Source of the DNA: Gemmatimonadales bacterium | Lineage (GTDB): Bacteria > Gemmatimonadota > Gemmatimonadetes > Gemmatimonadales > GWC2-71-9 | Assembly (NCBI GenBank): GCA_041613315.1 | Contig: JBFJHJ010000016.1 | Span: 1-61,326 of the forward strand | Reading direction: 5' to 3' | DNA length: 61,326 nt | Shown here: one piece after another, positions 1 through 61,326 of the stretch | Layout: each line of letters starts with the position of its first letter | How positions within the stretch are numbered: position 1 is the stretch's first letter | Position numbers and translations under genes: made by a program | Notes under the pieces: generated by a model | Told to the model about the DNA's origin: nothing | Database searches by the model: none | The model's input: the letters and a program-made list of their open reading frames with translations, nothing else

Positions 1-5222
<5,222 letters not shown>

Positions 5223-5278
5223 TTCCGGCTCGATACGCAGCGGTCTTCGAGGGTGTTCTCCCGATTCGAGTGAATGTT

Positions 5279-5497
5279 ATGGCCCGCGTCTGCGACATCT
5301 GTGGCAAGGGACCGTCGTTCGGTCACAACGTAAGCCACGCGAACAACAAGACGAATCGCCGCTGGTACCCCAATCTCCAGCGGGTGCGCGTCCTGGTCGA
5401 CGGCCGGCCCAAGCGCATCCGGGCGTGCACCCGGTGCATCAAGGGGGGCAAGGTGCAGAAAGCCCCACGGGGCGTCGCAGCGGCGCCCACCGCCTAA
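5279..5497 (+). CDS. rpmB: 50S ribosomal protein L28 (Zn-binding form)
   Basis: [34 protein letters not shown]...CTRCIK; tail of ORF 4370..5497. Confidence 0.96.
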
Positions 5498-5523
5498 CAA
5501 AATGGGGACCGCGAGGTCCCCAT
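5494..5523 (-). terminator. Intrinsic terminator between convergent rpmB and rplQ
   Basis: Perfect 9-bp stem ATGGGGACC-GCGA-GGTCCCCAT (5502-5523), followed by TTTGTT on the minus strand. Confidence 0.75.
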
Positions 5524-5549
5524 GGTCGTTCGTCGCCCCCACCGGCCAC

Positions 5550-5906
5550 TCAGTCCGCAACCAACTCGATCCGCGCCAGCTCGGCACCGTCTCCCGGACG
5601 GTGGCCCAACTTGACGATCCGCGTATACCCGCCCGGCCGGCTCTGAAACCGGGGGCCGATTTCCGCGAACAGCCGGCCGCTGACCGCCCGGTTCTTGATG
5701 TGCCGTTCCACCTGCCGCCGGGCGTGCAAGTCGCCCCGCCGCGCCAAGGTGATGAGCCGCTCGGCGAAGGGGCGCAGCTCCTTGGCCTTCGCGACGGTGG
5801 TGACGACGCCGTCGTGCTGGAACAGCGAGGCCACCATGTTGCGCAGCATCGCGCGCCGGTGCGTGGCGGTCCGCGAGAGCTGGCGGCCTTTGCGCCGGTG
5901 CCGCAT
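5550..5906 (-). CDS. rplQ: 50S ribosomal protein L17
   Basis: MRHRRKGRQLSRTATHRRAMLRN...RPGGYTRIVK. Confidence 0.98.
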   Translation of the reverse strand: MRHRRKGRQLSRTATHRRAMLRNMVASLFQHDGVVTTVAKAKELRPFAERLITLARRGDLHARRQVERHIKNRAVSGRLFAEIGPRFQSRPGGYTRIVKLGHRPGDGAELARIELVAD

Positions 5907-5910
5907 CGCC

Positions 5911-6963
5911 CTACGCCTCCTCCGCGACGCCCGGCGGGGTGCTGGCCGCGGGCTCCGGGCCGGACATCATGAGCGCCCGGTCGTGTTCCTCGACCGTCAT
6001 TCCCAGGCGGAGCCCTTCGCGCTGCAGCATCTCGGCGATCTCGCCGAGGGCCTTCTCGCCCACGTTCTTGACCTTGAGCAGCTCATCCTCGGAGTAGCGC
6101 ACGAGGTCACCCAGCGTGCCGATGCTGGAGTTCTTGAGCGAGTTGATGGAGCGCACCGAGAGCCCGCAATCGTCGATCGGCTTCGCCAAGAGATCCCGGA
6201 GCTCGGCGCCGTCTTGTTCACCGTGCTCCGCCGAGTCGGGCGCCGCCATCGGGATGCGACCGAAGTCCATGAAGAACCGGACGTGCTCCTGGAGCAGCGC
6301 CGCGCCGTACGCGACCGCGTCCTCGGGCGGGATCGCCCCATTTGTCTCGACCGCCAGCGTGAGACTGTCGAAGTCGGTCCGCTGGCCGACGCGCGTCTCG
6401 TGCACCGTGAAGTTCGCGCGCCGCACCGGGTTGTAGATCGCGTCGATCCGCACGAGGTCCACCGGTTGGGACCGGTCTTCGACGTGCTCCGACGCCTCCA
6501 CGTAGCCCCGCCCCTTGTTCACGTACAGCTCACCGGCGAGCTCCCGATCTTCCTGCAGGGTGAACAGCAGGTGCTCCGGATGCACGATGTCGACGGCGGC
6601 GTTCGGGACGATGTCCCGGGCCAGGACGGGACCGGCCTTGCGCGCGTGGACCTGGAGCACGGCCTCGTCGACATCGTCAGCCAACACCAAGGTCAGCGCC
6701 TTGAGCCGCTGGATGATCTGGTGGATGTCCTCCACCACGCCCGGCACCGTCTGGTGCTCGTGGACCACCCCCTCCAGCCGGAACCCCCACACCGCGGCTC
6801 CCGGCAATGACGAGAGGAGCATGCGCCGTACGGCGTTCCCGAGCGTGTACCCGTAGCCCCGCTCCAGCGGTTGCAGGCGGAATTCGGCCGCAAACGGATT
6901 GTCCTCCCGCTTCGTCATCTCGACGACGTGCGGGCGGACCAGACCAGTCAGATCAATTGCCAT
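5911..6963 (-). CDS. rpoA: RNA polymerase subunit alpha
   Basis: PLERGYGYTLGNAVRRMLLSS; CTD LSVRSINSLK...KVKNVGEK. Confidence 0.98.
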   Translation of the reverse strand: MAIDLTGLVRPHVVEMTKREDNPFAAEFRLQPLERGYGYTLGNAVRRMLLSSLPGAAVWGFRLEGVVHEHQTVPGVVEDIHQIIQRLKALTLVLADDVDEAVLQVHARKAGPVLARDIVPNAAVDIVHPEHLLFTLQEDRELAGELYVNKGRGYVEASEHVEDRSQPVDLVRIDAIYNPVRRANFTVHETRVGQRTDFDSLTLAVETNGAIPPEDAVAYGAALLQEHVRFFMDFGRIPMAAPDSAEHGEQDGAELRDLLAKPIDDCGLSVRSINSLKNSSIGTLGDLVRYSEDELLKVKNVGEKALGEIAEMLQREGLRLGMTVEEHDRALMMSGPEPAASTPPGVAEEA

Positions 6964-6966
6964 AGG

Positions 6967-7602
6967 TTACTTCGAGTAGAGCTCCACGATCAGCTGCTCC
7001 TGCGCGGCGATCGGAATCGCGTCGCGCGTGGGCAGTTCGGTGACCTTCCCCACCGCCTTGTCGGTATCGACGGTGATCCATGAGACCGGCACGGCCCGCG
7101 AGAGGGCCTCAAGCGCGGCGCGCACGACGGCCAGCTCTCGGCTCGCCTGCGCCACCTTGACCTCGTCGCCCGCGCGTACCCGGTACGACGGGATGTCCAC
7201 CGTGCGGCCGTTCACTTCGACATGCCGATGCCGGACCAACTGCCGCGCCGCCTTCCGGCTCTGGGCGAAGCCCATGCGGTAGACGATGTTGTCGAGCCGA
7301 CCCTCCAGCGCGATCAGGAGGTTCTCGCCCGTCACCCCGGGTTGGGTCCGCACTTCGTCGAACATGTTCCGGAAATAGCGCTCCGAGACGCCGTAGATCC
7401 GTTTGACCTTCTGCTTTTCCCGGAGCTGTTTCTGATACTCCGATTGCTTGCGGCGCCGGCCCATGGCCTGGCCGTGCTGTCCCGGTGCGTAGGCGCGACG
7501 TTCGATGGCACACTTCTCCGTGAGACACCGCGAGCCTTTCAGGAACAGCTTCGTCCCCTCGCGACGGCACAGCTTGCAGACCGGCCCGGTGTAGCGCGCC
7601 AT
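6967..7602 (-). CDS. rpsD: 30S ribosomal protein S4
   Basis: MARYTGPVCKLCRREG...LEGRLDNIVYRMG...EQLIVELYSK. Confidence 0.98.
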   Translation of the reverse strand: MARYTGPVCKLCRREGTKLFLKGSRCLTEKCAIERRAYAPGQHGQAMGRRRKQSEYQKQLREKQKVKRIYGVSERYFRNMFDEVRTQPGVTGENLLIALEGRLDNIVYRMGFAQSRKAARQLVRHRHVEVNGRTVDIPSYRVRAGDEVKVAQASRELAVVRAALEALSRAVPVSWITVDTDKAVGKVTELPTRDAIPIAAQEQLIVELYSK

Positions 7603-7606
7603 ATGC

Positions 7607-7999
7607 TCAGACCCGCCGCTTCTTGGGCGGCCGGCACCCGTTGTGGGGGATCGGGGTCACGTCCCGGATGGACTTGACCTCGAGCCCGGCCGCCGCCAAC
7701 GCCTGCACCGCCGACTCGCGCCCCGATCCGGGGCCCTGCACGCGCACGTGGACGCGCCGGACACCGAGATTCGCCGCCTCGCGGGCGCATTGCTCCGCCG
7801 CGACCGTCGCCGCAAACGACGTGGACTTCTTCGAGCCCTTGAACCCCGACTTGCCGGCGGAACCCCACGTGATGGTGTTCCCCTGCAGGTCCGTGATCGT
7901 GATGAGCGTGTTGTTGAAGGTGGCGGTGATGTGGGCGATCCCTTCCGCCTCAACCGCCTTCTTGCCGCGCTTGCCGGCGGCGGGCTGTGCTTGTGCCAT
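7607..7999 (-). CDS. rpsK: 30S ribosomal protein S11
   Basis: [12 protein letters not shown]...GFKGSKKST...[18 protein letters not shown]. Confidence 0.98.
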
Positions 8000-8000
8000 G

Positions 8001-8381
8001 CTACTTCTTCGTCACCTTTTTCTTGCCGGCGATGGCGCGGCGCGGGCCCTTCTTCGTCCGGGCATTCGTGTGCGTCCGCTGGCCGCGCACCGGCAGCCCG
8101 CGCCGGTGCCGCTGGCCCCGGTAGCTGCCAATGTCCATCAGCCGCTTGATGTTCATGGAGATCTCGGTCCGGAGCGCCCCCTCGACCTTCACCTGCCGTT
8201 CGATGGCCTGCCGCAGCCGCGCCACCTCGGCGTCCGTGAGGTCCCGCACACGGGTGTCCGCCGACACCGCCGTCTCATCGAGGATACGGTTAGCCGTGGA
8301 CCGCCCGACGCCGAAAATGTACGTGAGGGCGATCTGCACGCGCTTCTCCCGCGGAAGGTCGACACCTGCGATACGCGCCAT
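8001..8381 (-). CDS. rpsM: 30S ribosomal protein S13
   Basis: [10 protein letters not shown]...[19 protein letters not shown]. Confidence 0.98.
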
Positions 8382-8384
8382 GGG

Positions 8385-8501
8385 TCAGCCCTGCCGCTGT
8401 TTGTGCTTGGGATTGCGCTTGCAGATGACGCGCGTCACGCCCTTGCGCCGGATCACCTTGCAGTGCTCGCAGATCGGCTTGACGCTCGAACGAACCTTCA
8501 C
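8385..8501 (-). CDS. rpmJ: 50S ribosomal protein L36 (38 aa, below ORF-track cutoff)
   Basis: Manual translation from [46 protein letters not shown] upstream. Confidence 0.97.
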
Positions 8502-8540
8502 GACCAACGCTCCTCGCCGAAAGTCACAATGCAGCCTTGC

Positions 8541-8569
8541 AATATAGACGGGCGTTAGTCGCGCCGCAA
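8541..8569 (-). promoter_or_regulatory. Putative sigma70 promoter of the rpmJ-alpha operon
   Basis: TTGCGG-17 bp-TATATT on the minus strand, 40 bp upstream of rpmJ. Confidence 0.6.
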
Positions 8570-8576
8570 GTTGGGG

Positions 8577-9053
8577 TTACGGCGTTACCCGTACCTCCCG
8601 GAGGCGCCAGACGTCCCCCAGGCGGCGGAAGCCGAGGAACACCGTTTCGCTCCGCTCCTCGGACGTTCCTTGCACCACGTAGCTCCGCACCACCTCCGCA
8701 TACGCGTGATCCGGCGCAAGCTGCCGCAGCTCCCGCAGCGCGAAGCTCACCTCCTCCGACGCTCCCAGGTAACGCTCCAGTAACCGGGCCGCCTGGCCGG
8801 GTCGGAGGGAAGCCGACACGGCGATCCCCGGCAGCTGCAGCCGGACCGTGTCGCTACGCGCCACCAGCGCCGCCATGTCGCGCGCCAGCCAGGCCGTCCG
8901 AGCGCTGGCCAGTTCGCGGCTCAGGGCGTCCTGCCCCGCCAGTGGTCCGGCACCGGCCAGGCCCACCGCAAGCATCACCGCGGCGAAGCCGAACCGCGCG
9001 GCGTGCGGGGCATCACGACTCACGAAGAGACCTGCGTCGCTGCTGCGTGACAT
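8577..9053 (-). CDS. Hypothetical exported protein (possibly NTF2-like/DUF4783-like)
   Basis: Hydrophobic N-terminal segment, ends [13 protein letters not shown]; co-oriented downstream of pyrF. Confidence 0.6.
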
Positions 9054-9712
9054 AACTCCTCATACACCGCTCGGGGCTCATCGGCACACACGATGGGCCG
9101 ACCCACCACGAGATGCGTCGCGCCCGCAGCGACCGCTTCGGCCGGGGTCGCCGTGCGGCGCTGATCGTCCGCTGGCGCGCCGGGCAACCGAATTCCGGGG
9201 GTCACGATCCAGCAGTCCGCCCCGACCACGGTACGTACCTGCCGGGCCTCGCGCGGGGACGCGACGAGGGCGCCGACACCGCACTCGGCGGCCAGCCGCG
9301 CGAGGCGCGTAACCTCCTCTTCCACTTGCAGGCCGCGGCGACCGATCACGTCGCCATAGCTCTGGGCGTCATGCGACGTCAGCACCGTCACGCCCGCGAT
9401 CCGGATCCCGGTCCCCGCCGCCACCGCCGCCCGCAACATAGCACGCCCGCCCCCCGCGTGGACCGTCGCCAGCTCCACGCCCAATCGCGCGGCCGCGCCC
9501 ACCGCGCCGGCCACGGTCGTGGGGATGTCGTGCCATTTGAGATCGAGAAAGACGCGAATCCCGCGCTCGATGAGTTCGCGCACGAGCGCGGGGCCGTCCT
9601 GCAGATAGAGCGCCGGCCCGACCTTGGCCCACGTGAGCCCGCCGAGGCGGTCGGCGAACCGAAGGGCGGCGCGCGCCGAGGCGACGTCGAGCGCCACGAT
9701 AACCTCAGCCAC
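9020..9712 (-). CDS. pyrF: Orotidine-5'-phosphate decarboxylase
   Basis: IVALD, VFLDLKWHDIPTTV, VTPGIR, VVGRPI; GTG start overlaps pyrD stop. Confidence 0.95.
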   Translation of the reverse strand: MAEVIVALDVASARAALRFADRLGGLTWAKVGPALYLQDGPALVRELIERGIRVFLDLKWHDIPTTVAGAVGAAARLGVELATVHAGGGRAMLRAAVAAGTGIRIAGVTVLTSHDAQSYGDVIGRRGLQVEEEVTRLARLAAECGVGALVASPREARQVRTVVGADCWIVTPGIRLPGAPADDQRRTATPAEAVAAGATHLVVGRPIVCADEPRAVYEELCHAAATQVSS

Positions 9713-10568
9713 CACGCCCCCAGCGGCGCACGAGGCGCTCGGGGATCCGCGGATCGGCGAGCGCCGCGGTGCCGACCGCCACAAGCGATGCCCCGGCGCT
9801 CAGGTACTGCTCCGCGTCCTCCCACGTCCGAATGCCGCCCATCCCGATGATCGGCAGCCCCGTCCGCTCGCGCACTTGCCGCACCGCGAGCACGCCGACC
9901 GGGAGAAGCGCCGGGCCACTCACGCCGCCCCGCCCGTAGCCCAGGCGGGCGCGGGGCGCGGCCTTGCCATCGGCGACCAGCGTCCCCGGCATCGTGTTCA
10001 CCAGAGAAAACCCATCCGCGCCGGCCGCCGCCGCCTGAGCCGCGGTCCCCGCCACGTCCGGCAGATTCGGCGCGAGCTTGACCACGAGCGGCCGGGCCGC
10101 CACCGCGCGGCACCGGCGGACGAGGTCCGCCAGGACGCGGGGGTCGACGCCGAACTCCTCACCCCCCCGGGCGGTGTTGGGACACGACACGTTCAGCTCA
10201 AACGCGGTCACCACGGCCATGTCGGCGAGGCGCCGAACCACCGTGACATAGTCTTCCACCACGGCTCCCACCACGTTGACGAGGACACGGGCCGCCGTCA
10301 GGTGGCGCGCGAGCCAGGGCAGCTCGACCGTCGCCACGCGCTCCAGGCCAGGGTTCGCGAGCCCGATCGCGTTGAGCATGCCGCCGGGGAACTCGGCCAC
10401 GCGCGGGGGCGCGTGCCCCGCCCGCGGCTCGGGGCTCACGGCCTTCGTAATCAGCCCGCCGAGGCGATTCAGATCGACCACTCCGGCCACCTCCCGACCG
10501 AATCCCGCGGTGCCGGCGGCCAGGAGGACCGGGTTTTGAAAAGGGACCCCGAACACCTCGACGGTCAC
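9705..10568 (-). CDS. pyrD: Dihydroorotate dehydrogenase, class 1 catalytic subunit
   Basis: NPVLLAAGT, GMLNAIGLANPG, ELNVSCPN, KLAPN, GGVSGPAL. Confidence 0.95.
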   Translation of the reverse strand: MTVEVFGVPFQNPVLLAAGTAGFGREVAGVVDLNRLGGLITKAVSPEPRAGHAPPRVAEFPGGMLNAIGLANPGLERVATVELPWLARHLTAARVLVNVVGAVVEDYVTVVRRLADMAVVTAFELNVSCPNTARGGEEFGVDPRVLADLVRRCRAVAARPLVVKLAPNLPDVAGTAAQAAAAGADGFSLVNTMPGTLVADGKAAPRARLGYGRGGVSGPALLPVGVLAVRQVRERTGLPIIGMGGIRTWEDAEQYLSAGASLVAVGTAALADPRIPERLVRRWGRGG

Positions 10569-11935
10569 GGCCGTCGGATCGGCGGCTGCTTGCCCACGTC
10601 CGGCGCCTCGGCGGTGCGCGGCGCCGCACTCGCGAGGAGCCCCCGCAGCGAGTCCTCGAGCTCTCGAAACGCCGCGGCCCCCTCGCCATGCAGCACCTTC
10701 AGGTAGGGCGACGTGGGGTAGCGGATCCGCAACACGGCGACCAAGGACTCCGCCCGCGCGGGGGCGAGGAGGGCGGCGGCGAGGAGGGCCTTCGGTGCGA
10801 GCGGCGACTCGGGATACTGCGCAGCAATGCGGACGAACAGTGCCGCCGCGAGTGGCGCCGCGCCGAGCGAGTCTCGCGCGGCCTCAGCCAACCGGAATGT
10901 CCGCAAGGGGTCGGCCGGCCGATCGCCAGCGATCAACGCGTGGATCTCCCGGACCACCGGCACGAGCGTCGCCGCCTCCCGCCCGGCGCTCCCCCCGCGT
11001 CGGCTCGCTTCGGTGAGCCACTCCAGCATATCGGCGCTCCGCGCGGGGTCGGCCGTGCGCTCCAACTCCAGCATGGCCAGGCGCACGAGCGCCACGCCCG
11101 CTTCGTTCGAGTCGGGCGCCGCGCGCTGCGCGGCGCGGAACCGCTCCGCCGCCCGTGCCGGACTGCGGGCCGCCCAGCGTTCTCCGTCGGCCACGAGGAG
11201 CCGCGCCCGCTGGCCCTCGGTGAGCTCCGCGCGGGCGACGAGCGCGTCCACCAGCGGCGACGCAACCGTCGCGGCGCGGCGCCCCAGCGCCTCCAGGGCG
11301 CCCCGCCAACGGCGCTCGTCGAACGGTGCGCGTAGCCCGGCGGCGAGCGTCTGAACGGCCGGCTCCAGGCTGTCGAGCGCGACGTAAGCCAGCGCGATGT
11401 CGAACGCGGCGTCGGGCCCGGTGCGGGCCAAGTCACGCAGCGCCGCGGCCGGCTCCCCCGTGGCGAGCGCTGCACGACCCCGCCACTGGCGCGCCTCCCG
11501 CTGGACGGCGGTGTCCGGATCGGCTACCAGCGGCGTCAAGACGACCTGTGCGGAGTCCGGCTGGCCCGTAGCCACGTAACAGGCCCCGAGAAGGAGTTGC
11601 GCTCGCCGCCGCACCGGCGGGCCGGCGGCCGAGTCGGCGGCGAGGCGGAGCGGCGCAATCGCCCGTTCGCACTCGCCCACGTAGCGGAACGCCCGGCCTG
11701 CCAGGAGCAGGGCCTCACCCCGCTGTCGGTCGCGCCGCTCGTGCACGGCGACCGATTCGGCTTTGACGGCCGCCTGTAGCCACAGCGAGCGCGCCTCCCC
11801 CGCGCGCCCCTCGCGCTCCGCGCGCCGGGCATCGCCCGCCAGCCGGTTCGCGTTGTACAGCCCGTTGTAATAGACGCAGGCCGCGAGACCGGCTGCGACG
11901 CCGAGACCGGCGAGCACCCGGCCCCACCACGTCAC
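10565..11935 (-). CDS. TPR-like lipoprotein
   Basis: Lipobox LAAC followed by VYYNGLYNA; Ala-rich helical repeats, YPESPLAPKAL; 4-bp overlaps with both neighbours. Confidence 0.7.
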   Translation of the reverse strand: MTWWGRVLAGLGVAAGLAACVYYNGLYNANRLAGDARRAEREGRAGEARSLWLQAAVKAESVAVHERRDRQRGEALLLAGRAFRYVGECERAIAPLRLAADSAAGPPVRRRAQLLLGACYVATGQPDSAQVVLTPLVADPDTAVQREARQWRGRAALATGEPAAALRDLARTGPDAAFDIALAYVALDSLEPAVQTLAAGLRAPFDERRWRGALEALGRRAATVASPLVDALVARAELTEGQRARLLVADGERWAARSPARAAERFRAAQRAAPDSNEAGVALVRLAMLELERTADPARSADMLEWLTEASRRGGSAGREAATLVPVVREIHALIAGDRPADPLRTFRLAEAARDSLGAAPLAAALFVRIAAQYPESPLAPKALLAAALLAPARAESLVAVLRIRYPTSPYLKVLHGEGAAAFRELEDSLRGLLASAAPRTAEAPDVGKQPPIRRP

Positions 11936-13242
11936 GGCGGGCCCTCGGTCAGCACCTTGCGCTCGTATTGGCGCAGGTAAGCCGCGATGCCCTCGGCGAT
12001 CGCGTTGGCCAGCTCGGTCTGACCGGCAGGCGAGGTAAGGTAGCGCGCGTCGCGCCGATTGGTCGCGAAGCCGGCTTCGATCAGGATGGCCGGACGCCGC
12101 GCGGTGGCGAGGACGACGAATTGGTTCTGGTGCACGCCGCGATCGCCGCCCGGATGCACCCGGGCGGCGGTGCGCTGGACGGTGGCGGCCAGGAGTGCCG
12201 ACTCGCGAAGAAACTCGTTCGCGTGCAGGTCCTTGAAGATGAAGCTCAGCGCATCGCCCAAGTCATCGATCTGCCGGGTTTCGTAGCGCAGCGCCTCGTT
12301 TTCCATCGCGGCCACGCGCTGCGCGTCCGCGGTGAGCGCCTGACCGAGAAAGTACGTCTCCATACCAGAGGCGTCCTCGTACCCCGCGCGCCGGGGGAGA
12401 CTGTTGATGTGAATGCTCGCGAACAGGTCGCAGTCGGCCCGGCACAGGCGGGCGCGATCCACCAGGTTGATCAGCGTATCCGTGGTTCGGGTCAGCACCA
12501 CCTCGATGCCCATGCGCTGGAGCTGCTGGGCAACCCGCTGCGCCAGCGCCAGGGTCACGTCCTTCTCCCGCGTCGCGCCTGGAAAATGCAGCCCCGGGTT
12601 GCCCGGATCGCGCCCGCCGTGGCCCGGATCGAGCACCACCTTGTGATGCGTGCGGAAGCCATGCCGGCGCGCGAGCTCCGCAGATGGCAGCGTTCCGGCC
12701 GGCGGCGCCGTCTCCGGGGAGCCCGCGGGCGGGGCCGGCGCCGCCGACGGCGGTGCGAGCGGCGGGGAGATCCGCGTGACGACCGGCTGCAAACGGGCCT
12801 CTTCGAATCGCGCGGCCAGCGGATCGTAGCGATACCCCTCGTGAAACAGGCGGGGGATGTATTCGGCAAGCCACTGGAGGGGGAGGAACAGCGTATCGCG
12901 GGCGACATAGGCGCCGCCTGCTAACGGGACGGCCTGCCCATGATACATGAACAGGTGCGCGCCCAACAAAAATCGAAACGGCTGCCCGGCGAACGCAACC
13001 TCCGCCCAGCCGCCCGTCACGGCGTGGGCCAGCGGGAGGAGTCCCGCCAGGGCCGGCGCTGCCAGCGCCGGATGCCCTCGCTCGCGAGAGACCGGGACCG
13101 TCGACTCGCCTCGCGCCGTCGCGATCACGACCTTCGCGGGGGACCCGATCTCCCCGTGCACCGCGATCTCCACCGGCGGGAGCGCGACGGGAGCGGCCGG
13201 GAAGGCCGGCACGCTCGCCACCGTGAGGAGCAGGCCGATCAT
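11932..13242 (-). CDS. N-acetylmuramoyl-L-alanine amidase (Amidase_3)
   Basis: VVLDPGHGGRDPG, EKDVTL, FASIHINS, AILIEAGF; ATG at 13242 overlaps smpB stop. Confidence 0.92.
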   Translation of the reverse strand: MIGLLLTVASVPAFPAAPVALPPVEIAVHGEIGSPAKVVIATARGESTVPVSRERGHPALAAPALAGLLPLAHAVTGGWAEVAFAGQPFRFLLGAHLFMYHGQAVPLAGGAYVARDTLFLPLQWLAEYIPRLFHEGYRYDPLAARFEEARLQPVVTRISPPLAPPSAAPAPPAGSPETAPPAGTLPSAELARRHGFRTHHKVVLDPGHGGRDPGNPGLHFPGATREKDVTLALAQRVAQQLQRMGIEVVLTRTTDTLINLVDRARLCRADCDLFASIHINSLPRRAGYEDASGMETYFLGQALTADAQRVAAMENEALRYETRQIDDLGDALSFIFKDLHANEFLRESALLAATVQRTAARVHPGGDRGVHQNQFVVLATARRPAILIEAGFATNRRDARYLTSPAGQTELANAIAEGIAAYLRQYERKVLTEGPP

Positions 13243-13715
13243 CGCCGGCCCAGGGCCCGCGCGGCCTCGCGCTCGGCGGCCCGTCGCTTGAGATCTTCGC
13301 GCTTGTCGTGGGCCTTCTTGCCCTGTGCCAGGGCCAGCGTCACCTTGGCCCACCCCCGACGCAAGTGCATGTCCAGCGGCACGAGGGTCAGTCCCTTCCG
13401 TTCGAGCGCGCCGATCAGGCGACGGATCTGGTGGCGATGCAGCAACAGCTTGCGCGTGCGCGTCGGATCGTGCCAGCTGTATCCGGCTGACTCGTACGGC
13501 GCGATGTGCATCCCCTCCAGCCAGAGCTGGCCGTGGCGCACCACGCCAAACGCCCCCTTCAGGCTCACCTTGCCGGCCCGCACCGACTTGATCTCCGACC
13601 CCGTCAGAACGATCCCGCACTCCCACCGATCGAGCAGATGGTAGTCGTGACGGGCCTTGGGATTTCGGGCCACGATCGTGCCGGCATCCGCCTCCGGCTG
13701 TTTGCCAGGTGACAC
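13239..13715 (-). CDS. smpB: SsrA-binding protein SmpB
   Basis: NPKARHDY, GIVLTGSEIKSVR, RTRKLLLHR, GKKAHDKRE. Confidence 0.97.
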   Translation of the reverse strand: MSPGKQPEADAGTIVARNPKARHDYHLLDRWECGIVLTGSEIKSVRAGKVSLKGAFGVVRHGQLWLEGMHIAPYESAGYSWHDPTRTRKLLLHRHQIRRLIGALERKGLTLVPLDMHLRRGWAKVTLALAQGKKAHDKREDLKRRAAEREAARALGRR

Positions 13716-13763
13716 GCGCTAAGTCGAACTTAGAAAACCATTTCCGCCCGGTCAAGCAAAAGG

Positions 13764-13792
13764 TTGACCCCCCCCTGCGGGGTTTCTATATT
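13764..13792 (+). promoter_or_regulatory. Putative sigma70 promoter of tRNA-Leu
   Basis: TTGACC-17 bp-TATATT followed by a GC-rich discriminator. Confidence 0.7.
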
Positions 13793-13815
13793 CCGCGCCC
13801 CTGGGGGATGTTCCC

Positions 13816-13899
13816 GCCGAAGTGGTGGAACTGGTAGACGCGCTGCGTTCAGGGCGCAGTGGGCGTAAGCCCGTGTGGGTTCGAATCCCACCTTCGGCA
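13816..13899 (+). tRNA. tRNA-Leu(CAG), CCA not encoded
   Basis: Acceptor stem GCCGAAG/CTTCGGC, anticodon arm CTGCG-TTCAGGG-CGCAG, long variable arm, GGTTCGAATCC T-loop. Confidence 0.96.
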
Positions 13900-14026
13900 T
13901 GACCAGCAGGGGGGGAAGGTGGGAAGACGGTCGGCGTGTTGAGAATGGCACAGCGAAGCGGCGGCTGGGAACCCCCGGCCGCCGTTCTCACGTCGCGCCC
14001 TGCCACGCTGGCGCGCCTTGGCCCGT

Positions 14027-15457
14027 TCAGTAGCTCGGCATCGTGGGATCGATCTCAGCGGCCCAGGCCGCGATGCCGCCGCGGAGGTTTCGGACGTGCG
14101 GGAATCCCGCGGCCCGCAGGATCTCGAGGGCACGCAGCGAGCGCTGTCCGCTGTGGCACTGCGTCACGATCTCTTGATGCCCGTCCAACTCGCTCAGCCG
14201 CGCCGGCAACGCCCCGAGTGGCACGAGCCGCGCGCCCTCGATGTGGCAGATCTCCCACTCGTGCGGCTCCCGCACGTCCACGAGGACGAGCTTCGGGTTC
14301 TCGCGCAACTCCTGCGCGAGCTCCTGCACCGTGATCTCCGGCGCGGCGCGCGCGGGGCTCGCGACGAGCCCGCAGAACGCTTCGTAGTCGATGAGCTGCG
14401 TGACGGTAGGGTGCGCGCCGCACACCGAGCACTGCGGGTCCTTGCGCAGCTTGAGCTCTCGGAAGCGGAGTTTGAGGGCGTCAAACAACAGGAGGCGCCC
14501 CACCAGCGTGTCACCGCGACCGAGGATCAGCTTGATCGCCTCGAGCGCCTGCACGCTTCCGATGATGCCGGGGAGCACGCCGAAGACACCTCCCTCGGCG
14601 CACGACGGCACCAGGCCCGGGGGCGGAGGCTCGCGAAACAGGCACCGGTAGCAGGGTCCGGCGGGTGTGGCGAAGACTGACGCCTGCCCCTCGAACCGGA
14701 AAATCGAGCCGTACACGTTGGGCTTCCCGAGAAACACGCAGGCGTCGTTCACCAGGTAGCGGGTCGGGAAGTTGTCGGTCCCGTCCACCACCAGGTCAAA
14801 CCCCCCGAGGATCTCCAAGGCGTTCGCCGAGGTGAGTCGCGTCCCGAAGGTCTCGATGTGGGTGTACGGATTGAGATCGCGAAGCCGGGCCTCCGCCGAC
14901 TCGAGCTTCGAACGTCCCACCGCCGCCGTGCCGTGCACGATCTGCCGCTGGAGGTTTGTCTCCTCCACGACGTCGAAATCCACGAGTCCCAGCGTCCCGA
15001 CGCCCGCGGCCGCGAGGTAGAGCGACGCCGGTGAGCCGAGGCCGCCCGCCCCCACCAGGAGGACCCGCGCGGCTTTGAGGCGCCGCTGGCCCTGTGGCCC
15101 CACCTCCGGCAAGAGCAAGTGCCGGGAATAGCGCAGGATCTCCTCGTGCGAGAGTTCGGGGAGCTCGGTCGCCGTCGTCGTCGCCCCTCCGGCGATGCTG
15201 GGAATGATGGAGATCTCGTCGCCCGGTCCGACCGGTGTGGCCTCATCGTCCAGGTCCCGGATGTCCCGGTCATTCACGAAGACGTTCACGAAGCTCCGGA
15301 GCCGTCCGTCGTCTTGCCGAAGGTGCGGCCGCAGCTGGGCATGCTCCCCGAGGAGGTGATCCAGCACGTCGCGCACGGTGCGCCCCTCGCTCGCGAGGGT
15401 GTCGCGCCCGCCCGCGTAGGGCCGGAGCGGCGTCGGAATGTGTATCGTCACCGTCAT
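14027..15457 (-). CDS. moeB: Fusion: ubiquitin-like sulfur carrier (MoaD/CysO-like) + E1-like adenylyltransferase (MoeB/ThiF) + rhodanese
   Basis: N-terminal IHIPTPLR...FVNVFVND...IPSIAGG; RYSRH, VGAGGLGSP, CYRC/CSVC Zn motifs; rhodanese DVREPHEW...CHSGQRS; AGGAG before ATG 15457. Confidence 0.93.
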   Translation of the reverse strand: MTVTIHIPTPLRPYAGGRDTLASEGRTVRDVLDHLLGEHAQLRPHLRQDDGRLRSFVNVFVNDRDIRDLDDEATPVGPGDEISIIPSIAGGATTTATELPELSHEEILRYSRHLLLPEVGPQGQRRLKAARVLLVGAGGLGSPASLYLAAAGVGTLGLVDFDVVEETNLQRQIVHGTAAVGRSKLESAEARLRDLNPYTHIETFGTRLTSANALEILGGFDLVVDGTDNFPTRYLVNDACVFLGKPNVYGSIFRFEGQASVFATPAGPCYRCLFREPPPPGLVPSCAEGGVFGVLPGIIGSVQALEAIKLILGRGDTLVGRLLLFDALKLRFRELKLRKDPQCSVCGAHPTVTQLIDYEAFCGLVASPARAAPEITVQELAQELRENPKLVLVDVREPHEWEICHIEGARLVPLGALPARLSELDGHQEIVTQCHSGQRSLRALEILRAAGFPHVRNLRGGIAAWAAEIDPTMPSY

Positions 15458-15539
15458 GGTTGCACGCTCCTGCACCGCTTGCGCTCCGATCCGCTCGAGG
15501 ACCAGGGGCTCCGGTGCCGCGCGGAGGCCGGCTGCCGGG

Positions 15540-16022
15540 TCATCCCGTCGGCGATCCCGTTCGCCCGGAGCCGCGCCGGCTTCGCGCGGCGGGTCGCCCC
15601 GGAGGCGCGATCATCACCGGCCGCTCGTCGAATCCGGTGCGGTCGTCCCGGAGCCGCCAGGCGCGCACCTCGTCCGCCCGACCCACCCGGACCGACACGA
15701 TAAGGTACTCGAACGAGGGCCACGCGAGCTCCCGGTCGTACGGCGAGGGGTGCGGGGGCACGTCGGGATGCGAGTGGTAGACGCCCACGACGTCCAGCCC
15801 GCGGGCGGCGGCCGCCCGAGTGGCGTCGCGGACGTCCGCAGGCCCGATCAGGTAGCGCCGGGCTGCCGCGCCGTCGGCCGCGCGCCGATTCGCCACGCCG
15901 AGCTGGTCCACGACCCGCACCTCGCCGTCCACGACGCCCAGGAGGAGCCCACATGCCTCGTCGGGGTATGCCGCTTCGAGGCGGCGCCGAATGGCGTCCA
16001 GCACCGAGGCCGGGAGGATCAT
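15540..16022 (-). CDS. mec: JAB/MPN+ (Mov34, M67) metallopeptidase, Mec-like
   Basis: YPDEACGLLLG and YHSHPDVPPHPSPYD JAMM motif; ATG overlaps cysM stop. Confidence 0.9.
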   Translation of the reverse strand: MILPASVLDAIRRRLEAAYPDEACGLLLGVVDGEVRVVDQLGVANRRAADGAAARRYLIGPADVRDATRAAAARGLDVVGVYHSHPDVPPHPSPYDRELAWPSFEYLIVSVRVGRADEVRAWRLRDDRTGFDERPVMIAPPGRPAARSRRGSGRTGSPTG

Positions 16023-17026
16023 CGCACGGCTCCGCCCTCGAGCCGCCGGCGCTCGCTCAGGTAGCGCTGGCCCCCGTCCGGGGCGATGACGACGATCACG
16101 AGTTCGGCGCGGTCCGCCGGCGTCGCCCGCGCCACCAGGGCCTCCGCGGCGGCGATCGCGGCGCCCGCCGACCATCCGACGAAGAGCCCACGACGTGCCA
16201 CCCGGCGCACCACCTGCTCTGCGAGCTCGGTGGCCACGAACACGGTCTCGTCGATCCGGCTGGCGTCGTAGATCGCCGGCACGAGCGCCGACGCCAGGTG
16301 CTTCAGCCCTTCGAGCCCGTGGAGCGGGCCGTCGGGCTGCACGGCGACGAGCCGGACCGCGGCGTTGCGCTCCGTGAGATAGCGACCCGCCCCCATCAGC
16401 GTGCCGCTCGTGCCCACGCCCGCCACCAAGTGGGTGACGCGCCCGTCGGTGCCGCGCCAGACTTCGGGTCCGGTAGTCGCGTAGTGCGCGGCGGGGTTCG
16501 CGGGATTGGAGTACTGATCCGCATACCAATAGCGGTCGGGATGGGCGGCCGCCAACGCCTGCGCGTGGCGGATCGCTCCGTCGCTTCCCTCGAGTGGATC
16601 GGTCTCGATCAGCTCGGCCCCATACGCGGCGAGCATGGCCTTCCGCTCGGCGGACGCGTTGGCCGGCACGCACACGGTAATCCCGATCCCGGCCGCGGCC
16701 CCGAGCATGGCGTACGCGACGGCCGTGTTCCCGCTCGACGCGTCGAGCAGGCGCCGGGCCGGCAGCATCCCCGCGCGAAGGCCGGCCCGAAGAATCTCCC
16801 GACCCGGCCGATCCTTGACGGAGCCGCCCGGGTTGAGCCACTCCGCTTTAACCAGGATGGCCGAGCCCTCGGCCGACAGTTCCAGCGGCACCAAGGGCGT
16901 CTGGCCCACGAGCGCCCACAGGGCGGGTTCCCCGACAGGTGGCCGGCCCGGGCTCACGGGGGCAGGTCGCGCCGACCGCCCAGTGGTCCCGTCCGGACGG
17001 CGATGCACCAGGTTGTCAGCCATCAT
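16019..17026 (-). CDS. cysM: PLP-dependent cysteine synthase (CysM-like)
   Basis: GQTPLV, NPGGSVKDR (PLP Lys), SSGNT, GVGTSGT, DGGQRYLS; exact start uncertain (17023-17035). Confidence 0.9.
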   Translation of the reverse strand: MMADNLVHRRPDGTTGRSARPAPVSPGRPPVGEPALWALVGQTPLVPLELSAEGSAILVKAEWLNPGGSVKDRPGREILRAGLRAGMLPARRLLDASSGNTAVAYAMLGAAAGIGITVCVPANASAERKAMLAAYGAELIETDPLEGSDGAIRHAQALAAAHPDRYWYADQYSNPANPAAHYATTGPEVWRGTDGRVTHLVAGVGTSGTLMGAGRYLTERNAAVRLVAVQPDGPLHGLEGLKHLASALVPAIYDASRIDETVFVATELAEQVVRRVARRGLFVGWSAGAAIAAAEALVARATPADRAELVIVVIAPDGGQRYLSERRRLEGGAVR

Positions 17027-17033
17027 AGGTCGC

Positions 17034-17058
17034 ATACCCGAGTAAAGTTATCGGGTTT
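17034..17058. promoter_or_regulatory. IscR type-1-like palindromic operator upstream of cysM
   Basis: ATACCCGAGTAAAGTTATCGGGTTT: ACCCGA-N9-TCGGGT inverted repeat in an AT-rich gap; 20/25 matches by eye to ATASYYGACTRWWWYAGTCRRSTAT. Confidence 0.65.
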
Positions 17059-17097
17059 CTCTGCAAATAAAAACCTGGGCGACCGGCTGCCGGTTCC

Positions 17098-17550
17098 TCA
17101 CGCCTTGGTGGCGATCGTGACCAGCTCTTCCACCCGCCCTTCCTGGTGCGAGAGATCGGCCAGGGAGAAACTCTCCAGCACTTCGTCGATCTTCTGATGG
17201 AGCGCGCGCCAAACGGGACGGATGCTACACGCGGTGGTGGGCCGACATCGGTCCGGGTCCACCTGATGCACGTCGCAGTTCACCTGAAACGTGTGGTCTT
17301 CGGCCGCCGCGATCACATCCTTGACGGTGATGGACGCCGGGTCCTTGGCGAGGTAGTAGCCGCCCTTCGCACCGCGGACACTCGCCACCAGACCGGCGCG
17401 ACGGAGCTTGAGCAGAATCTGTTCGACGTAATCCCCGGGGAGCCCTTCACTCTCGGCTAAATCGCGGGCGGGCACGGGGTCCGTCCCGCCGCGTTTGGCC
17501 AGGTGCACCGAGACGATCAGGCCGTACTCTGCCCAGGTGGTGACGCGCAT
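17098..17550 (-). CDS. Rrf2 family transcriptional regulator (IscR/CymR-like, 3 Cys)
   Basis: MRVTTWAEYG, YVEQILLKLRRAGLVASVRGAKGGYYLA, C-x9-C-x5-C. Confidence 0.93.
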   Translation of the reverse strand: MRVTTWAEYGLIVSVHLAKRGGTDPVPARDLAESEGLPGDYVEQILLKLRRAGLVASVRGAKGGYYLAKDPASITVKDVIAAAEDHTFQVNCDVHQVDPDRCRPTTACSIRPVWRALHQKIDEVLESFSLADLSHQEGRVEELVTIATKA

Positions 17551-17681
17551 GAGTGCCCTCCACCCGCAATATTTGCCGCCCGTCCGGCCCACGCAAGCCA
17601 GCCGATGCATGCGCCCCCGGCTAGATCGCGGCGCGCCCCGGAGATAGCATTCGTGTATCCCCGCGCCACGCAGAGGCACGC

Positions 17682-19091
17682 ATGACGACGACGGAACCAG
17701 GGGTCCGAATGGAACGCGACAGCATGGGCACCGTCGAGGTCCCGGCCGACCGGTATTGGGGTGCGCAGACCGCCCGCTCCCTCAGGTATTTCGCCATCGG
17801 GCGGGACCGCATGCCGCTCGAGGTGATTCGCGCGTTTGGGTTCCTCAAGAAGGCCGCCGCGCTCACGAATCGGGAGCTTCAGACGCTGGACGAGCGGCGC
17901 GCCGCGCTCATGGTGCAGGCCGCCGACGAGGTGATCACGGGAGCGCTCGACGACCACTTTCCGCTGCACGTCTGGCAGACGGGGAGCGGCACGCAGACGA
18001 ACATGAACGTCAACGAGGTGATCGCCAATCGGGCGATCGAGTTGGCCGGCGGCGCGATGGGCAGCAAGGACCCGATCCATCCCAACGACCACGTGAACCT
18101 CTCGCAGTCGTCGAACGACACGTATCCCACCGCGATGCACGTGGCCGGCGCGCAGCTGCTCACGGAGCGCCTTCTCCCCGCGGTGGCCGCGCTCCGCGAT
18201 GCGCTCGCGGCCAAACAGGAGGAATTCCGTGACATCGTGAAGATCGGCCGGACCCACCTGCAGGATGCCGTGCCGCTCACACTCGGGCAGGAGTTCTCAG
18301 GCTACGTCGCGCAGCTGGACGACGACGTGGCCCGCATCCAGGGCGCGTTGCCCGGCCTCTATCGCCTCGCGATCGGCGGGACGGCGGTGGGCACCGGCCT
18401 CAACGCGCCGCCGGCGTTCGCCGAGCGGTGCGCGGCGCACATCGCGGAGTTGACGGGCCTTCCGTTCACCTCGGCACCCAACAAGTTCGCCGAGCTGGCG
18501 GCCCACGATGCCATGGTCATGGCCCACGGGACGCTTCGGGTGCTGGCCTGCTCGCTCATGAAGATCGCCAACGACATCCGTTGGGCGGGGTCGGGGCCGC
18601 GTTCGGGGCTGGGCGAGCTCCTCCTGCCCGCCAACGAGCCGGGCTCCTCAATCATGCCCGGCAAAGTCAATCCGACGCAGTGCGAGGCGCTGACGATGGT
18701 GGCCGTGCAGGTGTTGGGGAACGACACGGCGATCGGCTTCGCGGGCGCCCAGGGCAATTTTGAGCTGAACGTCTTCAAGCCGGTGATGGCGTTCAATCTC
18801 ATCAACTCCGCCACTCTGCTCGCCGACGCCTGTGACTCGTTCCGGAAGCACCTCGTCGTCGGACTCGCGGCGAACGAAGCACGGATCGCAGAGCTCGTGG
18901 CCAACTCGCTGATGCTGGTGACGGCCCTGACCCCCAAGATCGGCTACGACAAAGCCGCCGAGATCGCCAAGAAGGCGGACACCGAGGGCACCACGCTGAA
19001 GGCGGCCGCGCTGGCACTCGGGTACCTGAGCGAGCGAGAATTCGACGCCACCGTCAGGCCGCGGGACATGGCGTTCCCGCACGGGGCGTAG
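17682..19091 (+). CDS. fumC: Class II fumarate hydratase
   Basis: [28 protein letters not shown]. Confidence 0.97.
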
Positions 19092-19148
19092 CCCCGGGCG
19101 CCGAGGATCCTCGCCGTCCCCGCGAAAGCGGTCGCGCCCCGAAGCGTC

Positions 19149-20552
19149 ATGACGCGTCCGAGCGCGGCCATCGTGATCGGCGGCGGGGTCGCCGGGCTGG
19201 CGGCGGCGCACCGCCTCGCCGAAACGCTCGGCCCCGACCGCCTGATCTTGCTCGAGGCCCGCCGGCGCCTCGGCGGCAAGATCGTGACCGAGCGGCAGGA
19301 CGGTTTCGTGGTCGAGGGCGGTCCCGACTGCTTCCTGGCGGCGAAGCCGGCGGCCATCGAGCTCCGCCGGCTGCTCCGGCTGGACGAGCGCCTCCAGGAC
19401 GCCAATCCCCACCGCTGGCCGAGCTTCGTCCGACGCCACGGACGGCTGCATCGGCTTCCGACGGGCGTCACCGGACTCGTCCCGTCACGCCTCGGCGCCT
19501 TACTGACGACGCGACTGCTCTCCGTGCGAGGCCGGCTCCGCGCGGGATTCGAGCCCCTCCTGCCGCGAGGCACCGCCCACGGCGATGAGACCATCGCAGG
19601 CTTCGTCACGCGCCGCTTCGGGCGTGAGGCCTACGAGTGGCTCGTCGAGCCGATCCTCGGCGGCATCCATGCAGGCGACGGCAGCCAGCTCAGCCTCGCC
19701 GCCACGTTCCCGCAACTGGCCGAGATGGAGCGGGCCCACGGGAGCGTGCTGCGACCGCTGGTGCGCCGGCGCGGCGTGGGCGCCGCCGGCGCTTCGCTCA
19801 TGGCGCCGTGCGCCGGCATGGCCGAGCTGGTCGAGGCCCTGGCCACCGCCCTGCCGCCGGAGACGGTGCGCTGCGGGACGGCGGCGAGGGCGGTGCGCCG
19901 CGAGGGGAAGGGCTACGAGGTCACACTGGCGACTGGCGTGCGCCTCCACGCGCAGGCCGTGATCCTGGCCACGCCGGCCCATGTCACGGCCGCGCTGAGC
20001 GCCGGCCTCGACCCGACCCTCGCCGCCCTCCTCCGCACGATCCCGTTCGTCTCGACCGCGACCGTGTCGCTCGCGTACGCGACGGACCGAGTGCCGCACC
20101 CGCTCCGGGGCACGGGGTACGTTTCCCCGCGGGCCGAGGGCGGACCGGTGGTGGCATGCAGTTGGACCACCAGCAAGTTCGCGAATCGCGCACCCGACGG
20201 TGTGACCCTGTTACGGGTGCTGCTGGGGCGCGCCGGTCGCGACGAGGTCGTGGATCGGACGGATGACGATGTGCTCACGCTCGCGCGCGAGGAGGTCCGC
20301 GAGACGCTCGGCATCGGCGTGGCGCCCCTGCGCCACTGGATCTACCGGTGGCCTCGCGGCCTGCCGCAGTACACCCAGGGCCACGTCGGGCGGGTGGCCC
20401 GCATCGAGGACCGTCTGGCGACGCACCCGGGGTTGTGGCTCGTGGGGGCGTCGTACCACGGCGTGGGCGTCCCGGACTGCATGGCGTCGGGGTGGCGAGC
20501 CGCCGACCGGCTCACGGCGTTCGTGGGCGCCCCCCGGCCGGGGTCGGGCTGA
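19149..20552 (+). CDS. hemG: Protoporphyrinogen/coproporphyrinogen oxidase (HemY-type)
   Basis: GGGVAGL FAD motif, EGGPDCF, GIHAGD, PQYTQGH, GVGVPDC. Confidence 0.9.
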   Translation: MTRPSAAIVIGGGVAGLAAAHRLAETLGPDRLILLEARRRLGGKIVTERQDGFVVEGGPDCFLAAKPAAIELRRLLRLDERLQDANPHRWPSFVRRHGRLHRLPTGVTGLVPSRLGALLTTRLLSVRGRLRAGFEPLLPRGTAHGDETIAGFVTRRFGREAYEWLVEPILGGIHAGDGSQLSLAATFPQLAEMERAHGSVLRPLVRRRGVGAAGASLMAPCAGMAELVEALATALPPETVRCGTAARAVRREGKGYEVTLATGVRLHAQAVILATPAHVTAALSAGLDPTLAALLRTIPFVSTATVSLAYATDRVPHPLRGTGYVSPRAEGGPVVACSWTTSKFANRAPDGVTLLRVLLGRAGRDEVVDRTDDDVLTLAREEVRETLGIGVAPLRHWIYRWPRGLPQYTQGHVGRVARIEDRLATHPGLWLVGASYHGVGVPDCMASGWRAADRLTAFVGAPRPGSG

Positions 20553-20556
20553 GGGA

Positions 20557-21675
20557 TCAGGCGATGGGCGCCGGCTCGGGCTCGTACGCGCAGAACGGAT
20601 CTGAGCCCAGGTAGTCGCCCGTCATGGCGTACGCCCGGGCCCGGGAGCCGCCGCACGCCCAGCGGAATGCGCAGCGTCCGCACTTGCCGTGCAGGAGATC
20701 GGCGTTGCGGAGCTCCCGAAGCGCCGGGGCGTTCCGGTAGATGTCGGAGAGCCGTCGGTCCCGCACGTTGCCGAGCAGCGGGAATGGCAGGAACCCAGCC
20801 GGATGTACGTCGCCGCGGTGCGACACGAAGATCACGCCGTTGCCGTCCCGGATGCCGAACCCCATGCGCTTCGCCGCGCGGGCGATCTCGGTCGGCGGCA
20901 TCCCCTCAGCGAGGCGACGTTGGATCCAGTAGCGCCGGTAGTGCGGCGCCTCGACCGTCCCGACGTGAAACGGCGCGTCCCGCCCGATCTCCTCCACCCA
21001 CGCAAACAGTGTCTCCACCTCCTGCGCGCTGGGAATCCCGAGCTCCGTGCCGCGCCCCACCGGGACCAGAAGGAACAGGCTCCAGCGCCGGACCGGGGGA
21101 CACGCGCCCTCGCGCAGCAGACGGAAGAGTGCCGGCAGATGGGGGAGCGTTTCCGCCGTCACGGTGGTGTTCACCTGCACCGGGATGTGGAACTCCCGTG
21201 CCCACTCGAGCGCCTGGCGCGAATGGCCGAACGTTCCCGGGACGCGGCGAAACGCGTCGTGTACCTCAGCGGAGGGCCCGTCGAGGCTGATCCCCATAGC
21301 CGCGATGCCCAGCGCCCGGAACCGACGGACGGCATCCCGGGTCAGGGTCGGTGTCGTGCTCGGCGTGATGGACACCGGCAGTTGGATCGAGCGCGCGTAC
21401 GCGACGAGATCAAACACGTCGTCGCGTTTCATCGGGTCGCCGCCGGTGAGGATGAGCATGCTGCCCATGCCCTTGATGTCGCGCATCAAGGCCGCGGCTT
21501 CTGCCGTCGTCAGCTCCGCCGGATCGCGATGCGGGATCGCGTCGGCCCGGCAGTGCCGGCACGCCAAGTCGCACGCGATGGTGGTTTCCCAGTACACGTT
21601 GCGGGGCGCCCGGCCATAGACGAATCCAACGTGGGGCGAACCCACCGCCTCCGCGTTCAGCGACATGCTCGTCAC
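20557..21675 (-). CDS. Radical SAM/SPASM protein, AhbD/NirJ-like
   Basis: WETTIACDLACRHCRA, LTGGDP; SPASM GKCGRCAFRWACGGSRARAY...DPFC. Confidence 0.85.
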   Translation of the reverse strand: MTSMSLNAEAVGSPHVGFVYGRAPRNVYWETTIACDLACRHCRADAIPHRDPAELTTAEAAALMRDIKGMGSMLILTGGDPMKRDDVFDLVAYARSIQLPVSITPSTTPTLTRDAVRRFRALGIAAMGISLDGPSAEVHDAFRRVPGTFGHSRQALEWAREFHIPVQVNTTVTAETLPHLPALFRLLREGACPPVRRWSLFLLVPVGRGTELGIPSAQEVETLFAWVEEIGRDAPFHVGTVEAPHYRRYWIQRRLAEGMPPTEIARAAKRMGFGIRDGNGVIFVSHRGDVHPAGFLPFPLLGNVRDRRLSDIYRNAPALRELRNADLLHGKCGRCAFRWACGGSRARAYAMTGDYLGSDPFCAYEPEPAPIA

Positions 21676-21842
21676 CTCCCTGTCCCGCGCCGGAGAGCAG
21701 CCCCGAGGCGGTCAGTGCGAGACTACGCGGCCTCGCATGAGATGCGAAAAAAGGGAGTCTGAACGGACCTTCACCGGGCGCGGTGCGCGGCTCTGCTAGC
21801 CGCGGCGGCGGACGCGGCGTGCCATCGAGGTTCCTCGCTCGC

Positions 21843-22403
21843 CTAGCGGGTGACCTCCACGCGCAGCGCGTCGTTGAAGCGGTTGAAATAGCTGAACAGG
21901 CCTGCTACCAGCGCGATCTCGACGATCGCGCCCTCGTCCCAATGCCGGGCCAGCTCGGCATACACCTCGTCGGTCACGGCGTGTCCGCTGTCGGCCATGC
22001 TCTCCGCGAACCGCAGCGCGGCGAGCCAGTTCGGGCCCATACCGTCGAACGACGCCTCGACCTCGCGGCCTTCCTCCGGCACCTCGATCCGCACCGCGGC
22101 GACCCACCCGTCTCCGGCACCCAGCCGCCTTGCCAAGGCGGTGTGGGACGCGAGTCAGTAACGGCACTGGTTGATCGCCGAGACCCGGACCGCGATCAGC
22201 TCCTTGAGCACGGGCGGCACCTCTCCCTCGGTCATGACGGTCCGAAAATGCGCCAGCATCGTGGTGAGATGCGCGGGCCGCGCCGCGACGGTACGGAACA
22301 TGTTGGGGATGTTGCCGCGCTCTTTGCGGTACGTCTCGAAGATCGTGCGGACTTCGGGCGTCACCTCGCCGGGATCGCGCGGCCGGATTCGTGGGTTGCT
22401 CAT
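21843..22403 (-). CDS. AhpD/carboxymuconolactone decarboxylase family peroxidase, predicted selenoprotein (CxxU, TGA at 22155-22157)
   Basis: ORFs 22155..22571 and 21843..22136 are in one frame: KELIAVRVSAINQCRY-TGA-LASHTALARRLG...FSYFNRFNDAL; TGA at the second Cys of CxxC. Confidence 0.85.
22120..22147 (-). promoter_or_regulatory. Putative bacterial SECIS hairpin of the AhpD-like gene
   Basis: CCCA-CA-CCGCCTT-GGC-AAGGCGG-C-TGGG; G-starting apical loop about 20 nt after UGA. Confidence 0.65.
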
Positions 22404-22416
22404 GGGCTCTCGTGGA

Positions 22417-22674
22417 TCAGTCGGTACAGTCGCCGAGCGGGTACACGAACCCGCAGTTCGGACAGGGATGCTTGCAGCCGGCGGGCGCAGGTTCGACCTC
22501 GAACCCGCAGCGGAGGCACCGGGGGACTTCCGTGCTGTTGGACGTGAGCAGTACGCCGTGAGCCGAGACAAACGTCACGGCGCCGGGCGCCGACGATCCC
22601 GTCCGGTGCTCGGGGTGCGACTGTGCACCGCCCGGACCAACAGCCGGTTTGCCGCTCACCGCATCATCCCGCAA
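22417..22674 (-). CDS. Small Cys-rich zinc-ribbon protein (start uncertain; GTG at 22578 possible)
   Basis: CLRCGFEVEPAPAGCKHPCPNCGFVYPLGDCTD*; fills the gap between the MBL and AhpD genes. Confidence 0.6.
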   Translation of the reverse strand: MRDDAVSGKPAVGPGGAQSHPEHRTGSSAPGAVTFVSAHGVLLTSNSTEVPRCLRCGFEVEPAPAGCKHPCPNCGFVYPLGDCTD

Positions 22675-23314
22675 AGCGATACGCCCCCGTCAGAAACGGG
22701 TTTGTCGCGCGCTCCCGACCGATCGTGGTCTCGGGGCCGTGCCCCGGGTACACCACCGTGTCGTCGGGGAGGCTCAGGAGACGATCGCGGATGCTCGCGA
22801 GCAGCGTCGCCGTGTCGCCTCCGGGCAGATCCGTGCGGCCGATGGAACCCGCGAACAACGCGTCACCGACGAACGCCACCCCGTGCCCCACCAGGGCCAC
22901 CCCGCCGGGGCTGTGTCCCGGTACGTGCCGCACCGCGAAGCTCAGCGCGCCGAGGCGCAGCGTGTCGCCCTCCGCCAACGCCCGGTCGGGTGGGGGCGGG
23001 GGCTCCGCCCGGAGCCCCAACCAGGTTCCCTGCTCCCCGATGGCGTCGTAGAGCGAGCGGTCGTCGGGGTGCAAGTACACGGGCACGCCGGTTGCTTCCG
23101 TCACGCGGCGCACGCCGAGGATGTGGTCCAGATGGGCATGGGTGAGCCAGATCGCGCGGAGTGTCAAGCCGTCGGTCGCAAGCCGGCGGAGAAAGAGATC
23201 CGCTTCCTCACCCGGATCGATCAACGCGGCGTCCCGCGAGGCCGGGTCGGCGACGACGTAACAGTTCTCCTGAAAGGCGCCGTTGGTCAGGCAGATGACC
23301 TCAGGTCGAGGCAA
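22664..23314 (-). CDS. MBL-fold metallo-hydrolase (glyoxalase II-like, YcbL/GloC family)
   Basis: THAHLDH, PGHSPG, GDALFAGSIGRTD, YPGHG. Confidence 0.92.
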   Translation of the reverse strand: MPRPEVICLTNGAFQENCYVVADPASRDAALIDPGEEADLFLRRLATDGLTLRAIWLTHAHLDHILGVRRVTEATGVPVYLHPDDRSLYDAIGEQGTWLGLRAEPPPPPDRALAEGDTLRLGALSFAVRHVPGHSPGGVALVGHGVAFVGDALFAGSIGRTDLPGGDTATLLASIRDRLLSLPDDTVVYPGHGPETTIGRERATNPFLTGAYRFAG

Positions 23315-24305
23315 CGGCCTTGGACTCCTTCCGCTCGTCCCCCTGCGAAGTGTCCCGCCGCTCCGTCAGGTATTTCTCCGCCGCGATGGCCGCCGTGGTG
23401 GCGTCCCCCACCGCGGTGGTGATTTGCCGCGTGAGCTGCGCGCGGAGATCGCCGGCGGCGAAGAGCCCGGGGATCGAGGTCATCATATGCTGGTCGGTGA
23501 TGATGTACCCGTTCGCATCGTGGTTCACGTGCCCCTTCACGAGCCCGGTGTTCGGCAGGAAGCCGATGAAGATGAACACGCCGCCCACCGGCAGTTTCGA
23601 CGTCTCGCCGGTCGCCGTGTCCGTGAGCCGGAGGTGGGTGACGCCGGTTGCGGTGCCCTCGATCTCCTCCACGACCTTGTTCCACACGACCGCGATCTTC
23701 GGATTGCTCAAGGCGCGCTTCTGGATGATGGGGGAGGCCCGCAGCTGGTCGCGCCGGTGCACGATGTACACCTTCTCCGCGTACCGCGTCAGGTAATCGG
23801 CCTCCTCCACCGCCGCGTCACCACCACCCACCACGGCCAGCACTTCCCCCTTGAAGAACGCGCCGTCGCACACCGCGCAATACGACACACCCTTCCCCGC
23901 GTATTCCCCCTCCCCCGGCACGCCCAGCTTCCGTGGGGTGCCGCCGGCCGTGAGGATCACGACGGGCGCCCGGTACGTCGCCCCGAGCTGCGTACGCACG
24001 TCAAACGTGCCGTCCGCGCGGCGCACGATCTCGTCGGCGGTGTCCATCACGATCTCGGCGCCGAACTTCTTCGCGTGGCTCGTCATCTTCTCGGCGAGAT
24101 CCCGCCCGAGGATGCTCTCGAAACCGATGTAGTCCTCGATCACCTCGGTATTCAGGAGCTCCCCGCCGGGGACCCCCCGCTCGATCAACAGCGTGTCGAG
24201 CATCCCGCGCCCCGCATACATCGCGGCGCAGAGGCCGGCGGGGCCTCCGCCGACAACGATCACGTCGTGATTCCGCGTCGTCTTTCCGTCCGTCTTCCGT
24301 GTCAC
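23301..24305 (-). CDS. trxB: Thioredoxin-disulfide reductase
   Basis: GGGPAG, GVSYCAVCDG, GGGDAAVEEA, FAAGD...RQITTAVGD. Confidence 0.96.
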   Translation of the reverse strand: MTRKTDGKTTRNHDVIVVGGGPAGLCAAMYAGRGMLDTLLIERGVPGGELLNTEVIEDYIGFESILGRDLAEKMTSHAKKFGAEIVMDTADEIVRRADGTFDVRTQLGATYRAPVVILTAGGTPRKLGVPGEGEYAGKGVSYCAVCDGAFFKGEVLAVVGGGDAAVEEADYLTRYAEKVYIVHRRDQLRASPIIQKRALSNPKIAVVWNKVVEEIEGTATGVTHLRLTDTATGETSKLPVGGVFIFIGFLPNTGLVKGHVNHDANGYIITDQHMMTSIPGLFAAGDLRAQLTRQITTAVGDATTAAIAAEKYLTERRDTSQGDERKESKAVAST

Positions 24306-24691
24306 GTCGACCTCAGGTGCAGTGTTGGCGCCGGTCCGCCCGCCGCGAGTGCTTGCTCGAGTGACCGGCGGAACGCCACCGTTTCGAATTCCACATCCGG
24401 ACGCTGCGGACCCGACAGCTTTCCCAGCGCCGCCCCTCCAACCACGGCGACCCCGTGGCGGTTCCCTCGCTCGCGGTGAAGCAGGGCCGCCGCCGCCTGA
24501 ATCAACCCCTGGATCACCGCCGCTTCCGCTGGGTCTCTAAGGGAACGCCATATCGCTTCCAGCTCCTCGTGCGCCTCCCAGAACGCCCCGCCGTTGAACA
24601 GCGCCACCGCGCGGCGCGCATGGGCCGCCCGCTCGGGGGCCGGCAGCGGCCGGTAGCGACGCTCGGGACGCTTCTCGGGTTTCCGTAACAT
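24302..24691 (-). CDS. DUF309 family protein
   Basis: LFNGGAFWEAHEELEAIW...QGLIQAAAALLH...GN; alternative GTG start at 24739. Confidence 0.85.
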   Translation of the reverse strand: MLRKPEKRPERRYRPLPAPERAAHARRAVALFNGGAFWEAHEELEAIWRSLRDPAEAAVIQGLIQAAAALLHRERGNRHGVAVVGGAALGKLSGPQRPDVEFETVAFRRSLEQALAAGGPAPTLHLRST

Positions 24692-24750
24692 AGCGAGTCC
24701 GTGAACCGTTGTCCGTGCCTCATTGTCCGTCTCGAACACGGACCACGCCT

Positions 24751-25194
24751 CTACCCCCCGAGCGCCGCCAGCACCTCCTGCGCGCCGGGCGCGCCGCGCG
24801 TCGCGAACACCACCGTTCCATCCTGCTCGACCAACACGACGCTCCGAGCGATCCCCTTGCCATCGTCCTTCAGCGCGCCATAGGCGCGGGCGGTGACGCG
24901 GGCCGGATCACTGAGCAAGGGGAACGGCAGCTTGAGCTTCGCCGCGTAGCGAGCGTGGCTCTCAGCACCGGCAGGGTTCACCCCGAACGGCTGCACGTTC
25001 GACCCTCGGTATCGCTCGATCTCATCGCGCACGGCGGAGAGTTGGCGGTTTCACCCGGGGGTGTTGTTCCCCGGATAGAAGACAAGGAGGGCGCGCGCGT
25101 CTCCCAGCACCGCGCCCAGTCCGTAACGGCGTCCGTCGGAGGCCTCCAGGTCGAACTCCAGCGCCGGAGCGCCGACAGCGATCAGTTCGGTCAC
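24751..25194 (-). CDS. Peroxiredoxin (BCP/AhpC-TSA), predicted selenoprotein (TxxU, TGA at 25051-25053)
   Basis: GTG start overlaps PHP stop; VGAPALEFDL...VFYPGNNTPG-TGA-NRQL...LPFPLLSD...IARSVVLV in one frame; TGA at the peroxidatic Cys. Confidence 0.87.
25021..25041 (-). promoter_or_regulatory. Putative bacterial SECIS hairpin of the peroxiredoxin gene
   Basis: CTC-TC-CGC-[CGT]-GCG-c-GA-t-GAG; bulged stem, GU-containing loop about 17 nt after UGA. Confidence 0.45.
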
Positions 25195-26048
25195 GGCTCC
25201 ACCTCCGACGGGGTGCCGCGCTCCTGATGCAAGTGCTCCAGCGCGGCGAGCCACGCGGGTGGGACGGGAAGACTGCCCAGCGAGGCCCGCTCCGGTGGCC
25301 CCACCGCGCCGTCCCCGTGCCAATCGGACCCGCCCGTGAGGAGCAGGCCGAGCTGGCCGGCGGCCGCCTCGATTCGTCGCTGCCGCTCTGCGTCGTGCGA
25401 CGGATGAACGACCTCCACGGCATCCACGCCCGCGGCGGCGAGACTCGCGAGCACGGTGCGGTTCGCCCGGCCGCCCAGATGCGCCGCGGAGGATACCCCG
25501 GCCAGGCGGCGGACCAGGGCCGTTACCTCCGCGACGGCCGGCAACCGCTTCGGGACGAACGCCGGGCGCCCGCGACCGAGGTAGCGCTCGAACGCGGCCG
25601 ACACGTCGGTCACGGCGTCCCGGGCGACCAGCGCCCGCGCTACGTGGGGCCGACCGACCGCGCCGCCGTCCGCCTCGCTGAGCACCTCGTCGAGCGTGAG
25701 CCCGATCCCCGCCGCGCGGAGCCGGCGGACCATCTCGGCCGCGCGCCGACGCCGGTGGCGGCGTTGGGCCGCCAGAAACGTGTTGAGCTCGGGGGCGTCC
25801 ACGGGCAGACAGTAGGCCAGCAAGTGCATCTCCCCCCAACCCACCGCCACGCTGAACTCACAGCCCGCCACGACGCGAACGCCAGCGTCCCGTCCCACAC
25901 GTCGCGCATCCGCGACACCCTCTATCGTGTCGTGGTCCGTGAGGGCGAAGACGTCGAGGCCGGCCGCCGCCGCGCGGCGCGCGACGTCGCCGGGAGCGTA
26001 CTCGCCATCGGAGGCGGTCGAATGGACGTGGAGGTCGACGCCCGCCAC
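25191..26048 (-). CDS. PHP domain phosphoesterase (TrpH/YciV-like)
   Basis: DLHVHSTASDG, ALTDHDT, GRPHVA, TGGSDWHG. Confidence 0.92.
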   Translation of the reverse strand: MAGVDLHVHSTASDGEYAPGDVARRAAAAGLDVFALTDHDTIEGVADARRVGRDAGVRVVAGCEFSVAVGWGEMHLLAYCLPVDAPELNTFLAAQRRHRRRRAAEMVRRLRAAGIGLTLDEVLSEADGGAVGRPHVARALVARDAVTDVSAAFERYLGRGRPAFVPKRLPAVAEVTALVRRLAGVSSAAHLGGRANRTVLASLAAAGVDAVEVVHPSHDAERQRRIEAAAGQLGLLLTGGSDWHGDGAVGPPERASLGSLPVPPAWLAALEHLHQERGTPSEVEP

Positions 26049-26049
26049 G

Positions 26050-26325
26050 CTAGCGGGCCTCCCGCCCGTAGCGGGTGTCCGGACTGGTGCGCGCGGGCTG
26101 CGACTCCCGGAACAACTCGAGCAGCCGCGGCTCCGCCAGCTCGGCCAGCGCAGCGTCCCAGCGGCGGGCACCCAACGGCGAGAATCGCGTCACGCGGCGC
26201 ACCCGCTCCGGGCCCGTCCCTTTCTCGAACACGAGCCCGAATTCGTCCCGATCGTAGGCCGTGATCCGACCGGACGGATAGACGTGCCAGCGCTCGCCGT
26301 CCACCTCGATCGTGCGGCGGGCCAT
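26050..26325 (-). CDS. Hypothetical protein
   Basis: 91-aa ORF with 1-4 bp gaps to both neighbours and protein-like composition. Confidence 0.7.
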   Translation of the reverse strand: MARRTIEVDGERWHVYPSGRITAYDRDEFGLVFEKGTGPERVRRVTRFSPLGARRWDAALAELAEPRLLELFRESQPARTSPDTRYGREAR

Positions 26326-26329
26326 CGAC

Positions 26330-27733
26330 TCAGACCGCGCCTTCGGGAAACTGCTCCAGGTCTCGCTTCACGTCGGCCATGAAGCGGTCCGCGTCGGCGC
26401 CGTCCACGATGCGGTGGTCGTACGCCAGCGAGAGCATGCCCATCATCCGGATGGCGATCACGTCCTGCCCGCCGTCCAGCGTGAGCACCTTGGGCCGCTT
26501 CTCGATGGCCCCGACACCCAGAATCGCCACCTGCGGCTGGTTGATGATCGGGTCGCCCACCCAGCTGCCGAACACGCCGGGGTTGGTGATGGTGAAGGTT
26601 CCCTGTTGCACCTCGTCGGGACTCAGCTTCTTGGTGCGCGCCCGTTCGCCAAGATCCGCGATGGTCTTCGCGATTCCGAGCAGGGACAGCTCGTCCGCGT
26701 GCTTCACCACGGGGACGATAAGACCCCAGTCGAGCGCCACCGCGATGCCGATATTGATCGGCTGTCGGTAGATGATGTTGGTCCCACTCACCGATGCGTT
26801 CACCACCGGGTGCTGCCGGAGATTGTCGGCGACGACCTTCGTGATGAACGCGAGGTACGTGAGTTTCGTCCCTTGTTCCTCGTACTCGCGCTTCTTCCGG
26901 TCGCGCAACGCCGCGATCCCGCTGTAATCGACCTCGTAGTAGCTCACGACGTGGGCCGAGATCCGTCGCGACACGACCATGTGATCCGCGGTGAGCCGGC
27001 GAATGCGACTCATCGGCTCGACGCGATCGCCGGGCCACGCCTCTACCGTGGGGTGTTGGACCGCCCCAGCCGCCACGGTCCCGGCGGGAGGGGCAGCGGG
27101 GGCAGCACCTGGGCGCGCGGCGCCCGACGCGATGTAGGCGAGGATGTCCTTCTTGGTCACGCGGCCGGCATAGCCCGTGCCTTCAATGCGGTTAATGTCG
27201 ACCTGGTGCTCCGCCGCGATCTTGCGGACGAGCGGTGTGGAGCGGCGGCGCAGGCGGTCCTCTTTTGTCTCATCGGCTCCGCCCCGCCCGTCTCCGGCAG
27301 GGGCGGCAGACGCGGGAGGAGCGGCGGCGGCGGCGGCGGCAGGCGCGGCCGCCTGGGCCGCCGGGCGCTGCCGCTGGCGGCGCTCGGGCGGCGTCTCCGG
27401 CCGCCTCTCGGCTTCCTTGGTCGCCGCGGCGGGGGCTTGCTCCTCCCCTTTCTCTTTCTTCTGTGGTGCCGCTCCCACCTCCGCCGCACCTTTGTCCGTC
27501 TCGATCACGGCCACGACCGTTTGGACCTCGACCGTCTGCCCCTCCTGTACCTTGATCTCGGCGAGGATGCCGGCGGCGGGCGACGGAATTTCCGCGTCCA
27601 CTTTATCCGTCGAGATCTCGAGAATCGGCTCGTCGCGCTTGACCGAGTCGCCGACGTTCTTCAGCCACTTGGAGACGGTGCCCTCGGCAATCGATTCTCC
27701 CATCTGCGGCATGATGACGTCTACGCGGGCCAT
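26330..27733 (-). CDS. 2-oxoacid dehydrogenase E2 (dihydrolipoamide acyltransferase)
   Basis: Lipoyl MPQMGESIAEG...ISTDKVDAE; E3-binding TPLVRKIA...GRVTKKD; catalytic DHRIVDG. Confidence 0.95.
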   Translation of the reverse strand: MARVDVIMPQMGESIAEGTVSKWLKNVGDSVKRDEPILEISTDKVDAEIPSPAAGILAEIKVQEGQTVEVQTVVAVIETDKGAAEVGAAPQKKEKGEEQAPAAATKEAERRPETPPERRQRQRPAAQAAAPAAAAAAAPPASAAPAGDGRGGADETKEDRLRRRSTPLVRKIAAEHQVDINRIEGTGYAGRVTKKDILAYIASGAARPGAAPAAPPAGTVAAGAVQHPTVEAWPGDRVEPMSRIRRLTADHMVVSRRISAHVVSYYEVDYSGIAALRDRKKREYEEQGTKLTYLAFITKVVADNLRQHPVVNASVSGTNIIYRQPINIGIAVALDWGLIVPVVKHADELSLLGIAKTIADLGERARTKKLSPDEVQQGTFTITNPGVFGSWVGDPIINQPQVAILGVGAIEKRPKVLTLDGGQDVIAIRMMGMLSLAYDHRIVDGADADRFMADVKRDLEQFPEGAV

Positions 27734-27813
27734 GTATCCCACTCCTCGGTCGTCGAACAGGCGGGCGGTAAGGCGGTCGGTCTGCTCCCGGGTCGGCCAA
27801 CCGCGTGCCCGCA

Positions 27814-27837
27814 TTAGCGGCTTAGCGCCTTAGCGGC
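27814..27837. repeat. 8-bp tandem repeat x3
   Basis: TTAGCGGC TTAGCGCC TTAGCGGC in the E1beta-E2 intergenic region. Confidence 0.7.
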
Positions 27838-27854
27838 TCCAACAAACTATCTCC

Positions 27855-28835
27855 TCAGTACGCCAGCAACCACCGCGCCCCCTGAACGATGTCGTCGGTC
27901 TGCGGCAGGACGTAGTCCTCGAGGGTCGGCGCGTATGGGAGCGGGGTGTCGTGCGCCGTCACCCGCATCACCGGACCGTCCAACCACTCGAAGGCGCCTT
28001 CGTTGATCCGGGCGGTGATCTCCCCCGCCACGCCCCCGGTGCGGGTGTCCTCATGCACGATCAAGACCTTGCTGGTCTTTTTGACGGACCGAACGATGGC
28101 GTCCTCATCCATGGGGAGCAGCGTGCGCAGGTCGAGCACTTCGACCGAGGCGCCGTCCTCCCGCTCGATCTGCTCGGCGGCCTCCAGCGATTTCCACACC
28201 ATGGCCGACCAGGTGATGATCGTGAGGTCGGCGCCCTCGCGCGCCACGCGGGCCTTCCCGATGGGCGTCAGGATCTCGTCACCCTCGGGGAGCTCGTCCT
28301 TGATCCGGCGGTAGAGATACTTGTGCTCGAAGTAGATGACCGGATCCTCGTCGCGGATCGCCGCCTTGATCAGGCCCTTGGCGTCCCGCACCGTCGCAGG
28401 GCACACGAGCTTGAGCCCCGGCGTGTGGAAGAATCCCGCTTCCGGCATCTGGGAGTGGAACGGGCCGCCCCGCACGTAACCGCCCGAGGGGCCGCGCACG
28501 ACGAGTGGCGTGGCGAGGCCCGCCCGATAGCGCGCCGTGGCAACGTAGTTCGTCAGCATGTCGTACGCGCACGAGATGAAATCGATGAACTGCATCTCGG
28601 CCACCGGCCGCATGCCCATGTGGGCCGCGCCCGCCGCCGCGCCGACGATGGCCGCCTCGCTGATCGGCGTGTCGATCACGCGCGCCGGCCCGAAGCGCTC
28701 CTGGAAGCCCTCGGTGACTTTGAATGCCCCGCCGTACACCCCGATGTCCTCGCCCAGCAGGAACACGCGCTCGTCGCGCTCCATCTCTTCCCACAGTCCC
28801 TGACGGAGGGCTTCGAGGTAGGTGACTTCAGGCAT
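27855..28835 (-). CDS. 2-oxoacid dehydrogenase E1 beta subunit
   Basis: GEDIGVYGGAF, DTPISEAAI, AEMQFIDF, GGPFHSQ. Confidence 0.95.
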   Translation of the reverse strand: MPEVTYLEALRQGLWEEMERDERVFLLGEDIGVYGGAFKVTEGFQERFGPARVIDTPISEAAIVGAAAGAAHMGMRPVAEMQFIDFISCAYDMLTNYVATARYRAGLATPLVVRGPSGGYVRGGPFHSQMPEAGFFHTPGLKLVCPATVRDAKGLIKAAIRDEDPVIYFEHKYLYRRIKDELPEGDEILTPIGKARVAREGADLTIITWSAMVWKSLEAAEQIEREDGASVEVLDLRTLLPMDEDAIVRSVKKTSKVLIVHEDTRTGGVAGEITARINEGAFEWLDGPVMRVTAHDTPLPYAPTLEDYVLPQTDDIVQGARWLLAY

Positions 28836-29868
28836 CGCGCCTCCTGAACCACAGCGGCTCCGCGTGCGGCGGATCGGCGTACACGCCGCCCAGCGCCGAG
28901 TCGCCGCCGGGCAGCGGGTCCTCGATACACGCCTCCAGCGCCCCGTCCAACTCTCCGACCACCCGCCGGTCGATCGCCGCCAAGGCGGTCCTGTCGACCC
29001 ACGCTTCGTCGGTCACGCGCGTCACGTAGCGGTCAATGGGGTCCTTCGCCTCCCAGGCCGAAATCTCGGCCTTCGGCTGGTAGCGCTGATCGTCGTGTTC
29101 GGCGTGACCCTTGCGGCGGTACGTCACGCACTCGAGCAAGCTGGTGCCGCCGCCGTCCCGCGCCTGGGCGGCGAACGCCCGGGTCGCCTCATACACGGCG
29201 AACACGTCGTTGCCGTCCACCGTCTTGGCGGGAATGCCGTAGGCGTGGGCCTTGTCCGCGAGCTGCTCCACCGCGGTCTGTCTGGCGGTCGGCGTCGAGT
29301 AGGCGTAGCCGTTGTGCTCGACGATCACAACGAGCGGGAGCCGCTGCACGGCGGCGAAATTGACGCCCTCGTGGAACGCGCCGGTGCTGGTCGCGCCGTC
29401 GCCCACGTACACCAGCCCGACACGACGCTGCCCGCGCATCTTGAACGTGAGGGTGATGCCGGCCAGGACCGGAACCATATCGCCCAGGTGCGAGATCTGT
29501 CCGAGGTAGCCGAGCTTGAGGTCGTTGAAGTGGACGTTCATCTCGCGGCCCATCGTCGGGCTGGTCGCCTTCGCCATGTACTGCCGCAGGATCTCGACGG
29601 GCCTTGCGCCCATCACGAGCATGGAGCCCAAATTGCGGATGAGGGGCGACATGATGTCGCCGGCCTCGAGCGCGTACGCGCTGGCGACGCTTTCGCCCTC
29701 CTGTCCGAGGGAGCGATACAGCCCCCCGATGACCTTGCCCTGGCGGTAGAGATTGACGAGCCGCTCCTCGAGCAGCCGGGTGAGCCGCAGGTAGTAGTAG
29801 ATGTCGAGGAGCTCGTCCCGGGTGAGGCCGGCTGGAATGGGCCGAGTGGTGGCGACTCCCGATGCCAT
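28828..29868 (-). CDS. 2-oxoacid dehydrogenase E1 alpha subunit
   Basis: TPP motif GDGATSTG...VEHN, YRRKGHAEHDD. Confidence 0.95.
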   Translation of the reverse strand: MASGVATTRPIPAGLTRDELLDIYYYLRLTRLLEERLVNLYRQGKVIGGLYRSLGQEGESVASAYALEAGDIMSPLIRNLGSMLVMGARPVEILRQYMAKATSPTMGREMNVHFNDLKLGYLGQISHLGDMVPVLAGITLTFKMRGQRRVGLVYVGDGATSTGAFHEGVNFAAVQRLPLVVIVEHNGYAYSTPTARQTAVEQLADKAHAYGIPAKTVDGNDVFAVYEATRAFAAQARDGGGTSLLECVTYRRKGHAEHDDQRYQPKAEISAWEAKDPIDRYVTRVTDEAWVDRTALAAIDRRVVGELDGALEACIEDPLPGGDSALGGVYADPPHAEPLWFRRRDA

Positions 29869-29871
29869 CGG

Positions 29872-30087
29872 TCAGGGGGTGCGCCGCGCGCCGTACCCCG
29901 CGGCTTCCACCGCGGCAATCAGCTGCTCGACCGAGACGCGCGCGTCGTCGAGGTCCACCTCCGCCTCCCCGCGTTTCAGGTCCACGGACGCCCCGTACAC
30001 CCCTCGCACGTCGTTCAGCGCGCGCTCGACCGTGCTCACGCAGTGACCGCAGGTCATGCCAGTGATGGTGAGTGCAATAGACGCCAT
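29872..30087 (-). CDS. copZ: Copper chaperone (HMA domain)
   Basis: ITGMTCGHC...VEAAGY. Confidence 0.9.
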   Translation of the reverse strand: MASIALTITGMTCGHCVSTVERALNDVRGVYGASVDLKRGEAEVDLDDARVSVEQLIAAVEAAGYGARRTP

Positions 30088-30157
30088 AACGTCACGGTAC
30101 CGGGCCGCGGGTGCCGGAGCATCCCTCACCCCAACACCTGAGACTCGATCAGGTCCC

Positions 30158-30448
30158 TCAGTACGCCCCTCGCACCTCGTACTCCCGATCCACCAGCTTG
30201 TGCACCACGGCCAGGAACCGCTTCGCCACCTTGTCCGCCTCGCTCTCCCCCACCTGGTCGGTCGCGACTCGCACCAGCGTATAGTGGCCGCCCTCGGCTT
30301 CCACCGTCACGGCGATCCGTCCCACCGGTCCGGAAAAGACCCGGTGGCGCTGGCCGGCCTCCTCGGCGGCGAGGCGGGCGCCAAGAAACCGGTCCGCCTC
30401 CCGGAGCACCGCGTCGGGCCGCGCGGACGTGCGGTGAAAGTAGCGCAT
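30158..30448 (-). CDS. Hypothetical protein
   Basis: 96-aa ORF starting 3 bp after the copA stop. Confidence 0.7.
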   Translation of the reverse strand: MRYFHRTSARPDAVLREADRFLGARLAAEEAGQRHRVFSGPVGRIAVTVEAEGGHYTLVRVATDQVGESEADKVAKRFLAVVHKLVDREYEVRGAY

Positions 30449-30451
30449 GGA

Positions 30452-33004
30452 TCAGGTCACCGGTGACGGGGTGAAGCGGCGGAGGCGCAAGCTGTTACCG
30501 ACCACGCTCAGGCTGGACAGCGCCATCGCCGCACTCGCGACGATCGGACTCAGCAGCAACCCCGTGAATGGATACAACACGCCCGCGGCCAGCGGTATCC
30601 CCAGCACGTTGTACACGAACGCGAAGAAGAGATTCGTGCGGATCGTCCGCATCGTCCGTCGCGACAGTTCGATCGCGGTCACGACCGCGGTGAGATCGCC
30701 GCGAAGCAACGTGATGTCCGACGCTTCGATCGCCACATCGGTTCCCGTACCGATCGCGAACCCCAGGTCGGCGCGCGCGAGGGCCGGCGCGTCGTTCAAC
30801 CCGTCCCCCACCATCGCCACCACGTGCCCATCCTGCTGGAGCCGGACGATCTCGTCGGCCTTGTCGCGGGGATCCACTTCGGCGATCACCCGATCGATCC
30901 CCACTTCCTTCGCTACGAGCCGCGCGGCCACTTTACTGTCGCCGCTCAACAAGTACAGGCGCAGTCCCATGGCCTTGAGTCGGCGTACCGTCGGCTTGAC
31001 GGACGGCTTGAGCTCGTCCGCGATCACGATGAGGCCCTGGACCAAATCGTTCACCACCAGCACCACGGGCGTGCGGCCCGCCAGCAGGTGCCGGTCCGCG
31101 TCCCGCTCCAGCGAACCCAAGGAAAGGCTGCGCTCTTCCGTGTGCCGAACGCTGATCACCTCGACCAGGAACTTCCCGACGATGCCCCGCACGCCGCGAC
31201 CTTCCATGGCCACGAAACGCTCGACCGGGAGCACGTCGACGGACTTCGCCTTGGCCGCCGACACGATCGCATGCGCTAGGGGATGCTCGGAGCGCCCCTC
31301 CACCGACGCCGCGAGTCGCAGGACCTCGGCCGGGCTCACGACGCTCCCGTCGGCGCGCTTGAGCCCCAGCACGTGCGTCACGGTGGGCTTGCCCTCGGTC
31401 AGGGTCCCGGTCTTGTCGAACACGACGATCCCGATACGTTGGACGGCCTCCAGCGCCTCGCCCCCGCGTATGAGAATCCCGTGCTCCGCCCCTTTGCCGG
31501 TCCCCACCATGATGGCCGTCGGGGTCGCGAGACCCAGCGCGCACGGGCACGCGATCACCAGCACCGTGACGAGGGCCACGGTGCTGAAGACCAGCACCGG
31601 CGGGGGCCCCACGACGAACCACACCACGAACGCGGCGAGGGCAATGGCGATGACGATGGGGACAAACACGCCCGCCACGCGGTCCGCCAGCCGCTGGACC
31701 GGGGCCTTGGAGCCCTGGGCTTCCTCCACCAAGCGGACGATCTGCGCCAACGCGGTGTCTTTCCCGACCGCCGTCGTCCGGTAGGTCAACGAGCCGGTCG
31801 TATTGATGGTGCCCCCGAACACCGCGTCCCCCCCCGTCTTGAGCACCGGCATCGGCTCGCCGGTGAGCATGGCCTCAGTGACGCTCGACTCACCGAATAC
31901 GACCACGCCGTCCACGGGCAGCGTCTCTCCCGGTCGCACGATGATCGCATCACCGACCCGGACCTCCTCAATCGGGAGATCGAGCGGCTCGCCCCCGCGC
32001 TCCACGCGCGCCGTCTTGGGCCGGAGGCCCAGGAGCCGCCGCACCGCCTCCGACGTCTGGCCCTTGGCGCGCGCCTCCAGCAGGCGCCCCAGCAAGATGA
32101 GGGCGATAATCGCGCTCACCGCCTCGAAGTAGACGTCGGCCGCGAGCCCGGCCCGCTCGAACAGCCCGGGGAACAGTGTGGCGACGGCCGAATACAGGAA
32201 TGCCGCCCCGGTCCCAACCGCGATCAGCGTGTTCATGTCCGCGGTCCGGTGTTTGAGACCGCTCCACGTCCCGCGGAAGAACTGCCGGCCGCTCCAGCCG
32301 AGCACGGGGATCGTCGTGGCCAGCATCACGAGCTTGAGGAGCCCGGGCGAGGCGTCGGCGAAGGCGTACAGGCCCGGCGCGAGGGTGCGAACCACGCTGT
32401 CGAGCGGTTGCAGCAGCCGCGCCACCAGGTCGTGCTCCTTCACCGTCATCCCGCCCATCAAAGGCATCGAGGCGATCATGGTGAAGGCGGCGACGGCCGC
32501 GGCGAGGGCGAACTTCCAGGTGAGCCAGCGGATCTCCGCCCGGTGTCGCAGCCGCTCCCGCTCCACCGGGTCCTCCGCCGCGATGGGCGCGGCGACGGTG
32601 AACCCCGCCCGCTCGACGGTCTCTTCGAGTTCCCGCCCGGTGACGAGCCCCGGGACGTACTCGACGCGCACCTGCTCGTTCGCCTGGTTGGCCGCCACGG
32701 CCAGCACGCCCGGCAGCTCGCCGAGCCGGCGCTCCAATCCCGCCACGCCCGCGGCGTAGTGGAGCCCTTCGACCGCAAACGTCGCCGTGGCCTTGGCACA
32801 GTCGTAGCCGGCGTCTCGCACGGCTTTGACGAGCTCTGCCAGCGACGTGCGGCCGTCGTCCACGGTCACCGTGGCCTTGCCGGTGGCGAAGTTGACCGCC
32901 GCGTCGCTCACGCCGGGTGCCTGGCTGAGCCGCTTCTGCACCGTGACCGCGCAGGCGCCGCACGTCATGCCCTCGACGGGCAGCGTGATGCGGGCGCTAG
33001 GCAT
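30452..33004 (-). CDS. copA: Cu(I)-translocating P1B-type ATPase
   Basis: [42 protein letters not shown] and MxxSS TM motifs. Confidence 0.95.
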
Positions 33005-33428
33005 GCTTCGCGTGGCCCTTGCCGAGATTGGCGCGCGCACCGTCCCGGCCCACCTGGGCGACCACGCGGCCCTTCATCACGCCGCGTCCGCAGGTGAAGA
33101 GGTAGTCGCCGGGCTGCTCCGGCGTGAATTCGACGGCGGTGGTTTGGAACGCGGGGAGCTCGAGATCGATGCCGAACCGGCGGAACCGCACCCGCTCAGA
33201 GCACTCGGCCGTCTCGTCGCGGTAGAACAGCAGCCGGACCGGGCGGCCGGCCTCCACGAACACCGTATCGGGGTCGTAGCCGCCCCGCACCACGACCCGG
33301 ACTTCCTGTGCCGCATCTCGTGGCGGCAGGGGCCGCTGCACCGGCGGCCGCGGCCCCAGGAAGAACCACAGCTCGGCGCCGATCAGCACCGCGCCCAGCA
33401 CGATCACCGCAAGGTCGACTGCGGTCAC
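32997..33428 (-). CDS. Membrane-anchored cupredoxin-domain protein (CupA-like)
   Basis: N-terminal TM helix, [21 protein letters not shown]; overlaps copA start. Confidence 0.85.
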
Positions 33429-34756
33429 ACCTTTTCGTATTCGTAGTACTCCACGCCTAGATGCGTGATCTGCTCCTCACCCATCAACCAGCGCAGCGTG
33501 TTCTTGAGCTTGATCTGCTGGATGAACAGATCGTGCTCCGGCCGCAGTTCCGGCGCCGCCATGGGGCTCTTGAAGTAGAACGAGAGCCACTCCTGGATTC
33601 CCGACATCCCGGCGCGCTGCGCCAGATCCAGGAACAGCGCCAGGTCGAGGACCAGGGGCGCGGCCAGGATGGAATCGCGGCACAGGAAATCGATCTTGAT
33701 CTGCATCGGATAGCCGAGCCAGCCGAAGATGTCGATGTTGTCCCATCCCTCCTTGTTGTCCCCACGAGGCGGGTAGTAGTTGATCCGCACCTTGTGGTAG
33801 ATCTTACCGTAGAGGTCGGGATACATCGCCGGCTGGAGGATATGCTCCAGCACGCCGAGCTTCGACTCTTCCTTCGTCTTGAACGACTCGGGGTCGTCCA
33901 ACACTTCGCCGTCCCGGTTGCCGAGGATGTTGGTGGAGTACCACCCCGCCAGGCCGAGCATCCGCGCTTTGAGCATCGGGGAGATGACGGTTTTCACCAT
34001 CGTCTGCCCGGTCTTGAAGTCCTTCCCACAGATCGCGACCCCCTTGTCGTCCGCGAGGGCCTGGAGCGCGGGCAGGTCCACGGTCAGGTTGGGGGCCCCG
34101 TTGGCGAAGGGCACGCCTTCCATGAGGCTGGCCCAGGCATAGAGCATGGACGGGGCGATGGCCGGATCGTTTTCCTCCATGGCCTTCTCGAACCCCGGGA
34201 GCGACTGATGCGCGGGCCCCGGCGTGATGAACACCTCGGTGGACGCGCACCAGATCATCACCAGCCGGGTGCACCCGTGCTGCTCCTTGAAGGTCCGGAT
34301 ATCGTCGCGGACCTGTTCCGCCAGGGCGCGCTTCGTGCTCGCCGTCTTGACGTTGGTGCCGTGCAGCCGCTTGACGTACTTCTGGTCGAAGACGGCGGGC
34401 ATCGGTTTGACGCGCTTGAGGAAGTCGGCGATCGGCTCGATGTGATGGGGCTCGAGCACCCCGGCCACCCGACACGACTCGTACGCATCATCCGGGATCG
34501 GGTCCCACGCACCGAACACCAGGTCCTCGAGCGCGGCCAACGGGGCGAAGTCGCTGATGAGCGGGGCCCGCCCCTCGGTCCGCTTACCCAGGCGGATCGT
34601 GCTGAGCAGCGCCAGCGACCCGATCGGCTTCGCGCGCCCACGCCGCACGTTCTCCACCCCCGCCACGAACGTCGTCGCCACCGCCCCCAGCCCCACGAGC
34701 AGCACGCCCAGCTTGCCGTCGGCCGGCGCGATCGTCCTTCCGTTGCGGTCACTCAC
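33425..34756 (-). CDS. ino1: Myo-inositol-1-phosphate synthase
   Basis: GLGAVATT, GKDFKTGQT, NILGNRDG, GDNKEGWD, RDSILAAP. Confidence 0.95.
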   Translation of the reverse strand: MSDRNGRTIAPADGKLGVLLVGLGAVATTFVAGVENVRRGRAKPIGSLALLSTIRLGKRTEGRAPLISDFAPLAALEDLVFGAWDPIPDDAYESCRVAGVLEPHHIEPIADFLKRVKPMPAVFDQKYVKRLHGTNVKTASTKRALAEQVRDDIRTFKEQHGCTRLVMIWCASTEVFITPGPAHQSLPGFEKAMEENDPAIAPSMLYAWASLMEGVPFANGAPNLTVDLPALQALADDKGVAICGKDFKTGQTMVKTVISPMLKARMLGLAGWYSTNILGNRDGEVLDDPESFKTKEESKLGVLEHILQPAMYPDLYGKIYHKVRINYYPPRGDNKEGWDNIDIFGWLGYPMQIKIDFLCRDSILAAPLVLDLALFLDLAQRAGMSGIQEWLSFYFKSPMAAPELRPEHDLFIQQIKLKNTLRWLMGEEQITHLGVEYYEYEKV

Positions 34757-35447
34757 TCGTCGTTCCTCGCTGTGAATATTCCGCCAGCGCCGACGGCGGG
34801 GCCCGGCGGGCCTGCGTCTGCCGCGGCGCCGGTTGTGTGATCCGGTACACGTGCATCACGCGCTGCACGACGGTCACGACCGCCATCAGCGCCAGCAGCG
34901 TCACGACGGCGGCCAGCAGCAGCCCCTGGGGGCCCGCGCCGAAGAACAGCGTCGGCACCCCCAACCCCAGCACCCGTTCGGCGCGTTGCGCGAGCCCAAC
35001 CGTGCACTCGAGTCCCAACCCTTCGGCCCGCGCGCGCGCGTAGGACACGATGAGCCCGCCCGCCAGCGCCACCATCGTGATCGCGAGAGCCGGCACCCGC
35101 CATGCGTCGGGCACCCCTCCGCTGACGAAGTAGAGCGCAATGCCGCCAAAGAGCGCGGACTCGCCGATGCGGTCGAGCGTCGAATCGTAGAAGGCGCCGA
35201 ACGGGCTCGTCCGCCCGCCCGCGCGCGCCACGCGCCCATCCAGCATGTCGAACACGCCGCTCAGAAGAAGCAGGGCGCCGCTGAGCCGCACCTGCCCGAG
35301 CGCGACCGCCACGGCGGCCCCCACCAACACCGCGGTCCCGACCGTCGTGATCGCGTTCGGTCTGACCCCGGCCGAGACCAGACGGGCCACCAGCGGCGTC
35401 AGGAGCGCTTCGAAGCCGCGTTTCAGGGCCGAGGGGATGAGTTTCAT
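34749..35447 (-). CDS. pgsA: CDP-alcohol phosphatidyltransferase, probable phosphatidylinositol-phosphate synthase
   Basis: PNAIT, DMLDGRVAR...GAFYDSTLDR, VSYARARAEGLG, RAER; overlaps ino1 start. Confidence 0.85.
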   Translation of the reverse strand: MKLIPSALKRGFEALLTPLVARLVSAGVRPNAITTVGTAVLVGAAVAVALGQVRLSGALLLLSGVFDMLDGRVARAGGRTSPFGAFYDSTLDRIGESALFGGIALYFVSGGVPDAWRVPALAITMVALAGGLIVSYARARAEGLGLECTVGLAQRAERVLGLGVPTLFFGAGPQGLLLAAVVTLLALMAVVTVVQRVMHVYRITQPAPRQTQARRAPPSALAEYSQRGTTSE

Positions 35448-35471
35448 GTTCGACGGATCAACAGGGTGCTA

Positions 35472-35500
35472 AGAATAATCCCCGCACCGACGTACGGCAA
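35472..35500 (-). promoter_or_regulatory. Putative sigma70 promoter of pgsA-ino1
   Basis: TTGCCG-17 bp-TATTCT on the minus strand. Confidence 0.55.
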
Positions 35501-35557
35501 TTGTGGGATACGCGGGCAGCGGCACGACCGGCAAATACCGCCGGCCGGCCGAGCGTC

Positions 35558-36775
35558 TCAGCGGTCGGGGTACAGGAGGTATGGCCGGCGCTCGTCCCGA
35601 AAGCGCTCCAACGCCGGCTCCCATGCACGCGCCACCGCCGCCGCCTCGCGGCCCGCTTCCAGTGCGCGCCGCACCTGGTCGGTGCCCGCCAAACGGTCGA
35701 ACCGAGCTGGCTGGAGGCGGAGCGAATCGCCCTGCTCCGCCCGTATGGTCGTCAGGAGCGCCACGGCCGCCAGCACCGGATCGTACGCGCGCCGGTCGCT
35801 GACCCGGAGGCGGACCGCGGGGACCGCCACTCCGCCGTACTTGCCGTCGGGTGGCGCCACGGGCGTCACGACCGTGTCCGTTGCCACCACCCCGGCGGGC
35901 CAGGCCGTGCGCGACGCGACGCGGGCGGCATCGAGCCAAGGCGCCGCCACCACCTGGAAGGCAACCGGCGTGCCGCGACCCACCGAGAGATTCGTCGCCT
36001 CGAAGAGCACCAGTCCCGGATAGTGCGCCGCGCTCTCCACGCTCGGCATGCTGGGCGACGGACGTACCCACGGCAGTCCGGTCTCGTCGAACCAGCGCTC
36101 GCGCGTCCACCCGGCAGCGGGCACCACCGTGAGATCGGCGCCGATGTCGAGCCGGTCATTGCCGAATCGCGCGAGCTCGCCCAAGGTCATGCCGTGGCGG
36201 AGCGGGACGGGCAGCATCCCGACAAACGAGCTGTACGCGCTGTCCAGCAGCGGCCCGTGCACCAGCGTGCCGCCGATCGGATCGGGCCGGTCGAGTGCGA
36301 TGACGTGGACCCCCAGCGGCGCCGCCGCCCGCAGCGCCAGCAGCGCCGTCGAGATATACGTATAGGGACGGGCTCCGATGTCCTGGAGGTCGATCACGAG
36401 CGCGTCCACCTCCGCCAGCATCGCAGGCGTGGGTGCCCGCGCCGCGCCATAGAGGCTGTAGATCGGGATGCCGGTGGCGGAATCCACGCCGTGTCCGATA
36501 TTCTCCTCGTCGAGAAAGCCACGGTAACCGTGCTCGGGGCTGAAGAGGGCGGTGACCCGAGCGCCGGCGTCGAGCAGGCGCGTGAGATCGTCCACCCCGC
36601 GCCGGTCCACGCCGGTCTGGTTCGTGAGCAGGCCGATCCGCCGTCCGCGCACCAGCGCCGCCGAATCGGCGAGCAGCACCTCGATGCCCGGCCGGACGGC
36701 CGGCGGACCCGCGGCCCCCGTGCCGCAACCAGCGAGCACGAGCAGGAACCCGAACCCTAGGCGACTATGCGCCAT
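35558..36775 (-). CDS. namZ: Exo-beta-N-acetylmuramidase NamZ family (DUF1343) lipoprotein
   Basis: Lipobox LAGC; GLLTNQTG, LFSPEHG, DLQDIGARPYTY, PLRHGMTLGELA, PSPSMP. Confidence 0.88.
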   Translation of the reverse strand: MAHSRLGFGFLLVLAGCGTGAAGPPAVRPGIEVLLADSAALVRGRRIGLLTNQTGVDRRGVDDLTRLLDAGARVTALFSPEHGYRGFLDEENIGHGVDSATGIPIYSLYGAARAPTPAMLAEVDALVIDLQDIGARPYTYISTALLALRAAAPLGVHVIALDRPDPIGGTLVHGPLLDSAYSSFVGMLPVPLRHGMTLGELARFGNDRLDIGADLTVVPAAGWTRERWFDETGLPWVRPSPSMPSVESAAHYPGLVLFEATNLSVGRGTPVAFQVVAAPWLDAARVASRTAWPAGVVATDTVVTPVAPPDGKYGGVAVPAVRLRVSDRRAYDPVLAAVALLTTIRAEQGDSLRLQPARFDRLAGTDQVRRALEAGREAAAVARAWEPALERFRDERRPYLLYPDR

Positions 36776-38560
36776 CGCTTCGCTCTCCTTGCCTCCCTCG
36801 TTCTCACGGCCGCGTGTGCCCGCACGACGGTGGCCCCGTCCCTCCCGACCGTCGTACCGACGCCGTACGCCGCGCTCCCGGAGCGTCTCGTTCTGCGGCC
36901 GGCCCCAAAGGTAACGATCGACTCGGTGTTGGGAACGCTCACGCTGCGCGAGAAGGTCGGGCAGCTCGTGATGCCATGGCTCCTCGGCAACTACGCGCCG
37001 TTCGCAGGCGAGGAGTTCGACCGGCTGAACCTCTGGGTGGACACGCTGGGTGTCGGGGGGATCATCATCTCGATCGGCTCCCCCCTCGACGTCGCGTCAA
37101 AGCTCAACGCGCTCCAGCGCCTCGCGCGCGTCCCCCTGCTCGTCGCGGCGGACCTGGAGTGGGGTACCGGCATGCGGCTCATCGGGGGAACGGCATTCCC
37201 AATGGCGATGGCCTTCGGCGCGACGGGCCGCGAGCTGGACGCGTACCAGCTCGGCCGCGTGACGGCGCTCGAAGCGCGAACCGTCGGCATCCACCTGACG
37301 TTCTCGCCCGTCGCGGACGTGAACAGCAACCCGAAGAACCCCATCATCAACACGCGTTCGTTCGGCGAAGACCCGGAGGCCGCGGCACGGCTCCTCGCCG
37401 CGTACATCCAGGGCGCGCACGATCACGGACTCTACACGACCGCCAAGCACTTCCCCGGCCACGGCGATACCGAAACCGATTCGCACATCGACCTGCCGGT
37501 GGTCGCGGCCTGTTGGTCCGGTCTCGACTCGCTAGAGCTGGTCCCGTTCCGGGCGGCGGTGGCCGCCGGCGTCACCGCCATCATGACGGCGCACGTGGCG
37601 CTGCCCTGCGTGCTGGGGAACGACACGCCCGCCACCTTGTCGCCCGCGGTCATGTCGGGCGTCCTGCGGGACTCGCTGGGGTTCACGGGGCTGGTCGTGA
37701 CGGACGCCCTCACCATGGGGGCGATCGTGCGTCGCTTCGGTCCCGGCGAGAGCGCGGTGCGGGCGTTCCTCGCCGGGAGTGACCTGCTCCTCATCCCCGC
37801 CGATGTACGGGGGGCGATCGACGCGATGGTCACCGCGGTCACCGCCGGTCGCATCAGCATGGAGCGCCTCGACCAGTCGGCGCGGCGGGTGCTCGCCCTC
37901 AAGGACCACGCCGGACTGTTCGCGGAGCGTCTCGTGCCGCTCGACAGCGTCCCCACCGTCGTGGGCCGGCGGGACCTGCAGGCCCTCGCCGACGACGTGG
38001 CGGCTCGGGCGCTCACGCTCGTGCGGCCGGGACCGCTGGAGACGATCCGCGCCCGACGCAGCCGGACGGCCGTGATCGTCTACGCCGAGGAGACCAACCT
38101 CTCCGCGGGCGACGTCCTGATCGGGCAGCTCCGGCAACTGGGCGACACGGTGACGCCGTTCCGGATCTACCCCGCGTCGGGCGGCCTCTCCTACGACTCG
38201 GCCCGAACCGTGATCGCCGGACAGCCGCGCGTCGTCTTCGCCACGAGCGTACGGTTCATCGCCGGGCGCGGCCACGTGTCCATGCCGGATTCCCTGGCGC
38301 AGTTGATCCTCGCCACGGCGGGCCGCAAGCCCACGATCGTGGCATCGTTCGGGAGCCCGTATCTGCTCGACCAGTTACCGGGGTACCCGGGCGCCTATCT
38401 GCTCGCGTGGAGCGCGGCGCCCGCCACGGAGCGTGGGGTCGCCCGGGCGCTGTCCGGCGGCGGCGCGATCACGGGGCGGCTGCCGATCACGCTGGGGCCC
38501 GAGCTTCCGCGAGGGTTCGGCATTCAGGTGCCGGCGAACCGTCGGCGTTCTCGGCGCTGA
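36767..38560 (+). CDS. nagZ: GH3 beta-N-acetylglucosaminidase lipoprotein
   Basis: Lipobox TAAC; ADLEWG, NTRSFG, KHFPGHGDTETDSH, VTDALTMG. Confidence 0.9.
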   Translation: MRHRFALLASLVLTAACARTTVAPSLPTVVPTPYAALPERLVLRPAPKVTIDSVLGTLTLREKVGQLVMPWLLGNYAPFAGEEFDRLNLWVDTLGVGGIIISIGSPLDVASKLNALQRLARVPLLVAADLEWGTGMRLIGGTAFPMAMAFGATGRELDAYQLGRVTALEARTVGIHLTFSPVADVNSNPKNPIINTRSFGEDPEAAARLLAAYIQGAHDHGLYTTAKHFPGHGDTETDSHIDLPVVAACWSGLDSLELVPFRAAVAAGVTAIMTAHVALPCVLGNDTPATLSPAVMSGVLRDSLGFTGLVVTDALTMGAIVRRFGPGESAVRAFLAGSDLLLIPADVRGAIDAMVTAVTAGRISMERLDQSARRVLALKDHAGLFAERLVPLDSVPTVVGRRDLQALADDVAARALTLVRPGPLETIRARRSRTAVIVYAEETNLSAGDVLIGQLRQLGDTVTPFRIYPASGGLSYDSARTVIAGQPRVVFATSVRFIAGRGHVSMPDSLAQLILATAGRKPTIVASFGSPYLLDQLPGYPGAYLLAWSAAPATERGVARALSGGGAITGRLPITLGPELPRGFGIQVPANRRRSRR

Positions 38561-38705
38561 GTGAGCGGTGAGCGATGAGCCGGACCAGACGGGGGCGGCT
38601 CCGGTGTCGCACGGTCACCAACGGCGGCGGCGAGCCTGTGGGGGCGGCGGGCACCCCGGCTGACGGCGCACCGCTCGCGCCCCCATCCCGACCCGGACCG
38701 ATCGT

Positions 38706-40487
38706 ATGCACCTGACTTTCGCCGATTGGCTCATCGTCGCCCTGTACTTCGTCGCCGCCGGCGCGATCGGCCTCGCCGTCATGGGTCGGGCACGCCGCTC
38801 GCTCGCCGACTACTTCGCCTCGGGCCGGGCGCTCCCCTGGTGGCTGGCCGGCACCTCGATGGTAGCCACCACCTTCGCCGCCGACACGCCGTTAGCGGTC
38901 ACCGGCATGGTTGCCCGCCACGGCGTCGCCGGGAACTGGCTGTGGTGGAACCTGGCGCTGAGCGGGCTCCTGACGGTCTTCTTCTTCGCGCGGCTGTGGC
39001 GCCGGGCGGGCGTGCTCACCGACGTCGAGTTCGCGGAGATCCGCTACAGCGGGAAACCCGCGGCCGTCCTGCGCGGCGCTCGGGCGTTGTACCTGGCGCT
39101 GCCGATCAACCTAATCATCATGGGGTGGGTCACCCGGGCGATGGTGACGATCCTGGATGTCGCCCTCGGCATCCAGGGGTGGACGGCCGCGATCATCCTC
39201 TTCGTCATCACGGCGGGCTACGCCGTGGTCGCCGGCCTGTGGGGTGTCGTGCTCACGGACTTCCTGCAGTTCGCCGTCGCCATGACCGGCGCGATCGTCT
39301 TGGCGGTAATCGCCGTGGCGTCGGTGGGGGGCCTCGACGCACTCGCCACCCAAGCGGCGGCGCACTTCGGGAGCGCGGAGGCGCTCGCGGTGTTCCCGCC
39401 GCTCGACGCCGCCTGGCTGCCGCTGTCCACTCTCCTCGTGTTCCTCGCGGTCCAGTGGTGGGCGGCGTGGTACCCGGGCGCCGAGCCGGGTGGCGGCGGC
39501 TACGTCGCGCAACGGATGTTCTCCGCCAAGGACGAGCGCCACAGCCTGCTCGCCACCCTCTGGTTCAACGTCGCCCACTATGCCGTGCGGCCCTGGCCCT
39601 GGATCCTGGTCGCGCTCGTCGCCACGGTGCGCTACCCCGACCTCGCGAATCCAGAGGAGGGGTACGTGCGCGCGATGGTGGACCTCCTCCCCACGCCGCT
39701 CAAGGGGCTCATGATCGCCGCGTTTGCCGCGGCCTACATGAGCACCATCAGCACACATCTCAATTGGGGCGCATCGTATCTGGTCAACGACGTGTATCTG
39801 CGCTTCGTGCGCCGCGCCGCCGGCGCGCGGGAGCAGGTACTGGTGAGCCGGCTCGCGACAGTCTTCCTCATGGTGCTCGCCTTGATCACGATGCTGTTCC
39901 TCGATTCCGTCGAGGCCGGCTGGAAGATCCTCCTGGCCATCGGCGCGGGCACGGGCTCGGTGCTCATTCTCCGGTGGTACTGGTGGCGCATCAGCGCCTG
40001 GTCCGAGCTGGCGGCAATGGCCGCGTCGTTCGTCACGGCGATGACGCTCCAGTACGCGTTCGGCTACGACGCCGCCGACCCGAGCGGGCGCAGCTTTGTG
40101 ATCGTGATGCTGTGGACCGTGGGGGTGACCACCGCCGTCTGGATCACCGTCACCTTCCTCACGACCCCGGAACCGGACGCGACGCTGGAACGCTTTTATC
40201 GGCGGGTGCGGCCCGGCGGTCCGGGCTGGCGCGGGATCGCCACCCGGCTGGGGTACGCGGCGGACCGGATCCCCGGCGGCGCCCTCTCGTGGCTGAACTG
40301 GGTGGCGGGCTGCGTGGCGGTCTACGCGGCCCTGATCGGCGTGGGTCAAGTCCTGGTGGGAACGGCGGTCCGCGGCATCCTGTGGCTCGGGCTGGCCGCC
40401 ATCGCGTTCGGGGTGATCGCCCGTAACCTGAACGCCGATCAGACGTTACGCCATGGCGGCGTTGACACCACGTCAGGCCCCGCCTAA
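38706..40487 (+). CDS. Sodium:solute symporter family transporter
   Basis: GRALPWWLAGTSMVATTFAADTP, QRMFSAK, many TM helices. Confidence 0.92.
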   Translation: MHLTFADWLIVALYFVAAGAIGLAVMGRARRSLADYFASGRALPWWLAGTSMVATTFAADTPLAVTGMVARHGVAGNWLWWNLALSGLLTVFFFARLWRRAGVLTDVEFAEIRYSGKPAAVLRGARALYLALPINLIIMGWVTRAMVTILDVALGIQGWTAAIILFVITAGYAVVAGLWGVVLTDFLQFAVAMTGAIVLAVIAVASVGGLDALATQAAAHFGSAEALAVFPPLDAAWLPLSTLLVFLAVQWWAAWYPGAEPGGGGYVAQRMFSAKDERHSLLATLWFNVAHYAVRPWPWILVALVATVRYPDLANPEEGYVRAMVDLLPTPLKGLMIAAFAAAYMSTISTHLNWGASYLVNDVYLRFVRRAAGAREQVLVSRLATVFLMVLALITMLFLDSVEAGWKILLAIGAGTGSVLILRWYWWRISAWSELAAMAASFVTAMTLQYAFGYDAADPSGRSFVIVMLWTVGVTTAVWITVTFLTTPEPDATLERFYRRVRPGGPGWRGIATRLGYAADRIPGGALSWLNWVAGCVAVYAALIGVGQVLVGTAVRGILWLGLAAIAFGVIARNLNADQTLRHGGVDTTSGPA

Positions 40488-40490
40488 CTT
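40462..40490 (+). promoter_or_regulatory. Putative sigma70 promoter of the iscA/erpA gene, inside the symporter 3' end
   Basis: TTGACA-17 bp-TAACTT. Confidence 0.65.
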
Positions 40491-40517
40491 GCGTCCAGCG
40501 ACGGAGGATGAGACACT

Positions 40518-40880
40518 ATGAGCACCGCGCAGCGCCCCGATATGACCATCGCGATCTCGCTGACCGACAAGGCCATCGCGCAGGTCAAGAGCTTCATGGA
40601 ACAGGAAAACCTCGCCCCGGACTCCGGCGGCCTCCGCGTCTCCGTCTTGCCGGGCGGGTGCTCGGGATTCAAGTACGGCCTGAACATCGAGGACCGACCC
40701 CTCGACGACGACATCGTGTTCGAGACCCAGGGCCTGCGGGTGTTCATCGACGAGTTCAGCGCGCAGTACGTGAACGGCACGGTGGTGGACTACGTCTCGT
40801 CCATGCAGGGGGCGGGCTTCACCTTCGAGAATCCGAACGCCTCAGGCGGCTGCGGTTGCGGTAGCTCCTTCACGGTCTGA
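40518..40880 (+). CDS. A-type Fe-S carrier (IscA/ErpA/HesB)
   Basis: GGCSGFKY, FENPNASGGCGCGSSF. Confidence 0.95.
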   Translation: MSTAQRPDMTIAISLTDKAIAQVKSFMEQENLAPDSGGLRVSVLPGGCSGFKYGLNIEDRPLDDDIVFETQGLRVFIDEFSAQYVNGTVVDYVSSMQGAGFTFENPNASGGCGCGSSFTV

Positions 40881-40955
40881 CCCCGTGGCCCACGGCCACA
40901 TGTGCTCTCGGGGGCCTGCGTTGCGCGCGGGCCCCTTTGGTTTACCCGCCAACCC

Positions 40956-42392
40956 ATGAGCCCGCTCGACCTGGCGGTCATGGCGGTCTACTTCGGCGCC
41001 GTGATCGCCATCGGGATCCATTTTACCCGGCGCCAACAGGACGCCGGGGACTATTTCCTCGCGCGGCACGCGATCCCGTGGTGGGCCGTGATGTTCTCCA
41101 TCGTGGCCACCGAGACCTCGGCGCTCACGGTCATCTCGGTCCCCGGCCTCGCCGCCAGGGGCGATCTGACCTTCCTCCAGTTGCCGCTCGGCTACCTCGT
41201 CGGGCGGCTCGGTGTCGCGGCCTGGCTCCTCCCCGGGTACTTCCGTGGCGAGCAGGAGACGGCCTACACGCGGCTCGAGTCCCGGTTCGGCCCAGCCACC
41301 CGCCGCGTGGCGTCTGCGATCTTCATGGCGATTCGGGCGCTGGGCGACAGCGTGCGCGTGTTCGCCACCGCCATTCCGCTGGCCATCGTGACGGGCTGGA
41401 GCGTGCCGGCCAGCATCCTCGTCGTCGCCGCCGTGACGCTCGCCTACACGTGGGCGGGCGGCATCAAGGCGGTGATCTGGGTGGACGTCCTGCAGCTTGG
41501 CATTTACGTCCTGGGCGGCGTCGCGACCGTCGTGGTCGCGGCGGGCTTGGCCGGTGGGCTGGGACCCGCGCTCGACGCCGCGGCGCTCGAGGGCAAGCTC
41601 CGGACGATCAACTGGAGCCTGTCGTTCGCCAGCACCTACACACTGGCAGGCGGGCTCATCGGCGGGGCACTGCTCTCGGCCGCGTCGCATGGCACCGATC
41701 ACTTGATCGTCCAGCGACTGCTGGCGACACGCGATCTCCCCGACGCCCGGCGGGCACTGGTGGGCTCCGGCCTACTGGTGATCGTGCAGTTCGGCTTGTT
41801 CCTCCTGGTGGGGACGGTGCTCTGGGCCGCCGGCGCCGCGGGTGCCGAGCTGACCGGTGACGAGATCTACCCGACCTTCGCCGTCCGGCATCTGCCACCG
41901 GGGATCGCCGGGCTCGCCGTGGCGGGGCTCTTGGCGGCCGCGATGAGCACCGTCAGCTCGTCGCTCAACTCGCTCGCCTCCGCCGCGACGCACGACTATT
42001 ACGCGGCGCTCACCGGCCGGCGCGACCCCCGGCACCTCCTGACGGTCGGCCGCTGGGCCACCGTGGGGTGGGCGCTGGTGCTGGCGGGAGGCGCCCTGTC
42101 GTTCCGCTCGAACGACCAGCCCGTGGTCGAGCTCGCGCTCTCCATCGCCTCCATCACGTACGGCGCGCTCCTGGGTACATACATCCTGGGCGGCGTCGCG
42201 CGACGGGCACGACAGGCGGACGCCATCCTCGCGGTAGCGGTGACAACGGTGGCGATGGTGGTCATCGTGCTCGTGAAGCCGTGGCCGTTCGCGACGCTGG
42301 CGTGGCCGTGGTATGTCCCGCTGGGCACGGCCATCACCCTGGTCGTCGGGGCCACATCGGCTGAGCTTCGTCCCACGCGTGGCGCGCCGTGA
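40956..42392 (+). CDS. Sodium:solute symporter family transporter
   Basis: PWWAVMFSIVATETSALT, GGIKAVIWVD, HGTDHLIVQRLL, AAMSTVSS. Confidence 0.92.
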   Translation: MSPLDLAVMAVYFGAVIAIGIHFTRRQQDAGDYFLARHAIPWWAVMFSIVATETSALTVISVPGLAARGDLTFLQLPLGYLVGRLGVAAWLLPGYFRGEQETAYTRLESRFGPATRRVASAIFMAIRALGDSVRVFATAIPLAIVTGWSVPASILVVAAVTLAYTWAGGIKAVIWVDVLQLGIYVLGGVATVVVAAGLAGGLGPALDAAALEGKLRTINWSLSFASTYTLAGGLIGGALLSAASHGTDHLIVQRLLATRDLPDARRALVGSGLLVIVQFGLFLLVGTVLWAAGAAGAELTGDEIYPTFAVRHLPPGIAGLAVAGLLAAAMSTVSSSLNSLASAATHDYYAALTGRRDPRHLLTVGRWATVGWALVLAGGALSFRSNDQPVVELALSIASITYGALLGTYILGGVARRARQADAILAVAVTTVAMVVIVLVKPWPFATLAWPWYVPLGTAITLVVGATSAELRPTRGAP

Positions 42393-43300
42393 GCCACGCG
42401 GTCGGGGTAGACGCCGGGGCGTCGCACACCGAGGCGGTCGTGGTGGACCGCGATCGCCGCGAGGTCGCTCGCCACCGTGGCGCGCCGGGCGCGGTCCGCC
42501 CCGGGGGCGCCGACCGCGCGGCCGCCGCCATCGCGGCCACGATCCGGGAGGCGGTGGCCGCCGCGGGTCCCGAGCCCGTCGTGGCGGCCGTGGTGGTCGG
42601 CGCGGCCGGCGCCGGCCGGGAAGCCGAGCGCCGCGCGCTCGGCGAGGCGCTGCGCGCGCGCCTCGAGCACGCGCCGGCGATCCACGTGCTCACCGATGTC
42701 GAGATCGCGCTCGAATCAGTCTTCCCCGAGAAACCAGGGATCGTCGTGATCGCCGGTTCCGGATCGGTGGCGTGTGCCCGTGACCCGGAGTGGCGCGTGC
42801 GCCGCGCCGGTGGGCTCGGTTGGCAGCTCGGCGATGAGGGGAGCGGGTACGCGGTGGGCCGCGCCGCGCTGGCCGCGGTGGGACGTGCCGCCGACGGGCG
42901 GGGCCCGCACACGGCGCTCAGCGCCGCCGTGGCGCGAGCGGCCGCGGCTCGGACCCTGGACGATGTGATCCGCTGGGCTCAGGGCGCCTCGCCGCGCGAG
43001 GTCGCGGCGCTGGCTGAGGCCGTGTGCCGCGTGGCGGTGGACGGGGACACCGCCGCCCGCGAGATCGTCGCGCGAGCCGGCCGGGATCTGGCTCAGCTCG
43101 TCGGGGCGCTCCTCCCGCACGTGGGAGCGGGCGCGAGCGTGCCCGTGGCGGCCGGTGGCGGGCTGCTTCGGCCGCCGTCGCCTATTCGGACGGCGTTCGC
43201 CGAGGCCGTGCGGGCCCAGCACGCGCGGGCGACCCTGGTCGAGGCGACCGTGGACGCCGCGTGGGGCGCGGCGACACTGGCGCTCAAGCTCCCCCGGTAG
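42389..43300 (+). CDS. BadF/BadG-type N-acetylglucosamine/N-acetylmuramate kinase
   Basis: GVDAGASHT, IAGSGS, RAGGLGWQLGDEGSGY. Confidence 0.88.
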   Translation: MSHAVGVDAGASHTEAVVVDRDRREVARHRGAPGAVRPGGADRAAAAIAATIREAVAAAGPEPVVAAVVVGAAGAGREAERRALGEALRARLEHAPAIHVLTDVEIALESVFPEKPGIVVIAGSGSVACARDPEWRVRRAGGLGWQLGDEGSGYAVGRAALAAVGRAADGRGPHTALSAAVARAAAARTLDDVIRWAQGASPREVAALAEAVCRVAVDGDTAAREIVARAGRDLAQLVGALLPHVGAGASVPVAAGGGLLRPPSPIRTAFAEAVRAQHARATLVEATVDAAWGAATLALKLPR

Positions 43301-43378
43301 CCTCCCCCCGACCGCCGCCAGGGGTGAGTCACGGTTGGCGGCACCCCCGAAGGTCACAGCCCCGGATCGGCCGGCCGG

Positions 43379-44155
43379 TCAGGGCGTGTAGCTGACCGTG
43401 AGCCGACCGTTGACCGGCGCGCCGCTGAAGGTGCGCGCCGGGTAGAACGTCCATTGATGCAGGCGCTCCAGGAGCTTCTTGCGGAACGACGCATCGGCGA
43501 TGGCCGGCTCGATCTCCACTTTCGTCACGCGGCCCTGCGCATCCACCCAGAAATGGAGCTTGAACTCGCGCCCCTTGATCGACGACGGAGCGTCCTCGAA
43601 GGGGAAGGCGACGACGCGGACCTCGGGGGCGCGGACGGTGCCGCCGTCGCCGCCGGTACCGGGGCCGATGGCCGTGCCGACGCCGGTCCCTTGGCCGGCG
43701 CCGACGCCGCCGCCGGTGCCGGGCCCCGCGCCGGGGCCGCCGGTGGTGCCGCCGATATTCGCAACGTCCCGGGGGGGAATCAGGAGCTGGGTCTCGACGG
43801 CGGTCTCGAGGCGCGTGGGCTCGGGCGTGATCGCGGCGAGCTCCGGCTCAGGGAGCGTGAGCGCCGGCTCAGGCACTGGCACCGGCGGCGGGACCGCTTG
43901 AGCCGCCGCCGGCTTGGCGGGCCCAAGTGGCGGGAGTTGGATGAAGTCGATCTTGGCGCCGAGCCCACCGCCGCCGCCCCCCGGATCCCCTGGCCCGAGC
44001 CCCAGCCCGCGGGCGTAGTCCGCCAGCGCCGGCCCGCCCAGGATGAGGGCGAGGAGGAGAGCCACGTGCAGCAGCGCCGCGAGGCCGATGCCCGCGCCGA
44101 ACGGGCGGTCGGTCCGGGGCAGCCGCACGGTCGGGGTGCGCCTGGAACCACTCAT
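43379..44155 (-). CDS. TonB-like protein with Pro/Gly-rich linker
   Basis: N-terminal TM with LLH, Pro/Glu and Gly-rich linker, C-terminal VDAQGRV...WTFYPA. Confidence 0.75.
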   Translation of the reverse strand: MSGSRRTPTVRLPRTDRPFGAGIGLAALLHVALLLALILGGPALADYARGLGLGPGDPGGGGGGLGAKIDFIQLPPLGPAKPAAAQAVPPPVPVPEPALTLPEPELAAITPEPTRLETAVETQLLIPPRDVANIGGTTGGPGAGPGTGGGVGAGQGTGVGTAIGPGTGGDGGTVRAPEVRVVAFPFEDAPSSIKGREFKLHFWVDAQGRVTKVEIEPAIADASFRKKLLERLHQWTFYPARTFSGAPVNGRLTVSYTP

Positions 44156-44236
44156 CGGACTCTCATACACCAACGGGCGCGGAAGCCTTCCCGGTTCCCG
44201 CGCCCGCGCCCACGCTCCGACCCGTCGGCGGAGGGG

Positions 44237-44665
44237 CTACTGCCCTTCGCTCTTCTCCGACGGCGTGAACCCAAGCACCTGGACGCCGGCGCCGCGGGCC
44301 ATGTCCATCGCGTCGATGACTTCCTTGTACTTCCGGTTCCCCGCCGCCTTGACGAACAGGATCTTGGCGGGCCGGTTGTCGTAGATCTCGTGGAACCGCG
44401 CGTAAAGCTGCTCCAAGGCGATCGGCTCGTTGTTGATGGCATAGGAGCCGTCGGCCAGGAGCTCCAGCACGATGTTGTTGCTGGGCGTGTCCGGCTGCTG
44501 CTGGTTCTGCTGCTGGGCGGGCGGGACTTGGGAATCCATCACCTTCCGCGACAGCGGGATCTGCATCATGAAAATGATGAGCAGAACCAGCAAGATGTCG
44601 ATCATCGGGACGACGTTCGGGTCCTTGTTGAACCCGCCGCCGCTCTTGGGGATATCGAGCGCCAT
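44237..44665 (-). CDS. exbD: ExbD/TolR family protein
   Basis: PNVVPMIDILLVLLIIFM. Confidence 0.92.
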   Translation of the reverse strand: MALDIPKSGGGFNKDPNVVPMIDILLVLLIIFMMQIPLSRKVMDSQVPPAQQQNQQQPDTPSNNIVLELLADGSYAINNEPIALEQLYARFHEIYDNRPAKILFVKAAGNRKYKEVIDAMDMARGAGVQVLGFTPSEKSEGQ

Positions 44666-44667
44666 GG

Positions 44668-45123
44668 CTACCGCCTCCCGCCGAAGATGGCGCCTTCGCG
44701 GCGCTGCTCGGTGACGGCGGCCATCACGCGGACGCCCGCCTTGCGAGCCACCTCGATCGCTTCCTGGATCTTCTCGAAGTCGAGGTTCTGGTCGGCGCGG
44801 AAGTAGAGGATCTTGTCCTTGGTCCGGGCCTCGAACACCGCCCGGAGGGTCTCTTCGAGGCGATCACGCGGCACGGCGCCGATTCTCCCCGTGCCGGGGT
44901 CGAGGAAGAAGGCGCCCTCGTTGTCGATACCGAGCATGACATCTTCCGACTCTTCCGGGCGCGGCTCGGTGTTGGAGGCCATCGGCATCTGTGCCTGGAA
45001 GCCAGCCGAGATCACCGGCGTCACGATCATGAAGATGATCAGCAACACCAGCATGATGTCGATCATGGGAACGACGTTGGGCTCAGCCTTGAGGGAGCCT
45101 TCGTCGCCGACTTGCATGGCCAT
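44668..45123 (-). CDS. exbD: ExbD/TolR family protein
   Basis: PNVVPMIDIMLVLLIIFMIVTP, FRADQ. Confidence 0.92.
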   Translation of the reverse strand: MAMQVGDEGSLKAEPNVVPMIDIMLVLLIIFMIVTPVISAGFQAQMPMASNTEPRPEESEDVMLGIDNEGAFFLDPGTGRIGAVPRDRLEETLRAVFEARTKDKILYFRADQNLDFEKIQEAIEVARKAGVRVMAAVTEQRREGAIFGGRR

Positions 45124-45167
45124 CGGTCAGCACTCCTTCCCGGCGGTCGCCGGTGTGCGGGAGCCGC

Positions 45168-45929
45168 TCACTTGCTGACGTGCCCGCTCTGCGCCGCCTG
45201 CTGGGCCTTGAACTCCTTGGTGAAGATCGACCGGCCGAACTCGCTGCCGACGCTCTTGATCAGGAAGTCCACCAGCTCCTTCGACGTGTAGGTCATCTCG
45301 ACCGTGAGGTTCTCCACCTTCGTCTGGAAGTAGTTGTAGAGCCACACGGCGGGGATGGCCACCCCGAGGCCGAACGCGGTCGTGATGAGCGCCTCGGCAA
45401 TCCCTGCCGAGACCGCCGCCAGGCCGCCGGACCCCGACTCCGCCATGCCGGTGAAGGAGTTCACGATGCCCATCGTCGTGCCGAGCAGGCCCACGAACGG
45501 CGCGGTCGCGCCGACGGTGGCGAGGAGGCCCAGCCCCCGCTTCAGCTCGGCGAGGAGGATCAGCATCTGGCGCTCGATCGCCCGCTCTGCCGAGTTGATG
45601 TCGCCGCTCGTGATCGTCGCCCGATCACGGAGCAGCGGCTTGACCTCGGCGAGCGCCTCGCCCAGCACCCGCGCGACGTGCGAGACGCGGGACTTGTCCG
45701 CCAGCTGGATCGCCGCGTCGAGCTGCTCCTCCTGCAGGAAGCGCGCGAACTCGGGGGCGAACTTCGCCGTCTCTTTCATCGACTTGCGGAAGCGCCACCA
45801 CTTCTGCGCTCCGACGCCGAGGGAGATGACCGACATGACCGCGAGGATCACGATAATGCCTTTGGCGAACAAGCCGGCGTCGTTCCACAGAACCAGCAGG
45901 GACATCTGCAACAGGACAGGGACGTACAT
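45168..45929 (-). CDS. exbB: MotA/TolQ/ExbB proton channel protein
   Basis: ATAPFVGLLGT, GIAEALITTAFGLGVAIPA. Confidence 0.93.
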   Translation of the reverse strand: MYVPVLLQMSLLVLWNDAGLFAKGIIVILAVMSVISLGVGAQKWWRFRKSMKETAKFAPEFARFLQEEQLDAAIQLADKSRVSHVARVLGEALAEVKPLLRDRATITSGDINSAERAIERQMLILLAELKRGLGLLATVGATAPFVGLLGTTMGIVNSFTGMAESGSGGLAAVSAGIAEALITTAFGLGVAIPAVWLYNYFQTKVENLTVEMTYTSKELVDFLIKSVGSEFGRSIFTKEFKAQQAAQSGHVSK

Positions 45930-45992
45930 ACTCAGGGCCTCCGTTCCTAGATGCTACGACAGGGTTCCACGACCGCGATCGGCGTGCCGCCG

Positions 45993-46700
45993 CTATCGCG
46001 CCAAGGTGAAGTTGATCGGCATTTGCACCAGCACCCGCACGGGGCGGCCCCGTACGCGACCCGGCCGGAAGAGGCACTTGGCGATCATGTCCTTCGCTGG
46101 TCCCTCGAACGCGCGGTGCGAGGAATGCTGGGTCTTGATCGTGCCGCCCTCGACGTGCCCGGTCGTGTCCACGACGAACTGGAGCAGCACTTGCCCCTCG
46201 ATGTTTGCCTGCTGCATCATCCGCGGATAGTCGGGGACCGGACACGAGATGCGGTCCGGAACTTCGTCCACGACGGCCTCCGCAAAGACCTGCGTCAGGT
46301 CCACCGGCCCCGTGCCTCCCGTGACGCCGCTGAAGACGCCGCCTTCGACGCCGACACCGCTGTAGTCACGGGGGTCGAACCGCTGGTTCAGGTCGATGGG
46401 CGGAATCTCCCGCGGGATATTCACGGGCGCGCTGAGCACCTGGAATCCTCTGGGGGGCGGATTGAGGGACGTGATGACGGGTGGGGGTGGCTCGTCGGGC
46501 TCCTGCTCGGGCTCATCGAAGGTGAGCATGATCGTGTCCATGTCCACTCCGCTCGCCGCCTGCACGCCCGTCATCGTGGCGAACACCGCGGCAGTGATAA
46601 CACCGAAGTGGACGATGACCGAGAGAAACGTGCTCGAGAGCGCACCTTTCAACCCCTGCCGACGGTTCTTCGGATTCGATTCGACGAGATTATCGAACAC
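45993..46700 (-). CDS. tonB: Energy transducer TonB
   Basis: SVIVH TM motif, EPPPP linker, YP...IEGQVLLQFVVDTTG...FRPG. Confidence 0.92.
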   Translation of the reverse strand: MFDNLVESNPKNRRQGLKGALSSTFLSVIVHFGVITAAVFATMTGVQAASGVDMDTIMLTFDEPEQEPDEPPPPVITSLNPPPRGFQVLSAPVNIPREIPPIDLNQRFDPRDYSGVGVEGGVFSGVTGGTGPVDLTQVFAEAVVDEVPDRISCPVPDYPRMMQQANIEGQVLLQFVVDTTGHVEGGTIKTQHSSHRAFEGPAKDMIAKCLFRPGRVRGRPVRVLVQMPINFTLAR

Positions 46701-46856
46701 GCCACACCTCCTCCGGCTCGCGGAGCATTGCTAGTGTATTGTATCCCGCGTCACAGACGCCCGCTAGGGCGGTGCGCAACGGTTCGCTGGGCAAGGGATT
46801 ACAAAGAGATGAAAATCCGGTTACGAGTCCGGTCAACCCGCCCGGCGAGCAGGCGC

Positions 46857-48320
46857 TCAGTTCGGGCTGGGCGCCGGGTGGCCGATCGGGAGGGTCACAG
46901 TGACGGTGGTGCCCCGCCCGGGCCGGCTCTCGAGGGCGATCGATCCCCCGTGGGCTTCGGCGATCCACTTGCAGATGGCGAGGCCGAGCCCGGCGCCCGG
47001 GCGCTGGCCGGTCCGGCTCCGCGCGGGATCCGCCCGCCAGAAGCGATCGAAGACGTGCGGCAGATCCCCCGGCGCGATCCCGATCCCCGTGTCCCGTACC
47101 GTGACCACGACCACCGCGTCACGCACGACGGATCCGATGCCCACGGTGCCCCCCGCCGGGGTGTACTTGACGGCGTTCGTCACGAGGTTGAGGAGCAGCT
47201 GTCGCACCCGGCTCCGGTCGGCTTCGAGCGGGAGCGGGCGGGCCGGCACCTCGACGGCCACCTGCACGGCGCCTTGCTCTCCGAGGATGCTCGCCGTCTC
47301 GGCCACTTCCTCCAGGATCTCCCGAAAGTCCAGCGTCTCCACGTGCAGCGGCGCGCGCCCCTCGTCGGCCCGTGCCAGCATCAGGAGGGCGTCGACCAGT
47401 TCCGTCATCCGGTTGACCTCGGACAGCGTCTCCTCGAGGATCTCCAGCACGTCGGCCGGCGCCCCGGGATAGGTGAGCGACCGCTCGATGCCCGAGCGCA
47501 GCACGGTGAGCGGCGTCTTGAGCTCGTGGCTCGCGTCGGCGGTGAAACGCCGTAGGGCGAGGAAGCTCCGCTCCAACCGACCCAACATCTCGTTCAGCGT
47601 GGTGGTCAGGCGTGCCAGCTCGTCGTGGGTGGGCGAGGGGGCCAGGCGCCGGTGGAGACTGCGGCCGTCGGTGATCGCCTCCACCTCGTCGACGATGCTG
47701 TCGACAGGTTCGAGGGTTCGCCCCACCAGGTGGTAGCCGATGGCCGTCGAGGCGACGAGGATGAAGGGCGCGACGACCAGCATCGCCGTCAAGAGACGTT
47801 GCGGCCCCAACTCCGTGCCGGCGGTCGACACGGCCGACACGACGGCCGTCACCTGCCCGCCCGCCTCGGTCACGCGCCGAACGTCGTAGCGCACTTGTCC
47901 CGCCGGCGGGCCCAGGTCGACGAGGCCGAACCCGCCGGCCGGGTCCGCCCGGCCGGTAGCGTCGAGGAGGATCTGGCTCGCCGCGAAGGGGAGCGCGCGG
48001 GCCTCGGGCGACAGGAAGACCACCGCCCACTCGCCGCCCAGCACCATCACGATGCCCGGCACGCCCTCGAGCAGCGCGGCCACGTCCGGCCGCAGGATGA
48101 TGCGACCGTCCTGCGGATCGCGGACGATCACGCTGTCCCGGGCGCGGTACGACTCCCCCAGCATCGCCGCGAGGAGATCGGACTCGATCCGCAGCCGGCT
48201 GTCGAGTTGGGCGAAGCTCTGGCCGCGCTGGACCAGATAGATGACCCCCGCGAAGACGAACATGGTGGCGGTCATCGCCACGGCGTACCACACTGCGAGA
48301 CGGCCCCGGATGGTCGGCAT
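46857..48320 (-). CDS. Membrane sensor histidine kinase (HAMP-HisKA-HATPase; CusS/CzcS-like)
   Basis: DELARL, FTADASHELKTPL, NAVKY, DTGIG, GAGLGLAI. Confidence 0.95.
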   Translation of the reverse strand: MPTIRGRLAVWYAVAMTATMFVFAGVIYLVQRGQSFAQLDSRLRIESDLLAAMLGESYRARDSVIVRDPQDGRIILRPDVAALLEGVPGIVMVLGGEWAVVFLSPEARALPFAASQILLDATGRADPAGGFGLVDLGPPAGQVRYDVRRVTEAGGQVTAVVSAVSTAGTELGPQRLLTAMLVVAPFILVASTAIGYHLVGRTLEPVDSIVDEVEAITDGRSLHRRLAPSPTHDELARLTTTLNEMLGRLERSFLALRRFTADASHELKTPLTVLRSGIERSLTYPGAPADVLEILEETLSEVNRMTELVDALLMLARADEGRAPLHVETLDFREILEEVAETASILGEQGAVQVAVEVPARPLPLEADRSRVRQLLLNLVTNAVKYTPAGGTVGIGSVVRDAVVVVTVRDTGIGIAPGDLPHVFDRFWRADPARSRTGQRPGAGLGLAICKWIAEAHGGSIALESRPGRGTTVTVTLPIGHPAPSPN

Positions 48321-48325
48321 CGCGC

Positions 48326-49000
48326 CTAGCTGCCGGCTCTCAGGACGTAGCCGACGCCGCGTACGGTGTGGATGAGCTTGGGCGAGAAGTGCTGGTCCAC
48401 CTTCCGGCGGAGCCGGTTGATCACCACGTCCACGATGTTGGTGCCGGGATCGAAATGGTAATCCCAGGCGTACTCCGTGATGAGTGTGCGGGACATGACC
48501 CGTCCCGCGTTGCGGGCCAGATACTCGAGCACGAGGTATTCCTTGGGCGTGAGCTCCACCACCCGGTCGCCGCGCCGCACCTCATGCTTCCCGGTATCGA
48601 GCACGAGATCGGCGACCTCCAGGACCGGCGAGATGATCTCTTTGGGACGGCGGCCCAGGGCTTCGACCCGGGCCAGGAGCTCCTCGAAGGCGAACGGTTT
48701 CGTGACGTAGTCATCCGCGCCGATCCGGAGCGCCTGTACCTTCGACTCGACGGCGTCCTGGGCCGTGAGGACGAGCACCGGCGTCGGGACACCCCGATCC
48801 CGCAGCGTCCGCAACACCTCGATCCCCGAAATGCCCGGCAACCGGAGGTCGAGGACGATGACGTCGTACACGGTCTCTGACGCGCGACTCAGTGCCTCCT
48901 GCCCCTCGGCCACGAGGTCGACAGTGTAGCGCTGTTCCTCCAACCCGCGCAGCAGGTGCTGCCCCACCGTGCGGTCGTCCTCGATGACGAGGACCTTCAC
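48326..49000 (-). CDS. OmpR-family response regulator (CusR/CzcR-like)
   Basis: VLVIEDD, LDLRLP, GADDYVTKPF, IHTVRGVGY; GTG overlaps upstream kinase stop. Confidence 0.95.
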   Translation of the reverse strand: MKVLVIEDDRTVGQHLLRGLEEQRYTVDLVAEGQEALSRASETVYDVIVLDLRLPGISGIEVLRTLRDRGVPTPVLVLTAQDAVESKVQALRIGADDYVTKPFAFEELLARVEALGRRPKEIISPVLEVADLVLDTGKHEVRRGDRVVELTPKEYLVLEYLARNAGRVMSRTLITEYAWDYHFDPGTNIVDVVINRLRRKVDQHFSPKLIHTVRGVGYVLRAGS

Positions 49001-50583
49001 GCCTCTCGCTCCGGGCCGTCTCCGATGGGGAGCACCACCTTGAATACGGTACCGTGGTCGACCTGGGAATCCACTAGGATTCGCCCGCGGTGCTCCTGCA
49101 CGATGCCGTAGCAAATCGACAGGCCGAGCCCCGTGCCCCGTCCCGGCTGCTTCGTGGTGAAGAACGGCTCGAAGATCTTGGGCAACTCTTCCCGCGGGAT
49201 GCCGGCGCCCGTGTCGCGGAACTCCACGAACAGCTCGTCGCTCCGCTCCGGGTTCCGGCCGGTCCGGACGGTGAGTACGCCTTGCCCCTCCATCGCGTCG
49301 ATCGCATTCAGCATGAGGGCGAGGAAGACCTGGATGAGCTGCTCGATGTTGGCATGGATCCGGGGTAGATCAGCCGCGAGGTCGCGCTCCAGGGTAATCC
49401 GCTTGAAGCGTTTGTGGTGCCGGACGAGGAAGAGCGCGTCCTCCACCACCTGGTTCAGTCGCGCGGGTCGCTTGACCCGGGCCTTGGGCCTGGAGAAGTC
49501 GAGCAGCCCGTCCACGATTGCTTTGCAGCGGCCGAGCTCCGAGTCGATGATCCGCAGGTATTCCTCGAGGCCCTGACGCGCGGCCGGGGGAACCTCCTCC
49601 GCGCGCACCCCGAGCGCTTCCACACACGCTCCGATGGTCGCCAGAGGATTGTTGATCTCGTGCATCACGCCCGCCGCGAGTTGCCCGATCGCCGCGAGCT
49701 TCTCCGTTTCGGCGATCCGCTGCTGCACCATCACCCAAGCCGTGATGTCCTCGCCGATGGTGATGACGTGCGTGACATCGTCGTCGTCGAGGCGCATCGG
49801 GATCTTGCTGATCCGGTAGTGGCGGATCTCGCCCTGCGCTTCCGACTCCACCTCCATCTGCTCGATCTGCCCGGTCGTGAAGACGCGATCGAACTCGCGC
49901 TGGAGCAGCGCCTTCGGCTGCCGCTGCAGGACCTCGAAGACCGTACGGCCCAGCACTTCGTCCCGGCCGATCCCCAGGGTCCCCGTCTCGCGCTTGCGGT
50001 TCCACGCCTGGATCCGGTACTGCCGGTTGACGACGTACAGCCCCACCGGTAGTGAATCGATGATCTTCGCCGTGAAGCGCCGCTGCGCCTCGATCTCGCG
50101 CGTCCCGAGCGCGACCTCGCTGGCGAGGTCCTCGGAGAGCTCGATCGCGGCCAGGAGAGGCGACAGAATGTCCGCGACGATCTTCACGACGTGGCGCAGC
50201 GTCGGGGCGTCGTCGCCATCGTCCAGCGTCGCCTCGAGGAGCCCGAGCTCCTCCCCCTCGTGCACCAGCGGGAAGCGCAGCCGCCACACCTGGCCGTCGC
50301 GCTCGCTCCACTCGCGCTCGCTCACCCAGCGGGCGACGGCCTGGGCGTAGTCCGGGCCGGGGAGGCGATCGCCGTCGCTGACGAAGGCTCGGAACCCGGC
50401 CCCGTCCGGTGTGCGGACCCACACGCGACAGGCATCGCTGAGGAGGCCGCGGCACAGCGCGCCCGCGACCCGCTGCAGCACGTCGTCGCTGCTGAGGCCC
50501 GCCGCCATGTAGCCGGCGATCTCGGCCAGAATCCGGAGCCCACGGTGGTCGAGGGGCCGCTCGATTTCGGCGGATTTGCGCAT
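48997..50583 (-). CDS. Cytoplasmic GAF-PAS histidine kinase (NtrB-like)
   Basis: PAS IIDSLPVG...WN, EKLAAIGQLAAGVMHEINNPL, FEPFFTTK, GTGLGLS. Confidence 0.93.
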   Translation of the reverse strand: MRKSAEIERPLDHRGLRILAEIAGYMAAGLSSDDVLQRVAGALCRGLLSDACRVWVRTPDGAGFRAFVSDGDRLPGPDYAQAVARWVSEREWSERDGQVWRLRFPLVHEGEELGLLEATLDDGDDAPTLRHVVKIVADILSPLLAAIELSEDLASEVALGTREIEAQRRFTAKIIDSLPVGLYVVNRQYRIQAWNRKRETGTLGIGRDEVLGRTVFEVLQRQPKALLQREFDRVFTTGQIEQMEVESEAQGEIRHYRISKIPMRLDDDDVTHVITIGEDITAWVMVQQRIAETEKLAAIGQLAAGVMHEINNPLATIGACVEALGVRAEEVPPAARQGLEEYLRIIDSELGRCKAIVDGLLDFSRPKARVKRPARLNQVVEDALFLVRHHKRFKRITLERDLAADLPRIHANIEQLIQVFLALMLNAIDAMEGQGVLTVRTGRNPERSDELFVEFRDTGAGIPREELPKIFEPFFTTKQPGRGTGLGLSICYGIVQEHRGRILVDSQVDHGTVFKVVLPIGDGPEREA

Positions 50584-50731
50584 TATCGGGAACGTACGGG
50601 AGCCGGAGCGGCGCGACAAGATGAACACGTGAGCGAGGTTGCCCCCGAACCCGGGGGGCCGGGGCACGTGCTAGGGCGCAGCCCACGCACCGCCGAACAC
50701 GGTCCCGAGCCGGGGGCAGTGGGGAGAAAAG

Positions 50732-50746
50732 GCAACTCTCGTGCCA
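50732..50746 (-). promoter_or_regulatory. Sigma54 -24/-12 promoter
   Basis: TGGCAC-GAGAG-TTGC on the minus strand, about 150 bp upstream of the kinase. Confidence 0.75.
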
Positions 50747-50998
50747 GGGGCTGCACGACCCGCAGATCCAGGCGGGAGGCGCGTAACCGCCGGAACAGCG
50801 AAGGGTTACGGCAGCCCCGCAGGGCCTGTGTCGCGCATCACAGGGGTCGGCGTCGACGCTGGGGTTGGACTTCTGCGAATCGCGGAGGCGCGTTCCCACG
50901 CGCCGGCGACCGACGCGCCGCTCACCGTGTGATCGGGGTCACCTAACGCGACGAGAATGGCGGCCGTGGTGGGCGGGCCAACCGTCGTCCGTCCGGGT

Positions 50999-51475
50999 TC
51001 AGGCGAGCGCCTCCAACTGGCGCAGCAGCTCGGCGTTCTCGCGCCGGTGCCCCAGTTCCCGCTCGAGATGGGCCCACCGGACGATCCCGGCCCGGTCCAC
51101 GATGAAGTACGCCCGCTGCGAGAAGAAGAGGTCGTCGATGAGCGTGCCGTAGGTGCGGCTGACCATGCGTTTGAAATCGCTCAGGAGATCGATACCGATG
51201 CCGTGTTGCGCCTTGAAGGCGCTGAGCGTCGGGACCGAGTCGACGCTGATGCCGAGCACCGTGGCGTCCAACGCTTCGAAGCGAGAGAAGTCCGCACTGA
51301 ACGCACACAGCTCCGCCGTGCATACACTGGTGAACGCCAAGGGGAAAAAGGCCAACACCACGTTTGACCGATCGCGGTAGTCGGACAAGCTGATGTCGCG
51401 ACCGGCGGTGGACGGCAGCGTGAAGTCGTGCGCCGGCTGGCCCGGCGCGGGTGGCGCGGAGGTGCGGTCGACCAT
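50999..51475 (-). CDS. Peroxiredoxin (AhpE/BCP-like, Cys-containing)
   Basis: [35 protein letters not shown]. Confidence 0.92.
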
Positions 51476-51648
51476 GAGCGGTGCTTCCTCGGGTGCGGTG
51501 AACGCGCGGGGACGGACGCGGCTCGAGACATCCCTCGCGCGGGAGGCCCGCCGCGCTCCCTTGTGTTCGACCCCGTCGCGTGTCTATTTACTAGGCCCGC
51601 GCTCTAGTATGCGCGAGTTCGCAGCCTTCAGCAAAGGAGTCGCCCCCG

Positions 51649-52263
51649 ATGGCCTACGAGCTTCCGAAACTCCCCTACGCGTTCAACGCGCTCGAGCCCC
51701 ACATCGACGCGCAGACGATGGAGATCCATCATACGAAGCACCACGCCGGATACGTCACCAAGCTGAACGCGGCGATCGAGAAGCACGCCGACCTGCAGAA
51801 GAAGACGATCGAGCAGTTGCTGGCCGGCATCAACAGCGTGCCGGAGAGCATCCGCACGGCGGTGCGCAACAACGGGGGCGGCCACGCCAACCACTCGCTC
51901 TTTTGGCAGATCATGAGCCCCAAGGGTGGCGGGGAGCCGAAAGGCAAACTGGCCGACGCACTCACGAAGACCTTCGGCGACTTCGCCGGCTTTCAGAAGC
52001 AGTTCAGCGACGCCGCCGCCGGCCGGTTCGGCAGCGGCTGGGCGTGGCTCGTCGTGAAGGGGGGGAAGGTCGCCGTCGAGAGCACGGCGAACCAGGACAG
52101 CCCGCACATGGAGGGGAAGACGCCGATCCTCGGACTCGACGTCTGGGAACACGCCTACTACCTCAAGTACCAGAACCGTCGGCCCGACTACATCGCGGCC
52201 TGGTGGAACGTCGTGAACTGGGCAGACGTCGGGAAGCGGTTCGAGAAAGCCGCGGGAAGCTGA
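51649..52263 (+). CDS. sodA: Superoxide dismutase, Mn-type signature
   Basis: [28 protein letters not shown]. Confidence 0.95.
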
Positions 52264-52321
52264 GGGCGCCGACCCCCCCCGGCGCGGTGTGGTGATCCCG
52301 CCGGGCATCCGGCACCCCTCA

Positions 52322-52394
52322 TGGAGCGGACGGGATTCGAACCCGTGACCCCCTGCTTGCAAAGCAGGCGCTCTCCCAGCTGAGCTACCGCCCC
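52322..52394 (-). tRNA. tRNA-Ala(TGC), CCA not encoded
   Basis: GGGGCGGTAGCTCAGCTGGGAGAGCGCCTGCTTTGCAAGCAGG...GGTTCGAATCCCGTCCGCTCCA; G3:U70 pair. Confidence 0.96.
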
Positions 52395-52473
52395 GGCCGG
52401 CCAGTAAGATAGGCGGGCCGGGTGCCAATTGCCCAGCGGATCGACGATCCGCGACCGGCAACCAGCACAACCC

Positions 52474-52522
52474 GCGGTCAGCCGTCCGCGATCGGGAGGC
52501 TCGCGTCCGGACGGCTGACCGC
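52474..52522. repeat. 15-bp perfect inverted repeat (long hairpin)
   Basis: GCGGTCAGCCGTCCG (52474-52488) / CGGACGGCTGACCGC (52508-52522), just downstream of the M16 gene. Confidence 0.75.
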
Positions 52523-52533
52523 CGATCGCCCCC

Positions 52534-55305
52534 CTACCGCGCGGACACCTGCCCCTTCACGTTGCCGTCGGCGTCAATCTCGTACAGCGGTCCCAGGTTC
52601 AGCTCCCGGACGCCCGCCTCAATCTTCTCCCGGTCCCCTACGACGACCCACACCACCCGATCGGGTTGGATCGTCGTGCGGGCCGCTCCCGCGACGTCCG
52701 CCAGCGTCAATGCGCGCACCTGCTGCGCGTAGGTGTCAAAGTACCGGTCATCGAGGCCAAACCGCACGATGTCGGCGATCGAGCCGGCGACCGCGTTGTT
52801 GGTCTCCCAGCGTCCGGGGAGGGTCAGGGTCGACGAGTTCTGCGCCCGACCGAGCTCCTCGGCGGTGGGCGGGCGATCACCCAGGATGGCGCGCAGCTCC
52901 TTCGCCACCTCGACGAGGGACTCTTTGGTCTTGTCGGTCTGCACCGGCGCGTAGACGATGAACGGCCGCTGGCCCCGCGCGTCCCACAGGAGGCTCGCCG
53001 CACCGTACGACCAGTGCTTGTCCTCCCGCAGGTTCATGTTGATCCGGGACGTGAAGTCGCCGCCCAGGATCGTGTTCATCGTCTCGATCGCGATCTCGTC
53101 CGGGTTCGCCTGCGGCGGCGCCACATGTCCGGCAAAAATCACGGATTGCGGGGAGCCCGGCCGGTCGAGCAAGTAGACCTCGGCGCGTGGCTTCTGCTCC
53201 ACGCGTGCCAGGTTCTTCTGCGCCACGTCTCCGCGCTTCCAGTCGCGGAACAGCCGTTCGAGCTTCGGCCGGATCTCGTCCATCGTGGTGGCGCCCACGA
53301 CGACAAGCGTGGCGTTGTTCGGCTTGAACCAGGCTTGATGGAACTGGACCAGGTCGTCCCGGCGGATCCCCTGGACGGACGCCTCGGTGCCCGAGCCGGT
53401 CATGGGATTGCCGTAGGCGTGGCCCTCCCCGTAGAGAAGCCGGGGGAACACGCGGAGCGCCATGGCCACGGGCTGCGCCTTCTCTTGCTGGATCTGGGCG
53501 AGCCGCTGACGCCGCAGCCGCTCCAAGTCCGACTCGGGGAACGACGGATTGAGGATCACGTCGGCGAACAGCTCCAGCGACGGGTCGAGCCGCTCCCGTA
53601 GGGCCGACAGCGACACCACCGACATGTCAAGATTGGAGCTGGTGCTGAGCGTCGCGCCGAGTCGGTCCAGCTCGTCGCTGATCTGGAGCGCGTCCCGCCG
53701 CTTCGTGCCTTCGTCGAGCATCGCCAGCGCCAGGCTGGCCGTGCCGGGCGCCGCCGTCTGGTCGGCGGCGTAGCCCGCGTCCACGAGCAGGTCGAACTCC
53801 ACGACCGGGATGGCGCGGCGCGGCGCCACGATCAGGGTCAGCCCGTTGGAGAGCGTCGCTCGCTGGAACTCGGCGAAGGCGGCCCGGGGCGGCGCCCCCG
53901 CTTCCGGCACCTTCGAGCGATCGACGGTCGACGCCGCGGTCCGGAACTGCGGATAGGGATGGACTTCGACGACGTAGACCCCGTCCGACAGCCAGCGGCG
54001 GGCCGCCGCCTGGAGGTCGGCGGGCGTCGCCTGCGCGACACGCTGCAACGTCGTCTTGTAGAAATCCGGCCGGCCCCCGTACACCTCGCTCATCGCGAGC
54101 ACGTCCGACTTACCACCGAACCCGCCGATCCGCTCCACGCCGCGCACGAAACGCGCCCGGTACTGCGTCTTCACGCGCTGGAGCTCGCCCGCGGTCGGCC
54201 CCTCGGCCAACAGTCGCGCCAGCTCCTCATCGATCGCCCGCTCGACCTCCGCGAGCTCCACGCCGGGCCGCGCCGTGCCGACCACGATGACCTGGCTGCC
54301 GATCTCTTTCTGAAAGATGAACGCCGACACATTGGTCGCCGACTGGTCGTCGTACACCAACCGCTTGTAGAGACGCGACGTCTTGCCCGCGGCCAGCACG
54401 TCGGTCACCAGGTCCAGGTAGGTCGCATCCAGCGAGCTCCACTCGGGCACGTTCCAGACTTTGTAGACCCGCGCCTGGGGCACCCGGTCCTGCATCACCT
54501 GGCGATGCGTGCCCTTCATCGGCGCAATCCAACGCTGATACCGCGCCACGGGCGGGCCCGCCGGGATGTCGCCGAAATACCGCTCGACCTGTTGCTTGGC
54601 GGTCTGCGGATCGATGTCGCCCGCCAAGACGATCACCGCGTTCGCGGCGCCGTAGTAGTCCTTGAACCACTGGTGGACGTCCTCGAGCGACGCGCCATTC
54701 AGGTCCTCCAGCGAGCCGATCACATTCCACGAGTAGGGATGCCCGGCCGGATAGGTATTCGCCGCAATCGAACGGAACGCCGCCGAGTAGGGCTGGTTGT
54801 CCCCCTGGCGCTTCTCGTTCTGCACGACGCCGCGTTGTTCGTCGAGCCTCGCCTGGTCGATCGCCCCGAGGAGGTGCCCCATGCGATCGGACTCCATCCA
54901 CAGCACGACGTCGAGCGCCGGCGTCGGCACGTTCTGGAAATAGTTGGTGCGATCGTTATTGGTGGTGCCGTTCAGATCGGTCGCGCCCAGCGGCTCGAGC
55001 ACCTTGAAGTAGTCGTCGTTGTAGTGTTCGCTGCCGTTGAACATGAGGTGCTCGAACAAGTGAGCGAATCCGGTGCGGCCGATCTTCTCGTTCTTCGAGC
55101 CCACGTGATACCAGACGTTCACCGCCACGATCGGCGCCTTGCGATCCTCGTGCACGATGAGCGTGAGGCCGTTGTCGAGCACGAACTTCTGGAAGGGGAT
55201 GTCGATCTCCGCCCCGACCTGGGCCCGGGCGGCGGGTGCCAGCGCCGTCAGGGGCAGGACGAGCGACGCGGCGATGAGCATTCCGCGGAGCGTGCTGCGT
55301 TTCAT
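52534..55305 (-). CDS. M16 family zinc protease (PqqL-like), exported
   Basis: Signal peptide ending ARA-Q; GFAHLFEHLMF (HxxEH); two-half architecture with SRINMNLREDKHWSYG. Confidence 0.95.
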   Translation of the reverse strand: MKRSTLRGMLIAASLVLPLTALAPAARAQVGAEIDIPFQKFVLDNGLTLIVHEDRKAPIVAVNVWYHVGSKNEKIGRTGFAHLFEHLMFNGSEHYNDDYFKVLEPLGATDLNGTTNNDRTNYFQNVPTPALDVVLWMESDRMGHLLGAIDQARLDEQRGVVQNEKRQGDNQPYSAAFRSIAANTYPAGHPYSWNVIGSLEDLNGASLEDVHQWFKDYYGAANAVIVLAGDIDPQTAKQQVERYFGDIPAGPPVARYQRWIAPMKGTHRQVMQDRVPQARVYKVWNVPEWSSLDATYLDLVTDVLAAGKTSRLYKRLVYDDQSATNVSAFIFQKEIGSQVIVVGTARPGVELAEVERAIDEELARLLAEGPTAGELQRVKTQYRARFVRGVERIGGFGGKSDVLAMSEVYGGRPDFYKTTLQRVAQATPADLQAAARRWLSDGVYVVEVHPYPQFRTAASTVDRSKVPEAGAPPRAAFAEFQRATLSNGLTLIVAPRRAIPVVEFDLLVDAGYAADQTAAPGTASLALAMLDEGTKRRDALQISDELDRLGATLSTSSNLDMSVVSLSALRERLDPSLELFADVILNPSFPESDLERLRRQRLAQIQQEKAQPVAMALRVFPRLLYGEGHAYGNPMTGSGTEASVQGIRRDDLVQFHQAWFKPNNATLVVVGATTMDEIRPKLERLFRDWKRGDVAQKNLARVEQKPRAEVYLLDRPGSPQSVIFAGHVAPPQANPDEIAIETMNTILGGDFTSRINMNLREDKHWSYGAASLLWDARGQRPFIVYAPVQTDKTKESLVEVAKELRAILGDRPPTAEELGRAQNSSTLTLPGRWETNNAVAGSIADIVRFGLDDRYFDTYAQQVRALTLADVAGAARTTIQPDRVVWVVVGDREKIEAGVRELNLGPLYEIDADGNVKGQVSAR

Positions 55306-55493
55306 CGTGGAACTCCCGCTCTGGATGATGTCAGGATGGCTCGGGGCCCGAACGATTACCCCGGCGGACGCGCGCGAGCAAGGCCGGGCGCGCCCGTCCC
55401 GTGATGCACGAAGGGTGCGAACCGCCCGTAAGTGCGATCCGCATTTTGATGCTCGCTGGGCCCGGAAGGTTGCCGGCCGGTGGCCCGCTCCCC

Positions 55494-56156
55494 TTACCCG
55501 CCCGGCTCGCGGAGGATGCCGTAGGATTGGAGGCGCAGCGTGTCGCCATCGCGGACGCCCAAGATCCACACCCGGGCGCCGGCCCGCGCCGCGAGCTCCG
55601 GGGGGGCCCCGCGCACCTGGAGCGTGTCGCCGGCCACGAGCCACAGCGCCTCCCGGCGCGCCAGGAGCGTGCCCACCACGGGGCGCGCCCCGCCGATGCT
55701 CATGATGTCGTAGCCCGCCGCCGTGACGGCCCGAGGTGGCGTGGGCGGCTGGTTCGCCCCGGCGCGGCCCCAGACCCGCACCTCGGCACCCACGAGCCGC
55801 GCGACCTCATCCCGCAGTGGGCCGCGAACCGCGACGCCCGCGCCGCCGCCATCGGGACGCACCACGATCTGCCCCAGCGGCGCGGCGCCCACTGCCCGCA
55901 CCCTGCCCGCGACGATGGTGTCCCCTGCGGCCGGGGGAGCCCCGGCGGCAATGGCCCCCACCGGGGGGCGGGAGGCGCCGGACTCCTGGCGGGACGGCGC
56001 GCCCGGCGGAGGGGCCGGGGCGGCGCTGTCCGTCGCGGTGCGATCAGCGGTGGGACGGTCGGCCGGCGCGCGGCTCTCGGTGTCGGCGCCGCAGGCGCCG
56101 GCCGCGAGACCGGCGACAACCAGCGCCACCATCCGGCCGAGCGCCGTGCCGGTCAC
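55494..56156 (-). CDS. Hypothetical lipoprotein with two beta-rich (OB-like) repeats
   Basis: Lipobox AGAC, Pro/Ala linker, GAEVRVWG and GARVWILG repeats; GTG overlaps upstream stop. Confidence 0.65.
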   Translation of the reverse strand: MTGTALGRMVALVVAGLAAGACGADTESRAPADRPTADRTATDSAAPAPPPGAPSRQESGASRPPVGAIAAGAPPAAGDTIVAGRVRAVGAAPLGQIVVRPDGGGAGVAVRGPLRDEVARLVGAEVRVWGRAGANQPPTPPRAVTAAGYDIMSIGGARPVVGTLLARREALWLVAGDTLQVRGAPPELAARAGARVWILGVRDGDTLRLQSYGILREPGG

Positions 56157-58510
56157 CGGGTCCGGACCACCCAGAACTGCGGCTGGAGCCCCGTGGCAAG
56201 TGGTTGGCCGTTCGCGTCGCGCACGCGGACCGCCATCGCCGGCCGCGCCGCCGTCGCGGTGAGCAGCGTGTACGCGGTGCTCCCGCCCCGCGCGCTGCGC
56301 GCGTCGCTGAACTGTGCGAAACTGCGCGCGGCGGGCTGCAGGCGCGCTGCCTCGCGCGCGCTGCTGAAGATGTTGAACAGGTTCCAGCTCGACGTCCGGA
56401 GTTTCGGGTCTGCGCTCGTCACGCGGCCGTCCACGTAGTGCATCGCCGACCATTGGGCGAACAGCGTGTCGAACTTGACGCCCAGGAGCGCCTCGATGTT
56501 CTGCACGCCGTCCAGCATCGGGCTCTTGTCGATCCAGTCGCGGGTGAGATCGGCCTCGCCGTTGGGACCCCACCCGGGGCCGAACCGGTCGGCGATGTAC
56601 CGCTGCAACATCCATGAGGCGCCGTAGAACCAGAACGGCGTACAGGGAATGACGGGGTCGTCGTTGAGATCACCGTCGCCAAAGACCGTGCACAGCTCCG
56701 GCGCGTTCGGGTTGCGTCGGTCGGGGTTCTGGCCGTCGGCGGCCCAGCCGTAGTACAGCGCGAGCTGCGCGAAGTTGGGGTTATACCAGTTCGCGCCGGG
56801 CGGATCGAACACCTTGGTCGCCCCGTAATCCTGCCCCGGCATGTTCCCCAGGACCTTGTGGCCCACGACTTCCTCCGCGAGCACCGCCTGCCCCTCCATC
56901 TCCCACGACGTCATGAGATCGCCGCCCAGGACGATGAGCCGGCGCGACTGCTGAATGTTGTGCGTGAACTCGTGGGCGATGAGCGACGACATCTGACCCA
57001 GCACGCTCGCCTTCGAGCGGGCACCAGTCCCCGCCGAGTCGGCACCATCCGGTACGTGCCCGTAGAACAGCTCGCCCTCGTCGCTCGACCCGCACTGCGT
57101 CTCGCGGTCGAAGAGATCGCCGGAGAACACGAAGCCGGCGATGTTGCCCTGCGCCATCTTGTTCACCTGGATCGTGAGGACCACGATCACCCGGCTGTTG
57201 GCGTCCAGATCGCTTGGCGCTCCGAAATACGTGGTTGTGGTCGGGTAGGTGTGCAGGTCGAACGTGTCGCGGAACGCCTGGATCTCCGCGGTGGTGAGTG
57301 AATCGGCCGCCTTGGGGTTCAGCGTGTCCACCACGAAGATGCCGAAGTTGCCCACGGCGCGGACGCGGGTGCCGATCTGCACGGGCGTGCAGGGGTTGGC
57401 ATCGATGTTGGGGACCCGGATCGTCATCGTGTCGCCGACGCTGGGCACCGCTTGCGCGGCGCCCGGCCCGGCACCGGCGGCCCGTGCCGCCATCACGCGC
57501 GGACCGGCCGGCCGGCCGAGGTGCTGCCGCTCCCACCCTCGGAGCCGCGACTCGGCCCGGAGGTGCGCGAGGCGGCGCTCCACCAGCGCGTCATCGAACA
57601 GCCGACCGCGGGGGATCGACGTGACGGCCACGCTCGCCGCCACTGACGGGGAGACGGGCGCGAGCAGGGCGCCCGCGCGTCCGCGGATGGTGAAGGGCAG
57701 CGTGGCGAGCGGAAGCTCGGCGCTCACCCCCATCCCGATCAGATAGTCGGCCCCCGTCACCGACGGTGCCAATTGGAGGCAGAAGTCCCGCGGATCCTTG
57801 ATGATCACGAGCTGCCCCAACGGCGGGTTGTCGAACGCGGGCGGCTGGAACGGGTGGTTCACCGCGTTGCTCGTCTGGTTGCTCACCGTGACGGTCACGG
57901 CCGCGTTCCCGAGCGGGAGACAGGCCCGCGTCGGCACGGTGACGGTCAGCGACGTGGTCGTGCCACCGGTCACGGTGGCCGGCGCGTCACCGATCATGAC
58001 GCTGTTGTTCGTCGGGGTCGCATCGAAGCCCTGCCCCGTGAGCGTGGCGGTCTGTCCTTCCCGCAGCGTGTCCGGCGACACGGCGTTGAGAATCAGGTTC
58101 GACGCAATGGCTCGGAACACGACGGGAATGAGCGATGTCCCGGTTGCGCTCACCTGCACCCGGTTCTCGCCCTCGGCCGCGCCAAGCGTCCAGGTCGTCT
58201 GGGCCTGGCCGTCCGACCCCGTCGTGGCGCTCGCGGGATTGATCGCGCCGTCGCCGGCCTGGATCGTGAAGCTGAGCGCCACGCCGGCCATCGCGGCCCC
58301 TCGCTGATCGTTCACCCTCACCACCACCGGGGCGGGCAACGTCTCGCCCGGCGGCCGCCGCTGATTGTTCCCCGACACGATGACGAGGCTCGTTGCCACC
58401 GGAGGCGGGGCAGGCGGTTCGACCGGCGTATCGGACCCGCACGCCGCGAGCAGGCCGGCGGTCAGCGCCGTCAGCGCCCCGCGGGACGCATTACGTCTCG
58501 TGATCGTCAT
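56153..58510 (-). CDS. Lipoprotein with Ig-like and IPT/TIG domains and an HExxH metallopeptidase domain
   Basis: LLAAC lipobox, VSGNNQ...TGSDGQA Ig-like, LTGQGF IPT, IAHEFTHNIQ...WEMEGQA. Confidence 0.8.
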   Translation of the reverse strand: MTITRRNASRGALTALTAGLLAACGSDTPVEPPAPPPVATSLVIVSGNNQRRPPGETLPAPVVVRVNDQRGAAMAGVALSFTIQAGDGAINPASATTGSDGQAQTTWTLGAAEGENRVQVSATGTSLIPVVFRAIASNLILNAVSPDTLREGQTATLTGQGFDATPTNNSVMIGDAPATVTGGTTTSLTVTVPTRACLPLGNAAVTVTVSNQTSNAVNHPFQPPAFDNPPLGQLVIIKDPRDFCLQLAPSVTGADYLIGMGVSAELPLATLPFTIRGRAGALLAPVSPSVAASVAVTSIPRGRLFDDALVERRLAHLRAESRLRGWERQHLGRPAGPRVMAARAAGAGPGAAQAVPSVGDTMTIRVPNIDANPCTPVQIGTRVRAVGNFGIFVVDTLNPKAADSLTTAEIQAFRDTFDLHTYPTTTTYFGAPSDLDANSRVIVVLTIQVNKMAQGNIAGFVFSGDLFDRETQCGSSDEGELFYGHVPDGADSAGTGARSKASVLGQMSSLIAHEFTHNIQQSRRLIVLGGDLMTSWEMEGQAVLAEEVVGHKVLGNMPGQDYGATKVFDPPGANWYNPNFAQLALYYGWAADGQNPDRRNPNAPELCTVFGDGDLNDDPVIPCTPFWFYGASWMLQRYIADRFGPGWGPNGEADLTRDWIDKSPMLDGVQNIEALLGVKFDTLFAQWSAMHYVDGRVTSADPKLRTSSWNLFNIFSSAREAARLQPAARSFAQFSDARSARGGSTAYTLLTATAARPAMAVRVRDANGQPLATGLQPQFWVVRTR

Positions 58511-58704
58511 ACGAATGGCAGTATCCACACGGCAAGAGATGAGAATGTAACCCGGCCCGGCCCCGCCTGCACAACGCCACGGAGTAAATGAGCACATGCG
58601 ACGGCCGTGGCGCGGTGAGCCAGCACACACGGTGCACAACGGTGCATGGTGCGCCGGCCGCCGGGTGCGTGTAGTGTTCGGAGAACCCCCGACGGAGCAC
58701 CGCT

Positions 58705-59256
58705 GTGCGCGCACGCCGCGTTCCTGCTGCGATCGTCCTCCTGGGTGGGGCGACGCTCTGGGGCTGTGCCCGGCCACAGCCTGCGAACGACACCCCGGAC
58801 CCGCCCGAGCGCCCGGAGGCCGCGGCGCCGGCGCCGCGCGCCGTACCCGACTCGACGGTCCAACGTCCTGCACCGGGCGGCGGGCGCGCTGCCGGACCGC
58901 CGCCCGTGGGTACCTGGGTGCTGGCCCGGGGCGCGCGGGACGAGTCCACCCCCTCGACCGGCCTCCGCCTCACGCTCACGGTGGATTCCACCCGGGGGCC
59001 CGAGTTCTTCGGGAAGGTCGCCAACATGTTCTCAGGCAACGTGGGGATCGACCCTCGCCGCTTCCGAGCGTTCCGAGGCACGCTGGGAGACGACGGGCGG
59101 ATGGACATTGCGATCGCCCGGACCGATGCGGCGGGCGTGGCCCTGAAGCTCGCCGGGCGACTCAGGCACGACACCCTCCATCTCGATCTGTTCACGCTGG
59201 GACCCGATACCCTGACGGCGAGTGGCGAACCCTGGTACCTCGTGCGGCGCCCCTAG
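58705..59256 (+). CDS. Hypothetical lipoprotein
   Basis: LWGC lipobox, Pro-rich linker, beta-rich domain (VGTWVL...). Confidence 0.6.
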   Translation: MRARRVPAAIVLLGGATLWGCARPQPANDTPDPPERPEAAAPAPRAVPDSTVQRPAPGGGRAAGPPPVGTWVLARGARDESTPSTGLRLTLTVDSTRGPEFFGKVANMFSGNVGIDPRRFRAFRGTLGDDGRMDIAIARTDAAGVALKLAGRLRHDTLHLDLFTLGPDTLTASGEPWYLVRRP

Positions 59257-59308
59257 GCGGATCGTGCGAACACGGTGAACCCGCGGGCCGGTCCGCGGCC
59301 CCGGCCGT

Positions 59309-59704
59309 TCAGCGCGGCAGCGCCAGGGTGTACCCCGTCGCGGCGAGCAGCGTGTGGTCGTTCGCCGCCACCTCGCGGATCTCCGCCGTGTAGGCTTCCG
59401 GGCGGCGGATATCCGAGACCGTCACGTGGACCAAGGGCCCGGTGGTGAGCGGCCCGATCACCACCCCGCGCAGCTCCTGGTCGGTCAGCGACGTCATGAA
59501 CACCTGACATCCGACACACGCCGGCACGACGCCTTGGACGGCGAGCGGCGCCACCCCGAGGACGCTGAACACCACGGCGCCGGTATTGCCCAACGGGGCC
59601 GTGAGCTCGAAGGTGAGCTGGCCGCTCTTGGGGCCGGCGTCGCACGCCGCGAGGCCCGCCGCGGCCAGCACCAGGATCGCGCCTCGAGCGCGCCGGGCGA
59701 TCAT
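59309..59704 (-). CDS. Small beta-rich lipoprotein
   Basis: MIARRARGAILVLAAAGLAAC lipobox; ATG overlaps the M6 protease stop. Confidence 0.7.
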   Translation of the reverse strand: MIARRARGAILVLAAAGLAACDAGPKSGQLTFELTAPLGNTGAVVFSVLGVAPLAVQGVVPACVGCQVFMTSLTDQELRGVVIGPLTTGPLVHVTVSDIRRPEAYTAEIREVAANDHTLLAATGYTLALPR

Positions 59705-61326
59705 CGGGATCTCCTCGGCGCCACACCGGGTCCGGGCGCGGTAGCCGCGAGCACGGCACCCAGCTCCCGGGCCGTGACCGCACCGCCCGTCGCCTGCGTC
59801 CACGCGAGGAAATCGCCCACGTCGAACCGCCCGTTCTTGTTGCCCACGATATCGAGATAGGCGAGCTCGTCGGTGGTGAGGAGCGCCTCGGCGCCGACCA
59901 GGTGGCGCACCACGGCATCGACGGTCAACACGGGAACGGTCACGTCGATCGTCGCCGTTTGCGTCGCGGTCTGACAGCCCGACGTCACGCGGGCGTCGAC
60001 CGTGAACGAGCCGCCCTGCTCGGGTGTGCCCGCGAGGCGGCCGGCCGCGTCCAGGGCGAGGCCCGCCGGCACCGTGCCGGCCGCGAAACTCCACCGGTAC
60101 TGGCCGACGCCGCCCACTGCGGCGAACGAATGATCGTACGCCACCCCGGCCTTGCCGCCCGGAGGCGGAGGTGAGGTGACGGTGAGCGCGGGCGCGGCGA
60201 ACGTGACACTCATGCGCATCGTCCCGCCCACGATGAGCTGCTCGATCGCGTCGAACGTCAGCTCGATCGGCATGCCGTCGTGGCGCGCGTTGGAGGGACT
60301 CGTGTCGAAGCTGAACCGGGTCTTCGCACTGCTGCCGGGGTAGGGATCGCCTGCATCACCGCGGTTGGCCCCGGTCTGCAGCTGCCCCACGCCATCGGCC
60401 TCGACCAGTGACAGCCCATACGGCTTTGCACCGTTCACCGAATTCGCGAAGCGGCGTTGGGCGATCAAGGCCGAATCCACGTGCCACACCAGCAACCCGA
60501 ACCCGGCGAGCATCGAGTCCGAGCCGATCGCTTGGCGATTCTCGACCAGGTAGTACTCGTTGGAGCTGCACACGGGGAACACGTACGCGGTGTCGGACAG
60601 TGCGATGGGGCTGATGTCGAGCACCGTGTCTCGCTCGATCCGGACCTCCGTGATCCACCCCAGCTCCGCCCGCGACCACGCCTCCATGTGCGCCGGCCGC
60701 CACGCGACCTTTTGGTTGCCCGCCCCCATGAGGCCCCACCACCCGATGCCGCTGGTGGAGCCGATGGTGTCGTAGAGATCCGGGAGGCCGAACAGGTGGC
60801 CGGTCTCATGCGCCACGACACCCATGGCCTGGGGCTTGTCGCTCTCGCAGCCGCCCCGGCCCGCCGGCACCCCATCGCCCCCCTGCCCGCCCTGAATGAT
60901 GTAATCGCGGATCTTGATCTTGCCGCCGCCGACGGCATCGTCCGCCGTGAGGAGGTCCATGCCCGTCCACCCGGCATAGGTGTAGCGGTGCGCCCAGATG
61001 TTCTTCTGCGCCACCGCGTTCACTGCCCGGCACTCGCCACCCACCTCCGGATGGAGCAGCACCAATGCGTCGACGTACCCGTCGTCGTCGCCGGAGTTGG
61101 GGATCCCGTCAGGCCCGTCGTTGTCGAACAGCCGATAGTCGACCGCGGCGTCGTGGAGCACCACGATCTCGCGAATGAGGCCGGCCACATCCCCGGTATT
61201 GTCGAGCCCATTGGCCTTGCCCTCGTACGCGGTATCCGCCTTCGACACGGAGCGCCAGTCCAGCACCACGCCGTTCACGATCAAGCTGTCGTTGGATATC
61301 TCCCGATAGTAGGAGTGGATCGAGTA
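59701..61326 (-). CDS. M6 family (immune inhibitor A-like) metalloprotease with Ig domain (5' end outside window)
   Basis: FDNDGPDGIPNSGDDDGYVD, IWAH, AHETGHLFGLPDLY, WGLMGAG, EYYLVENR; putative Ig domain. Confidence 0.92.
   Translation of the reverse strand, partial: YSIHSYYREISNDSLIVNGVVLDWRSVSKADTAYEGKANGLDNTGDVAGLIREIVVLHDAAVDYRLFDNDGPDGIPNSGDDDGYVDALVLLHPEVGGECRAVNAVAQKNIWAHRYTYAGWTGMDLLTADDAVGGGKIKIRDYIIQGGQGGDGVPAGRGGCESDKPQAMGVVAHETGHLFGLPDLYDTIGSTSGIGWWGLMGAGNQKVAWRPAHMEAWSRAELGWITEVRIERDTVLDISPIALSDTAYVFPVCSSNEYYLVENRQAIGSDSMLAGFGLLVWHVDSALIAQRRFANSVNGAKPYGLSLVEADGVGQLQTGANRGDAGDPYPGSSAKTRFSFDTSPSNARHDGMPIELTFDAIEQLIVGGTMRMSVTFAAPALTVTSPPPPGGKAGVAYDHSFAAVGGVGQYRWSFAAGTVPAGLALDAAGRLAGTPEQGGSFTVDARVTSGCQTATQTATIDVTVPVLTVDAVVRHLVGAEALLTTDELAYLDIVGNKNGRFDVGDFLAWTQATGGAVTARELGAVLAATAPGPGVAPRRSR

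Follow-up and report, generated by a model that had tools for sequence, protein, structure and literature searches.

A predicted selenocysteine peroxiredoxin and a predicted AhpD-like selenoprotein as optional members of a Gemmatimonadales housekeeping gene run

The window analysed here, 61,326 nucleotides of a Gemmatimonadales assembly (GCA_041613315.1, contig JBFJHJ010000016.1), carries two genes with an in-frame TGA at a catalytic site, one for a peroxiredoxin (Prx) and one for an AhpD-like protein. Both proteins are members of already known selenoprotein families. They are probably optional additions to an old housekeeping gene run that act independently and are recycled by general reductants. 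A private relay between them is not likely: in relatives, each is found without the other, so they likely work separately.

The two predicted selenoproteins

The Sec-peroxiredoxin (positions 24751..25194, minus strand) is a BCP/PrxQ-like protein of 147 aa, predicted to be of the 1-Sec type. It has the features expected of a Sec-Prx, namely the AhpC-TSA domain (PF00578, 94 bits), the PxxxTxxU motif (P41-x3-T45-x2-U48, with the sequence TPGU) and the conserved Arg (Arg117), and it contains no Cys residues. Its best PDB matches are BCP/PrxQ proteins, followed by AhpE. The TGA of predicted Sec48 (25051..25053, minus strand) is conserved in 43 of 47 homologues, with TGC in the other four, and in 23 of the 24 copies of a phylum sample. 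A predicted SECIS hairpin lies just downstream of this codon, at 25021..25041 (minus strand), and codons +4 to +8 are synonymously identical in all 43 Sec copies. Seven pairs are kept in 37/37 distinct copies, and four Cys copies are 82% paired; since the pairs are invariant, they lend no covariation support. A second Cys is missing from 42 of the 43 Sec copies, and Prx therefore needs an outside resolver. Lacking a resolving Cys, the protein is not a 2-Cys BCP/PrxQ or AhpC (NF006960, 53 < 140; TIGR03137, 28 < 272), and it scores below every NCBIfam cut-off, the best model being PrxQ (56.5 vs 260). The expectation that standard annotation would miss such genes proved correct for Prx, whose database entry is a fragment of 81 aa that lacks the active site.

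Peroxidase activity of Prx is suggested by the intact catalytic residues. Sec48, together with Pro41, Thr45 and Arg117, would reduce peroxide and be converted to a selenenic acid, which, in a protein with no resolving Cys, would be reduced externally, most likely by thioredoxin or by a low-molecular-weight thiol, for example bacillithiol. The thioredoxin would be fed by the neighbouring housekeeping TrxB. The genome contains bshC, and a section of PMC8945050 describes 1-Cys BCP as reducible by Trx or GSH/Grx.

The AhpD-like protein (21843..22403, minus strand) is a predicted selenoprotein of 186 aa and of the COG2128/TIGR01926 type, with the motif E68-x11-C80-R-Y-U83-x3-H87. It has a CMD/AhpD core with CxxU (PF02627, 56 > 23; TIGR00778, 59 > 27.8), and its best full-length model is TIGR01926, where it scores 77.6, just under the cut-off of 81.8. 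The codon of predicted Sec83 (22155..22157, minus strand) is TGA in 72 of 80 homologues and TGC or TGT in eight. The predicted SECIS hairpin downstream of it (22125..22141, minus strand) has a 7-bp stem and a GGC loop; it is 100% paired in ten sequences, with three compensatory pairs, and it decays in Cys copies (97.5% pairing in 69 distinct Sec copies vs 33.9% in eight Cys copies). The structure model (pLDDT 89) is all-helical, not a Trx fold, and resembles DR1765, SpAhpD and Bmp8 (TM about 0.8), with identities to solved relatives of 18–29%. With 22.1 bits vs 191.95, it stays well below the cut-off of TIGR00777, the model for mycobacterial AhpD, and the mycobacterial AhpD fold (1LW1) ranks 44th among its structural matches (TM 0.55, E 0.1). 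Two further Sec-AhpD-like genes in the genome are unlinked to any Prx, and the protein's two paralogues in this genome pass TIGR01926 (160 and 137). Sec83, activated by Glu68 and His87, would attack a hydroperoxide or a disulfide; Cys80 would then resolve it to a selenenylsulfide, to be reduced by dihydrolipoamide or thioredoxin.

Decoding of UGA

The two in-frame TGAs at catalytic sites that the initial annotation pointed out are both present, and both are very likely Sec codons. All the sel genes on which that claim hung were found in the genome: selA, selB, a Sec-type selD over the cut-off and tRNA-Sec (selC); SelB and tRNA-Sec would read the UGA. The earlier argument that two chance nonsense mutations are unlikely is supported by a control. 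Both TGAs are conserved in relatives, whereas a cox3-like gene has, at a conserved Trp, a TGA found in this assembly alone (0 of 17 relatives with a match, 20 searched), so the two catalytic TGAs are not due to chance. Contigs from other runs span both TGAs with no listed difference (one record for the AhpD-like gene, two for Prx), all of these runs coming from one study and possibly including the source of this assembly. A selA gene was found in 0 of 3 tested genomes with Cys versions of both proteins vs 2 of 2 mixed Sec/Cys genomes. It is highly improbable that either TGA arose by nonsense mutation or assembly error, or that it is the true stop of a split gene: the assembly does hold that one private TGA, and no selA match was found in two relatives with a TGA-containing prx (G028, 95% complete; G021, 72% complete), but the TGAs are conserved across three families and other phyla and swap only with Cys codons, the AhpD-like hairpin covaries and the sel genes are present. 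Given a conserved UGA and a hairpin at each catalytic site, Prx and the AhpD-like protein are very likely selenium-containing antioxidant enzymes.

Codon-score scans for TGA read-through were noisy and overlooked known cases, among them SelD and two AhpD-like genes in the first scan; the selenoprotein count is thus a lower bound. An apparent Sec TGA in the TrxR of relative G045 was rejected, as it sits just upstream of the start codon.

The conserved gene run

The six ORFs all lie on the minus strand in the order first described: Prx, DUF309, trxB, MBL, Zn-finger and AhpD-like. Intergenic gaps are −4 nt (PHP/Prx), 11 (Prx/DUF309), −4 (DUF309/trxB), −14 (trxB/MBL), 85 (MBL/Zn-finger) and 13 (Zn-finger/AhpD-like). 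Order and strand of the supposed tight cluster of 3.4 kb hold; its status as a unit of its own does not. The co-oriented run is far longer, spanning at least namZ (36775) to a radical SAM gene (20557), and the six genes are therefore no self-contained unit. The 'cluster' is a compact version of an old Gemmatimonadales housekeeping run with the order E1-E2-PHP-(Prx)-SDRs-(DUF309)-trxB-MBL-(Zn finger)-(AhpD)-fumC-rrf2, optional genes being given in brackets. The neighbourhood is conserved within Gemmatimonadales, conservation being one of the checks that the initial annotation had proposed; unrelated housekeeping genes are equally well covered by the conserved order. The baseline for gene counts is a set of 30 complete loci anchored on trxB, in which E2 occurs in 30, MBL in 29, rrf2 in 28, PHP in 25 and SDR2 in 24. 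Most relatives have three genes between prx and trxB, two for SDRs and one hypothetical, and their loss would explain the tight packing seen here. The PHP-domain phosphoesterase gene (25191..26048, minus strand; PF02811) shares 4 nt with the beginning of prx. Co-transcription of the two selenoprotein genes with trxB is likely. A promoter and terminator scan of 21500–31000 was uninformative, with no promoter-like sites and five terminator-like sites vs 2.7 expected.

The DUF309 protein (24302..24691, minus strand; PF03745, 72 bits) starts at ATG 24691, GTG 24739 being possible. It is a variable passenger, present in 6 of the 30 complete loci and missing from those of the two closest relatives, and it contains no Cys; the locus gives it no redox context, contrary to what had been proposed. 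The MBL-fold hydrolase (22664..23314, minus strand; PF00753) is a core gene product, glyoxalase II-like and below the gloB cut-off (TIGR03413, 99.8 vs 200.8). The six-Cys Zn-finger ORF (about 22578–22417, minus strand; start uncertain) ends in YPLGDC(S/T)D, has no Pfam matches and gives only sub-cut-off matches to Zn-ribbon models. It is assigned to the MBL hydrolase; of 23 motif-bearing loci in relatives, five have it fused to the hydrolase's C-terminus. A role for this ORF as a radical SAM substrate was rejected, the downstream radical SAM gene occurring in 0 of 40 relatives' loci.

Co-occurrence of the two genes

Seven of the 30 complete loci carry both genes and seven Prx alone; AhpD alone occurs in none, and 16 have neither. 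Across the phylum, 24 of 70 sampled near-complete genomes have Prx and six have this AhpD, 18 of the 24 Prx-bearing genomes being without it. Among 53 AhpD-anchored loci, 46 bear prx, vs 14 of 30 at baseline; seven lack prx and five lack trxB. Five of the seven prx-less cases were searched genome-wide, and in all five the Sec-AhpD gene stands in a genome without a Prx orthologue; the prx-less loci may all belong to one clade. All five genomes with trxB-less loci have no trxB orthologue, two of them holding a TrxR elsewhere (41–42%). In ten non-syntenic loci, no prx or trxB was found within up to 6 kb of the AhpD-like gene. The spacing between prx and the AhpD-like gene is 2.2–5.2 kb (median 4.7), with the orientation flipped in 2 of 47 cases, and four loci carry both genes as Cys versions.

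AhpD was never found without Prx in either of two unbiased, overlapping samples (9/9 and 6/6). The former count gives a naive Fisher p of 0.001; tests on independent pairs in the tree, with too few pairs, were not significant (median p 0.5–1). An unlinked Sec-AhpD-like family is also found mostly in Prx genomes (7/9). Two controls had too few carriers: a Trx-like/NHL selenoprotein, found in 1 of 40 relatives and there without a TGA, and a PrdB-like one (4 of 40, three with Prx). The TrxB tree omits G033, because its TrxB is merely 39% identical; G021 and G040 have no trxB locus.

Reductants and alternative readings

Thioredoxin reductase TrxB is encoded by a core gene (23301..24305, minus strand; TIGR01292, 360.9 > 343.45) and has a CAVC site at residues 143–146. 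Its usual partner is, as initially reported, missing from the window, and no thioredoxin was found anywhere in this 82.9% complete assembly, whose sole PF00085 matches, a pair of TlpA-like proteins, lie on contigs other than this one. The absence is likely an assembly gap, given that trxA is present, outside the locus, in 40 of 40 relatives. TrxB is a canonical TrxR whose normal partner is encoded elsewhere in relatives, and this count tells against the proposal that TrxB is the source of a relay. The lipoyl E2 of a 2-oxoacid dehydrogenase (26330..27733, minus strand; lipoyl Lys44) ends at 26330, about 1.1 kb upstream as stated before, with E1 alpha/beta (29868–27855, minus strand) upstream of it and E3 (lpd) on another contig. 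E2 passes TIGR02927, the actinobacterial SucB model (443 over 423), and is present in all 30 complete loci, with or without Prx or AhpD. E2 of this type feeds AhpD. A lipoyl E2 and an E3 are available, yet both are general metabolic genes.

The initial annotation proposed that electrons flow from TrxB or E2 through Sec-AhpD to Sec-Prx. In a dedicated relay like that of mycobacteria and corynebacteria, electrons would pass from NADH through E3, lipoyl-E2, Sec-AhpD (C80/U83) and the 1-Sec Prx to peroxide; such a relay is unlikely. AhpD would provide the resolving thiol that nearly all Sec-Prx copies lack, and the nesting of AhpD inside Prx-bearing genomes, the same locus in three families and the nearby SucB-type E2 with lpd in the genome are consistent with this. 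According to PMC10460364, several peroxidases of C. glutamicum are regenerated by AhpD1/2 with the help of Lpd/SucB, and a passage of PMC8945050 proposes an AhpD-to-AhpE supply in Deinococcus, stated there as not established. Separate occurrence argues the other way (18/24 Prx genomes without this AhpD; 5/5 tested AhpD genomes without Prx), as do the non-significant pair tests, the similar distribution of the unlinked family, the two AhpD-like genes unlinked to any Prx and the failure against the mycobacterial model and fold. A related all-selenium form of AhpC/AhpD is quite doubtful: the CxxU of a co-transcribed Sec-AhpD would resolve the Cys-free 1-Sec Prx by forming a short-lived diselenide, the run's own lipoyl E2 would supply the electrons, and AhpD-less lineages would use thioredoxin or bacillithiol.

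With equally low probability, the selenol of the AhpD-like protein may serve a non-peroxide electrophile, either in dehalogenation, as in Bmp8, or on a sulfur or reactive-metabolite substrate linked to the MBL hydrolase. The debrominase Bmp8, its activity taken here from PDB titles, ranks among the best matches in both sequence and fold, and a section of a preprint (bioRxiv 10.64898/2026.01.29.699744) gives SpAhpD merely weak peroxidase activity. All 53 anchored syntenic loci, the ones lacking prx and trxB among them, have MBL ahead of the AhpD-like gene; as MBL is a core gene, however, this adjacency says little. Identity to all solved relatives is low, and loss of ahpD-like genes is described as making Deinococcus and pneumococcus sensitive to H2O2 in parts of PMC8945050 and the same preprint.

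Direct reduction of Sec-AhpD or Sec-Prx by TrxB, in place of the missing thioredoxin, is very unlikely. The location of trxB between the two genes and the lack of trxA in the assembly would fit it, as would the Deinococcus plasmid ahpD-like genes near extra trxR/trx genes mentioned in a portion of PMC8945050. However, relatives do have trxA, trxB keeps its position in the 16 loci with neither selenoprotein, AhpD is retained in five genomes without this trxB, the CAVC/CAIC site is unchanged with or without the selenoproteins, and AhpD is all-helical rather than Trx-like.

Significance

The reading of two independent selenoenzymes corrects the annotation of a widespread phylum, in which Sec-peroxiredoxin occurs in 23 of 70 sampled Gemmatimonadota genomes, about a third. 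Gene callers shorten it to a piece that lacks the active site, and it falls outside all curated models. Sec/Sec, Sec/Cys and Cys/Cys pairs occur naturally at one locus and offer material for testing how a Cys-free Prx is recycled and what COG2128-type AhpD-like proteins do. A relay, if true, would give the first defined partner of an AhpD-like selenoprotein; on the comparative evidence it is the less likely reading.

Comparison with known systems

Sec-Prx (PF00578/COG1225, TxxU) is known from Zhang, Gladyshev and co-workers, in parts of PMC1088965, PMC2398784 and PMC13188914. The protein described here shares PF00578, PxxxTxxU, the conserved Arg and a BCP/PrxQ-like sequence with it, and differs in forming a Gemmatimonadota subfamily with PGxNTPGUNRQL and zero Cys. 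The AhpD-like selenoprotein (COG2128, TIGR01926, CxxU) is described in sections of the same three sources; its Cys relatives include DR1765 (PDB 6K40), the Dgeo_1446-type 2OYO, SpAhpD (6E8L), PA0269 and Bmp8. The present protein agrees with it in the CxxU within E-x11-C-x2-C-x3-H, a length of about 185 aa and the all-helical fold, but has CRYU instead of CFYU.

Mycobacterial AhpC/AhpD/DlaT(SucB)/Lpd and C. glutamicum AhpD/Lpd/SucB resemble the locus in the AhpD core motif, the nearby SucB-type E2 and Lpd. Unlike in those systems, the peroxidase is of the 1-Sec BCP type and not a 2-Cys AhpC, the reductase falls outside TIGR00777, and the genes are non-adjacent and lost separately; the adjacency and co-inheritance typical of AhpC/AhpD/E2/E3 are replaced by separation and independent occurrence. 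A pairing of Prx-like and AhpD-like genes is noted once, in one read, in a passage of PMC2398784, which section 9 of a 2026 review (PMC13188914) cites. Both that pair and the present one are two nearby selenoprotein genes on one strand, but the noted pair is Prx-like 1 with AhpD-like 2, whereas the families here are Prx (TxxU) and the COG2128 type, set kilobases apart amid housekeeping genes.

Six-gene stretch and its surroundings

The six open reading frames are all minus-strand genes and follow one another as first claimed: peroxiredoxin (Prx), DUF309, trxB, MBL hydrolase, a small six-Cys ORF and an AhpD-like gene, with intergenic gaps of −14 to 85 nt. The Prx gene (25194–24751) carries an in-frame TGA at 25053–25051, within P41-GNN-T45-PG-U48; the protein has Arg117 and no cysteine. 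The AhpD-like gene (22403–21843), whose closest relatives among the matches listed are Gemmatimonadota records, has its TGA at 22157–22155, within E68-x11-C80-R-Y-U83-x3-H87. The six-Cys Zn-finger ORF (22417–22578) belongs to a family ending in YPLGDC(S/T)D. The co-oriented run extends upstream through PHP, a 91-aa ORF, E2, E1 beta, E1 alpha, copA and ino1 to at least 36775. An unlisted ORF of about 130 aa at 33040–33428 (minus), between ino1 and copA, is presumably cupredoxin-like. The assembly is 2.63 Mb in size and 82.9% complete.

Predicted selenocysteine codons

Both TGAs are very likely selenocysteine (Sec) codons and the two genes genuine selenoprotein genes, each adding a member to a known family. 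The selenium machinery that the initial annotation called for is present: selA, selB and selD score above their cut-offs, selD itself carries a TGA, and tRNA-Sec was found on contig C24 with ARAGORN. The TGAs are also conserved. A Prx orthologue (at least 50% identity) occurs in 20 of 40 relatives, 19 of them with TGA, and an AhpD-like orthologue in 9 of 40, always with TGA. The best 80 of 201 GTDB loci of the AhpD-like gene contain 72 TGA and 8 Cys codons; Prx is visible in 47 of these 80 (43 TGA, 4 TGC). selA was found in 37 of 40 relatives and in both genomes combining Sec-Prx with Cys-AhpD, and had no match in the three searched of four genomes with Cys codons in both genes (completeness not given for either set). 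One Cys version of Prx (locus L015, G007:C11:19894–20322) has two extra cysteines and comes from a genome with selA.

The predicted SECIS hairpin of the AhpD-like gene spans nt 17–33 counted from the U of UGA and has a GGC loop. All pairs are kept in 10 aligned copies, with three compensatory pairs, and none of the 500 shuffles and none of the slid controls reaches its score; pairing is 97.5% in 69 distinct Sec copies versus 33.9% in 8 Cys copies. In prx, none of the 43 Sec copies differs at the synonymous sites of codons +4 to +8, and flanking codons are variable; the hairpin predicted there, being invariant, lacks covariation support, and 82% of it is retained in 4 Cys copies.

Both genes are mis-annotated in databases. 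The entry for the window's Prx (P0036) is a C-terminal fragment of 81 aa; similar fragments of 92–101 aa are recorded for relatives.

Further TGA-bearing genes occur in the assembly. The gene at G000:C3:44058 (L147) encodes a TlpA/Trx-like domain that contains FWTYGUINC (UxxC) and is fused to a C-terminal part that is long and repeat-like; it has a match in only one of 40 relatives, without TGA. A PrdB/GrdB-like UxxC gene (G000:C1:22934) has TGA in 4 of 40 relatives, and the TGA-bearing gene at G000:C10:60823 is, by its motif, presumably FdhA-like.

Protein families

Prx is predicted to be a one-residue peroxiredoxin. Its profile best matches BCP/PrxQ structures, with AhpE next, and reaches no NCBIfam cut-off. 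Cysteine is lacking in 42 of 43 Sec copies, and among full-length Cys homologues whose motif could be read, 67 of 89 have no second Cys (8 without a motif match and 23 fragments left out). A second, Cys-type peroxiredoxin at 51074–51445 (minus) is taken, by motif, to be AhpE-like.

The AhpD-like protein scores above the AhpD core model cut-off, reaches 77.6 against a cut-off of 81.8 for TIGR01926 and stays below the cut-off of the mycobacterial AhpD model (22 against 192). Its attacking residue is presumably the second Cys position, as in the mycobacterial enzyme. Two further TGA-bearing AhpD-like genes with CFYU, at G000:C3:110682–111230 (L059) and C28:39994–40590 (L060), both exceed TIGR01926; their family is represented in 9 of the 40 relatives and has TGA in each of them. 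By model scores, TrxB is a canonical TrxR. At the conserved trxB position of L043 (G033:C3:278090–279031) stands a TrxR with 39% identity to the others and a SACAVC site, which suggests replacement in place.

Gene order in relatives

About 16 kb around trxB were compared for the 38 of 40 relatives having trxB, and genes were counted in the 30 loci whose two flanks are complete (8 left out for contig ends). The proposed clustering holds in that all three families share the arrangement E1-E2-x91-PHP-[prx]-[SDR-SDR]-[hypothetical]-[DUF309]-trxB-MBL-[Zn finger]-[LPG synthase-like, glycosyltransferase]-[ahpD]-fumarase-like-rrf2-moeZ. The antioxidant 'cluster' consists for the most part of housekeeping synteny. 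Present most often are E2 (30), MBL (29), rrf2 (28), PHP (25) and SDR2 (24), followed by SDR1 (18), Zn finger (16), prx (14), ahpD (7) and DUF309 (6). The SDRs are missing in the window and in its two closest relatives, and these two relatives also lack DUF309, so the tight six-gene arrangement is probably a compacted state. Across 47 loci, the Prx and AhpD-like genes are 2.2–5.2 kb apart (median 4.7; 2.9 in the window), and two of these loci have ahpD in inverted orientation.

The functional context suggested for DUF309 finds no support: the protein has no Cys, and its co-occurrence is split 3/3 with ahpD and 5/1 with prx. The Zn finger, which reaches no Pfam or NCBIfam cut-off, appears tied to the MBL hydrolase: of the relatives' loci that show its motif, 5 of 23 have it fused to the hydrolase C-terminus, as do 5 of 48 AhpD-anchored loci, two sets that overlap. 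The loci listed for the Zn-finger family, fused in one family of relatives, are L017, L018, L024, L028 and L036.

The ahpD-to-rrf2 interval of the window (17682–21666) holds a TIGR04053 radical SAM gene, a hemG-like oxidase and an inverted fumC; relatives have there a different fumarase-family gene, about 44% identical, on the same strand. The following rrf2, cysK/cysM-like, JAB peptidase and ThiS/MoeZ fusion genes (14027–17547, minus) look like a sulfur-carrier cysteine biosynthesis set, with cysK and JAB patchy among relatives.

Probable function of the two enzymes

Most likely, Prx and the AhpD-like enzyme each work on their own, with a chemistry that we infer. Sec48 of Prx would reduce peroxide and then be regenerated from outside, with TrxA/TrxB or bacillithiol as likely donors; PMC8945050 describes Trx or GSH/Grx as reductants of a 1-Cys BCP. 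Sec83 and Cys80 of the AhpD-like protein would cycle via a selenenylsulfide, with dihydrolipoamide or Trx as its reductant. The 82.9% complete assembly yielded no thioredoxin; it is present in 40 of 40 relatives, at least about 25 kb from trxB where both share a contig. E3 lies on C11 and bshC on C31; the score of a gshB-like gene is below its cut-off.

A relay from E3/E2 through AhpD to Prx has a precedent in C. glutamicum (PMC10460364) and is unlikely here; a true AhpD–Prx relay keeps a modest residual chance. In the 30 complete loci, both genes occur in 7, prx only in 7, ahpD only in none and neither in 16. Prx accompanies AhpD in 9 of 9 carriers among the 40 relatives (naive Fisher p 0.001), in 6 of 6 among 70 near-complete genomes of the phylum, a sample overlapping the relatives', and in 46 of 53 AhpD-anchored loci reaching PHP or E2. 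By chance, 0.08 selenoprotein gene pairs would be expected within 3 kb (9 genes taken, 8 seen here, 2.63 Mb), and 0.007 pairs between this Prx and one of the three AhpD-like genes; the proximity is mildly suggestive of partnership, as one ancestral event, not repeated evidence. The unlinked Sec-AhpD-like family is also found mostly in Prx genomes (7 of 9 carriers, p 0.13), so part of the nesting of AhpD within Prx genomes reflects selenoprotein-rich lineages. Two patterns count against the relay of the initial annotation, from TrxB or E2: the frequency of Prx without this AhpD (18 of 24 Prx genomes in the phylum sample), and AhpD without a Prx orthologue. For the latter, 7 of 53 AhpD-anchored loci lack prx, and the orthologue was absent genome-wide in 5 of 5 such genomes tested (best 65–96 bits versus 190–240 for orthologues). 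Genomes with AhpD and without prx or trxB may form one clade. Independent-pair tests on a TrxB tree of 38 rows gave only 4–5 pairs and no significance. In 10 non-syntenic loci (other Gemmatimonadota, Acidobacteriota, clostridia, Ktedonobacterales), neither prx nor trxB is nearby, and 27 ORFs adjoining ahpD in 8 of them matched unrelated families or none.

Action of the AhpD-like protein on a non-peroxide substrate is improbable.

Direct reduction of one or both selenoproteins by TrxB is very improbable. Five of the 53 AhpD-anchored loci lack trxB, and its orthologue was absent genome-wide in 5 of 5 of these genomes; L076, among the genomes searched without the orthologues, is a single-chromosome record. 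Searches at E 1e-40 gave no TrxB-like match in the L076, L077 and L082 genomes, exceptions in an order where trxB is near-universal.

That the TGAs are nonsense codons is scarcely credible. selA was not matched in two TGA-Prx genomes (95% and 72% complete), which counts against Sec. A control TGA, at the conserved Trp of GLY-W-HFVD in a cox3-like gene (G000:C13:49478, L153), occurs in none of 17 matching relatives (20 searched) and is thus a private nonsense change or assembly error.

Comparison with known systems

A literature search that reached few subscription journals found nothing on these genes in Gemmatimonadota; supplementary selenoproteome tables could list them. The review PMC13188914 does not mention Gemmatimonadota. 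The predicted AhpD-like structure (pLDDT 89) matches DR1765, pneumococcal AhpD, Bmp8 and other 'peroxidase-related' proteins (TM about 0.8, identity 18–26%); mycobacterial AhpD ranks 44th among its fold matches.

Follow-up and report, generated by a model that had tools for sequence, protein, structure and literature searches.

Background

Does the TGA codon that interrupts an AhpD-like reading frame in a Gemmatimonadales bacterium end a protein, or is it read as selenocysteine (Sec)? AhpD-like selenoproteins with a CxxU motif (COG2128) were described from the Sargasso Sea in 2005 with 27 sequences (PMC1088965), 'AhpD-like 1' was among the most abundant selenoproteins in GOS in 2008 with 299 (PMC2398784), and such proteins are listed under TIGR01926 in a 2026 review (PMC13188914) and in BSepDB (PMC13326102). 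The premise of the initial annotation of this locus, that Sec forms of AhpD-like proteins exist, therefore holds for a published and abundant family. In this paper we examine the reading frame, its homologues, the hairpin that follows the TGA, the Sec machinery of the host genome and the neighbouring genes.

An AhpD-like gene with one in-frame TGA

The features considered here lie in the window, that is, the whole 61,326-nucleotide stretch of DNA that was analysed:

21843..22403, minus strand: AhpD-like/CMD-family gene, 186 aa with the TGA as Sec, ATG at 22403 and TAG at 21845-21843
22155..22157, minus strand: TGA in frame at codon 83, at the second position of the CxxC motif and predicted to encode selenocysteine, pairing Cys/TGA with homologues
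22125..22141, minus strand: predicted bacterial SECIS, 7-bp stem with GGC triloop, loop 20 nt past the TGA, overlapping codons 88-93
22143..22202, minus strand: predicted proton-relay helical hairpin with Glu68, Cys80, Tyr82, Sec83 and His87, spaced as in PA0269 and M. tuberculosis AhpD
21864..21890, minus strand: YFNRFNDAL, conserved C-terminal motif, residues 172-180, with 95% or higher conservation of every column among 80 TGA genes
24751..25194, minus strand: AhpC/TSA (BCP/PrxQ-like) peroxiredoxin, second predicted selenoprotein, TGA at codon 48 (TPG-U, 25053-25051)

Translated from 22403 to 21843, the AhpD-like gene contains a single TGA in the context NQC-R-Y-U-L-A-S-H; 103 open codons and then a TAG come after it, and the full motif is E68...C80-R-Y-U83-L-A-S-H87. 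The initial annotation had described C-R-Y-stop-L-A-S-H and about 100 further codons with the strand unstated; both are found on the minus strand. Its proposal that the UGA is read as selenocysteine, giving one 186-aa protein, is supported by the conserved TGA, the covarying hairpin and the sel genes, and on comparison of the sequences we consider Sec recoding at codon 83 to be close to certain.

The opposing reading is that the TGA is a true stop, in a pseudogene, through a sequencing error, or between two small proteins of 82 and 97 aa. Public collections do contain exactly these 82-aa and 97-aa fragments, without the full-length form, and TGA is the commonest stop in the host genome, ending 744 of 1246 long open reading frames with high GC3. 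A true stop, however, would cut the catalytic motif between Cys80 and His87, at a column that pairs with Cys in homologues.

DNA nearly identical to the gene region occurs in marine metagenome runs, and no RNA run is listed among those that carry it. Just past the stop of the gene an Arg-rich nine-codon open reading frame (21796-21825, minus strand) is preceded by a purine-rich stretch resembling a ribosome binding site, which may be a chance occurrence. A scan of 21500-23400 for promoters and terminators found none.

Conservation of the TGA and pairing with cysteine

The counts that follow come from related sequences and are not independent samples. Among 61 genomes of the same order that were searched, 16 matched; with the host included, all 14 close copies have a single TGA in the same column, and three other matches are distant paralogues (32-34% identity) without a stop. 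A sample across the phylum gave matches in 25 of 250 genomes (G184 left out), 22 with TGA and three without. In the best 80 of 194 named GTDB loci the Sec column holds TGA in 77 and TGC in three, and this set spans Gemmatimonadota, Acidobacteriota, Chloroflexota (Ktedonobacterales), Eisenbacteria and one Pseudomonadota bin. Reduction of 113 loci to 100 unique ones left 94 with TGA and six with TGC or TGT. In 120 database homologues the same column is Cys in 114, Trp in two, another residue in three and a gap in one, so that the alignment called for by the initial annotation does show pairing of Cys with TGA. Recurrence of the TGA in 94 unique loci of several phyla disposes of the sequencing error that the same annotation had named as a possible refutation. 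A Logan contig from run X2 covers 22104-22391 with the TGA unchanged and two differences elsewhere; since X2 may be the source sample, this is weak support against sequencing error.

The Trp residues belong to P0026 and P0029 and are probably TGA codons mistranslated by gene callers (code 4). Three loci may be broken or misassembled copies: L048 has a second stop within the match, L071 matches residues 3-135 only and L066 residues 46-186 only.

The sequence after the TGA is conserved as well. In the codon alignment of 80 TGA genes, from which eight duplicates and three partial or broken loci had been dropped, 19 columns after the TGA (YFNRFNDAL included) are at least 95% conserved, versus 23 before it. 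Uncorrected pN is lower than pS after the TGA in 11 of 11 pairs (0.19-0.38 versus 0.39-0.71), while pN after the TGA exceeds pN before it (0.13-0.21). The half after the TGA is thus under purifying selection, which fits a translated C-terminal half and not a pseudogene, and the YFNRFNDAL motif, which lies 90 codons beyond the TGA, points to translation of this half in the same frame. The relaxed selection that would have marked a pseudogene is not what these columns and pairs show. Taken with the break at the same codon in so many loci across phyla, and with a covarying hairpin that accompanies TGA and is absent from Cys genes (below), this leaves a true stop very improbable.

A covarying hairpin, the predicted SECIS

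The 7-bp perfect stem with a GGC loop that had been noticed about 20 nt after the TGA is present at 22141-22125, with Watson-Crick pairs throughout. The bSECIS model specifies a loop of 3-9 nt, a stem of 4-16 bp, a G in the first two loop positions, a distance of 16-37 nt from the UGA and a minimum free energy of -7.5 or lower (PMC13188914), and the hairpin, with its 3-nt GGC loop, 7 bp, 20 nt and -9.5 kcal/mol, fits these constraints. Its folding is no more stable than that of shuffled sequences in any of four windows (z from -0.29 to +0.18). In the host genome (70% GC) a loose bSECIS-like stem of at least four pairs lies 3' of 74% of 53,106 TGA triplets; a strict form, defined as at least seven pairs with a loop of up to 4 nt that starts with GG and lies 18-22 nt away, follows 77 of the 53,106 (0.15%). 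The hairpin alone is weak evidence for Sec, and it is the comparative evidence that counts: the TGA in the same column, covariation, and loss of the stem in Cys genes lift it above chance.

Covariation was examined in 77 distinct TGA sequences, the three TGC loci being excluded by design. Of 539 stem cells 99.6% are paired, versus 34-65% in controls slid along the alignment, and two-sided changes occur at four of the seven pairs. They amount to 67 cells versus 19.3 in shuffles, none of 500 shuffles being as high, although the sequences are related and this shuffle count is therefore not a probability. With G-U pairs allowed, the stem forms all seven pairs in 92 of 94 unique TGA genes versus one to three in each of six Cys genes, and the loop is GGC in 107 of 107 TGA rows.

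The same constraint is seen in codon usage. Of 173 windows of six codons, the two on the hairpin show the least synonymous diversity (0.24 versus a mean of 0.49). In 76 of 80 genes Leu90 is encoded by TTG, and likewise Ala91 by GCA in 76 of 80; these codons make up about 9% of Leu and about 5% of Ala codons in the host genome; rare codons are thus fixed in the hairpin. Several compensatory changes in the stem replace amino acids (Ala/Val at 89, Arg/Lys/Gly at 92), the SECIS being retained at the expense of the protein sequence. No conserved lower stem was found, three of four predicted pairs failing in 29-32 of the 77 sequences, and an Rfam search over 21500-25400 returned one chance match only and none to the hairpin.

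Sec machinery and genetic code of the host

All four sel genes that the initial annotation had asked for are present in the host genome (82.9% complete), each above its family cut-off: selA (521.9 bits, cut-off 267.9), selB (328.7, 242.25), selC, encoding tRNA-Sec (77.2, 47), and selD (370.7, 125), the last with a single in-frame TGA of its own. A lack of Sec machinery can accordingly no longer be held against the proposal.

A variant code or plain read-through, with the TGA read as Trp, Gly or Cys, would also give a full-length protein. The two Trp entries noted above could be cited for it, though they are probably gene-caller translations of TGA. TGA terminates most long open reading frames in the host genome, and several of the AhpD-like orthologues too, which argues against any general change of code, and the sole tRNA with a TCA anticodon in the genome is tRNA-Sec. 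We consider this reading more improbable even than a true stop. Selenocysteine is left as the preferred reading of codon 83.

Among 13 TGA-bearing relatives 12 gave a selA match, G054 (85% complete) being the exception, and selA was also found in G084 and G131. It is present in both G050 and G026, relatives that lack the AhpD-like orthologue, so that co-occurrence with selA is a weak test. Of three Cys-bearing genomes, G141 and G144 have neither a selA match nor selB above the cut-off, and G167 has both.

A scan of the host genome for TGA read-through by codon score gave noisy output, and one of its candidates, C3:66165, turned out to mark where a sigma-factor-like gene normally ends. The genome holds three AhpD-type Sec candidates, the present gene and two further AhpD-like C-F-Y-U genes (L137:495-1088 in contig C28; L139:483-1028 in contig C3) that score 137 and 160 bits with TIGR01926 when read through, both above its cut-off. 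Other Sec candidates of the genome are L138:448-1836 (contig C3), which combines a thioredoxin-like domain with U-x-x-C and a long repeat-like region of NHL-like appearance, and L140:22-828 (contig C1), which is PrdB/GrdB-like with U-x-x-C.

Family, fold and predicted catalytic relay

The protein belongs to the AhpD/CMD superfamily by PF02627 (CMD; 56.3 bits, cut-off 23) and has the AhpD core domain of TIGR00778 (59.1, 27.8). TIGR01926, the best full-length model, gives 77.6 bits over residues 5-182, under its cut-off of 81.8, and four orthologues fall on both sides of that value (95.8 and 94.2 above, 76.3 and 70.8 below). AhpD proper is distant (TIGR00777, 22.1 bits, cut-off 191.95). The NCBIfam (seleno)protein equivalogs match at E values from 1e-16 to 6e-3 and share the AhpD-fold CxxU arrangement, but all score far below their cut-offs and the present gene is a member of none of them: NF053654 (YciW-related; 60.8 bits, cut-off 310), NF041238 (AhpD_rel_CFYUT; 50.4, 175), NF041047 (GSU3128; 16.6, 110) and NF041537 (ArsM/AhpD; 16.7, 510).

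An AlphaFold model, built with Cys as stand-in for Sec and an alignment of 85 sequences, is all-helical with a pLDDT of 94.9. Foldseek placed it with AhpD-like structures at TM 0.77-0.85, among them 2prr, 6k40, 6e8l and 2oyo (0.81-0.85) and the debrominase Bmp8 (0.80). In topology the model belongs with the 2prr/2oyo/DR1765 group (TM 0.82-0.85) and not with M. tuberculosis AhpD (0.56-0.58). In the predicted structure E68 lies in helix 64-77, and C80, Y82, U83 and H87 lie at or in helix 81-93, so that all five residues of the AhpD relay have counterparts; E68, C80, Y82 and H87 are invariant in the 80 TGA genes. The corresponding residues are Glu36/Cys48/Tyr50/Cys51/His55 in P. aeruginosa PA0269 and Glu118/Cys130/His132/Cys133/His137 in M. 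tuberculosis AhpD, and these proteins share with ours the spacing Glu-x11-Cys-x-(His/Tyr)-Cys-x3-His and the all-helical fold, the present gene differing in having Sec for the second Cys (PMC3141380).

Position 80 is Thr in 55 of the 120 homologues, and position 83 stays Cys there, which points to position 83 as the likely essential nucleophile. This agrees with M. tuberculosis AhpD, in which the second Cys is reportedly the attacking residue. The 55 T-x-x-C proteins (among P0057-P0122, some named Terracidiphilus) form a sister group and represent a single-Cys AhpD-like form.

From family and motif, a role as peroxidase or disulfide reductase is probable. The nearest solved relatives are 18-26% identical over their full length and include Bmp8; because they are distant and include a debrominase, they do not fix the substrate. 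The gene could instead encode a Sec enzyme of other chalcogen chemistry, such as Bmp8-like reductive dehalogenation or the detoxification of metalloids or thiols. Bmp8 (6ohi) matches by sequence (E 3.8e-9) and by fold on a par with peroxidase-related proteins and shares the position of CxxC, and outside Gemmatimonadota no consistent peroxidase partner adjoins the AhpD-like gene. Bmp8 is, however, 23% identical and differs in the residues past CxxC and in their spacing (C-M-Y-C-K-S-H-F-S-H), whereas the five-residue AhpD relay is exact in the present gene, and in Gemmatimonadales peroxiredoxin and thioredoxin reductase genes precede the AhpD-like gene and share its orientation. We regard such other chemistry as unlikely.

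Overall, the UGA is very likely decoded as Sec by means of the downstream hairpin, giving one 186-aa enzyme that is predicted to be a selenol-based peroxidase or disulfide reductase. By what is known of bacterial Sec biology, SelB with its Sec-tRNA(Sec) would bind the hairpin with the GGC loop when a ribosome arrives at the UGA, and Sec would be inserted. By analogy to AhpD, Sec83, aided by His87 and Glu68, would attack a hydroperoxide or the disulfide of a partner, Cys80 would resolve the intermediate to a selenenylsulfide, and a donor of lipoyl or thioredoxin type would re-reduce it. Any particular redox partner is a doubtful choice.

Gene neighbourhood and a second predicted selenoprotein

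On the same strand the genes run E1 alpha, E1 beta, lipoyl E2, a small open reading frame, PHP, peroxiredoxin (TGA), DUF309, TrxB, MBL-fold hydrolase, Zn-ribbon open reading frame and AhpD-like gene, E1 and E2 being assigned from the appearance of their sequences. Within the limits of each locus, 35 Gemmatimonadota loci retain the order E1-E2-hypothetical-PHP-Prx(Sec)-TrxB-MBL-Zn ribbon-AhpD(Sec); TrxB is seen in 28, the peroxiredoxin in 24 and E2 in 23, many loci ending short. The peroxiredoxin has its TGA in all 24 related loci that hold the gene, and also in G031, G020 and G167, and it is a possible redox partner of the AhpD-like enzyme. The sequence 3' of its TGA is strongly conserved, but it looks unlike the GGC-loop hairpin, and a single SelB may recognise SECIS elements of two different shapes.

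AhpD has a lipoyl donor and AhpC as its target (PMC8945050). A dedicated adaptor of this kind, in which the neighbouring lipoyl E2 reduces AhpD(Sec) and this reduces the Sec peroxiredoxin as in M. tuberculosis, would agree with the gene order kept in Gemmatimonadota. The cluster is complete, though, in both G031 and G020, the two genomes examined that have the Sec peroxiredoxin and gave no match for the AhpD-like gene; a peroxiredoxin or E2 was found near the gene in none of 45 loci of other phyla; and TrxB adjoins the peroxiredoxin. BCP-type peroxiredoxins usually use thioredoxin. An obligate link between the gene and the cluster is thereby not supported, and a dedicated adaptor appears quite unlikely, somewhat more so than the other chalcogen chemistry considered above. 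The absence of an ahpC-ahpD pairing outside Gemmatimonadota is a further difference from M. tuberculosis AhpD.

In other phyla the neighbours are lineage-specific, for example an anti-sigma/STAS-like pair at 18 Acidobacteriota loci and an open reading frame of unknown function at 13 Ktedonobacterales loci (named from sequence appearance), and the neighbours in the 45 loci gave no shared functional clue. Directly 5' of the AhpD-like gene, a small Zn-ribbon-like open reading frame (CxxC...CxxCxxC...C; 22417 to about 22560, minus strand) is present in 24 of the 35 Gemmatimonadota loci and also at loci without the AhpD-like gene. On its 3' side, 17682-21675 holds a TIGR04053 radical SAM gene, with hemG-like and fumC-like genes on the opposite strand; relatives have there a co-directional fumarase/aspartase paralogue (42-46% identity), and this comparison suggests that the block arose by local rearrangement or insertion.

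Sec/Cys switches and relation to known selenoproteins

A quick tree was built from 131 rows after masking of the Sec/Cys column and removal of the TxxC proteins; it is rooted at the midpoint and has one mislabelled row (P0053). It needs 15 label changes, of which at least six are forced by well-supported branches, and Cys groups lie among Sec groups. Repeated Sec-to-Cys replacement in the AhpD-like subfamily is likely on this tree, the midpoint root leaving the direction unset. G084 and G167 provide a close Sec/Cys pair within one genus.

The gene shares with the AhpD-like CxxU class (COG2128/TIGR01926) the CxxU motif, a length of about 180 aa, TIGR01926 as best NCBIfam match, a bacterial SECIS directly after the UGA and widespread Cys homologues. 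It is set apart from that class by model scores, not by comparison with published sequences: it falls under the TIGR01926 cut-off, and the two other CxxU genes of the genome fit that model much better, so that we place it in a distinct subfamily within the class. It is well supported that this AhpD subfamily is Sec-dominant, has no model of its own and straddles the TIGR01926 cut-off, and equally that it has one shared SECIS (7-bp stem, invariant GGC triloop, +20 spacing). A literature search that set aside the contents of BSepDB, subscription journals and supplements turned up no paper that treats the subfamily in Gemmatimonadota, and its genes may already be catalogued in BSepDB; the literature cited here reports no biochemical study of an AhpD-like selenoprotein.

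A more ambitious reading would join this unmodelled subfamily, and a portable SECIS read by the SelBs of at least four phyla, to a double-selenium lipoyl-AhpD-Prx chain in Gemmatimonadales. As a whole it is improbable, its uncertain part being the chain from lipoyl E2 through AhpD(Sec) to the Sec peroxiredoxin, modelled on the mycobacterial lipoyl-AhpD-AhpC chain.

Conclusions

The gene genuinely belongs to a selenoprotein class that has been known since 2005; it is an ordinary example and no new kind of system, with the modest extras of one SECIS common to four phyla, repeated Sec/Cys switches and a Sec peroxiredoxin nearby. Its recognition corrects the annotation of this gene and its relatives, which are stored as two meaningless fragments, a form that hides a widespread soil and sediment selenoenzyme from protein searches. 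For specialists, a bacterial SECIS with such unusually good covariation across phyla makes a clean natural test set, and the close Sec/Cys pairs offer a way to ask what Sec adds in an AhpD-type enzyme.

Follow-up and report, generated by a model that had tools for sequence, protein, structure and literature searches.

A BCP/PrxQ-like peroxiredoxin gene of Gemmatimonadales with a UGA very likely read as selenocysteine

Our analysis concerns a 61,326-nucleotide stretch of DNA from a Gemmatimonadales bacterium (contig JBFJHJ010000016.1 of assembly GCA_041613315.1), here called the window, whose minus strand carries a peroxiredoxin gene with an in-frame TGA at the position of the peroxidatic residue. 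The gene is part of a same-strand block in which the order is E1 alpha, E1 beta, E2, PHP, peroxiredoxin, DUF309, trxB, MBL hydrolase, a small Cys-rich ORF and an AhpD-like CxxU gene. An earlier reading of the letters alone (the sequence-only reading) had proposed a selenoprotein at this place. The features discussed below are these:

25197..25206, minus strand: Shine-Dalgarno-like sequence (GGAGG-type, 4-12 nt 5' of the GTG)
24751..25194, minus strand: putative Sec-peroxiredoxin coding sequence, BCP/PrxQ-like (147 aa, GTG start, TAG stop, no Cys codon)
25051..25074, minus strand: PxxxTxxU active-site motif (Pro41, Thr45, Sec48), from sequence and alignment
25051..25053, minus strand: in-frame TGA, codon 48, peroxidatic position, putative Sec (conserved TGA, aligned with the invariant Cys of full-length homologues)
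25021..25041, minus strand: candidate bacterial SECIS spanning +10 to +30 from the UGA (synonymous freezing; apical G-U, with 25033-25031 as the loop in the fold of the sequence-only reading)
25036..25038, minus strand: Ser53 codon within the candidate SECIS (codon +5), by alignment where CxxxxC-type PrxQ has its helix-2 resolving Cys
24844..24846, minus strand: catalytic Arg117 (invariant in the alignment; matches the Arg of the solved BCP 5enu)
23301..24305, minus strand: thioredoxin reductase gene trxB, two genes downstream of the peroxiredoxin (TIGR01292 over its cut-off), a putative electron source via thioredoxin
21843..22403, minus strand: AhpD-like CxxU selenoprotein gene (TGA 22157-22155; profile match and conserved TGA), alternative candidate reductant
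26330..27814, minus strand: 2-oxoacid dehydrogenase E2 (lipoyl) subunit, located upstream of the peroxiredoxin within the block (profile match)
50999..51475, minus strand: AhpE-like Cys peroxiredoxin with CxxxxC, outside the system on present evidence

The GTG of the peroxiredoxin gene overlaps the TGA stop of the upstream PHP gene, and its GC3 is 0.80 5' of the in-frame TGA and 0.85 3' of it. The sequence-only reading had described a 147-aa read-through protein in which FYPGNNTPG-TGA-NRQL matches the PxxxTxxC active site, with FPLLSD, the catalytic Arg and no cysteine at all. Each of these elements is present: the TGA (25053-25051) is codon 48, FPLLSD occupies residues 91-96, the Arg is residue 117, and the read-through frame holds zero TGC or TGT codons. 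This copy also lacks any internal Met or Trp codon, a trait that is not conserved among its orthologues. Both Sec genes of the window (24751-25194 and 21843-22403) stop with TAG and the seven other block genes that were checked stop with TGA; many peroxiredoxin orthologues have TGA as their terminal stop, unlike the source genome's copy. A scan for sigma-70-like promoters between 21500 and 30600 gave 0 sites and was uninformative, and among the sequencing runs none with RNA data covering the locus was listed. The block is flanked upstream by genes for CopZ and a copper P-type ATPase (29872-33040, minus strand) and downstream by a TIGR04053 radical SAM/SPASM gene (20557-21675, minus strand). 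The small Cys-rich ORF (22417-22575, minus strand; start not fixed) lies just upstream of the AhpD-like gene, has the pattern CxxC...CxxxCxxC and ends in DCTD.

The read-through protein matches Pfam AhpC-TSA (PF00578) over profile positions 1-123 of 124 (E 6.5e-27; 94.4 bits against a cut-off of 26), and in an alignment of 29 proteins Pro41, residue 48 and Arg117 are invariant and Thr45 is nearly so. An AlphaFold model with Cys in place of Sec has a pLDDT of 96.6, and its best fold match is Sulfolobus Bcp1 (3drn; TM 0.89, rmsd 1.6). The domain match, the PxxxTxxU motif with Arg117 and the thioredoxin-like peroxiredoxin fold of the predicted model support the proposed identity as a peroxiredoxin. 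Which subfamily it belongs to is less sharply defined. Bcp1 is also its best sequence match among solved structures (E 2.5e-14), where BCP/PrxQ chains lead; AhpE structures score nearly as well as BCP in Foldseek against the model (TM 0.87-0.90), but the sequence match to M. tuberculosis AhpE (1xvw) is weaker (E 4.6e-10). None of the NCBIfam peroxiredoxin models scores over its cut-off, the bcp equivalog (PRK09437) giving 53.3 bits against 140 and the 233-position PrxU model (NF040737) 24.8 bits against 270. By sequence the protein would therefore belong to a BCP/PrxQ-like branch that is not the E. coli-type bcp equivalog. The second Cys expected of a 2-Cys PrxQ, in helix 2 or helix 3, is absent from it.

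In the source genome (83% complete), selA, selB and selD each score over their cut-off, and selD carries a TGA of its own. The genome also has a canonical tRNA-Sec with a UCA anticodon that is the only UCA-anticodon tRNA found. Use of Sec appears to be widespread in the lineage, with selA found in 37 of 40 relatives. At the active site of the peroxiredoxin, TGA is present in 20 of 21 orthologues from the 41 related genomes searched and in 100 of 101 loci of at least 48% identity, a set that is biased toward close relatives and contains some duplicates. An even sample of 301 genomes of the phylum gave TGA in 71 of 80 homologues (one of the 71, G170, is from an unpublished genome, on which no other claim rests) and TGC for Cys in the other nine, of which seven lie in the same gene block and two are distant CxxxxC homologues. 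The related loci carry names of Gemmatimonadota, mostly Gemmatimonadales. Aligning the homologues, which the sequence-only reading had suggested as a check, places the TGA opposite the invariant Cys of the full-length proteins, and the 47 codons upstream of it are conserved among relatives.

That reading had also named a sequencing error at 25051 as what would overturn it. The TGA would then be such an error, or a nonsense mutation, in a gene for a Cys peroxiredoxin or in a pseudogene, and in favour of this the source genome is a metagenome assembly in which at least one conserved gene, cox3, has an isolated TGA. The cox3 TGA, which is unrelated and served as a negative control, recurs in only 1 of 23 genomes with a match; it was rejected as a recoding event and is likely an error or a private nonsense change (G000:C13:49478, plus strand, G000 being the source genome; it occupies the site of a conserved Trp, 18 codons from the end). 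The peroxiredoxin TGA, on the other hand, is kept in homologues across several families, the frame downstream of it is open, with conserved residues and frozen synonymous sites, and contigs from three public runs (possibly the source samples) span it with zero differing letters. The conservation across genomes refutes the error or pseudogene reading, and we regard it as extremely improbable. In the same marine runs, contigs of other organisms pile up on the stretch 25011-25083, which contains the UGA and the candidate SECIS, and on no other part of the locus; a 46-base piece within it is shared exactly with those contigs and is usable as a lineage marker.

Could the UGA encode Trp or Cys, or could translation be confined to the 93-aa ORF downstream of it? 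Gene callers do report the downstream fragment in 20 of the 120 homologues listed. The genetic code of the source genome appears to be standard, however, since seven neighbouring genes terminate in TGA; the only UCA tRNA is the canonical tRNA-Sec, and the fragment lacks the active-site motif entirely while the codons upstream of the UGA are conserved. These readings are very improbable. With the Sec machinery, the 71 of 80 homologues with TGA and the frozen synonymous sites described next all behind it, the proposed recoding is well supported, and the UGA at codon 48 is very likely read as selenocysteine.

The most informative evidence for a SECIS lies in codon usage. Across 106 distinct Sec sequences, a single form accounts for 528 of 529 codons at +4 to +8 from the UGA, where 204.5 are expected from codon usage; at the other conserved four- and six-fold sites of the Sec forms the major codon accounts for 43-71% of cases, and for 87% at +2. 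At codon +3, 94 of the 106 have CAA despite a strong bias toward CAG. The one SECIS base that varies is +27 (59 T and 36 C of 95), which is unpaired in both of the folds given below. Covariation cannot be shown, since the sequence is otherwise invariant. Such synonymous freezing argues strongly for a SECIS downstream of the UGA. For the bulged, CGT-looped hairpin that the sequence-only reading had drawn there, the picture is mixed. It can indeed be drawn at 25041-25021 (+10 to +30, with a CGU loop, at -5.1 kcal/mol) and its synonymous sites are conserved, but an alternative fold with a 5-nt loop (-5.4 kcal/mol) comes within 0.3 of it and its stability is not beyond chance when compared with shuffles (z +0.2 to +1.4 in four windows), so that folding energy was rejected as evidence for a SECIS. 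In the available text of PMC13188914 the bSECIS model has a loop of 3-9 nt, G in the first two loop positions, a spacing of 16-37 nt and an energy of -7.5 kcal/mol or lower. The SECIS prediction that had been called for agrees with this geometry in loop size, in G-U at loop positions 2-3 and in the 17-nt spacing from UGA to loop, and the conserved core, at -5.1 to -6.5 kcal/mol, is weaker than the model's energy. Longer windows reach -13 kcal/mol with other pairing, likewise not above shuffles.

Besides the peroxiredoxin, the source genome has no fewer than six UGA genes belonging to known selenoprotein types, and in six of them a hairpin also starts +10 to +20 after the UGA. They are a Sec-type selD (L004; G000:C2:62887, plus strand), a Sec-type formate dehydrogenase alpha gene (fdhA) with an E. 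coli-like hairpin (L149; G000:C10:60823, plus strand), three genes for AhpD-like CxxU proteins and a candidate for a thioredoxin-like UxxC protein with TYGUINC, fused to NHL repeats (L146; G000:C3:44058, plus strand). Two of the AhpD-like genes are CFYU candidates outside the window (L147, G000:C28:40237, and L148, G000:C3:110922, both plus strand), and when read through both are over the TIGR01926 cut-off. A codon-bias scan for UGA read-through returned 114 candidates of 31695, mostly noise; the list given here is a minimum, since that scan missed selD and the AhpD-like gene of the window.

The Ser53 codon lies inside the candidate SECIS. About 60% of PrxQ proteins have a resolving Cys in helix 2 and about one third have no resolving Cys, according to the available part of PMC4749874, so a peroxiredoxin without one is not unusual in itself (PMC4749874); the canonical BCPs of these same genomes hold it at the helix-2 position. 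At codon +5 all 106 Sec forms have Ser and 10 of 29 Cys forms have Cys, all ten in one lineage. It might be thought that a SECIS generally forbids a resolving Cys here. This was rejected, as two Sec-BCP genes of another lineage of the phylum keep UxxxxC, and replacing Ser by Cys at +5 leaves the predicted hairpin no less stable. By sequence comparison, a SECIS that covers the resolving-Cys codon with Ser is a lineage-specific feature. The two UxxxxC genes (L201, G145:C3, and L202, G074:C27, both canonical BCPs) were chosen by eye as real among the matches listed from a loose-pattern search that was mostly noise (127 of 301 genomes matched, and the reversed control matched widely). Three further Sec-peroxiredoxins of the phylum comprise one UxxxxS BCP and two of a distinct branch without a helix-2 Cys (L185, G029:C2; L186, G017:C2; L188, G038:C31), and from such sequences it seems that Sec entered peroxiredoxins several times in the phylum. 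Endings like the DCTD of the small Cys-rich ORF appear in other genomes among the matches listed from the same search. The claim of a peroxiredoxin with no cysteine at all, correct for the source genome, is true of 69 of 95 distinct full-length Sec orthologues; 26 carry a Cys elsewhere (in 19 of the 95 at residue 120, in a β-strand), so the absence of any Cys is not a family-wide trait.

True Cys orthologues are found at the DNA level in the same gene block. Their codon match at +4 to +8 is relaxed to 79 of 112, which is above the 48.9 expected, in a set of 29 sequences of which 22 were found with a pattern fixing the first residues after the Cys and from which two distant homologues were left out. 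In these sequences, which as kin are not independent, the residual match has the look of a remnant of an earlier SECIS. For tree building, the active-site residue and the ten that follow it were masked, and subsets of 60, 57 and 57 rows were used, without near-duplicates and long branches; from the third subset the far BCP outgroup was dropped too. The trees require 3 to 5 changes between Sec and Cys, and the Sec forms as a single clade are rejected (AU p 0.002). With starred support, two Cys groups are placed within or next to Sec rows. The best tree embeds a large Cys group in the Sec forms, although a basal position for it is not rejected (AU p 0.198). The sampled CxxxxC Cys forms fall in one supported clade, so CxxxxC arose in one or two events. 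Reversion to Cys, followed by regain of CxxxxC, is the likely course suggested by these sequences. Loss of the Sec machinery was considered as the cause and explains the Cys forms only partly, as selA is still present in 5 of 9 genomes with Cys forms, against 18 of 20 tested genomes with Sec forms.

Taken together, we put at about 0.88 the probability that this is an intact gene for a BCP/PrxQ-like peroxiredoxin in which UGA is decoded as Sec and which reduces peroxide through a single Sec and is recycled by an outside thiol, most plausibly that of thioredoxin. In such an enzyme SelB would almost certainly bind the hairpin at +10 to +30 and deliver Sec-tRNA(UCA). From family chemistry, Sec48, held by Pro41, Thr45 and Arg117, would very likely attack H2O2 or an organic hydroperoxide and become a selenenic acid. 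It would need an outside thiol, because established peroxiredoxin chemistry calls for one where there is no resolving Cys; in the available text of PMC4749874 the resolving role in 1-Cys peroxiredoxins is filled by a small thiol or by a Cys of another protein. The thiol of another molecule would then form a mixed selenenyl-sulfide with Sec48 that is subsequently reduced. Thioredoxin together with the neighbouring NADPH thioredoxin reductase is our best guess for this reductant, and the odds on it are about even. All 65 orthologous loci whose downstream flank reaches 3.5 kb or more contain trxB, and a canonical thioredoxin is present in 18 of 18 tested relatives with the Sec-peroxiredoxin (none was found in the source genome itself, which is 83% complete). 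Variable genes, short-chain dehydrogenases, often lie between the peroxiredoxin gene and trxB. The closeness of trxB may be inherited gene order, since E2-PHP is still there in 5 of 5 genomes from which this peroxiredoxin is absent; where the peroxiredoxin is present, E2 occurs in each of the 58 loci whose upstream flank is 3 kb or longer and PHP in 78 of 78 with enough flank.

Two other routes of recycling deserve weighing. Resolution by a low-molecular-weight thiol and a glutaredoxin-like protein is known for some 1-Cys peroxiredoxins, but no gene for thiol biosynthesis or for a glutaredoxin was identified within the gene block; this route is possible and the less favoured one beside thioredoxin. 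The second would recycle Sec48 through the AhpD-like CxxU selenoprotein, itself reduced by the lipoyl arm of E2, in the manner of the DlaT-AhpD-AhpC relay that the available text of PMC12995895 gives for M. tuberculosis. E2 and the AhpD-like gene do flank the peroxiredoxin gene on one strand. Of 40 relatives, 8 carry the AhpD orthologue; these 8 all belong to the 19 that have the Sec-peroxiredoxin, and the count for the 21 others is 0. The orthologue lies within 6 kb downstream of the peroxiredoxin in 26 of 56 loci, and 26 of 27 matches have a stop codon at the active site. All 9 genomes that gave a match to the gene have TGA in the orthologue, and in the window a strong hairpin follows the UGA. 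Yet 11 of the 19 relatives with the Sec-peroxiredoxin have no AhpD orthologue, these relatives as kin are not independent, and E2-PHP stays where the peroxiredoxin is lacking. The protein, moreover, falls just under the cut-off of TIGR01926, a 'peroxidase-related' type and not an established peroxiredoxin reductase. We think this route unlikely. A broader scheme is likewise improbable: an all-selenium peroxide relay from the E2 lipoyl arm through the AhpD-like CxxU protein to a 1-Sec PrxQ without a resolver, in which the SECIS would lock the resolving-Cys codon to Ser and Cys revertants would lose the SECIS and could regain CxxxxC.

A Cys-type peroxiredoxin is present at 50999-51475, as the sequence-only reading stated, but its suggested role as a selenium-independent backup finds no support as a specific pairing. 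Among solved structures its best match is M. tuberculosis AhpE (E 6.6e-22), the protein is only 27% identical to the Sec-peroxiredoxin, and genes of its type are not enriched beside it (10 of 19 relatives with the Sec-peroxiredoxin and 16 of 20 without), which led us to reject it as a dedicated backup. It may overlap the Sec enzyme in function and is not its paired selenium-independent copy.

Public protein records hold the peroxiredoxin as a fragment in 20 of the 120 homologues listed, the source genome's own record being 81 aa, so the present reading corrects an annotation in which 81-93 aa fragments without the active site stand for this enzyme in a common soil and sediment lineage. The family is a natural experiment, with Sec forms that have no resolving Cys, Cys forms at the same locus with a decaying SECIS, and a CxxxxC lineage. 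Comparison of these forms could show what Sec brings (rate, resistance to overoxidation or freedom from the need for a resolving Cys) and which partner recycles a 1-Sec peroxiredoxin. By title and the start of the abstract, papers retrieved on Gemmatimonad- selenoproteins or selenoproteomes included none on a Gemmatimonadales peroxiredoxin family, and those on PrxQ with SECIS and resolving Cys, on SECIS constraint of protein sequence or on fossil SECIS elements included none on Gemmatimonadales; a search on the resolution of PrxU or 1-Sec peroxiredoxins found no paper. The genome list of BSepDB, in the part available, includes Gemmatimonadota (PMC13326102), and this database may already list the gene.

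Among known systems the closest are the BCP/PrxQ proteins (Bcp1 3drn, Burkholderia 5enu and Xanthomonas PrxQ), which share the YP.D/N.TPG motif, FPLLSD and the Arg with the protein described here and differ from it in that their peroxidatic Cys is replaced by a putative Sec and their helix-2 resolving Cys by Ser. The M. tuberculosis 1-Cys peroxiredoxin AhpE (1xvw) resembles it in having a single catalytic chalcogen and a similar fold score, but is the weaker match in sequence, and the AhpE-like gene of the window is the paralogue at 50999. PrxU of Eubacterium acidaminophilum, reportedly validated by experiment (Sohling 2001), is likewise a Sec-containing peroxiredoxin, but its model is 233 positions long and the present protein is a short BCP/PrxQ-like one, far under the PrxU cut-off. 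In the available portions of the earlier surveys, the TxxU peroxiredoxins are a catalogued family of prokaryotic selenoproteins (PF00578/COG1225) with 43 Sargasso Sea genes in 2005 (PMC1088965), 12 genes and 5 Cys-to-Sec events were counted for the peroxiredoxin selenoprotein family (PMC1794560), and the family stands in Table 1 of PMC13188914 with PrxU of E. acidaminophilum as its reference. The gene described here has the same PF00578 domain, PxxxTxxU, in-frame candidate SECIS and widespread Cys homologues as that catalogued family, and differs in its Gemmatimonadales lineage and perhaps in having no resolving Cys. The enzyme class is already known, and the gene very likely adds a new Sec-peroxiredoxin member to it.
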